A program made the position numbers and the translations under genes. From Pseudomonadota bacterium (GTDB lineage: Bacteria; Bdellovibrionota; Bacteriovoracia; Bacteriovoracales; Bacteriovoracaceae): a stretch of 35,144 nucleotides of DNA. The stretch is from positions 1 through 35,144 of the forward strand of contig JAJTIF010000184.1 of NCBI GenBank assembly GCA_021299675.1, given 5' to 3'. Positions 1 through 35,144 of the stretch are shown here, one piece after another (the stretch's first letter is position 1; every line of letters starts with the position of its first letter). Under the pieces are notes generated by a model, which saw only the letters and a program-made list of their open reading frames with translations, was not told the DNA's origin and did no database searches.

Positions 1-338
1 ACTTCAATGGAGCGCGAGAAGTGCTTCGGGATATCGATAAGTCGGTGGAGAGTTTTTACCAATTGGCAGACTCTCGTAATGACTTACTCGTGGTGGTCTC
101 TGGTGCAGCTGGGATCGATCTGGAGTTTCCTTTGGAAGGAAAAGATTGGCAGAAGTTTGATATGAAAGGTGCCGAGGTCTATCCACGCAGAGGTGAACTG
201 AGTGTCCCGGTGTTTGCTCGGGGGGCGCGCTCAGAAAATTTCTGTGGCTTCTACGAGGAGAGTCAGCTCTTCGACCGTGTCCTCAGTGGACCAAAGCAGC
301 AAGGACTTGAGTTAAAAGTCATCAATCCATTTAATTAA
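1..338 (+). CDS. 3' end of an unidentified protein-coding gene, truncated by the window edge
   Basis: The frame-3 reading frame is open from base 3 (FNGAREVLRDIDKS...) to the TAA at 336-338. I recognised no family motif. Its stop lies inside the palindrome TTAATTAA (331-338), which also contains the stop of the convergent hslO. Confidence 0.5.
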   Translation, partial: FNGAREVLRDIDKSVESFYQLADSRNDLLVVVSGAAGIDLEFPLEGKDWQKFDMKGAEVYPRRGELSVPVFARGARSENFCGFYEESQLFDRVLSGPKQQGLELKVINPFN

Positions 339-1185
339 TAGGGTCTTTTGTGAAGGGCGCCTTGAGGTCATCACGATTGATCTCATAGGTTTTCTTGCAA
401 TAATCACACTTCGCTTCCAAGGTTTGTTTACCAGCAAAAAGAGCCTCGGGGTCTTGGGCAAAGAGCATCCGGAGATTATCTTGCATGCGTTCAAGAGAGC
501 AGGGGCAATAGAATTCCACATGGCGACTTGAGAGATAAGCGAAGCCTTTTTTCTCGAAAGGTTTGACGACGTGTTCAACGCTCGAAAGGTTCTGCTGGAA
601 GATCTTATCAAAAAAGTCTTCGTGGGTGGCGATGTATCGTTCGAGAGACAAAGTGCCGTCTTTGAGTTCCGAATTCACGTTCAGCTTTGGAAGCTTATGG
701 ATCAGGAGACTTTGGTCACTATGAGGTGAAACAATCGCTTTGGCATTGGCCTGGTAAGACTCCTCGATCAGTTTATTAAAAACATTATTACTTTGTTCTT
801 CGTGAAAACTGACGACGGAAGTGTAGGGAGTTTTTCCATGGGGAAAAAGCTTTGTGACCCGTGTAATTCCGGTGATTTTATCTGGGAAAGTCTCGAATTC
901 CTCCGGAATGAGAAGTGTCCGCACGAAACCGGCAAAGTTCGTTTCAATCTTTAAGCGAAAGAATGGTTCAGAGGAATCAAGGTAGAGCCCAAGGCTCTCC
1001 CCGGATTTGAGAAAACTAATCAGAGGAATGGCGCCTAAGACCGAATCACGAAAGAACGCGAAGCCATCCCCTCTGAGGTTGTGCGTTATTGCCAAATCAT
1101 GCACCAGTTTTTGACCATCAAAGAAATGAATGGCGATACCCTGTGCAGAATCAAGAAAACTATAAAGGCGGCTGTCTGTAAGCAT
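331..1185 (-). CDS. hslO: Hsp33 redox-regulated chaperone
   Basis: The ORF is 284 aa, a typical Hsp33 length. The C-terminal zinc/redox switch CxC...CxxC is present (FYCPCSLERM ... KCDYCKKTY). Confidence 0.9.
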   Translation of the reverse strand: MLTDSRLYSFLDSAQGIAIHFFDGQKLVHDLAITHNLRGDGFAFFRDSVLGAIPLISFLKSGESLGLYLDSSEPFFRLKIETNFAGFVRTLLIPEEFETFPDKITGITRVTKLFPHGKTPYTSVVSFHEEQSNNVFNKLIEESYQANAKAIVSPHSDQSLLIHKLPKLNVNSELKDGTLSLERYIATHEDFFDKIFQQNLSSVEHVVKPFEKKGFAYLSSRHVEFYCPCSLERMQDNLRMLFAQDPEALFAGKQTLEAKCDYCKKTYEINRDDLKAPFTKDPIN

Positions 1186-1213
1186 CCCAAAAAATTACGT
1201 TAAAGTTCAGAGA

Positions 1214-3670
1214 ATGTCAGTACTTTCAGAAAACGTTGGGTGTATTATCACAGAAATGTTAAAGGTCATTGGATATCAACATTCTGCAAAACTCTTCTCA
1301 AACCTCCAGTCTGAACTAGGTCCAGATGCGACTTTGATTGTGACCGCTAACCCTTTAAAAGCAGATAGCTTAAGACTTAAATGGGCGACTCACGGAAAAG
1401 TCGATGTCGTGACCTTTTCAAAGTTTTCATCGACTCTCGCTGAGAAACTCAACCCGAATGAAACTAAAGTTGCTTGGCGCAAATCACGACTTCTTTTGCA
1501 GCTGAATGCCTTCAAAAACTTACTCCCTCAGGGCAAGGAATTAAGCTACTCGGAGTTTAAGGCAGCGTACCAGATATTCTCTGATCTGAGAGCTTACGTT
1601 CCAACGCAAGAATTCCCCGACGAGATTCTGCAGCACTTGGATGAGAATGTCTCTCTCGTAGCACAGCTCTTTCACCAGGCGGCAAGAAGCCTAGAGATCC
1701 TTGATGAACATACGGGCACTCAATTCCTCGCCGAAGAACTGCGCAAGCCAGAGGGGATAACGCTGGATCAACCGGTGGTCATCTTCGAAGGGTTTAGTTT
1801 TCTCACCCCGGTACAGATCTCTTTGGTAGAGGCACTTGCAATCCGCCACAAAGTCCTCGTCCCTGTGCCTCAATCGGTTCTTGATCAGGCACACCCCTTT
1901 GATTGGGTCAGTATCATCAGAGACGGCGCTGACGAATACCTTCCATCCCCAGCGAAGAATGATTCACCACAAGACTTTAAGCTGCAGCTTTACCCTTCAG
2001 GATCTCTGCTGGCCCTTCTTAAAACAAAATTTGAGCATCTTGAGACGCCAACCCAGCTGCTTCTTTCAGCAAAGAGGCTTGATGCCATAATAGAGCAGGG
2101 AATTCCTCTGGAGTTCTATCAGAAGAAGACATCCGTGGATGTGCTTGCGGAAGAGCGGGAGAGAGTCTTTTCGATGCTGGAGAAGAGATGCCTCGGTGGT
2201 GCAAAAACTGCTGGTGCCATTGATATTTTACCGGCCATTGATGAGATGATCGGTGAATTCAAGAAGAGCCCGACGCTCACAAGTGCTCGATCCTTGGCCG
2301 TCTTGCAGCTCATTAAGTCGGCTTGTCTCTCTGTACCAAAAATTTTAGACCAACAGAAAATGGATGCCTTCTTTTTTCAACTTCTGCAGGAAGTGGTCGC
2401 CCTCGATTCTCCTCGTAATAATCTTATTTCGATGTCGCCAACATCGCTGGCCGTTAATCTTCTGACCATCCAAGACACACATCTCCTCGAACCAGATAAG
2501 CCAGTTCTCCTCTGTATCGATTCCCAATTCCAGAGTCTGATGAGCCAGAATCGAGCCTTTTCGCCGAAGCTCGAAAGAGAACTCGCAAAACTGGGACCAG
2601 TCAGAAGACCCGAACTTGAGTTTCTTTATATTGAAGCGAGCCTGTCTGAAGTCTGGCTCCATCCTCAGTTGGAGATTCTGGTTGAAGAGGGAGTGCTTGA
2701 GCACGATCTGGGATGGAAAAAAATATTTTCCAAAGCTGAGCCAACTTTCGCCACTGCTACACCCCTGCTCACAGAAGTGGTGCCAGATTTTTCGTTCTTT
2801 AAGTCTGAATCCCTCCCTCATAGCACAAACCTTATTTCCGCTTCGCGGCTGCAGGATTACCTTGATTGCCCGAAGAAGTACCACGCCTCGAGAGTCGCAA
2901 AAATTACCCCGATGGTGACACAGGTTTCCGAGGTTGATGTGATGAACCTTGGAAATATCGAACATGAGTTGATTAAAATCGGGTGGGAAAACGGAGAGTC
3001 TTGGTGGAGCGAAATTTCGAACCTTGAAGCAGAAGCCAAAAGACTGATGGTGGAGAAGTTTGGTTTTTCTCAATTGAGTCCGATCACCCTTGCTGGTGCC
3101 GCACACGAGGCGAGCCTTTACAGCCTAAACGGTCTTGGTGCCCTCAAACGATTGACCTCAAAGTTGCCCGAGAGCCGTCTGGAGTTTGCCATCAAACTTG
3201 ACCGCTCGGCAGGCCGCCAAGGGGAGATCGACTGTCTCGTGCGGAGTCCACGAACAGATTTCATCATCGACTTTAAACGCTCGAAGGGGCAAAACCCAAG
3301 TCTGCGTCAGTTCCAAGCAAACTTCTCAAAAATTCAGCTTTGGTTTTACTTAAACTCCATTCCCCTTGAGTCGTCAAAAGACTACGGTGTGGGCTATCTT
3401 TTTTTGAAAGATATTGAGGAATCTTGGATCCTGACTTCGGAGGATGCGTGTGCGCTTCTCGAGGAAGATTTTCCCAACCGGGTCGCCGCTTGGAAAGACT
3501 TCGGCGTTCAGTTTGAAAGCTACCGGCTCTTCGAAGCCTCTGCTCTTGAAAAGTGGCGCCATGAGGTGAATTTTCTCCCGCAGCCAAGCTCCAAGAAAAT
3601 TTGTACGTTTTGTGATCTGAGTGCTCTGTGTCCGAAATCCTCTATCGATGACGAGGAGGAGGAGTCATGA
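1214..3670 (+). CDS. addB: AddB-like subunit of a helicase-nuclease (PD-(D/E)XK nuclease with a four-Cys Fe-S-type motif)
   Basis: The ORF is 818 aa. The C-terminal nuclease motifs are GEIDCLV...IIDFKRSK and QLWFY. Four Cys bracket them (YLDCPKKY ... CTFCDLSALC = C-x2-C-x5-C), as in AddB/Cas4 nucleases. It overlaps the downstream UvrD-type gene by 4 nt (ATGA). I saw no Walker A motif in the N-terminal part. Confidence 0.75.
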   Translation: MSVLSENVGCIITEMLKVIGYQHSAKLFSNLQSELGPDATLIVTANPLKADSLRLKWATHGKVDVVTFSKFSSTLAEKLNPNETKVAWRKSRLLLQLNAFKNLLPQGKELSYSEFKAAYQIFSDLRAYVPTQEFPDEILQHLDENVSLVAQLFHQAARSLEILDEHTGTQFLAEELRKPEGITLDQPVVIFEGFSFLTPVQISLVEALAIRHKVLVPVPQSVLDQAHPFDWVSIIRDGADEYLPSPAKNDSPQDFKLQLYPSGSLLALLKTKFEHLETPTQLLLSAKRLDAIIEQGIPLEFYQKKTSVDVLAEERERVFSMLEKRCLGGAKTAGAIDILPAIDEMIGEFKKSPTLTSARSLAVLQLIKSACLSVPKILDQQKMDAFFFQLLQEVVALDSPRNNLISMSPTSLAVNLLTIQDTHLLEPDKPVLLCIDSQFQSLMSQNRAFSPKLERELAKLGPVRRPELEFLYIEASLSEVWLHPQLEILVEEGVLEHDLGWKKIFSKAEPTFATATPLLTEVVPDFSFFKSESLPHSTNLISASRLQDYLDCPKKYHASRVAKITPMVTQVSEVDVMNLGNIEHELIKIGWENGESWWSEISNLEAEAKRLMVEKFGFSQLSPITLAGAAHEASLYSLNGLGALKRLTSKLPESRLEFAIKLDRSAGRQGEIDCLVRSPRTDFIIDFKRSKGQNPSLRQFQANFSKIQLWFYLNSIPLESSKDYGVGYLFLKDIEESWILTSEDACALLEEDFPNRVAAWKDFGVQFESYRLFEASALEKWRHEVNFLPQPSSKKICTFCDLSALCPKSSIDDEEEES

Positions 3671-6600
3671 GTCGATCCCCTAACTTTGAGCAGAAGCCAG
3701 CGATCGAGCATTTGGGAGGGAAGCTTCTGAGTGCCGGAGCTGGATCTGGCAAGACTTTCGTATTAATTGAACACGTCAAGCACCTCACTCGAATCTGGTC
3801 CAGTGAATGGCGAGGGGCGAGATCTATGAACTCGCTCGCGGATTACCTTGCTGAACGGTACTCGACCCTTGTGCTCATGACCTTCACTCGCTTAGCTGCG
3901 GGTGAGATTCATGTGCGCTTGAGTGATCAGATCGAATCCCTTGTTGCCAACTGTCCCATGGAAGAAAAAGAAATGTGGCTGGCCGCTCAGGAGTCACTGG
4001 GATTTCTGACCGTGACTACGATCGATGGCTTTTTCTATAAATTGGTGCGGCAAGGGTATTTCCCCGGTCTTTCACCTGAAACACCCATCATCATGTACGA
4101 AGCGAAGCGGAAGATGATTCTCGAATCATTTGACCTATGGTGGGAAAAAAATTTCCAGAGAATTCCTTTCGATTATCAACGTGACGCCTCCATGCACCGC
4201 AAAGATCTGAGTGAGTCTTTCGTGAAAATCATGGGCGATCCAACGCTGCGGACATCTTGGTTAGATTTCAAAATTGAAGATGTCGCTCCTGAGAATCTTC
4301 ACTTTATGCTGAAGCCGATTGAGGGGATCTGCGGCTGGAACGCCTTCATCCGTCGCTCCGTGGAGATTCCTGAAGAGGCGCGAAAAAATAAATGGGCGAA
4401 GATGGCCGAGGCGCTCAACGCTCGCCCTAATCCTATCGAGTCTTGGGCTGATCTTTTGGATTGGTATGAGTTCTGTCAAACCGAAGTTGCGAACACAGTT
4501 CATAATTTTGGAAAAGCCAAAGCCCTCGTTGAGGACTACTTCGCCGATTATAAAGAGTTCAAAAAATCAATCTTGGACTGGGGAGAAAGTTTCACGCACT
4601 ATCAGGCGCATTTTGAGTCTCGTATCAAGCCCTGGCTTCTCACCCTTAAGGACCTTGTGGTTTGGTTGGATGAATCTTCGGATCCGGGTCTTGGACTCAC
4701 CTACGGTGACCTCGAGTACGAGGTGTTGAGGAATCTTCGGGATAAGTCCTTGGCTAAGCGGATCGCTAGAGACTTTACCTACTTCATTGTGGATGAGTTT
4801 CAGGACACTTCACTTGTGCAGTACGAGGCCCTTCGTCTCCTCACGCTCGATCAAACTGAGCGCTTGTTCTGCGTCGGTGACCCAAAGCAGGCGATCTACG
4901 GTTTTCGAGGAGGGGAGCTTGCAGTCTTTGAAAACCTCTCTAAAGATTTAGGTGAGAAGAATAACCTGCTGATGTCGACGAACTATCGATCTGAGAAAGC
5001 CGTGATCGAATTCAATAACCATCTCTTTAGTTTCCTTTTGCCACTGGGCAACGGCTGGAAAGGGAGAGATCCCTTCACGGTGAAGATGAGTGAACAGTCG
5101 GTTCCGGAATCGGCTGATGCAGCAGGTGGGAAAATCACAGAATTGAATCTGCTCTTGCCTCCGGTGGTGCAAGTGAGACCTGAGTTGGAAGTGAAGAAAA
5201 ATCCTACCTGGCGTCATAAGGATTTAGACTTGTTTGAAGCCCAGGCTTTCGCGGACCTCATAGCTGAGCGCTTGCGTGAGAGTGAGCAGACGACGATCGC
5301 AGTCCTGTACCGAAAGCTCGAACCCTCGAAGGTTCTCATCGGCGAACTTATCAAACGCGGTATTGGTTTCACTTCTCAGGCCAAGGTCCCGTACAACCAG
5401 GATCCCTTGAGTGGTATTCTGCTGGCGCTTCTCCAAGATGAACTCGCTGAAAAAAAAGGTCAGTGGGCCAGCTACATGCTGACAGGCTACCTTTCAGTAC
5501 TCGGATTCAGTCCCAACCCAGAGTTAGAGAAGGTGTGTGCTCAGTTTCGACAGGACCTTCAACTTTTTGGCATTTCTGTCAGTTTTAGTTTATTCTTGGA
5601 GAGGATCCATCTTTCTAATGCTCTTCCTGAAGGAAACTTACAGGCACTCCTTGAGCTGATGACCATTTCACAAAACAACATAGAGACGATCTACCAGCGC
5701 TTGAAAGCGAAGGCTGAATTGAGCTGGTCAGCGAACTTTCGTTTCGGTGAAAAAGCTCATCGAGTGATCATCCAAAGCGCCCATGCCTCGAAGGGCCTCG
5801 AGTACGATCATGTGTTCGTCGGGGGATCATTTACCAATGGGAAATCCAAGCCGGATCGCTCTTGGGCAGGATCCTTCCCTGGTGCCGCACTTTGGATCGA
5901 AAACCCCCTACTTCGGGAACGGCGCAAGACCATCAGTTTTCAGTTCGAGCAGCTCATCGGGACTCACAAAGTTTTTTCAGAGGCAAAACGGCTTTTGTAT
6001 GTGGCCTGTACTAGGGCGAAAAAAGAACTCGTTCTGCTCCGGGCTACGGCACAGAATGATGAACTCAAGCTCGATGACAAATCTTGGTCACGGGCACTCG
6101 AGCTTTTTCTTTCTCAGGCAACGTTGGTGAGAAACCAAAAAATAGTTTCATTTGAGAATGCTCCAGAAATCCAAGAGACTTCGTCTCAGCCATTCTTCCA
6201 CACTAATAATCTGGGGATGGTGGAAAAGCTTCGAGACTCTGCTCGTCTTTATGGCATTGTTCCAGAACTCTCAGCCACGAAACTAAATTCTTTGATGGAT
6301 TGTCCTCGGCAGTTCTACTACAAGAATGTGCTTAAGCTCGACGAAGAGCTCGTGAATAAATGGTCTGAGGAGGAGTCCACAGAAGTAGCCGTTTCATCGA
6401 GCCAGCGAGGCAGTGAAATCCATTTGGCCCTCATGGAAGCGGTGGAGCACAACATGGTGATCCCACTGAAATATGTGAATCATCCTTACAAAACACAGAT
6501 CGAGTGGGCGCTTGGTCACCTGCATTTAGTAAAAGAGAAAAATTCCAGTGCGCAGTTTCTATGTGAAAAGCCCATGAAGTTTCCCTTCTTTGGATTCATG

Positions 6601-6933
6601 CTTTCGGGTATTCCCGATCTTGTAATACGTGAGACAAAAACTCAAATATGGGACTATAAGACGGGTCGCCGCAAGCCAGAGACAGAAAAGAAATACTGGC
6701 AGCAGCTCATGATCTATGCCTATGCGTTTTGGTCAACCAAGCTCGAAGACCTTCAGTCAGATATTTCACTAACCCTTTGTTATGTGGATGAAAAAACTCT
6801 CGTCGAGAAAGTTGTGAGTTGGGATCAAGTGAACACGGAACTTTTTAGTGTGTGGAGCAAGCTGAGTGACCTGAGTGTCGCTAACACAGAAGCCTGTGGC
6901 TACTGCCCCTATCAAGAGATTTGTCCTCGTTAA
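3667..6933 (+). CDS. addA: AddA-like UvrD/Rep superfamily-1 helicase fused to a C-terminal PD-(D/E)XK nuclease
   Basis: The SF1 motifs are present: Walker A (AGAGSGKTF), motif II (VDEFQDTS), motif III (GDPKQAIYGFRGG), motif IV (NYRS), motif V (SAHASKGLEYDHVFV) and motif VI (YVACTRAKKEL). The C-terminal nuclease shows GIPDLVI...WDYKTG and QQLMIYAY, plus Cys at MDCPRQFYY and CGYCPYQEIC. Confidence 0.85.
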   Translation: MSRSPNFEQKPAIEHLGGKLLSAGAGSGKTFVLIEHVKHLTRIWSSEWRGARSMNSLADYLAERYSTLVLMTFTRLAAGEIHVRLSDQIESLVANCPMEEKEMWLAAQESLGFLTVTTIDGFFYKLVRQGYFPGLSPETPIIMYEAKRKMILESFDLWWEKNFQRIPFDYQRDASMHRKDLSESFVKIMGDPTLRTSWLDFKIEDVAPENLHFMLKPIEGICGWNAFIRRSVEIPEEARKNKWAKMAEALNARPNPIESWADLLDWYEFCQTEVANTVHNFGKAKALVEDYFADYKEFKKSILDWGESFTHYQAHFESRIKPWLLTLKDLVVWLDESSDPGLGLTYGDLEYEVLRNLRDKSLAKRIARDFTYFIVDEFQDTSLVQYEALRLLTLDQTERLFCVGDPKQAIYGFRGGELAVFENLSKDLGEKNNLLMSTNYRSEKAVIEFNNHLFSFLLPLGNGWKGRDPFTVKMSEQSVPESADAAGGKITELNLLLPPVVQVRPELEVKKNPTWRHKDLDLFEAQAFADLIAERLRESEQTTIAVLYRKLEPSKVLIGELIKRGIGFTSQAKVPYNQDPLSGILLALLQDELAEKKGQWASYMLTGYLSVLGFSPNPELEKVCAQFRQDLQLFGISVSFSLFLERIHLSNALPEGNLQALLELMTISQNNIETIYQRLKAKAELSWSANFRFGEKAHRVIIQSAHASKGLEYDHVFVGGSFTNGKSKPDRSWAGSFPGAALWIENPLLRERRKTISFQFEQLIGTHKVFSEAKRLLYVACTRAKKELVLLRATAQNDELKLDDKSWSRALELFLSQATLVRNQKIVSFENAPEIQETSSQPFFHTNNLGMVEKLRDSARLYGIVPELSATKLNSLMDCPRQFYYKNVLKLDEELVNKWSEEESTEVAVSSSQRGSEIHLALMEAVEHNMVIPLKYVNHPYKTQIEWALGHLHLVKEKNSSAQFLCEKPMKFPFFGFMLSGIPDLVIRETKTQIWDYKTGRRKPETEKKYWQQLMIYAYAFWSTKLEDLQSDISLTLCYVDEKTLVEKVVSWDQVNTELFSVWSKLSDLSVANTEACGYCPYQEICPR

Positions 6934-7004
6934 CTTGCGCGCCATTTTCATCGTGTTATCATATATATAAGCGCGATTTAGCACTTGTTTCTTAGGATGA
7001 GGAC

Positions 7005-7697
7005 ATGATGAAGATCTATTTTAATTTTATACTGCTGCTCATTTCTTTCTCTACCTTGGCTAGTGAATCATCGGTGTACGATTTTTCTTGGCTCGATAAG
7101 GATAAAGAAGTTTATGTCCTTCAAAATCGAAAATTTCGAAAAGATGGCCGGCTCTATTTTAGTGTCAATGGCATTAAGACCTTGTCCGGTGCGTTCGTTG
7201 ATTCTTACGGCGCCAGTGGGCGAGTGGGATACTTCTTCAAAGAAGACTGGGGAGTTGAATTTCTCTATTCCAAGTACACGGGTGAAGAAAATGATACGGC
7301 GAAGGGAGTAAGAGCGCAGTCCACCGTACCCTTTTATCGAAAAATGGACACGATGATGGGTGGTATTATTTGGTGGTCACCGTTCTATGCCAAGATTAAT
7401 ACCTTCAATTCAATCTTCTACTATGACTGGATGTTTGGTTTAGGTGTGGCTCAAGGCCAAACACAAGATAATAGAAATTTATTTCTACCAGGAAACCCAA
7501 GTACTCTTACCACAGAGGCAGTGACCGGTGGTGTGTGGGCCACTTCGATGCGCTTCCACCTCGATCAGGCGTGGAGTGTTCGCCTTGATCTTACTGGATT
7601 TCATTACAATGGAACCAAACAAGTCACTGCTGCTCAGAAATCAACAGACCTATTCTCAAACTACGATTTTAGCGTCGGTTTAGCTTTTGCATTTTAA
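7005..7697 (+). CDS. Small outer-membrane beta-barrel protein, GltA/GltB-like
   Basis: It has a signal peptide (MMKIYFNFILLLISFSTLASE), alternating amphipathic strands rich in Y/W/G, and a C-terminal aromatic OMP signature (...VGLAFAF). The 230-aa size and the position at the head of the TPR/FHA-TonB cluster match the Myxococcus GltA/B class. Confidence 0.6.
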   Translation: MMKIYFNFILLLISFSTLASESSVYDFSWLDKDKEVYVLQNRKFRKDGRLYFSVNGIKTLSGAFVDSYGASGRVGYFFKEDWGVEFLYSKYTGEENDTAKGVRAQSTVPFYRKMDTMMGGIIWWSPFYAKINTFNSIFYYDWMFGLGVAQGQTQDNRNLFLPGNPSTLTTEAVTGGVWATSMRFHLDQAWSVRLDLTGFHYNGTKQVTAAQKSTDLFSNYDFSVGLAFAF

Positions 7698-7712
7698 AGA
7701 AGGGAGAACAGG

Positions 7713-9119
7713 ATGTTCCACCGCTTGGCATTTTTAATAATTTTCTTAAGCCTCAATCTACAGGCCCAGTCGATCGGTAATGCCCAAAAGATTTGGGAAT
7801 CAAGCTCCGGTGCTGCGTCCTGGCGAGGGATTGTGATCAATCTTGTCCGTGCGGGCTATCCCTTTTCTGCGCTCCCTTTCATGAAGAATTATCTGATTCA
7901 AAATCGCTCTGCCATCGACAGCGAATTGGATGAGGTTTTTGAAGATCTCATCGCCGCGACAGGCATCCGCCCCTTCGAAACCCTTCCCGACAATGTTCTC
8001 GGTCAGTCTCGCTCTTCTGTGGTGAGATACATCCTCGCCAAGAAACACTTCAGGAAAGCGCGCTGGAGTCAGGCGCTGGAAGAAGTCCAGAGAGTGAACG
8101 CCAACCATTCCATCTACCCTTATGCGGTTCATTTGAAAGCGGCGATCCATTCCATTCAGGGTAATAACCAAGAAGCACGATCCGATTACCAAGACTGCGT
8201 CAATTACTCACGCTCACGATCAAATGGTGAGTCTAATCTCGCCAAAAGACACCAAATGCTAGCAAACCGGGACATGTGTCTGGCGGGCCTAGCGCGAACG
8301 GCGTTTAATATCAAAGACCACGCAGCAGCTGATCTTCTCTATCTTGATATTCCCAAGTCCTCACCCGTGTGGCCCACGATCTTGTTCGAAGAAGCGTGGA
8401 ACAGCTATTACTTGAATAATTATAATCGGACCCTCGGTAAACTGGTGTCCTATAAAGCGCCTGTCTTTGATTTTATCTTTAATCCTGAAATTGAAATCCT
8501 TAAGGCCCTGAGCTACCTCAAGCTCTGCCTCTATAATGATGTGAATAAGACAGCGGAAGACTTCTTCTCGAAGAACATGGCGCCGGCAAAATCCCTGCGC
8601 CAATTCATTGTGTCTCACGGCAGTGACTACAACTACTACTACAAGCTTGCGACCTCTTATGAGCAAAACAAAGTCGCTAAAGATCTGCTCGTCCAAAATA
8701 TCCTCCAAAGCATCGTCAAGGACCAAGCCTGGATTGAGATGCGCGCGGCCTATCTTCAGGCGATGCTGGAATTTGGTAAAATCCGTGACTCGGGTTCGAG
8801 TCGCTTTAACATTGCTCTGATGACCAATATTAAAGAGGTGGTTGGCCACTATCAGATTCTTCTTGGCAGCTACGCTCAGTCTCAGTTCCAAGAAAAGTAC
8901 AACCAGCTCTCTACCTCATTACAAGATATGAGTTTCATTAAGCTCGAGGTGCTTTCACGCAAAAAGCAGTCGCTCTATGAATCAAAGAGCCTTGAAGGTA
9001 AGCGTGGCGACATAAAATACATTGATCGCAACGAAAAACAGTATTTCTGGGATTTTGACGGTGAGTTCTGGGCGGACGAGCTTGGAGACTACGTTTTTGC
9101 ATTGGGGTCTGAATGCTAA
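7713..9119 (+). CDS. Secreted helical-repeat (TPR-like) protein in the position of gltC
   Basis: It has a signal peptide (MFHRLAFLIIFLSLNLQAQS) and TPR-like helices (e.g. YAVHLKAAIHSIQGNNQEARSDYQDCV). Its stop overlaps the next gene's start (ATGCTAA, 9113-9119). The GltC assignment rests on position and composition only. Confidence 0.5.
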   Translation: MFHRLAFLIIFLSLNLQAQSIGNAQKIWESSSGAASWRGIVINLVRAGYPFSALPFMKNYLIQNRSAIDSELDEVFEDLIAATGIRPFETLPDNVLGQSRSSVVRYILAKKHFRKARWSQALEEVQRVNANHSIYPYAVHLKAAIHSIQGNNQEARSDYQDCVNYSRSRSNGESNLAKRHQMLANRDMCLAGLARTAFNIKDHAAADLLYLDIPKSSPVWPTILFEEAWNSYYLNNYNRTLGKLVSYKAPVFDFIFNPEIEILKALSYLKLCLYNDVNKTAEDFFSKNMAPAKSLRQFIVSHGSDYNYYYKLATSYEQNKVAKDLLVQNILQSIVKDQAWIEMRAAYLQAMLEFGKIRDSGSSRFNIALMTNIKEVVGHYQILLGSYAQSQFQEKYNQLSTSLQDMSFIKLEVLSRKKQSLYESKSLEGKRGDIKYIDRNEKQYFWDFDGEFWADELGDYVFALGSEC

Positions 9120-11983
9120 GATATTTATTCTATCTCCTTCTTCTTCTAAGTGCCGTTTCAGCCTTTGCCCTCGACGAGCGCCGGGCCCGTATTATTGCGG
9201 TCATCAACGAAGAACTCGCAGAAGTAACTCGACTGTCGCAGCAGAGAAATAACCGAGACCCCGAGCTCTTGCTCCGGGTGGCAGAACTCCACTTGGAGAA
9301 AGCACGCCTGACGAGAGAAGACGAAAATGAAAAATTTCTTGAGCTTCCCGTAGAGAAGAGAAGAACGGTTAACGAAAACCAATACTATGCTGGTTCGACA
9401 CGAAGCTTTCAGAATGCCAACCAGTATGCGACAGCGGTGACAAAATCTTTCCCAAGTTATCGTGACATTGCTGATGTTTACTACATTCTTGCCTTCAATG
9501 CCCGTGAACTGAAGAACTACAAAGACTCTGACAAGTATTTTGCACTCGCGCGCAAGAAAGCTCCTAAGGGCAGTAAGACAGAGAAAAAAGCTAAGCTGGC
9601 CCTCGCTGATTCATACTTTAATAAAGCCAAATTCTCAAAGGCCATCCCTCTTTACGAGTCGGCGTTGTCTGGACTCAATGAGTCCTGGTGGACCAAAGAT
9701 GCCTTTAATCTCGCTTGGTCATACTACCGAGTGAAAAATTACAGCAAAGCCATCTCGCTGATGCATGAGATCCATAAACGCTCCGGTGATTCTAAATACA
9801 TCAATATGAAGTATTTCGTTGAGAGAGACCTCGTGAGTTTTTATGTGGATGCCAAACGCACCAATGAAGCCGTTGAATGGTATCGAGCTCAGGGCATCGA
9901 TTATTCAAGTCATCTCATTAAGATTATCAAGGTTCAAACCGCTCAGGGGAAGTTCACTCAAGCAGAGCAACTCTTAGGAGAAGCAGCTAAGATTCAGACC
10001 TCACCAGACAAGCGCATCGAGGTGCTCTTTCTGCAGTTAGAACTCTCAGATAAATATAATAAAATTCCAAGCCATCTCAAAGCAGCGAGTGAGCTGACGG
10101 AGGCATCTCTCAAAGGAAGACTGAACTCAGATCAGATCAAAATGCTTGATTATCAGATTTCTAAGAAAGCAGCCGAGACGCAAAAAGCCGCCGCTTCACC
10201 AATCTATAAAGATGTGAAGAAGACTCGTCTCTCTCGAACTCGCCAAGCCATCTCGTACTTTGGACTCCTGGCAAAACTTAAACCACAAGCCAAAGCTGAG
10301 CCGATATTCTTTCAAGGTGAAACCTCCTACGCCGCTGAGCAACTCTCAGAGTCTATGAGTTATTACCTACGTGCCTTCGAGGCTGGCAAAAATGAAAAGA
10401 ATAAGAAAATAACCTCTCAAGCCATGGAAGGGATGCTTGCGACTTTAGGCAACAAAGGACTTTCACCCAAACAAGCGGATCAGTTCTACGTCCCCGTCTA
10501 TACGGCCTACCTAAAGGAAGACCCCAACTCAGCACGGGCGAAGATAATCCGTCAGAAGCTCTTTAAGGTTTACATCGACCGCAAAGACTTTAAAAATGCC
10601 GAGCAGGTTCTTTCTGACTACGCGCAACTCCATCCCGATGACTTTAAGTCTCAAGAAGTCATGCTCGCAAGCTTAATGGATGATGCCCGTAGCAAAAAAG
10701 ATTTTAACCGCTTCAAAGGCTTCATCGTCCAGATCAATGAAGGTAAGTACAAAGTCTCAAAGAAGTACGGCGAAGCTTTACGCCAGATGATGACGAAGAT
10801 TCAAATTGAAGACGCGCAGAACGCCCTCGATAAAGGTGACAAGGCGTTCGCCCTGAAGAGCTATATTCGGATCTATGAAAACCCAGAAAGTACTGTGCGA
10901 GCTAAAGCGAACGCAGCCTACAACCTTGCGGCCCTCTACTACGAAGCCAATGATCTAACAGAGAGCTATAAGTGGGGAGCAGCGGCCCTTAATGAAATGA
11001 ATGATGCTGAGGTGAAACAGTTCTCCGCTTCCTTCTTGGCCATCGGGACGAATCTCTTCCTACGTCAGCGCTTCCAGCAATCAGCCGATCTTAATACCCG
11101 CACGCTGGCCAAGCTTTGCAAGCAGGGTGACGCTTCAAAAAACACAGCGTTCAAGAACGCGAGTTTTTTGTGGCTCGCCGAAGGACTCATTGAGAAAACC
11201 GAAGAAGTTATCAATATAGGAACTAAGTGCGGCATCGACATCCAAACGCTGAATGAAGTTCGCATCGAGCTCGCCAAGGAATATCAAAAACTTTCTCGCT
11301 GGGAGAGCCTAGAAGCCATTCTGCCTCCAGTGGTGGCCAGTAAGTCTCAGGCACCCCTTACAATCATCTACCTCGAGTCGCTTCGTCGAAGCTACGCAGG
11401 CCTTGGAGACTCGCAAAGAGCGATGTCACTTGGAAGCCAAATTTTAGAGATCTATAGAAGTGCTAAAGCTAAGAACCAAGACATCCCAGTTGAAGCACTC
11501 GATATCATCGCTATGGGGCTCATGCCTAAGCTTGAGCAAAAGCAGTCGCAGCTTGATTCGATTGTCCTGAATTTTCCGGAAGACACATTCAACAACCAGG
11601 TTAAACGAAAACTATCCATCCTCGATTCCCTGACGGGGGATGTGAATGAGATACAAAAAACAGGATCTGGAAAGGGAATTGTGCGTGCATATAAAATCCT
11701 GATTAATAGCTATGAGAAGTTCGCTTCTGAGTTGAGTCGCTTTACCCCTGAAGGCAAAAGCGAAGACTACGTGACGAGCTTTAAAAAAGCCATGAGCGGG
11801 GTCTGGACACCCATCCTTCAGACAGCGCTCAAACGCCGCCAGGAAGTTAAAGAATTGATTGTCTCAAACAACATTCTCTCGGACGATAACAATGAGATGC
11901 TCTCTCCCCAGGGAACAAATCTAGTGGCACAGTTTCGTCTCCAGCAGAATCTGGTCTTGATGGATCGTGGAGGTGCTCAGTGA
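9113..11983 (+). CDS. Large periplasmic TPR-repeat protein, GltD/AgmU-like
   Basis: The ORF is 956 aa with a signal peptide (MLRYLFYLLLLLSAVSAFA). It has many TPR-like units (YYILAFNARELKNYKDSDKYFALA, LADSYFNKAKFSKAIPLYESAL, NLAWSYYRVKNYSKAISLM, NLAALYYEANDLTESYKWG). It overlaps the next gene by GTGA. Confidence 0.6.
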   Translation: MLRYLFYLLLLLSAVSAFALDERRARIIAVINEELAEVTRLSQQRNNRDPELLLRVAELHLEKARLTREDENEKFLELPVEKRRTVNENQYYAGSTRSFQNANQYATAVTKSFPSYRDIADVYYILAFNARELKNYKDSDKYFALARKKAPKGSKTEKKAKLALADSYFNKAKFSKAIPLYESALSGLNESWWTKDAFNLAWSYYRVKNYSKAISLMHEIHKRSGDSKYINMKYFVERDLVSFYVDAKRTNEAVEWYRAQGIDYSSHLIKIIKVQTAQGKFTQAEQLLGEAAKIQTSPDKRIEVLFLQLELSDKYNKIPSHLKAASELTEASLKGRLNSDQIKMLDYQISKKAAETQKAAASPIYKDVKKTRLSRTRQAISYFGLLAKLKPQAKAEPIFFQGETSYAAEQLSESMSYYLRAFEAGKNEKNKKITSQAMEGMLATLGNKGLSPKQADQFYVPVYTAYLKEDPNSARAKIIRQKLFKVYIDRKDFKNAEQVLSDYAQLHPDDFKSQEVMLASLMDDARSKKDFNRFKGFIVQINEGKYKVSKKYGEALRQMMTKIQIEDAQNALDKGDKAFALKSYIRIYENPESTVRAKANAAYNLAALYYEANDLTESYKWGAAALNEMNDAEVKQFSASFLAIGTNLFLRQRFQQSADLNTRTLAKLCKQGDASKNTAFKNASFLWLAEGLIEKTEEVINIGTKCGIDIQTLNEVRIELAKEYQKLSRWESLEAILPPVVASKSQAPLTIIYLESLRRSYAGLGDSQRAMSLGSQILEIYRSAKAKNQDIPVEALDIIAMGLMPKLEQKQSQLDSIVLNFPEDTFNNQVKRKLSILDSLTGDVNEIQKTGSGKGIVRAYKILINSYEKFASELSRFTPEGKSEDYVTSFKKAMSGVWTPILQTALKRRQEVKELIVSNNILSDDNNEMLSPQGTNLVAQFRLQQNLVLMDRGGAQ

Positions 11984-12867
11984 AAGCTATTCCCCTAATG
12001 ATATTAGTCACACTTGGTAGTTGTGGATCAAATTCAAAGAAGTCTGAAAGCACGGATCCTGCTGCCGGCGTTAAGCTTTCGAACCAAGACTTTAAGAAAT
12101 CTAAGCCGGTTGCCTACACACCCACACAAGATAGATACTCTGTGCAAGGGGGGAGTGCTCTGGGCTCAGAGACACTCTCGCAGCTTGATTCAAAAACAAT
12201 GGGTCAAGTGGCTACTGATAAAGATCCTATGTCAGTGATGATGGCGCAGTGTTACCGTGGAGACTTTGAGAGCGCACTTAAGATCGCAGATAGTATTTTT
12301 AACTCCTTTCAAAAGCACCCCTCCTACTGGAACCAACTAGGATCTTGCCACCTCCTAAAGGGCAATGAGCGCAAGGCCCTTCTTTTTTATAACAAAAGTC
12401 TCGAGGTTAAAGCTAACTACGCGCCTGCCCTGAACAACATTGGTGTCATTTACAAGCGAAACGGGCAAGACCAAAAGGCCCACGTGGCTTTTGACAAAGC
12501 CAGCAAGAGCAGTCGATTTTCTAAAACCCCACGCTACAACCTAGCTTATCTCTATCTCCATAATGGGATCGCCGAAAAAGCTTTTACTCTTTTCTCAAGC
12601 CTCTTAAGTGAAAATCCCTCTGAAATTGAAGTCCTGATTGGTGCCGCCAATAGCAGTGCTTTGACGGGCCGTTGGGCACAGGCGCTTGAACTTTTCATGA
12701 GAGTACCGGATCAATACCGTTCACGCAGTGACGTGGGACTTAACATGTCGCTTGCGGCTTATCAGATGAATAAGAGAGATGTAGCACGACAGATTCTTTC
12801 GAACACCAAGGTTTCAGATGTTGATCGTGGGTATTTTGCACAGCTTAGTAAGGTAATAGGAGAATAG
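11980..12867 (+). CDS. TPR-repeat lipoprotein, GltE/AglT-like
   Basis: It starts at a GTG within the upstream stop. It has a lipobox (LVTLGS-C) and canonical TPRs (WNQLGSCHLLKGNERKALLFYNKSLEVKANYAPALNNIGVIYKRNGQDQKAHVAFDKA). Confidence 0.6.
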   Translation: MKAIPLMILVTLGSCGSNSKKSESTDPAAGVKLSNQDFKKSKPVAYTPTQDRYSVQGGSALGSETLSQLDSKTMGQVATDKDPMSVMMAQCYRGDFESALKIADSIFNSFQKHPSYWNQLGSCHLLKGNERKALLFYNKSLEVKANYAPALNNIGVIYKRNGQDQKAHVAFDKASKSSRFSKTPRYNLAYLYLHNGIAEKAFTLFSSLLSENPSEIEVLIGAANSSALTGRWAQALELFMRVPDQYRSRSDVGLNMSLAAYQMNKRDVARQILSNTKVSDVDRGYFAQLSKVIGE

Positions 12868-12869
12868 AT

Positions 12870-13118
12870 ATGAGGTTATTTATCATACTTGCCCTTCTTT
12901 CATTTTCTGTGTTCGCTCAGAAAAGCTCTAAGAGCGTAAACTACGAATATAAAAAATTCGAAAGATTCGATTTCGAAGAAATTGGCGTAGAGGGTGAGTC
13001 GGGAGCTCCTGGGGATCTTTCGATCGCTCCGGCACCTCGAAAGAACTACGGGAATCGTCTTCCAGAAAGAAAAAGTTTTAATAAAGAAGTAAGAAAGTCC
13101 GCTAGCGGAATTAGATAA
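12870..13118 (+). CDS. Small secreted protein, GltF-like by size and position
   Basis: The ORF is 82 aa with a signal peptide (MRLFIILALLSFSVFAQ). It starts 2 nt after the upstream stop and sits between the TPR lipoprotein and the FHA-TonB-like gene. I recognised no motif. Confidence 0.45.
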   Translation: MRLFIILALLSFSVFAQKSSKSVNYEYKKFERFDFEEIGVEGESGAPGDLSIAPAPRKNYGNRLPERKSFNKEVRKSASGIR

Positions 13119-13132
13119 AAAAGGATTTTTGA

Positions 13133-15157
13133 GTGGAAACCCAAAAAAACACAGCCAAGCTTCTCTTTAGGATTAAGCCTAAGACTCCGCAATTGAAAGT
13201 GCGGGGAGATGTGATCGGCGAGGGCCGTCTTCTGGTTGGCCGAGCAGAGTCTTGTGACATCATTCTCGACTACGATTCTGTCTCTGCGGTCCATGCAGTC
13301 ATCGAAGTGCATGAGAACAGTGCAAAGATCTATGATATGAACTCAACCAATGGTACATGGGTAGGAGGCAAGCGAGTCATCGTTTCAGACCTAAAACCGG
13401 GAGATACCTTTAGCTTAGCTGACATTGACCTTAGTTTCCTCGCGTATCGCTCCGAGGACACACTCCCGCCAGTACTTGAGTCACTCGAGCCTGCGAAGGG
13501 AACAGCTTCCACCAAAGTTGTTAGGACTCCTGATCTCCCCGAGATTCCCAAGAATCTCCCTAAGACAGCACCGAAAGTAGAAAAGTCCGATGCACCTTAT
13601 GTTATGTATCCACTTGCTTCGGATCCTAAAGCTGATAGTACCGAGTATATCTTTGAGGACCTGGCAACGATCTATCCGATTTTTAAATACGATACCTCTA
13701 AGCAGGCCGTTGAAATTATTATTCTTTTTAAAGACCGCGTTTATTCTGTCGACTACCTTCCTTCAAAGGATGGGATCTATCACTTGGCGGGGTATAACCC
13801 AGGCGCAAGTGATTTAGAGTTTCCTTATCTAGGGAAAAAGGAAAAGCAGCACTTCGTGGACGTGAAGGGTGGACAGGTCTCGGTCCATAAACTTCCGGGC
13901 TATGAGATATTCTATCTTTCCGAGAATCAATCGAAGTCGGTCAATCAGGGCATCGGTATCATCGACTTGAAGCCTAAAGATATCCTGCGCTTTAGTAATA
14001 GTGATATTCAAATTTATCTGAGAAACGTTGAAGCTCCACCAAAGGTGGCAACGGCTCCAATCATTCGCCGTGATCCTGTACTGCGCAAATATCTTTGGAT
14101 GTTTTTTATCATTTTGACTGCCTTCAGTAGTGCGATCCAGTTTGCGAACTTCGAAGAAGAGAAGAAAGAGGAAGTGGAAAAGGCACCGGAGCGCCTAGCA
14201 ACGATTCTCTATAAGCAGAAGCTGATGGTGAACACAAATAAAGCAGCAGAGAAGACAGAAGATAAAAAACCTGAGCAGCAAAAAGCTCCACCGAAAGTCG
14301 CCGTGGAAAAAGCGGAGCCGACTCCGACGAAAGAAGAGATTAAAAAGCCAGATATTCAAACCACAGCTGTGCAAAATCAGAAGCCCGATCCAGGCACCAA
14401 AACAGCAACCGAGAAGAAGGTTATTGTTAAGGGTGACCCGAAGATTAATAAGCCTGACCCTACAAAAGCTGGTGGCAGTAAGCCATCACCTGTGAAAACT
14501 CAGACGGCACAGCCTGCCCAAACGAGAGCAGCTGTGACGGCCAAAACTAATGGCCCCGTGGATGTCTACAAGTCTGCAGACTTCTCAAGTTCGGTTAATA
14601 CTATGCTCGCCAAAGGGGGCTCGCTCTCAAGTGCCTCAACTGCTAGTGCCACTGGCTCAAGTTCAGATTTTGGTTCTGTTGTGGCCACTGGAGCCGGCAC
14701 GGGCACATCTCTACAGCGGGCGGCAGTTACCACTGGTGGCGGTAGTCTAACGGGAGCAACGACAGGAACTTTGGGAACCTCAAAAGGAGCTGAAGGGCTT
14801 TCCGCCAAGCGAGCGATCTACACAGCAGGTATTCCTTCGGAGACAGTGGTCTTAGGCTCCATGGATCCTGATGTGATTAGAAGAATCCTGATGGATAACC
14901 TTCCAAAGTTTCGTTACTGCTATCAGTCCGAGCTTGAAAGATCTGGGGCTGATGCACAAGGTGTGATCCGTCTTAACTTTGTGATCGGAGCTTCTGGGCA
15001 CGTTTCACAAGCCGGGGTTGATGAAGCCTCGAACTTACCAGTGCCCGTCAAACGATGTGTGGTGAACGTGCTTAAGGGGATTCAGTTCCCAGAGCCTCGA
15101 GGCGGGGGCAGTGTAGAAGTGAAACAGCCCATGAACTTCTACCCAAAGAAACTCTAG
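13133..15157 (+). CDS. FHA domain - TM helix - Pro/Lys/Glu-rich spacer - TonB-C-like (AgmX/PglI-type tail) protein, GltG/PglI-like
   Basis: It starts at GTG. The N-terminal FHA signature is GRAESCDIILDYDSVSAVHAVI...NSTNGTWVGGKRV. A single TM helix follows (YLWMFFIILTAFSSAIQF), then a KPE-rich and an S/T/G-rich low-complexity spacer. The C-terminal domain has paired Cys (LPKFRYCYQSEL ... VKRCVVNVLKGIQFPEP...VKQPMNF), typical of the AgmX/PglI tail. Confidence 0.7.
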   Translation: METQKNTAKLLFRIKPKTPQLKVRGDVIGEGRLLVGRAESCDIILDYDSVSAVHAVIEVHENSAKIYDMNSTNGTWVGGKRVIVSDLKPGDTFSLADIDLSFLAYRSEDTLPPVLESLEPAKGTASTKVVRTPDLPEIPKNLPKTAPKVEKSDAPYVMYPLASDPKADSTEYIFEDLATIYPIFKYDTSKQAVEIIILFKDRVYSVDYLPSKDGIYHLAGYNPGASDLEFPYLGKKEKQHFVDVKGGQVSVHKLPGYEIFYLSENQSKSVNQGIGIIDLKPKDILRFSNSDIQIYLRNVEAPPKVATAPIIRRDPVLRKYLWMFFIILTAFSSAIQFANFEEEKKEEVEKAPERLATILYKQKLMVNTNKAAEKTEDKKPEQQKAPPKVAVEKAEPTPTKEEIKKPDIQTTAVQNQKPDPGTKTATEKKVIVKGDPKINKPDPTKAGGSKPSPVKTQTAQPAQTRAAVTAKTNGPVDVYKSADFSSSVNTMLAKGGSLSSASTASATGSSSDFGSVVATGAGTGTSLQRAAVTTGGGSLTGATTGTLGTSKGAEGLSAKRAIYTAGIPSETVVLGSMDPDVIRRILMDNLPKFRYCYQSELERSGADAQGVIRLNFVIGASGHVSQAGVDEASNLPVPVKRCVVNVLKGIQFPEPRGGGSVEVKQPMNFYPKKL

Positions 15158-15176
15158 GAATAGAAAAAAGAGACAT

Positions 15177-15205
15177 AAAAAAAGGCGCTTTAAGCGCCTT
15201 TTTTT
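15177..15205. terminator. Bidirectional intrinsic terminator shared by the convergent operons
   Basis: The 29-nt sequence is a perfect palindrome: A7-GGCGCTT-T-AAGCGCC-T7. It lies between the stop at 15155-15157 (+) and the stop at 15204-15206 (-). The T-run overlaps the minus-strand stop codon. Confidence 0.8.
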
Positions 15206-15713
15206 ATTTGTCTGTCATGACAACAAATTTGAATTCTTTAAAGCCCGCATCGGCGCAAGTGTACATGATCCTCTTAACGTAACTGTACTTAAGGGTTTTA
15301 TCGACAACGAGATTCGCAATCCCACTAAACTTATTCGCATCAGGAGAAGATTTCTCTGAACGCTTGATCGTCTCTTTCAGCCTCACAAGTTCGTTATAAA
15401 GAGAAATGATTCGTCTTCCACCGGAATCGTAAATGTTTTCTGGAAGCGCTTCCGTGTTGAGAACTTCTTTGTCGTCGACCCAGATCTTACTTGCGGAGAC
15501 CTGAATGTTCACACCGAAGGTATTGATCGATTCAGTGCTTGAGCGTGGAAGCGTGATCCCTTCTGGAACGTTGATGATGACACCTGAGGCATTGTAGCTT
15601 TGGATCAAGAACACGAGTAGGATCGTTAAGATATCTAACAAAGAGGTGATATCAATTTCGAAAGTCTTTTTGAGTCGACGTCTTCCGTGGGCTTTAAGTC
15701 TTCTGGATCCCAT
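15204..15713 (-). CDS. ExbD/TolR-family motor subunit, AglQ/AglS-like
   Basis: It has a basic N-terminus and a single TM helix with the conserved protonatable Asp (EIDITSLLDILTILLVFLI). It is the third gene of a MotA/TolQ-type operon. Confidence 0.75.
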   Translation of the reverse strand: MGSRRLKAHGRRRLKKTFEIDITSLLDILTILLVFLIQSYNASGVIINVPEGITLPRSSTESINTFGVNIQVSASKIWVDDKEVLNTEALPENIYDSGGRRIISLYNELVRLKETIKRSEKSSPDANKFSGIANLVVDKTLKYSYVKRIMYTCADAGFKEFKFVVMTDK

Positions 15714-15716
15714 AAG

Positions 15717-16244
15717 TTAGCTCATTAGGTTGCCAAAAATGATCTTGGCGAAAAGAGTTTTTACTTTCTGTTCGATGCCGTCTTTGTCTTTTTTGAAGAT
15801 CGCTTCATCTGTGTTCTTGATCAGCCTCACAGTATCCATGATTTTGATGATCTCATCGTAGCTAATGTCCCACTCGGGTTGAAGAATAATGCTTTCTTCA
15901 TCAAGATTTGATTTCTTAATTTCCACAAGCTTCTGGTGAAGAGCATCTAGCTCATACAGACCATCGGGCGCACGATTAAAGCGTCCCACGACTCGTGGAT
16001 TAACCCCGGCGAGCAGTGTAAGCCCTTTCTCTTCGATCTTTAATTGAAGGACAAGTGGATCTTTATCTTTCTTTGGAGGTTCGGTCTCGGAAACTATCGG
16101 TATGTCGGAGCCGATTTCCATGACCTGAAGAAACTGGGCGGACATCAGAAGAAAGAAAATGAAAATGAAAACCGCGTCCATGATCGGTACGAGATTTAGT
16201 TTCTCATCGGGCTTCTTCTTGCGTCGGCTACTAGGTGTTTTCAC
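15717..16244 (-). CDS. ExbD/TolR-family motor subunit, AglQ/AglS-like
   Basis: It starts at GTG, 5 nt after the upstream stop. It has a basic N-terminus and a TM helix with the conserved Asp (LNLVPIMDAVFIFIFFLLM). Confidence 0.75.
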   Translation of the reverse strand: MKTPSSRRKKKPDEKLNLVPIMDAVFIFIFFLLMSAQFLQVMEIGSDIPIVSETEPPKKDKDPLVLQLKIEEKGLTLLAGVNPRVVGRFNRAPDGLYELDALHQKLVEIKKSNLDEESIILQPEWDISYDEIIKIMDTVRLIKNTDEAIFKKDKDGIEQKVKTLFAKIIFGNLMS

Positions 16245-16249
16245 AGAGA

Positions 16250-16885
16250 TTAGTCCTCTACTTTCTTAGTCCCAATAAGATCGAGCAGCTTCACGGCGTA
16301 CTCATCGATCTCGCCCACAATCTTCTCTGCCTTAGCCGAGAGGATGGCGTGAAAGATCATGATCACGATAGCAGAGCCTAGGCCCAGTGCTGTGGTGTAC
16401 ATGGCGACCGCAATACCACTCGAGAGAACTTGAGCTTTCTGTGAAGGATCAGCGGCGGAGATGGCTGCAAATGATTGGATCAAACCTTGGATTGTTCCGA
16501 GAAGACCGAAAAGTGTTGAAAGGTTTGCTACAAGGGCGAGGTAAGGGAGTCTTTGTTCGAGCTTCGGAATCATCTCCAAGGCGCTAGCGTCGAGCGCATT
16601 CTGAATTTGTTCCGGTGACTGGTTGGATCTTTTAAGACCACTCTTTAAAACTTTTGGGAGTGCACCGTTTGATCCGGAGCATACTCTAATCGCTCCTTGT
16701 ACATCGTTAGAGAGGACGTAGCGTTGGAGTTCATTCATGAATGAAGGTCCATCGACATCCATGCTTGAGAGTTTTTTCATTCGCTCAAGAGCAACGGCAA
16801 GGCCGACTCCGAAGCACGCCAAGATGACGTACATGAAAAAACCACCATCAATAATAAACTGGATTGCTGACTGCAAAAACGACAT
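16250..16885 (-). CDS. MotA/TolQ/ExbB-family proton channel, AglR-like
   Basis: It has three TM segments and the family motif TLFGLLGTIQGLIQSF. I chose the ATG at 16885 (MSFLQSAIQF...) because a GGAAGGGG Shine-Dalgarno precedes it. The ORF track extends the frame to 16915. Confidence 0.8.
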   Translation of the reverse strand: MSFLQSAIQFIIDGGFFMYVILACFGVGLAVALERMKKLSSMDVDGPSFMNELQRYVLSNDVQGAIRVCSGSNGALPKVLKSGLKRSNQSPEQIQNALDASALEMIPKLEQRLPYLALVANLSTLFGLLGTIQGLIQSFAAISAADPSQKAQVLSSGIAVAMYTTALGLGSAIVIMIFHAILSAKAEKIVGEIDEYAVKLLDLIGTKKVED

Positions 16886-16960
16886 ATAGAGATCCCCTTC
16901 CATAGGATGAAACATTTAAGTTCTTAAAATAATTATAGTGGTTTCTGTGTAGGAACCAAG

Positions 16961-16998
16961 AAAAAATGACCATGCGGATTAGATTATTATCCGCATGG
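16961..16998 (-). terminator. Intrinsic terminator downstream of the 141-aa gene
   Basis: A perfect 10-bp inverted repeat (CCATGCGGAT at 16970-16979 and ATCCGCATGG at 16989-16998) has a 9-nt loop. On the minus strand it is followed by TCATTTTTT. Confidence 0.7.
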
Positions 16999-17019
16999 TG
17001 GGGAAGATTAGTCGGCTAA

Positions 17020-17445
17020 TTAGAAAGAACAACTCACAGAGCGGCCATTGAACGGAAAAGAAACTGATCTAATTCGTCCTCTTTCATCAATCCGCATGGA
17101 AGCGCTGGTGACGTTTTCGCCCCTATAGGAATCATCTAGAACGATCATTCCATTCGTCTCGGGGTGGATGTTGGTGAAGCGAATTTCTTGCTTATGGCTC
17201 AGGCGATTTTCACTGGTGCCGCCACTTAGTTCAATGACGGTCCAGACGCGATAGGCAGGGTTGCCGTAGCTGTCTTCTACCATGTTGTTTTTCACTTCAT
17301 CCACTTTCACGTGGCAGCGAACTTCCATTCCATTCAAGACGATTTTAGTCTTGGCTGTTCCTTTAAGAATCAGTGTTCCTTTGATCTCGTGAGAGAAAGC
17401 TTCTACTGAGAGAAACATAGTGAGCATGAGGATGATGGTTTTCAT
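17020..17445 (-). CDS. Small secreted beta-rich protein of unknown function
   Basis: The ORF is 141 aa with a signal peptide (MKTIILMLTMFLSVEAFS) and two Cys (C44 and near the C-terminus). It starts 12 nt downstream of the glutaminase-like gene and has an AAGAGA Shine-Dalgarno. Confidence 0.7.
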   Translation of the reverse strand: MKTIILMLTMFLSVEAFSHEIKGTLILKGTAKTKIVLNGMEVRCHVKVDEVKNNMVEDSYGNPAYRVWTVIELSGGTSENRLSHKQEIRFTNIHPETNGMIVLDDSYRGENVTSASMRIDERGRIRSVSFPFNGRSVSCSF

Positions 17446-17457
17446 AAATATTCTCTT

Positions 17458-18339
17458 TTAGTGATTGATTGTTCTTTTGCCAGTATCAAGACCTTCATAG
17501 ATGCTTTCGCCGTCACCGAATGCCCGGCGAGCATCTTGAAGCTCCATCAATACCCAGTTCTTTTTATGGATGCCTTGCTCATCACGGCGTCTCATGTCCA
17601 AGGGACGGAAGTAGTACATCGAGGTTTTCATGATGTAGCACAGACGGTTCCATTGGTGATCCTCGTACTGAGCGTATTTCTTGATTTCGTTACACTTCAC
17701 TTCGCTCTTCATGAATTTTTTCTTCCACTCAGGCACAGTGGTGGGCTCACTAGTAAAAGTCTTATCCATCACTAGCTCGACACCGTTGGCGACCACCATC
17801 GGAGCGACGTGGAACCACCAGTCAAAGTCTTCGAGTTGAATGTAGCGACGTGTGTAGAACATATAAATTTTCTGGCTTGTGATTCCGTGTTTCGTCCACA
17901 TGTCCCAAGACCAGATGTGAGCACGCTTGAAGCACTGTGAACGAGACTTGTCGCCATCATTAAGGCTCTTGAATATTTTCTGAGCTCGCTCAAGTGATCC
18001 GATGTCTGTGGGTCTATCATCACGATCGAGGTTGATCGCGAAGTAATTGAGGTCGAGACCCTGAACCTGAGCAGAACTCATGGCAGCGACGTTGGTGATG
18101 ATCCGCTCGGCACCCATCTCTTGGTACGTGATCGTCACAGGGAGGTTGATGAAGGACTCAAGGTACTTCTTCATCTCAGGGCTTGTATCTGTTTTGTAGA
18201 CTCGACCATCAACTCCAGAAAGCACAAGGAGTCTCTGAGTTTTAAGTGAGTCCACCACAGATACGATCGTAGTCAGTGTTTCTGCTGCTAGAGCCTGAAA
18301 AGAGCACATGGCAAAAGCCAGAGCGATCATTAAACGCAT
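17458..18339 (-). CDS. Secreted protein-glutamine glutaminase-like (Cys-His-Asp deamidase fold) protein
   Basis: It has a signal peptide (MRLMIALAFAMCSFQALA). The motifs are SQCFKRAHIW, WWFHVAPMV and LVMDKTF. I recall the Chryseobacterium protein glutaminase motifs as DGCYARAHKM, WSYHVAILV and IIDPSLF. The Cys-to-His spacing is 41 residues in both. Confidence 0.6.
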   Translation of the reverse strand: MRLMIALAFAMCSFQALAAETLTTIVSVVDSLKTQRLLVLSGVDGRVYKTDTSPEMKKYLESFINLPVTITYQEMGAERIITNVAAMSSAQVQGLDLNYFAINLDRDDRPTDIGSLERAQKIFKSLNDGDKSRSQCFKRAHIWSWDMWTKHGITSQKIYMFYTRRYIQLEDFDWWFHVAPMVVANGVELVMDKTFTSEPTTVPEWKKKFMKSEVKCNEIKKYAQYEDHQWNRLCYIMKTSMYYFRPLDMRRRDEQGIHKKNWVLMELQDARRAFGDGESIYEGLDTGKRTINH

Positions 18340-18421
18340 AAAAACCTCTTAATTGATAAAATCGAGGGGGTGATAACATTTAGTGACGCAATAAGTCAGC
18401 GACCTTGAAAATTATTCAAAC

Positions 18422-19000
18422 TCAGTAGTTCTCGGGGAATAGATTTCTCTCAATCCCTTCAATGGTAATGTGAATAATCTTGATGTGAACTTCCTGAATT
18501 CGGTCAGTTATCTGGCTTGGGATGATAATGGGGACATCCACCATAGACTTGAGCTTTCCACCGTCTTTACCCAAAAGCGCCACAACTTTCATGCCGTGAG
18601 CTTTGGCAGCTTCGACGGCCTTGATGACATTTGGAGAATTTCCGCTGGTAGAAATGGCCAATAGGGCGTCTTTGGGGCCTCCCCAGGCTTCTACGTAGCG
18701 TGAAAAGATATGCTCAAAGCCAAAGTCATTGGCAATACAAGTAATGTGTCCCGCGTCCCCAATACCCGTGGCTGGAAGAGGTTTGCGGTCCTTACGGTAG
18801 CGACCTGTGAGTTCTTCAGCAAAGTGAAGAGAGTCGCACATGGAGCCGCCGTTGCCGCAGCTAAAAACATGTCCACCAGTCTTGAAGCTGGTAGTGAAAA
18901 CGTTTATCGCACTCTGGATCTGAGCGATGTTTTTTTCGTCAGTGAAAAATTGGTCGAGGGCTTCTCGGGCTTGAGAGTAAGCCAGCTTAATGAAATCCAT
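18422..19000 (-). CDS. gmhA: SIS-domain phosphoheptose isomerase (GmhA/DiaA family)
   Basis: The ORF is 192 aa with the motifs CGNGGSMCDSLHFAEEL and LLAISTSGNSPNVI. Its ATG overlaps the trxA stop (TAATG). Confidence 0.8.
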   Translation of the reverse strand: MDFIKLAYSQAREALDQFFTDEKNIAQIQSAINVFTTSFKTGGHVFSCGNGGSMCDSLHFAEELTGRYRKDRKPLPATGIGDAGHITCIANDFGFEHIFSRYVEAWGGPKDALLAISTSGNSPNVIKAVEAAKAHGMKVVALLGKDGGKLKSMVDVPIIIPSQITDRIQEVHIKIIHITIEGIERNLFPENY

Positions 19001-19323
19001 TAGGCGAGAGAGTTGATTTGCTTGATGATTTCAGCTTTTGGCTGGTTACCCATCAGCGTGCTCTTCACTTCACCGTTTTTGAAAAGGATCATCGTAGGAA
19101 TTCCACGGATACCGAAGCGGTTGGCAAGCTCAGGAGCCTCATCGACGTTAACCTTAACGATTTGTACTTTTTCACCGCTCTCTTGAGCGACTTCTTCAAG
19201 GACTGGACCTAGAGCGCGGCACGGCCCACACCACTCAGCCCAAAAATCCACTAGAACGGGAGTGGCTGACTGGATAACTTCTTTTTCAAAAGTATCGACT
19301 GTTACGCTTTTAAGATTGGCCAT
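19000..19323 (-). CDS. trxA: Thioredoxin
   Basis: The active site WAEWCGPCR is present. I chose the ATG at 19323 (MANLKSVTV...), which an AGGAGA Shine-Dalgarno precedes and which gives 107 aa. The ORF track extends to 19371. Confidence 0.9.
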   Translation of the reverse strand: MANLKSVTVDTFEKEVIQSATPVLVDFWAEWCGPCRALGPVLEEVAQESGEKVQIVKVNVDEAPELANRFGIRGIPTMILFKNGEVKSTLMGNQPKAEIIKQINSLA

Positions 19324-19467
19324 AAATTCTCCTGGGGGACGCTCTAAATAGAGCATCAAGTCATTAAACATTAGCTGAACTGGGGTTTTCCGGCAAGTCA
19401 GACATCTTGCTGAAACTTAATCATTTTCTTTGTTTTGTGACTAGATCGCTTAGGTTATGATGTCTGC

Positions 19468-19965
19468 ATGGATCGAAAATATCTACTTAATGCAGGGCCT
19501 CAAAGGGCCCGAATGGCTCGACTCTTAGCTAAAGGCATCGATCTTTTCATCGTTTTTCTCGTGTCCTTTTTTTCTTACCCCTTGGGTCTGGCCTTGGCGA
19601 TTGGTTATCTGGCCATTTCCGATTCACTCTTTGATGGTCAGTCACTAGGTAAAAGAGTCATTGGTTTTAAAGTGGTCTCGCTTGAGGACGGCAAGCCCTG
19701 TGGTATGCGTCAGTCTTTGGTGCGAAATCTTCCTATTCTACTCCCGATGGCTTTTGCTCTCGTTCCCTTCTGGGGATGGATCCTGTGTGTGATGCTCTCA
19801 GTACCACTTATCTTTTTAGAACTATATTTTTTATTCAAACTAGACTCAGCTCATCGCTTGGGTGATGTGATGGCGGACACAACGGTCATCGGCAACGATG
19901 CTCAACGCCTCGATCTTCGCCGTAGCCAAAGTTGGTTTGCTGATCAAAAGCCGATGGCTCCATAG
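19468..19965 (+). CDS. RDD-family integral membrane protein
   Basis: The RDD signature residues appear in context (RMARLLAKGIDLFIV, GQSLGKRVIGFKVV, HRLGDVMADTTVI). There are three predicted TM helices. Confidence 0.65.
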   Translation: MDRKYLLNAGPQRARMARLLAKGIDLFIVFLVSFFSYPLGLALAIGYLAISDSLFDGQSLGKRVIGFKVVSLEDGKPCGMRQSLVRNLPILLPMAFALVPFWGWILCVMLSVPLIFLELYFLFKLDSAHRLGDVMADTTVIGNDAQRLDLRRSQSWFADQKPMAP

Positions 19966-19977
19966 ATTAGGACTTCC

Positions 19978-22599
19978 ATGAAACGATTAATGGTTATTGA
20001 TGTCAGTAACTTCATCTTCCGTGCTTTTTTTGCCATCCGACCTTTGACCTCTCCCGCGGGTCTTCCGGTTAATGCCGTTTACGGCGTGCTGACGATGTTT
20101 CATCGCCTCATCATCGATCTAAAACCAACTCATGTGATCTGTGCTCGCGATACCAAGGAGCCCTCCTTCCGCCACAAGATGTACGAGAACTACAAGGCGA
20201 ATCGCTCTGATCCGCCGGATGACCTCATCCCGCAGTTTGCCCTGATCGATGAGCTCTTGCTGAAACTCGGTTTGCCATCGATCGCCATGCCTGGGTTTGA
20301 GGCAGACGACATCATCGGTTCTGTCGTCACACAGATGCAGGGTGAGTTTGATGAAATCCTCATCGCCTCTGGTGATAAAGACCTCATGCAGTTCGTAAAT
20401 GATCGGGTCAAAATGCTCGATACCATGAAAGAAAAAATTTACGGCATCCAAGACGTCGAAGATAAAATGGGTGTTCCGCCGAGTCAGATCGTGGACTACC
20501 TATCCATCATCGGCGACACCTCAGATAACATCCCAGGTATTCCCGGCATCGGACCCAAGGGAGCCTCCGCGCTGCTGAAACAGTTTGGAACCCTGGAAGA
20601 GGTGCTGAAGAACGCCGATCAAGTGAAGGCGAAGCGTACCTCTGAACTTTTGAAAGAGCACGCTGAGCTGGCCCGGCTTTCAAAAAAGCTCGTTGAAATC
20701 AAATGCGACATAAGTCTCCCTTTGAAGATCAGTGATAGTTTTTTTGAATTTAAAGTCGATCAAGCATTGTTGGATTATCTGGAAAGTTTGGGTTTCAGAA
20801 GTTTCATCTCTAAGATCGGCGCATTACCTGTCAACGAGTCGAAGCCGGCCCTTAAGACCTTGCCTGCAGTGGAAAGCCGCAAAATGCAAGAGCTCAAGTC
20901 CCTTGATGATCTTGCTGAAAAGATAAAAAACTCATCCACGCTCTACATCTATCCTGTTCTGCCCGATGAGCTCAACCCCTTCTCGGCTACCTCGGCGATT
21001 GCCTTTGGTAGCGAGCAGTTTTTAGGATTCATCACGCAGGTCGATGAAGCAAAAGTGTGGAGCCTAATTGGGGCGAATGCTCAGAAGATTGTGGCCTGGG
21101 ATCTAAAGCTTATATGGCATCGATTCTTGCGCTATGGTGTGGATCTCATCGCCGGCGAGGACCTGTCACAGATGAGCTTTGTGGTGGCTCCTGAGTCACG
21201 CCATGACTTAGATACGCTTTCACGGGAGTACTCTGGCCACGGACTGACTGACCTGGAGGCGCAAGCCCAGGGAGAACTCTTTGGGCCTCAGTATAATCCG
21301 GAGTCTTTCACGGAAAGGATCCAGGCCCTCGAGCGAGGCTTCGTGGGTCTCAAGGAAAAGCTAGAGTCCCTCAAGCTGGATGCTCCCTACCGCGACCTCG
21401 ACTTACCTCTGATTGAAGTGCTGGCGCGCATGGAGCTCATCGGTATCACACTAGACACTGGGTTCTATAAAACACTCGAAGGCGAATTTACACAGCAAAC
21501 ACAGAAGATCGAACAAGACGTGGAGCTGCTCGCGGGTCATCCGATTAATCTTAAGTCCCCAAAACAGCTCTCTCAGCTTTTATTTGAAGAGCTCTCTCTG
21601 CCGGTCATAAAGAAAACGAAGACGGGTTACTCTACAGATGCAGATGTCTTGGAAGAGCTTGCGGCGATGAAGGTCAATCCTATCCCGGAGCTATTGCTCC
21701 AATTTAGAGAACTCGAGAAGTTGAACTCCACTTACGTTAAAGTTTTTCCCTCACTGGTGGCAGATGATGGCAGACTGCATACGCACTTTCGTCCCGCCAA
21801 CGCGGCGACCGGGCGGCTTTCCAGTGATCACCCCAACCTTCAGAATATTCCAGTGAGAACAGAAAATGGCCGCCGGCTCCGCAAGGGCTTCATCGCCGCG
21901 AAGGATAGAATTCTTCTGGCAGCGGACTATTCGCAGGTAGAACTTCGCATCCTGGCTCACTTCTCAGAAGATCCAGTGATGCTCGAGGCCTTTGCTCAAA
22001 ACAAAGATATTCACCAGCAAACGGCAGCGGAAGTCTTCGAGGTGCCCTTAGATAAAGTCACGAAGGAGCAGCGTAATAGTGCTAAAGCGATCAACTTCGG
22101 TTTGATGTACGGGCAGACGGGCTTTGGGCTTTCGAACACCTTGAAGATATCTCAGAATGAGGCACGGGATTATATAAAACTTTATTTTCAGCGCTTTGGT
22201 CGAGTTAAAGGCTACCTCGATTCTCTTAAGGAATTTGCCGAAGCCAATGGCTACGCCGAGACACTCTTCGGCCGGAAGAGATTTTTACCCGACATCAAAT
22301 CACAGAACCGCCAGGTGAAGGCGATGGCGGAGAGGATAGCGATCAACAGTCCCATCCAAGGGACAGCCGCTGATATTATCAAGCTGGCCATGATCAATCT
22401 CCAGCGCTCGCTCGATCAGAAAAAATTAAGAGCAAAGCTCATCCTTCAGGTCCACGATGAACTCATCCTTGAGCTTCCCCCCGAGGAAGAAAGGGAAGTG
22501 GCGGAGCTTGTCCGCCATCACATGGAAAACGCGGTAAGCCTCAGGGTCCCGCTTAAGGTCGATATGGGTAGTGGACCAAATTGGTTCGAGCTTAAGTAG
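19978..22599 (+). CDS. polA: DNA polymerase I
   Basis: The 5' nuclease motifs are VIDVSNFIFRAFFA, GFEADDIIGS and GDTSDNIPGIPGIGPKGA. The polymerase motifs are A (LLAADYSQVELRILAH), B (RNSAKAINFGLMYG) and C (LQVHDELILE). Confidence 0.95.
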   Translation: MKRLMVIDVSNFIFRAFFAIRPLTSPAGLPVNAVYGVLTMFHRLIIDLKPTHVICARDTKEPSFRHKMYENYKANRSDPPDDLIPQFALIDELLLKLGLPSIAMPGFEADDIIGSVVTQMQGEFDEILIASGDKDLMQFVNDRVKMLDTMKEKIYGIQDVEDKMGVPPSQIVDYLSIIGDTSDNIPGIPGIGPKGASALLKQFGTLEEVLKNADQVKAKRTSELLKEHAELARLSKKLVEIKCDISLPLKISDSFFEFKVDQALLDYLESLGFRSFISKIGALPVNESKPALKTLPAVESRKMQELKSLDDLAEKIKNSSTLYIYPVLPDELNPFSATSAIAFGSEQFLGFITQVDEAKVWSLIGANAQKIVAWDLKLIWHRFLRYGVDLIAGEDLSQMSFVVAPESRHDLDTLSREYSGHGLTDLEAQAQGELFGPQYNPESFTERIQALERGFVGLKEKLESLKLDAPYRDLDLPLIEVLARMELIGITLDTGFYKTLEGEFTQQTQKIEQDVELLAGHPINLKSPKQLSQLLFEELSLPVIKKTKTGYSTDADVLEELAAMKVNPIPELLLQFRELEKLNSTYVKVFPSLVADDGRLHTHFRPANAATGRLSSDHPNLQNIPVRTENGRRLRKGFIAAKDRILLAADYSQVELRILAHFSEDPVMLEAFAQNKDIHQQTAAEVFEVPLDKVTKEQRNSAKAINFGLMYGQTGFGLSNTLKISQNEARDYIKLYFQRFGRVKGYLDSLKEFAEANGYAETLFGRKRFLPDIKSQNRQVKAMAERIAINSPIQGTAADIIKLAMINLQRSLDQKKLRAKLILQVHDELILELPPEEEREVAELVRHHMENAVSLRVPLKVDMGSGPNWFELK

Positions 22600-22626
22600 C
22601 TTCTCGACTCTGTCGATACTAGCTTC

Positions 22627-23031
22627 ATGAGATATCTCTTCCTCATGCTGATTTCATTTTCTGTCCTGGCAGACGACTACTGCTACTGCAACCTCTATGC
22701 GGTCAAGCCCTTAGCAGCTGCTCGCGAGGTCGAGGATTTAAAACTCACTCAGGTGAGGCTCGATTATTTTGAAAATTACAGCGAGGATTCGCGCCTTCAG
22801 TGTGTTGAAAGCTGTCGAATGAGAGCGGCTCAAGAAGTCAGGCTTTTCCACGAAGACATTGAGCTGTGGTCAAAAAAATTGATCGTAGGGAATTTGCACG
22901 GAAAACACTGCACTGGACCCACTGACGTTAAAGTTCCGGTTCGGGCGAAAGCCACGCTCGGGGATTACTCACTAGGGCTCGCCCACCAGGGGATCGTTTT
23001 CATTCATCTAGATCAGGCCTGCAAACTCTGA
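22627..23031 (+). CDS. Small secreted Cys-containing protein, unknown function
   Basis: The ORF is 134 aa with a signal peptide (MRYLFLMLISFSVLADD) and six Cys. I recognised no family. Confidence 0.6.
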   Translation: MRYLFLMLISFSVLADDYCYCNLYAVKPLAAAREVEDLKLTQVRLDYFENYSEDSRLQCVESCRMRAAQEVRLFHEDIELWSKKLIVGNLHGKHCTGPTDVKVPVRAKATLGDYSLGLAHQGIVFIHLDQACKL

Positions 23032-23037
23032 TCATTC

Positions 23038-24927
23038 TTGTCAGCTGCTATAGAAGACCCCACAAAATGCCGAAATGGAGTTAACAGGAGCTGCTCTTTG
23101 TTGACCCTCTTTGCCACTCTTTCCACTAGCTTGATCATCTACATGGCATTTGCCCTGTGGTGGTTTCTTGTGCTCGAAAAAAAATTAGAGCAAGACATTC
23201 AATTAGATTTGAATCAGTTTCATCGAAAAGCAAATAAACCATTTGGCGTACTCTACATTCTTCACTTCGCAGCCATGCTGCTGATCGCTCACATGGTTCC
23301 TCACGCCATGTCGGCGTGGTTACAGTTTTTTGTATTTGGTCTGGGCTCGATCATCACGACCTACAGCTTTCAAACTTTCCTCATCTACCCGTGGCACAAA
23401 AAACTTGCCGGCGAAACACCTGAGAGATTTCTAAAGTCGGTGCTCGCTTATGTCCGCCTCACCGCGGCCCTACTTGCGCCCTTTTTCATCTTCCAACTTT
23501 TGAACGCAACCCTCATCGATCCGCCGGATGTGGGGATCGATGCCGTGGAAACGTTGGTGTTGAATCTCGGTCGTATCGTCGTGCTCTCACTCTTCACGAT
23601 TGTGTTCTCTGTGATGTTCATGTTGCGCATGATCCCCAACTCAAAGGTAGATGAGAAAGAATACTTGGATCAGATTGGTAAACGCCTCAATCAGATTGGG
23701 TGGACGGACGTCCGCTTGCGCTGGATTGATATCCCGAACTTCAATAACGCTTTCGTGGTGGGTTTTAAGTGGTTTGGGTTTTCGAACCAAACCATGTTCA
23801 TTGGTCGATCACTGCGGGATCTACTAACTCGCGATGAGTTCGACGCTGTTATCTGCCACGAACTCGGTCACATGGCCAATGGCCATCTTCTGAAACGCAT
23901 CACCTATGCCATGGCCCTGCTTTTTGGTCTCATCCTCTCTTTTGTAACCTCGCTCCTTATCAGTGGTGTTTTAACATTCGTCCTAAGTGACGATCCAGCT
24001 ACGAGCTCATTCGTGTTTGGACTTTCGCTGATGATAACGCTGATTCTCTCATACATGCTGATCGTCTCTTGGACCTTTAAAAACTATCGCCAACAGGAAC
24101 ACGAGGCTGATGCCTTCGCCGTCATGAAGCTTGGGATCAAGCTGGAAGACTTAGAAAAGTCTCTGCGCAAGGTGGCCAATAAATTCCGGGCTGAAGCCAA
24201 TCGAGAGAAGATCTGGAATCCCTTCAATACTCATCCGGAGATTGAGACAAGGATTGAGAATGTAAAAAATAAAATTTCCCTCGGAGTCGAGTACGATTGG
24301 AACCAATCTGTCATCAGTCGACTCTTGGAAATCACCTTTCGAGCGGCGTCCCCAAGGGCCATGGCGCTGGGCTTTTCGCTCTTCATTCTCACGGGGCTCT
24401 TGATCCACACGAATGTGACCCAGAACAAAAACTATCTCATGATGGTTGAGCGCGGATCAGTTCAGGAACTGCAAGAATACCGCTGGCATCACTCCCACAT
24501 CAACTCACGGCTCTATCTCATCTTTGGCGTGACGCCCATCGAGGTTGCCACCTATAAGAAGAACATCGATGTGGTGAAGCTTCTGGTGGCTAAGGGCGCG
24601 GACGTCTCCAAGGGCTCGGGGTTTAACTCGGCTATCGACATCGCTTACAACCAGAAAAACTGGGAGCTTCTGAATTACCTTCTCATCCGAGTCAGTGATC
24701 AGTGGCTGGTCTCCAACTCTCAGCGTCTATTGAAGCTCTCGCTTAACGATGAATCAGGGCAAGGCCTGAAGATTTTCCTTGAGCACAAGCTCCACAAGCA
24801 TCTGTCTCCAGAGGATTTGAATCGAATCGTCGATCGGGCACAGATCCAGAACAACCCGACTATGATCTCGGCCCTAAGCGCGCAAGGCTTGATTGGACCG
24901 AAACGTCTTCCAGCCTCAGCTAAATAA
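23038..24927 (+). CDS. Polytopic membrane M48-type zinc metalloprotease with C-terminal ankyrin repeats
   Basis: It has HExxH (VICHELGHMANGH) and a downstream Glu (QQEHEADAFAV), with multiple TM helices on both sides. An ankyrin-like unit lies near the C-terminus (TPIEVATYKKNIDVVKLLVAKGADVSKG...SAIDIAYNQKNWELLNYLL). The start is uncertain: a TTG at 23098 follows an AGGAG Shine-Dalgarno by 7 nt and may be the real start. Confidence 0.7.
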   Translation: MSAAIEDPTKCRNGVNRSCSLLTLFATLSTSLIIYMAFALWWFLVLEKKLEQDIQLDLNQFHRKANKPFGVLYILHFAAMLLIAHMVPHAMSAWLQFFVFGLGSIITTYSFQTFLIYPWHKKLAGETPERFLKSVLAYVRLTAALLAPFFIFQLLNATLIDPPDVGIDAVETLVLNLGRIVVLSLFTIVFSVMFMLRMIPNSKVDEKEYLDQIGKRLNQIGWTDVRLRWIDIPNFNNAFVVGFKWFGFSNQTMFIGRSLRDLLTRDEFDAVICHELGHMANGHLLKRITYAMALLFGLILSFVTSLLISGVLTFVLSDDPATSSFVFGLSLMITLILSYMLIVSWTFKNYRQQEHEADAFAVMKLGIKLEDLEKSLRKVANKFRAEANREKIWNPFNTHPEIETRIENVKNKISLGVEYDWNQSVISRLLEITFRAASPRAMALGFSLFILTGLLIHTNVTQNKNYLMMVERGSVQELQEYRWHHSHINSRLYLIFGVTPIEVATYKKNIDVVKLLVAKGADVSKGSGFNSAIDIAYNQKNWELLNYLLIRVSDQWLVSNSQRLLKLSLNDESGQGLKIFLEHKLHKHLSPEDLNRIVDRAQIQNNPTMISALSAQGLIGPKRLPASAK

Positions 24928-24946
24928 TTTTAAAAAAATGAATGAC

Positions 24947-25447
24947 TTATTTCCAAGTGACAGGAATAGAGATGTTCGCTGTGGTGGTGTTGTCCGAGAT
25001 AGGTGAGTGAGTAAGTTTGAAGTGGATCTCTTTACCTTGGTCGATAGGGAATATAAATTTCTCAATGTTCGCTTCAGTTAAACCAAAGTCTCTACCATCA
25101 AGGTCGGCACAGCGGGTGAATCGATAGAGATTACCGGCACCGGTCCAGGTACAGAAAAACTCTGGTTCACCATTGAGGTAGTTCACTTCGAGTCTGATCT
25201 GATGTTGGTTTGAAACACTGCTCTCTGAGAGCACAATGCTTGGAATAATGATGTCGCCATCTTTTTGGAAAGTCGCTTTAGCTGTTTTTGCTTTTATCGC
25301 TTGAAGAAAAATCGACTTGGGAAGATTAACTTCTTGGCGCTGGCTTTCAGAGCCTGTGTCTTGTGGCATCTTCTTTCCGCATGACACAAACGTGAGTACC
25401 ATGGGGCAGAGAGGCAGATACTTGAACAGACTTTTAACTATCATCAA
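24947..25447 (-). CDS. Lipoprotein of unknown function
   Basis: The ORF is 166 aa with a lipobox (LTFVS-C-GKK) and a GGAAGGGG Shine-Dalgarno upstream. The mature part looks beta-rich. Confidence 0.65.
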   Translation of the reverse strand: MMIVKSLFKYLPLCPMVLTFVSCGKKMPQDTGSESQRQEVNLPKSIFLQAIKAKTAKATFQKDGDIIIPSIVLSESSVSNQHQIRLEVNYLNGEPEFFCTWTGAGNLYRFTRCADLDGRDFGLTEANIEKFIFPIDQGKEIHFKLTHSPISDNTTTANISIPVTWK

Positions 25448-25752
25448 TTCCCCTTCCGTGGGAGTGATTACTATTTAATTGTAACGTACTAATCGTTTCG
25501 GATAGGAAGGGGCCAACTTGAGACTTCTCAAACGTAGAGAATTATAAAGAGGGCGAGGAAAAAATTGCCAGTTGCAAGCTATTGAAGTGTCGTAATGGCC
25601 CCGCTTTTTTGAAAATCAAAGATCTTTTGTAAGTTAATAAAACCGATCCGCTCGTGCTTCACTGGCTGAGCTCTAAACCAAGGAAGTTCTAAATATCAGC
25701 ACCTTAGATTGCTTAAACCTAAAAAATGATTTTTTTCTTTTGGGGTGAAGCC

Positions 25753-25780
25753 TTGACACTGGTGAAACCGCTATTAGATT
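25753..25780 (+). promoter_or_regulatory. Candidate sigma70-type promoter for groES-groEL
   Basis: TTGACA (25753-25758) is followed by a 16-nt spacer and TAGATT (25775-25780), about 70 nt upstream of the groES ATG. This is pattern match only. Confidence 0.35.
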
Positions 25781-25851
25781 GTGTGTGCCAATTCCGATTG
25801 AAACTTTATTAAAGACTTAATGCTTTGCGCATTTTAACAGGAGGACTTTCC

Positions 25852-26139
25852 ATGACCGTTAAGCCATTACAAGATCGCGTTCTTATCAAGCGTCTCGAAG
25901 AAGAAACAAAAACAGCTGGTGGGATTATCATCCCTGATAACCACAAAGAAAAACCTGCTCAAGGTGAAGTGGTAGCTGTCGGTAATGGTTACCGCCTTCA
26001 AGACGGTAACGTGAAGGCCCTCGATGTTAAAAAAGGGGACAAAGTTCTCTTCGGAAAATACTCCGGCACAGAAGTGAAAGTGGGTGGTGAGCACTACCTC
26101 ATCATGAAAGAAGACGAAATCCTCGGTATCCTTCAATAA
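25852..26139 (+). CDS. groES: Co-chaperonin GroES
   Basis: [14 protein letters not shown]...TAGGIIIPD includes the mobile loop. The 95-aa ORF has an AGGAGGA Shine-Dalgarno 6 nt upstream. The ORF track's TTG at 25825 is unlikely to be the start. Confidence 0.95.
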
Positions 26140-26156
26140 TTTTTTTATCCTCATAG

Positions 26157-27821
<1,665 letters not shown>

Positions 27822-27860
27822 GCCACTTGGCCCGTTAATCGCTAGACTATCTTGATGAGA

Positions 27861-27886
27861 GGGGGACCGTTTTGGTCCCCCTTTTT
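27861..27886 (+). terminator. Intrinsic terminator after groEL
   Basis: The stem is GGGGGACC-GTTTT-GGTCCCCC (8 bp, GC-rich) and is followed by TTTTT. Confidence 0.85.
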
Positions 27887-28126
27887 GTTTTCTTATATTT
27901 CAGTTCGGTTTGGATATAGAGTCGTCCTCGGCCGTGGGATATCCAAAGCAGATCCAGGCGCGCGTGTCTTCAAAGCTTGTGAAGCCTAAAATAGGCTGGT
28001 TGGCTGTGTGAATACACAAGTGCTTCACTTAGCTATGAAGTCAAAAATGTCGTTGAATTACACCGATTATCTGGAGCCATGGGAGGAGAGTAATTTAAAA
28101 TTTTGATCCTCCGATAAGTCCCTAAC

Positions 28127-29518
28127 ATGGACAACAGCTCAGTGCTCGAAAAAAAGATTGATGACCTCATCACTAGGCTCGGTGGTCTCGATCGTTTGCG
28201 AGAACTCTCAAGACTCACGTCTCTTGATCATCTTGTGAACCTGCATCTGCTTAGTCACCTGACAAAGCTTGATAAGATCGAAGGCCTCAAGGAGCTAGAT
28301 AAGCTCAATTCTCTCGATTCTTTGAGCCACTTACGCCAGCTCGATAAGCTCGACAAGCTCGAAAACCTGAACCTGCTTCGAGTGGTCGACGAGATAAAGA
28401 ACTTAGAAAAACTTGATAAGCTCGACTCTCTCAAAAACCTTCATGCACTTGATCGTCTGGATGAGCTGAATAAGCTTCAGGAGCTCGACAAGCTCTCAAA
28501 TCTTGATGAGTTAAAAAATCTCACGATGCTTCAAGGACTCGATAACCTTAAGGAGCTCGAGCGATTAAATCATCTCAGCTACCTTAAAAATCTCGATCGC
28601 CTGCAGGAACTCAATCTCCTCTCAAAGCTCGATCAGCTTCAGGATCTGAAGCACTTCATGGATCAGAATAAGGACATCCTGCCCAAGTTTAAGCACCTGG
28701 ATGCGCTGGATAATCTGGCGCTTCTCGGAAAGCTCTCTGAGCTCGATAAGTTGGATCGGCTCGATGAGCTGAAACAGCTCGATAAACTTGAGTACATTTC
28801 CCATACCGCCTCTGCGCCTCCTGCATTACCCGGTGAAGGAGAGGAGCCAAAGGTTCAAGTCGTTTCCGTGCCCTATAAAAAATCCTTTTTAACCTATAGC
28901 TTCGATTTCATTCTTGATCTGGTTCGCTCTCTTGTGCTGGCTGGACTCATCATCGCCGCCCTTCAGCACCCGCAAGGAAGAAAGACTGCTCAGCAAGCGG
29001 TAAACTACCTCGGCTTCGGCGAAGGTCTCCAGGTGAATTGGGCGCTTGAAACCCTCTGGAGTTCCCCCACTGGATCGTTTGATAAACACTGGAATGATTT
29101 CCTTAAAAAGCTCGATGTCGACATCAACTTAACCCTCGAGCTCTCTTCGGGCTTGGGTCTCAAGCGAAGATACGAAAATCTTAATCAGCTTTTTGTCTAT
29201 GAGTTTGATTACGAAACAGAAAAGCTAGATGTGATTGTTAGAAAGAAGGTTCGCTCTAAGATTACTTTGGTGGAGAGTGTGTGGACCGATAATATCAATG
29301 TTGAAATCGGTCAGCTTATGCTGAAGCAAGGTGACTCACGTCAATTAGGCCTATGGAATCAACTTAAGGAGCTTGCAGTTGGTGGCCGTTGGCTTGACCT
29401 TTTAAAAGTGTCCCTGGCAGCTCCCCAGGACGAATTCGCACAAGAAGCAGCCATCATTGCTCTCACACATCTCAAACTTAATGACTCAACTGAATTGAAA
29501 CAATTCTTCGTGGAATAG
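28127..29518 (+). CDS. Membrane protein with an N-terminal Leu-X-X triplet-repeat domain, one TM helix and an unknown C-terminal domain
   Basis: The ORF is 463 aa with no signal peptide. Residues about 15-226 are period-3 leucine repeats. A Pro/Glu linker leads to a TM helix (ILDLVRSLVLAGLIIAALQ), followed by an unassigned domain of about 190 aa. No obvious Shine-Dalgarno lies next to the ATG. Confidence 0.75.
   Translation: MDNSSVLEKKIDDLITRLGGLDRLRELSRLTSLDHLVNLHLLSHLTKLDKIEGLKELDKLNSLDSLSHLRQLDKLDKLENLNLLRVVDEIKNLEKLDKLDSLKNLHALDRLDELNKLQELDKLSNLDELKNLTMLQGLDNLKELERLNHLSYLKNLDRLQELNLLSKLDQLQDLKHFMDQNKDILPKFKHLDALDNLALLGKLSELDKLDRLDELKQLDKLEYISHTASAPPALPGEGEEPKVQVVSVPYKKSFLTYSFDFILDLVRSLVLAGLIIAALQHPQGRKTAQQAVNYLGFGEGLQVNWALETLWSSPTGSFDKHWNDFLKKLDVDINLTLELSSGLGLKRRYENLNQLFVYEFDYETEKLDVIVRKKVRSKITLVESVWTDNINVEIGQLMLKQGDSRQLGLWNQLKELAVGGRWLDLLKVSLAAPQDEFAQEAAIIALTHLKLNDSTELKQFFVE
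28178..28804 (+). repeat. Coding tandem repeat: 53 plus 12 consecutive (L/I/V)-X-X codon triplets
   Basis: Nucleotides 28178-28654 encode 53 uninterrupted triplets with L (50), I (2) or V (1) at position 1. A 14-residue break follows, then 12 more triplets (28697-28804) in a shifted register. All six Leu codons are used, so the repeat is conserved at the protein level and is not a recent DNA slippage product. Confidence 0.9.
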
Positions 29519-29530
29519 GGACAGTTTTCC

Positions 29531-29554
29531 CTCCGGTGCCTTCTGGCACCGGAG
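29531..29554 (+). terminator. Strong hairpin, possible terminator or attenuator, after the repeat-protein gene
   Basis: A perfect 10-bp stem (CTCCGGTGCC / GGCACCGGAG) has a TTCT loop and starts 13 nt after the stop. There is no immediate U-tract; T-rich sequence begins about 15 nt further on. Confidence 0.45.
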
Positions 29555-29694
29555 CCACTAGGCTCATTTTGCCTTTTTCGTAGGCCCAATTACTTGAAAA
29601 ACCATCTGTGACTGCAGCACTTGCTCTTGGCCCCAGTCATGCAAAGATGAACTTATGTTTTGCTAGGATGGCAAAGCTAGCTCGGGAGTCACGG

Positions 29695-30015
29695 ATGGCT
29701 GAAAGACCTTTTGCATGGCTGATGACTTGTATCATGTGGGCCGGACCAGTCTGGGGATTTTCGACAGCTCCTCAGGTCAACTGCCCCACGCAGTTTCGAG
29801 CAGTGGCTTCTGAGGTGAGTGCTCCCAAGGTCGGTGAGCATGCCCTCTCCAAGGCTCAAATTAAGTTCCAAGTCTTTGATGCAATCAAAGGGGCCAGTGC
29901 GGATGACACTCTCAGTGTGGAGATCCTGAAGTTTGGTCCTCTCAAAGTTGAGCAAGGTAAGGAATACCTCGTGCAGCTGGATAAAGGAAAACTTTGTTGG
30001 ATTGAAGAAATCTAG
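29695..30015 (+). CDS. Small secreted protein of unknown function
   Basis: I chose the ATG at 29695 because a GGGAG Shine-Dalgarno precedes it by 6 nt. This start gives a signal-like N-terminus (MAERPFAWLMTCIMWAGPVWGFS) and a 106-aa product. The ORF track's GTG at 29608 adds a non-signal extension. The gene ends 14 nt before the metzincin gene. Confidence 0.55.
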   Translation: MAERPFAWLMTCIMWAGPVWGFSTAPQVNCPTQFRAVASEVSAPKVGEHALSKAQIKFQVFDAIKGASADDTLSVEILKFGPLKVEQGKEYLVQLDKGKLCWIEEI

Positions 30016-30029
30016 GAAAGGAATTCCTT

Positions 30030-30794
30030 ATGGTTAAAATCATTTTCCTTCTAAGCCTCGCCCTGTGCTCTCTTTCAAGTTGGGCGTTTCGATACACGAA
30101 AGATTTTAGCGACGGCTTTTACTGGTCTTCATTGCCGATTCAGTTCATCGTCATGGACACAGACTCTCAGCGCATGAACATGATTGCGAGCATTGCCCAA
30201 GATGCTGTTTCTGATTGGCAGGAAGCACTCATCGATAATCTCTGGAACGTATCCTCCCAGCAAGGCTCACCGGTTTCTAATCGAAACATCATCCGGTGGT
30301 CTACTAATTTTGGTCAAGAGACGGGCATGTCGGAAAGTTCCACTTTAGCAGTGGCCGTTCGCTACACCGGTGGCCCCTACATCGCGCGTGGAGAGATCAT
30401 TATCAATGGCAAGCACCCTATTAATTCATTTTCTAATCAGCTAAAGACCGTTCTCGTGCATGAATTGGGACACACTCTCGGGCTTGACCACTCGGAAGTG
30501 AATGAAGCAGTGATGGCTCCCTCACTCGATCTCCACTATGACGGGCTTCACTATGATGACATTCAGGGCATGTCGAATACGGTGATGGAGACCAAGCGCC
30601 GCCAGGCGATCGGTTATGTCAGTCCGCTTTCGAGGAGTGAGACCACCCAGAGCTCGGCCATGAGCTGTGGAACCATTGATATCAGCGGTGGGGATGGGGG
30701 CAGCGGTGGAGGTCCTATGAACCTGATTTTTTCACTCGGGATTGGTCTCATGGTTATGATCTTTTCACGAACATCACGATCAAGACGAAGCTGA
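30030..30794 (+). CDS. Matrixin-like (M10 metzincin) zinc protease with a C-terminal Gly-rich/TM/basic tail
   Basis: It has a signal peptide (MVKIIFLLSLALCSLSSWA), the zinc site HELGHTLGLDHS (HExxHxxGxxH) and a Met-turn (EAVMAP). The tail is SCGTIDISGGDGGSGGGP-MNLIFSLGIGLMVMIF-SRTSRSRRS. Confidence 0.8.
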   Translation: MVKIIFLLSLALCSLSSWAFRYTKDFSDGFYWSSLPIQFIVMDTDSQRMNMIASIAQDAVSDWQEALIDNLWNVSSQQGSPVSNRNIIRWSTNFGQETGMSESSTLAVAVRYTGGPYIARGEIIINGKHPINSFSNQLKTVLVHELGHTLGLDHSEVNEAVMAPSLDLHYDGLHYDDIQGMSNTVMETKRRQAIGYVSPLSRSETTQSSAMSCGTIDISGGDGGSGGGPMNLIFSLGIGLMVMIFSRTSRSRRS

Positions 30795-30813
30795 TTGTTC
30801 CGATAAGAAGGCT

Positions 30814-31284
30814 ATGAATGGAGTCCGCCAAGAGCAAGACAACTTCTTTTTTTGGTTAAAGCTTGAAGACAAGCTCGATGAGATGTATTTGCAGGTATCT
30901 CAGGAGCTTAGCCGTAAGGGAATCCAGTTAATTCCAGTCACCGTAGACCAGATCTCTAAGCTCGCTGCGCTGACGAACCTCTCTCATCTGACTGTGATCT
31001 GCTCCACTCGCCACTCAAAGCAGTTCATGACCTTTCGCAAGACAGTGCACCCGATTTTAAAGTACCTCCTGCGGCAAGAAAAACTGACCTTCTTTAACCT
31101 ATCAAGCTTCTCAAAATTAGAAATTCCTCAAAAAACGACGAGACAAAACTACTTCTTTCTTAAGTATCCCCTGAATCTAAATTCTATTTGTGATAAACTA
31201 ATCAAGTATCATGAAATTAGATTAGAGAAGAGCCAAACATGGCCGGGCGGAAAACGGGCCAAGGTGCCCGGAGCCGGCACTTAA
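30814..31284 (+). CDS. Hypothetical cytosolic protein (alternating beta/alpha pattern, possibly a degenerate receiver-like fold)
   Basis: The ORF is 156 aa with an AAGAAGG Shine-Dalgarno, no signal peptide and no recognised motif. The fold suggestion is a weak guess from the secondary-structure pattern. Confidence 0.55.
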   Translation: MNGVRQEQDNFFFWLKLEDKLDEMYLQVSQELSRKGIQLIPVTVDQISKLAALTNLSHLTVICSTRHSKQFMTFRKTVHPILKYLLRQEKLTFFNLSSFSKLEIPQKTTRQNYFFLKYPLNLNSICDKLIKYHEIRLEKSQTWPGGKRAKVPGAGT

Positions 31285-31292
31285 CCTCTTAG

Positions 31293-31823
31293 GTGGATAT
31301 GAAGTCATTAAAGGATGAGTTAACCCAAAGATACTTGCTGCTGCTTAAACTTGATGCGAAGAACTTACTGAATCGAGTGAAAGAGAGACGAAAAGAATTC
31401 GTTGAAGTCTTCGCCATGAGAAGAACGCGTGAGCATTTCACCTGGCTTTTCAGTAACCGCTACGAAAAAACAACCATCCGGGACCTCGCGCACTGCTCGA
31501 CAGAGACGATCCAGGCCCTGGATCAGTTCTACACACTCATCGACGAGATGAAGTGGTACCTCTACCATACCGAAGATATGCCCAATACGGTTGAGGACAA
31601 CGTCTTTCGGATGAGCAAGAGACTTGAAAAATTACACGCCACGCTGGAGCTCTATCTCGATGCCGAGCTCTCTATCGACTCAGGCACCGAGCAAAATGAA
31701 ATTGAATCTCAGCTCAACGATTCGACTGGGTATGAGTTAAGTCAAGCTGGCATGAGTGATATCTTCTCGCCGCAAGAAGAAGGTTTCCAAGAATTTCTCG
31801 ATGAAGGCAAGAATAATGAGTAG
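31293..31823 (+). CDS. Hypothetical helical cytosolic protein with an acidic C-terminal tail
   Basis: The ORF is 176 aa. The start could be the GTG at 31293 or the ATG at 31299. It begins 8 nt after the upstream gene and overlaps the downstream methyltransferase gene. I recognised no family. Confidence 0.55.
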   Translation: MDMKSLKDELTQRYLLLLKLDAKNLLNRVKERRKEFVEVFAMRRTREHFTWLFSNRYEKTTIRDLAHCSTETIQALDQFYTLIDEMKWYLYHTEDMPNTVEDNVFRMSKRLEKLHATLELYLDAELSIDSGTEQNEIESQLNDSTGYELSQAGMSDIFSPQEEGFQEFLDEGKNNE

Positions 31824-32481
31824 CTGGTTTCTAACCTTGCTCCTCATGACCTCAGCGGCTTTTGCCCGCCAACCTCTTCCGGCAAGCCGCTTCGAGCACC
31901 TCACTGGGGCAAAGCTCTCCACTGATAAATCCGCTTGGGACGCCAAGTTCAACCGGGCTGCGTATGTGTTCGGCAAGCGCCCCGCCGAATTCCTTTCGAT
32001 GAATTACCACTATCTTCCCTTCGAAGGCACTGTCCTCGATATGGGAATGGGCGAGGGAAGAAACGCTGTGTTTTTAGCCCAGAAAGGATTTAAGGTTACT
32101 GGAGTTGACATCAGTTCCGTGGCGATTAAAAAATCTCATCTCCTCGCCAAAGAGTACGGCGTAAAAATCAAAACGGTCGCAGCTTCGATGAAAAACTACT
32201 CGATCGCTCCCGGAAGTTTTGATGCCATCATCTGCTTTTACTACGTAGACCGAGAGCTCTTAGAGAAAATAAAAAGCTGGCTCAGGCCCGGTGGGATCAT
32301 CATTTACGAAGCCTTCACTATCCGCCAACGTGTTCATCCGGCCCAGAGGCATGACCCTGAAGAGTATTTCCTGAAAGACCAAGAGCTTTTGGGGATGTTC
32401 AAAGGTATGCGCATTCTCAAGTACGAAGAACCTCTCCACGAAAAAGATTTTAGGGCCAGCATCATCCTGCAAAAGCCATAA
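31801..32481 (+). CDS. Class I SAM-dependent methyltransferase (TehB-like) with a signal-peptide-like N-terminus
   Basis: The SAM-binding motif I is VLDMGMGEGRNAVFLAQKGFKVTGVDIS, and motifs AIICFY and LRPGGIIIYE follow. The N-terminus MKARIMSSWFLTLLLMTSAAFA-RQ looks like a Sec signal. The start is either the ATG at 31801 or the one at 31816, and both overlap the upstream ORF. Confidence 0.75.
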   Translation: MKARIMSSWFLTLLLMTSAAFARQPLPASRFEHLTGAKLSTDKSAWDAKFNRAAYVFGKRPAEFLSMNYHYLPFEGTVLDMGMGEGRNAVFLAQKGFKVTGVDISSVAIKKSHLLAKEYGVKIKTVAASMKNYSIAPGSFDAIICFYYVDRELLEKIKSWLRPGGIIIYEAFTIRQRVHPAQRHDPEEYFLKDQELLGMFKGMRILKYEEPLHEKDFRASIILQKP

Positions 32482-32545
32482 TCCGATTGTTTTGGTCAGG
32501 TTGAAAAAATTATGGGTCACGCACCTCTAGTGGCATAATAAACAC

Positions 32546-33244
32546 ATGCCTCGGTTCATCATTATTTTATTCCTCATTTTTGCGAGCACATCGTCTTGGG
32601 GCGATGCCATTTCTGCCAGCTCTGTGACGGATGAAGCGACCTTTCCAGGGCAGGTTTCTCGGCTCAACGAGAGTGGTCAACTCATGCGCGTGAGAGTTGA
32701 GTTTAAAAACGCAAAGTTTTTAAATAAAGGCGATCGTGTTGAGTTTTGGAATGAGACATATCCCAATCAGCGCTGCGTAGCAAAGGTACTGGCCCGCTCA
32801 AACACGCACCTTCTCTTCCAAGTTCCAGAGTACAAGACTTGTATTATTAAAGTTCAACTCACCACTGGCAGCACGCTGCATTTTTGGAGCCAGGACCTTG
32901 AGAACAATCTCAAGACAGCTCATGAATTGGTGAAGATCCTTCAGAGAAAACGCATGGCGATGCTCGCGCGTAAGCGCTTTCATCAACGAGAACTCGATGG
33001 CCACGTGGAGAAAGTGGAGGCGGTGAACCGGCGCTTTGAGGTCCTGCGCCAGAAGCTGGAAGCGGAATGGCAAAAGGAACTGGCGAACCTTGAAGAAGAT
33101 AAGTCAGAGACCTTCGTGAAATACAAACAATCAGAAACAAGTTTAAATGAAATCGAAAGCAAGCTAGAATCCTATCGGATCTTTGATCATAACTTTAGCG
33201 AAGATAGATGGTCTCTAGATCCCGAGCTTTATTTTAAAAAATAA
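32546..33244 (+). CDS. Secreted protein with an N-terminal beta domain and a C-terminal coiled-coil region, unknown function
   Basis: The ORF is 232 aa with a signal peptide (MPRFIIILFLIFASTSSWG). The C-terminal half is charged and heptad-like (RKRFHQRELDGHVEKVEAVNRRFEVLRQKLEAEWQKELANLEED). Confidence 0.6.
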   Translation: MPRFIIILFLIFASTSSWGDAISASSVTDEATFPGQVSRLNESGQLMRVRVEFKNAKFLNKGDRVEFWNETYPNQRCVAKVLARSNTHLLFQVPEYKTCIIKVQLTTGSTLHFWSQDLENNLKTAHELVKILQRKRMAMLARKRFHQRELDGHVEKVEAVNRRFEVLRQKLEAEWQKELANLEEDKSETFVKYKQSETSLNEIESKLESYRIFDHNFSEDRWSLDPELYFKK

Positions 33245-33263
33245 CCATTGAAAAGAGGTATGC

Positions 33264-34865
33264 ATGAAGAGATTAATAAGTCTTGTGTGTCTGCTGCTGA
33301 TATTTGCCAGCTGCCAAGAAAAAAAGTCACAAACAAGTTCCGACACCTTCTACCTTTCACTCTCTGCTGAGCCGCCTACGCTCAATCCTTTTACCTCTAC
33401 TGATACAGCCTCTCAAACGATTCACGCCTACGTGTTTGAAACGCTCTTGAGCCGCAATCCTGACACCTACGACTGGGAGCCCAGCTTGGCAGAAAAGTGG
33501 GAAGTCAGTGCCGATAAAAAAGTATTCACCTTCACCATCCGAGAAGGCGTTAAGTGGAGTGACGGCAAACCACTCACCGTTGAGGACGTGAAGTACTCTT
33601 TCGATGCCATCTTCGATCCCGAACTCAACACGGCTCATCTTCGTCCTTACTACGAAAGTATCGAGAAGGTGGAGATCGTTGATGCACGCACAGTGCGCTT
33701 CTACGCCAAAGATAACTACTTTAAAAACTTCGATTCTATTGCCACTCTCACCGTGACACCGAAACACTACTACACCGACGCTAGTCGCAAGAAAGATCAC
33801 AACAAGGTGCTGATCGGCACGGGGCCCTATGACATTGAGAAGTACGAGAAAGGCAAGCGCATCGTCTTCGTCCGTAAAGAGTGGTGGGGCGATAAAGCCA
33901 ACGCCAAAAAAGAATGGGCTTTCAAACGCATCGTAATGCGATTTATTGCGGAAGAAAACGTGACCCTTGAAAGTCTTAAAAAAGGTGACTTGGATTTCTT
34001 GGGTCTTAGACCCGAGCAGTTCGTGAAAAAAACGGATGGCCCAGAATGGGGTACAAAACTCATTAAGGTTCAGACAACCAATAAATCACCCAAGGGCTAC
34101 ACCTTCATAGGTTGGAACAACGATCACCCGATCTTTAAAGATAAAAAAGTGCGTCGCGCTTTAAACATGCTCTACAATCGCCCGCTAGCGATGGAGAAAT
34201 TTGAATTCAATCTGTCTGACTACGCCACAAGCCCATCGGTACCCAGCAGTGATTTCAATTCACCAAATATTCAGCAGATTAAGTTTGATCCACAAGGCGC
34301 TCTCAAAATTCTAAATTCACTTGGTTGGAAAGATACTGACGGGGACGGAGTCCTGGATAGAATGATCAATGGGAAAAAAGTAAAGTTCTCGTTCACACTC
34401 CTCGAGCCTTTGGGTGACTTTATCAAGTACCTCACCATTTACAAGGAAGACGCAAAGAAAGTGGGAGTGGAAATTGAGATCAAACAAATCGAATGGAACT
34501 CATTCATCAAACTCCTCGATGAGAGAAAGTTTGATGCCGTTCGCCTGGCCTGGGGCGCAGGTGATGGAGATCCGGATTACAAGCAAATCTGGCACTCAAA
34601 CTCTATTGCGAACGCTGGTTCAAATTTTATTGGCTACAGAAACGCTGAAGTGGATAAGTTGATCGATCAGTCTCGCCTCATTTACGATCGTCCCCAGCGT
34701 ATCAAGGCCTTCCAGAAGATGTCAGAGATCATCGCCTCCGAAGATCCTTACCTCTTCCTCTTCGCAGGGAAATCAACTCTCTACGCCCACACCGCGCGTG
34801 TGCAAAAAGAAAAAGATACTCATACCTATACAATCGGTCAGAGCTTTTGGACCCTGAAGCCCTAG
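33264..34865 (+). CDS. ABC transporter substrate-binding lipoprotein, family 5 (peptide/nickel, OppA/DppA/YejA-like)
   Basis: The ORF is 533 aa with a lipobox (LLIFAS-C-QEK) and an AAGAGG Shine-Dalgarno. Its length and conserved stretches (PYDIEKYEKGKRIVFVR, IGWNNDHPIFKDKKVRRAL) fit family 5. A YejB-like permease gene follows immediately. Confidence 0.8.
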   Translation: MKRLISLVCLLLIFASCQEKKSQTSSDTFYLSLSAEPPTLNPFTSTDTASQTIHAYVFETLLSRNPDTYDWEPSLAEKWEVSADKKVFTFTIREGVKWSDGKPLTVEDVKYSFDAIFDPELNTAHLRPYYESIEKVEIVDARTVRFYAKDNYFKNFDSIATLTVTPKHYYTDASRKKDHNKVLIGTGPYDIEKYEKGKRIVFVRKEWWGDKANAKKEWAFKRIVMRFIAEENVTLESLKKGDLDFLGLRPEQFVKKTDGPEWGTKLIKVQTTNKSPKGYTFIGWNNDHPIFKDKKVRRALNMLYNRPLAMEKFEFNLSDYATSPSVPSSDFNSPNIQQIKFDPQGALKILNSLGWKDTDGDGVLDRMINGKKVKFSFTLLEPLGDFIKYLTIYKEDAKKVGVEIEIKQIEWNSFIKLLDERKFDAVRLAWGAGDGDPDYKQIWHSNSIANAGSNFIGYRNAEVDKLIDQSRLIYDRPQRIKAFQKMSEIIASEDPYLFLFAGKSTLYAHTARVQKEKDTHTYTIGQSFWTLKP

Positions 34866-34866
34866 T

Positions 34867-35144
34867 ATGTATAAGTATCTTCTTAAGCGGTTACTGATTA
34901 TGATCCCGACACTGGTCGGGGTCACGCTTGTAGTCTTTGCGGTCATCAACTTAGCACCTGGATCCCCGGTGGAACAAAAGCTGCAGCAGATGCGCTTTGG
35001 TGGCTCATCCACCACTGACTCCTCTGGCCGGGGCTCAAGCACAGTCTCTGATGAAGTGATGGCGGCGCTGAACAAACAGTACGGCTTCGATAAACCTATC
35101 CATACGCGCTACTTCATCTGGCTCAAAAATATTGTGACCTTTGA
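34867..35144 (+). CDS. ABC transporter permease, YejB/OppB-like (5' part, runs off the window)
   Basis: This ORF is not in the ORF track because it has no stop within the window. My translation from the ATG at 34867 is MYKYLLKRLLIMIPTLVGVTLVVFAVINLAPGSPVEQ...QYGFDKPIHTRYFIWLKNIVTF. I recall the E. coli YejB N-terminus as containing YGFDKPIHERYF. Confidence 0.8.
   Translation, partial: MYKYLLKRLLIMIPTLVGVTLVVFAVINLAPGSPVEQKLQQMRFGGSSTTDSSGRGSSTVSDEVMAALNKQYGFDKPIHTRYFIWLKNIVTF

Follow-up and report, generated by a model that had tools for sequence, protein, structure and literature searches.

A complete ORF on the + strand of the window (the whole stretch of DNA analyzed, 35,144 nucleotides) encodes a protein, hereafter the query, in whose long N-terminal part leucine recurs at intervals of exactly three residues; this pattern matches none of the repeat or coiled-coil classes known so far. 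The ORF spans 28127..29518 and specifies 463 aa, followed by a stop codon, of a bitopic membrane protein belonging to an unannotated Bacteriovoracia family. The gene is genuine and selected at the level of its protein; the fold and function of that protein we can only infer. Few folds are as well understood as those of fibrous repeat proteins. Here, an array that occurs naturally and is under strong selection keeps a period of exactly 3.0 for >160 residues, against an accepted coiled-coil limit of about 3.33, and neither AlphaFold nor any profile library succeeds with it.

The first Leu-x-x array covers residues 15–176 (28169..28654, + strand) and comprises 55 hydrophobic triplets in unbroken register. 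Counted from residue 18, 53 consecutive triplets open with Leu (50), Ile (2), or Val (1), and Asp is at position 2 in 17 of them. A 14-residue "knee" (FMDQNKDILPKFKH, residues 177–190; 28655..28696, + strand) then moves the register by +2, and a second array of 12 triplets, or 14 when counted from L185, occupies residues 191–226 (28697..28804, + strand). Recounted here, these numbers are the same as in the original prediction, which had described 53 triplets, a 14-residue break, 12 more triplets in a shifted register, and Asp at about a third of position-2 sites. Its strict 3.0-residue period likewise emerged from Fourier analysis of the L/I/V/M indicator, which peaked at a period of 3.00 with a power of 9.4, compared with a maximum of 3.2 in 1000 shuffles. 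The array is 33% Leu; position 2 is 45% D/N/S/T with just 2%–3% Ala; and at positions 2 and 3 Gly (~3%) and Pro (~1% or less) are scarce and Lys, Glu, and Gln frequent. The sole LxL within the 53 triplets, L39-H-L41, leaves the register unaffected. Triplet-level autocorrelation of charge, Gly, D/N/S/T, and extra hydrophobics was absent at lags 2–14. At lag 2 it was 0.00 for triplet net charge and near zero for the other tested properties; there is thus no hexad period, and the triplets are all equivalent.

Comparison with orthologues located the constraint. All six Leu codons are in use in the window (CTC 28, CTT 16, CTG 14, TTA 4, TTG 3, CTA 1), from which selection at the protein level had been proposed; an alignment of 8 orthologues contains 58 invariant Leu columns, which average 4.2 codons apiece, and 50 of these columns mix TTR with CTN codons. 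Because the Leu columns are invariant while their codons vary, the periodicity is indeed selected at the protein level. A DNA-level repeat or slippage origin was considered and excluded by this codon variation together with the output of Tandem Repeats Finder, which contained two tiny DNA arrays only (25 and 46 nt). The original prediction had suggested looking for repeat-number variation among orthologues, and the first array shows none to speak of: its length is constant, at 54 triplets in 7 other species at 41%–100% identity and 55 in the window, with one in-frame triplet indel only. The second array holds 12–19 triplets in orthologues. Entropy is ~0 at triplet position 1, whereas positions 2 and 3 reach ~2 bits and evolve freely; the only pervasive constraint on the array is its Leu at every third residue. 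Two blocks within the first array are conserved more broadly. In the near-invariant block at residues 18–54 (LGGLxRLRELSRLSSLDHLVNLHLLSHLTKLDKIEGL; 28178..28288, + strand), all three triplet positions are conserved, so this block may serve for partner binding or nucleation in the query's clade specifically; the second conserved block lies at residues 141–171 (LxELERLDHLxYLxNLDRLQELxxLxKLD; 28547..28639, + strand).

The freedom of positions 2 and 3, the low AlphaFold confidence over the array, and the standing of this product as the most diverged among the genes of its syntenic block would all suit a low-complexity repeat that is largely unstructured or phase-separating, with only the transmembrane (TM) helix and C-terminal domain conserved. 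Such a repeat is hard to square with the Leu content, zero entropy at 58 positions, an exactly kept triplet count, and, that one triplet aside, an absence of indels over 41%–100% identity. Disordered regions show the opposite, and we give this reading very little weight.

Identical architecture was recovered from independent NCBI, JGI, ENA, and Logan assemblies, so the ORF is no assembly artefact, the worry on which its original description might have foundered. That description also placed the gene between strong hairpins, and both are present. Upstream, the groEL intrinsic terminator (27857..27885, + strand; a 13-bp stem and a T-run) sets the ORF apart from the groESL transcript; directly 3′ of the stop codon, three stacked hairpins followed by a U-run (29517..29577, + strand) likely form a terminator, which implies a monocistronic unit. 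As anticipated, there is no AGGAG-like motif within 20 nt of the ATG, and the product has no signal peptide. Synteny with groESL was considered as functional evidence and dropped: the whole polA-to-SBP block is colinear across the query's clade, and the reading is weakened too by the terminator after groEL and by 1–2 additional intervening genes in other species.

Scans of the protein, its halves, and 78 relatives against Pfam, NCBIfam, PHROGs, and PADLOC gave no match above threshold. The best Pfam match, LED_rpt (PF20854), reached 11.4–14.3 bits for the query against a gathering cutoff of 59, no more than 26 bits for any period-3 protein tested, and E ≤ 0.01 in only 7 of 78 family members; it aligns colinearly with the period-3 arrays of several unrelated proteins, the query included, at scores of 14–26 bits. 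NCBIfam internalin_A matched at E 1.5e-5 (23.5 bits versus a cutoff of 1600), and Pfam Hexapep did not match. A PADLOC MTase_II match (E 1e-12) was set aside, as it involves the repeat only and reflects a Leu-x-x stretch in the model, not methyltransferase homology. Sequence searches of the PDB returned DRC3, dynein LC1, and internalin K at E 6e-4 to 0.6, dynein LC1 being the best real match (6e-4); with the protein, a C-terminal profile, and a repeat profile as queries, only marginal LRR, leptin, and low-complexity matches appeared, and a Foldseek comparison of the AlphaFold model with PDB structures yielded nothing with E < 0.5. A confident match to a characterized repeat family would have refuted the proposed novelty; none was obtained in these profile searches. 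Literature searches on "LED repeat," PF20854, DUF6338, or leucine at every third residue turned up nothing relevant.

The only families with weak profile matches to the query are SDS22-like and internalin-type LRRs (InlA, InlK, dynein light chain 1, DRC3), which offer the nearest sequence pattern: they also place Leu at every third residue, over 6–7 triplets, with polar positions rich in D/N/S/K. Searching 1.84 billion proteins with the array matched hundreds of LRR proteins, because every 22–24-residue LRR holds 6–7 Leu-x-x triplets; ordinary LRR matches are runs of 6–7 triplets that restart every 22–24 residues. In LRRs, however, the LxL β-strand and Asn ladder break the register in each repeat and set a super-period of 20–30 residues, and the query has neither. 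Because it lacks the LxL register shift and any 20–30-residue super-period, the query is not an LRR. One might still imagine a degenerate LRR-type solenoid from which the LxL β-strand has been lost, so that turns or 3-10 segments wind into a superhelix with all Leu facing its core, and the profile matches, the hundreds of LRR proteins retrieved, and the D/N/S-rich polar positions all recall such an origin. But 53 triplets run without an LxL register shift or an Asn/Cys ladder position, the autocorrelation at lags of 2–14 triplets expected from a fixed coil length is missing, and Pfam LRR models matched 0 of 78 family members at E ≤ 0.01. AlphaFold models LRRs well, and its output here is not a solenoid. 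We consider a degenerate solenoid quite improbable. The pattern of hexapeptide (left-handed β-helix) repeats, [LIV]-[GAED]-x2-[STAV]-x with a small residue at i+4, does not apply either, Leu falling at hexad positions 1 and 4 in the query.

Coiled coils are constrained in a different way. α-Helical coiled coils can adopt periods of about 3.33–3.9 residues per turn; even a stammer is enough to push the helix locally into 3-10 geometry (Hartmann et al. 2016, eLife, PMC4786415). Because its period of 3.00 lies under the ~3.33 limit (PMC4786415), the query array cannot be a canonical α-helical coiled coil. Profile, autocorrelation, and period tests thus agree with the initial judgement that the array fits no heptad or hendecad coiled coil, classical LRR, or hexapeptide repeat. 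Periods that are multiples of 3 break α-helical coiled coils into β-layers in trimers, and Hartmann et al. proposed that a hexad-based minimal fiber should be possible, with no natural case detected (PMC4786415). These α/β coiled coils resemble the query in having a fiber-type period beyond α-helical supercoiling, and an array of β-layers stacked in hexad spacing would match the minimal hexad fiber that was predicted (PMC4786415). They are built, however, from nonads or isolated hexads of the form [aliphatic]-A-T-K-x-[DE] with 3-6 hydrophobic spacing (PMC4786415), whereas the query has 3-3 spacing, no β-layer motif (the consensus [aliphatic]-A-T-K-[polar]-[DE] is absent, and position 2 holds D/E/K/S with just 2% Ala), and no period-6 signal. 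A hexad also needs non-equivalent odd and even triplets, contrary to the lag-2 value for net charge, and an α/β architecture therefore strikes us as highly unlikely.

Structure prediction pointed toward a helix without conviction. Single-sequence AlphaFold was uninformative (pLDDT 43); AlphaFold2 with a 78-sequence alignment drew the array as an α-helix at a pLDDT of only ~50, and DSSP assigned helix over most of residues 4–224 in both models. Together with the scarcity of Gly and Pro and the abundance of Lys, Glu, and Gln at positions 2 and 3, this is what an ordinary long α-helix would give, its Leu residues tracing a left-handed stripe that steps by −60 degrees, completes a turn in 18 residues, and is only partly buried. 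It could serve as a single stiff helix, pack loosely into a bundle or lattice of non-canonical type, or offer another protein a multivalent binding surface. On such a helix, however, a period of 3.0 gives no continuous hydrophobic face, and supercoiling cannot compensate (PMC4786415). The ~58 invariant Leu point to burial, and confidence remained low despite the 78-sequence alignment. High D/N/S/T with low Ala, as at position 2, is atypical of helical rods.

Charge spacing bears on the same question. Opposite charges in the arrays are enriched at i+1, i+2, and i+3 (z 11, 17, and 14) and depleted at i+4 (z −5.8), whereas in the control, TolA domain II, they are enriched at i+3 and i+4 (z 3.5 and 6.1); the α-helical salt-bridge spacing is thus depleted, unlike in TolA. 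This appears to favor i+3 over i+4, as contacts in a structure with three residues per turn would, but the evidence is a statistic of sequence alone: it is indirect, its z-scores are inflated by family redundancy, the i+4 signal is likewise absent from the MukB arms, which are true coiled coils, and i+3 opposite charges suit an α-helix too. An ordinary α-helix remains possible in our estimation, if rather doubtful.

C-terminal to the arrays, the Pro/Glu linker, single TM helix (~254–281), and unassigned domain of the original prediction are all present, the domain at 180 aa. The linker (residues 227–253; 28805..28885, + strand) is rich in Pro and Glu, variable in length, and modelled at pLDDT <50. 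The TM helix (residues 254–281; 28886..28969, + strand) is the sole hydrophobic segment and bears a family-wide charged pair, D264/R267: position 264 is acidic in 76/78 members and position 267 basic in 76/78, conservation from which we infer, on alignment evidence, a contact with a membrane partner. AlphaFold confidently modelled the C-terminal domain (residues 284–463; 28976..29515, + strand) as all-α, with pLDDT >90 over about residues 320–450, and a conserved motif, LGFGxGxQVNWAL (residues 295–307), includes G296 (73/78 members), F297 (71/78), and L307 (75/78). Lys plus Arg before the TM helix outnumber those after it in 43 of 78 proteins, versus the opposite in 9; the inferred topology would place the N-terminal ~230 residues in the cytoplasm and the C-terminal ~180 in the periplasm.

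The query was first judged impossible to place in any family. No known family matches it, but it is no orphan: it belongs to a family of ~90 clusters, all unannotated, whose named members come only from MAGs of uncultured Bacteriovoracia, and strict arrays of this kind also occur on other domains. Members share a Leu-triplet array, a Pro/Glu linker, one TM helix with the Asp/Lys pair, and the C-terminal α domain; unbroken runs of 30–76 triplets occur in most, and knee-like breaks are also present in those distant members inspected. An HMM of residues 284–463 built from the query's clade only matched distant members at E 1e-8 to 1e-23 (Z = 1e6), often over its full length, and missed one MotAB-linked member (P0057). 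These arrays, in DUF6338 proteins and a DNA methyltransferase, make the repeat a module that recurs but has not been described. The DUF6338 (PF19865) proteins, from Vampirovibrio and cyanobacteria, resemble the query as membrane proteins with an N-terminal strict Leu/Met-x-x array (39–64 triplets); they differ in having another, multi-TM membrane domain and in lacking the query's C-terminal domain.

A MotA_ExbB gene adjoins the family gene in 8/8 distinct distant members examined (in L012 with one small gene between), and a MotB_plug/OmpA gene is present in 7/8; the contig of L018 ends inside the gene beside motA. These neighbors retain MotB Asp32, NRR, and MotA Pro173/Pro222, but the pairs fall into no assigned family, their best match being PomA, at 153 bits versus a cutoff of 341. 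Beside the gene of the query's clade, no MotAB pair is found in the window or at any of the 9 clade loci. Since DUF6338 fusions also lack a MotAB neighbor, the MotAB link follows the TM/C-terminal family and not the array. The upstream neighbor L001 (368 aa) and the downstream neighbor L003 (368 aa) showed no homology to each other, leaving the two clades, the query's and the MotAB-linked one, without a common partner gene. Linkage to MotAB in the distant members is observed; that the family couples to a stator, and was ancestrally a stator accessory, is inferred.

The cytoplasmic part of stator-associated bitopic proteins is about 20–30 residues long. These proteins (the MotB/ExbD/TolR B-subunits, FliL, TonB, and TolA) share with the query an N-in/C-out topology, inferred in its case, and with its family a conserved acidic residue in the third of the TM helix that lies toward the cytoplasm and, in most members, a gene beside motA/motB. 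The family shows no sequence similarity to them, however; it pairs its Asp with Lys/Arg at +3, and its cytoplasmic part is 230–450 residues long. The query also has no OmpA, TonB_C, or SPFH-type periplasmic domain. TolA domain II and the ZorA tail of Zorya are α-helical coiled-coil rods on envelope machines. The query's array resembles them as a long, Gly/Pro-poor, membrane-anchored region that is predicted, with low confidence, to be helical and whose gene, in most of the family, neighbors a 5:2 motor of the MotA/ExbB type. Such α-helical rods have a hydrophobic period of 3.5–3.67, against 3.0 in the query, and the i+4 charge pairing enriched in TolA is depleted in the query's family. In TolA and TonB, moreover, the TM helix is N-terminal and the rod periplasmic, whereas in the query the rod makes up the N-terminal part and is inferred to lie in the cytoplasm.

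The reading that we prefer, tentatively and as somewhat short of probable, is of a bitopic inner-membrane protein with a fixed-length, self-associating cytoplasmic rod, in a family of stator accessories; its topology, oligomerization, backbone geometry, and stator coupling are all inferred. The rod would consist of 54–55 triplets, the conserved 14-residue knee, and 12–19 further triplets. Several chains would associate so that all array Leu are buried in one continuous core, which would need the chain to complete a turn, relative to the core axis, every three residues. The backbone would then be a strongly overwound or 3-10-like helical bundle, not an α-helical coiled coil or an LRR solenoid, and the rod would serve as a rigid spacer or scaffold. 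The TM helix, through its Asp/Lys pair, would tie the rod to a membrane partner, and the C-terminal domain would tie it to the periplasm. For most members this partner would probably be the adjacently encoded MotA/MotB-type ion-driven stator, with the family protein as its accessory or output element. The query's clade would have moved off the MotAB locus and may use a stator encoded elsewhere or act alone. Against the preferred reading, AlphaFold2 draws the array as an ordinary α-helix, if only at pLDDT ~50; no precedent is known among natural proteins for a long 3-10 helix or for a 3-10 bundle; and the charge-spacing evidence is indirect. Against stator coupling in particular stand the 9 clade loci without MotAB and the weak match of the MotAB pairs to PomA.

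We also entertain, as unlikely, that the array is an "all-stammer" coiled coil: a 3-10-like bundle that turns once every three residues around a continuous Leu core, a cytoplasmic shaft of fixed length (~30 nm if 3-10-like) carried by an accessory subunit of MotAB-type ion-driven motors in predatory bacteria. If so, it would be a class of protein fiber unseen in nature so far, and the same module would account for the period-3 arrays on DUF6338 proteins and in the DNA methyltransferase. A single solved structure would show either that protein rods can be built in a new way or that the α-helix tolerates more than expected; protein design would gain from both outcomes.

The gene cluster that carries distant family members in Bacteriovoracia comprises a divergent MotAB pair, the family protein, and large proteins that match fn3 only faintly. 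This MotAB-linked cluster is undescribed and conserved in Bacteriovoracia, and it may be a new envelope machine of predatory bacteria.

The 463-aa product of the target open reading frame (28127–29518, plus strand) carries 53 unbroken triplets from residue 18 onward. Their first position is L in 50 cases, I in 2, and V in 1, and their second is Asp in 17 of the 53. A 14-residue break (residues 177–190) separates them from 12 further triplets, whose register is offset by +2. The original prediction had described this count, break, and shifted second run, and our sequence analysis bears out all three. The proposed period of three residues was likewise confirmed by Fourier analysis of a hydrophobic indicator, which peaks at exactly 3.00 residues with a power of 9.4 (maximum in 1000 shuffles, 3.2). 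All six Leu codons are used, and Tandem Repeats Finder detected just two short DNA-level arrays; the periodicity therefore resides at the protein rather than the DNA level. In a codon alignment of eight orthologues, 58 invariant Leu columns contain a mean of 4.2 different codons each, and TTR and CTN codons are mixed in 50 of them. Together these observations uphold the claim that the repeat is not the product of recent DNA slippage.

The gene had also been placed between strong hairpins, and we find a strong terminator 3' of groEL (27857–27885) and three stacked hairpins with a U-run 3' of the target stop codon (29517–29577). These bracket the target as its own transcription unit, although no expression data are available. 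Only ~240 bp (27886–28126) separate the groEL terminator from the target, compared with 1.4–2.2 kb in other species (loci L001, L004, L006, and L008–L010); in L001 and L002, the space between groEL and the target holds two unannotated genes encoding proteins of 216 aa (minus strand) and 368 aa.

We retrieved 93 relatives from a word-indexed set of 5.8 billion proteins, and those sharing 41–100% identity with the query stem from independent NCBI, JGI, ENA, and Logan assemblies. The first array comprises 54 triplets in every full-length member of this 41–100% group except the query and a 96%-identical relative, which have 55 by virtue of one additional in-frame LDK triplet; no other indel falls within residues 15–200. 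Column entropy in the middle of the array is ~0 at triplet position 1, against ~2 bits at each of the other two. What is conserved in the array is leucine identity and the length of the putative rod, and almost nothing else is kept. The exceptions are residues 18–54 and ~141–171, where all three triplet positions are conserved; the invariant block at 18–54 could constitute a clade-specific binding or nucleation site. We conclude from these comparisons that the gene is real and that the selection on it is unusual.

The array could not be assigned to a known repeat class. Neither the query nor any of 78 relatives gave an above-threshold match in Pfam, NCBIfam, PHROGs, or PADLOC, the sole recurring weak match being Pfam LED_rpt (14–26 bits against a cutoff of 59). 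Searched against all PDB sequences, profiles for the repeat region and the C-terminal domain returned only marginal matches, of which the best real one was dynein light chain 1, a protein with SDS22-type leucine-rich repeats (LRRs) (E 6e-4, with large gaps). When 1.84 billion representatives were searched exhaustively with HMMER, 672 matched at E<=1e-3, and these fall into two classes: large LRR proteins, with runs of 6–7 triplets restarting every 22–24 residues, and a minority with unbroken runs of 30–95 triplets. An SDS22-type repeat holds six Leu-x-x steps before an LxL strand shifts the register, which accounts for the weak LRR similarity of the query; unlike the LRR-class matches, the query lacks the defining LRR features. 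One might still envisage a strand-less LRR-like solenoid, but no triplet property is autocorrelated at lags 2–14, and a solenoid of fixed coil length is thus disfavoured.

Coiled coils fare no better. Their lower limit is ~3.33 residues per turn, 3.0 being listed as inaccessible, and a single stammer already enforces a local 3-10 segment (Hartmann et al., PMC4786415); a canonical coiled coil with a period of 3.00 is accordingly excluded by geometry. The hexad-based alpha/beta coiled coil described in the same work contains a beta-layer motif, which the query lacks. A hexad structure would also make alternate triplets differ, yet net-charge autocorrelation at lag 2 is 0.00, and on these two grounds we consider this arrangement unlikely. 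The array thus passes no membership test for LRRs, coiled coils, beta-layer fibres, hexapeptide repeats, or LED_rpt, in keeping with the original prediction that it fits neither heptad nor hendecad coiled coils, classical LRRs, nor hexapeptide repeats, and our search of the literature found no description of such a repeat.

Structure prediction with AlphaFold2 was uninformative without an alignment (pLDDT 43). Given 78 sequences, it produced a confident, all-alpha C-terminal domain (pLDDT above 90 over ~residues 320–450), for which, as for the rest of the model, Foldseek identified no PDB relative. The same model draws the array as a helix at a pLDDT of ~50, which lends some support to an ordinary alpha-helix bearing a spiral stripe of leucines; a disordered region is a further rival. 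We compiled composition and charge statistics from 3423 triplets in 52 non-redundant family members. Position 1 is L in 92%, position 2 favours D (22%), E (19%), K (13%), S (12%), and N (7%), and position 3 favours K (24%), E (15%), N (11%), and Q (10%); Ala accounts for just 2–3% at positions 2 and 3. Shuffles preserving the composition of each triplet position served as the baseline. Against it, residues of opposite charge are paired more often than expected at i+1, i+2, and i+3 (z 11, 17, and 14) and less often at i+4 and i+5 (z -5.8 and -4.2), and adjacent triplets alternate in net charge (lag-1 autocorrelation -0.39, z -21.6), all of these z-scores being inflated by the relatedness of the members. 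TolA domain II, analysed as a control, displays the expected alpha-helical signature (i+3 z 3.5, i+4 z 6.1) while the MukB arms show none, so the statistic is only suggestive. Invariant leucines, equivalent triplets, and a preference for charge contacts at i+3 over i+4 suggest that, measured against a buried Leu core, the backbone makes one turn every three residues, which we offer as an inference and not a result. That the array builds a novel class of fibre, a 3-10-type "all-stammer" coiled coil, is conceivable but in our judgement improbable.

The protein belongs to an unannotated family. A scan of one genome per species picked up seven species, all of them represented by uncultured metagenome-assembled genomes assigned to Bacteriovoracia, Bacteriovoracaceae, or Halobacteriovoraceae, with one labelled just "Proteobacteria". 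Distant members (25–30% identity) have longer or otherwise segmented arrays and share the TM helix and C-terminal domain with the query's clade. An HMM trained solely on residues 284–463 of that clade recognises them with E-values between 1e-8 and 1e-23 (Z = 1e6), in many cases along its entire length. Within the TM helix, position 264 is acidic and position 267 basic in 76 of 78 members each, and a conserved LGFG...QVN.AL motif lies C-terminal to this pair. Counts of K+R favour a cytoplasmic N-terminus in 43 members versus 9 of the 78, from which we infer that orientation. Two of the 78 members, P0032 among them, weakly match the Pfam KwaB-like (Kiwa defence) model (best E 6e-6), probably driven by the repeat region.

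In the query's clade, all nine loci are colinear: groES-groEL, 0–2 extra genes, the target, a small ORF, an M10 metalloprotease gene, two small ORFs, a methyltransferase gene, one ORF, and an SBP_bac_5 gene. Within this block, divergence is greatest in the target (42–49% identity versus ~50–94% for the flanking groES-to-SBP5 genes), and the colinearity reflects shared ancestry and carries little functional information. Among distant members, each of 8 distinct loci has a MotA_ExbB gene, usually divergently transcribed, next to the family gene; only in L012 does one small gene intervene. A MotB_plug/OmpA gene accompanies it in seven; the contig of L018 ends inside the gene adjoining motA. Most of these loci also have, in or nearby, proteins of ~640–705 aa and ~1750–1960 aa with faint or weak fn3 matches. 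The linked MotA and MotB are divergent PomA/MotP-like and MotB/MotD-like proteins below NCBIfam cutoffs; the MotB proteins keep Asp32 and the NRR peptidoglycan-binding motif, and the MotA proteins keep Pro173 and Pro222. DUF6338 proteins with similar arrays have no MotAB neighbour (loci L023 and L024), so the MotAB link goes with the TM/C-terminal family and not with the array. This link was seen only in the query's relatives, one of which (P0057) the C-terminal HMM missed; the query's clade itself has left the MotAB locus, and whether the target is a moved orthologue or a paralogue is unresolved.

We tentatively propose, as a possibility we rate somewhat short of probable, a bitopic protein of the inner membrane, with a cytoplasmic Leu-triplet array that would self-associate into a rigid rod of fixed length and a conserved Asp/Lys TM pair that would dock the protein to a membrane partner. 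Both the topology and the oligomerisation are inferences, made in the absence of an experimental or multimer structure. For most of the family the partner would be the adjacent MotAB-type stator, as suggested by linkage in relatives alone, in which case the protein's role would be that of an accessory or output element. The conserved Bacteriovoracia cluster combining a divergent MotA/MotB-like stator pair with a Leu-x-x/TM protein (L003, L011–L016, L018, and L021) additionally encodes unannotated proteins of ~355–376, 202–211, and 510–591 aa, and may represent an undescribed stator-driven envelope system.

The target is not alone in having a strict period-3 array: such arrays also occur in DUF6338 proteins, a D12 methyltransferase fragment, and an archaeal protein, and I/L/V-x-x versions are found ahead of beta-rich domains. 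The DUF6338 (PF19865) proteins, multi-TM proteins of Vampirovibrio and cyanobacteria (P0085–P0092, P0102, and P0122), bear an N-terminal Leu/Met-x-x array of 39–64 triplets. Five proteins (P0166, P0189, P0143, P0126, and P0209) without Pfam or PHROG assignment contain strict I/L/V-x-x arrays of up to 95 triplets, often in 9-residue units such as SIDLVKSIT, with beta-rich domains after some arrays and others also preceded by them; these might be fibre-like proteins. The 226-aa P0199, which matches D12 N6-adenine methyltransferase, has 36 Leu-x-x triplets (LESLQRLESLQS...). PADLOC model PDLC03289 (MTase_II, Type II methyltransferase) matches the query array at E 1e-12 over model positions 181–244, and thus itself seems to contain such an array.

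Elsewhere in the window, a cluster resembling Myxococcus-type gliding motility genes (7005–16915) lies 11–21 kb from the target, with unrelated housekeeping genes between. It comprises an OMP beta-barrel protein (7005–7697), a GltC-like protein (7713–9119; NCBIfam gliding_GltC, E 1.8e-34, below cutoff), two TPR proteins (9113–12867), an FHA protein (13133–15157), and, on the minus strand, two ExbD/TolR-like genes and a TolQ-like gene resembling AglRQS (15204–16915). At its C-terminus, the M10-type metalloprotease (30030–30794; VHELGHTLGLDH) has what looks like a sorting signal, made up of a stretch rich in Gly, then a hydrophobic helix, and finally RSRRS. The protein weakly matches "myxosortase-dependent metalloprotease MXAN_2677/2678" (E 1e-6), falling far short of the cutoff. 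Finally, an AddAB-like pair (1214–6933), in which an 818-aa PD-(D/E)XK nuclease protein overlaps a 1088-aa UvrD-helicase/PD-(D/E)XK protein, adjoins Hsp33 on the opposite strand in an ordinary housekeeping context.
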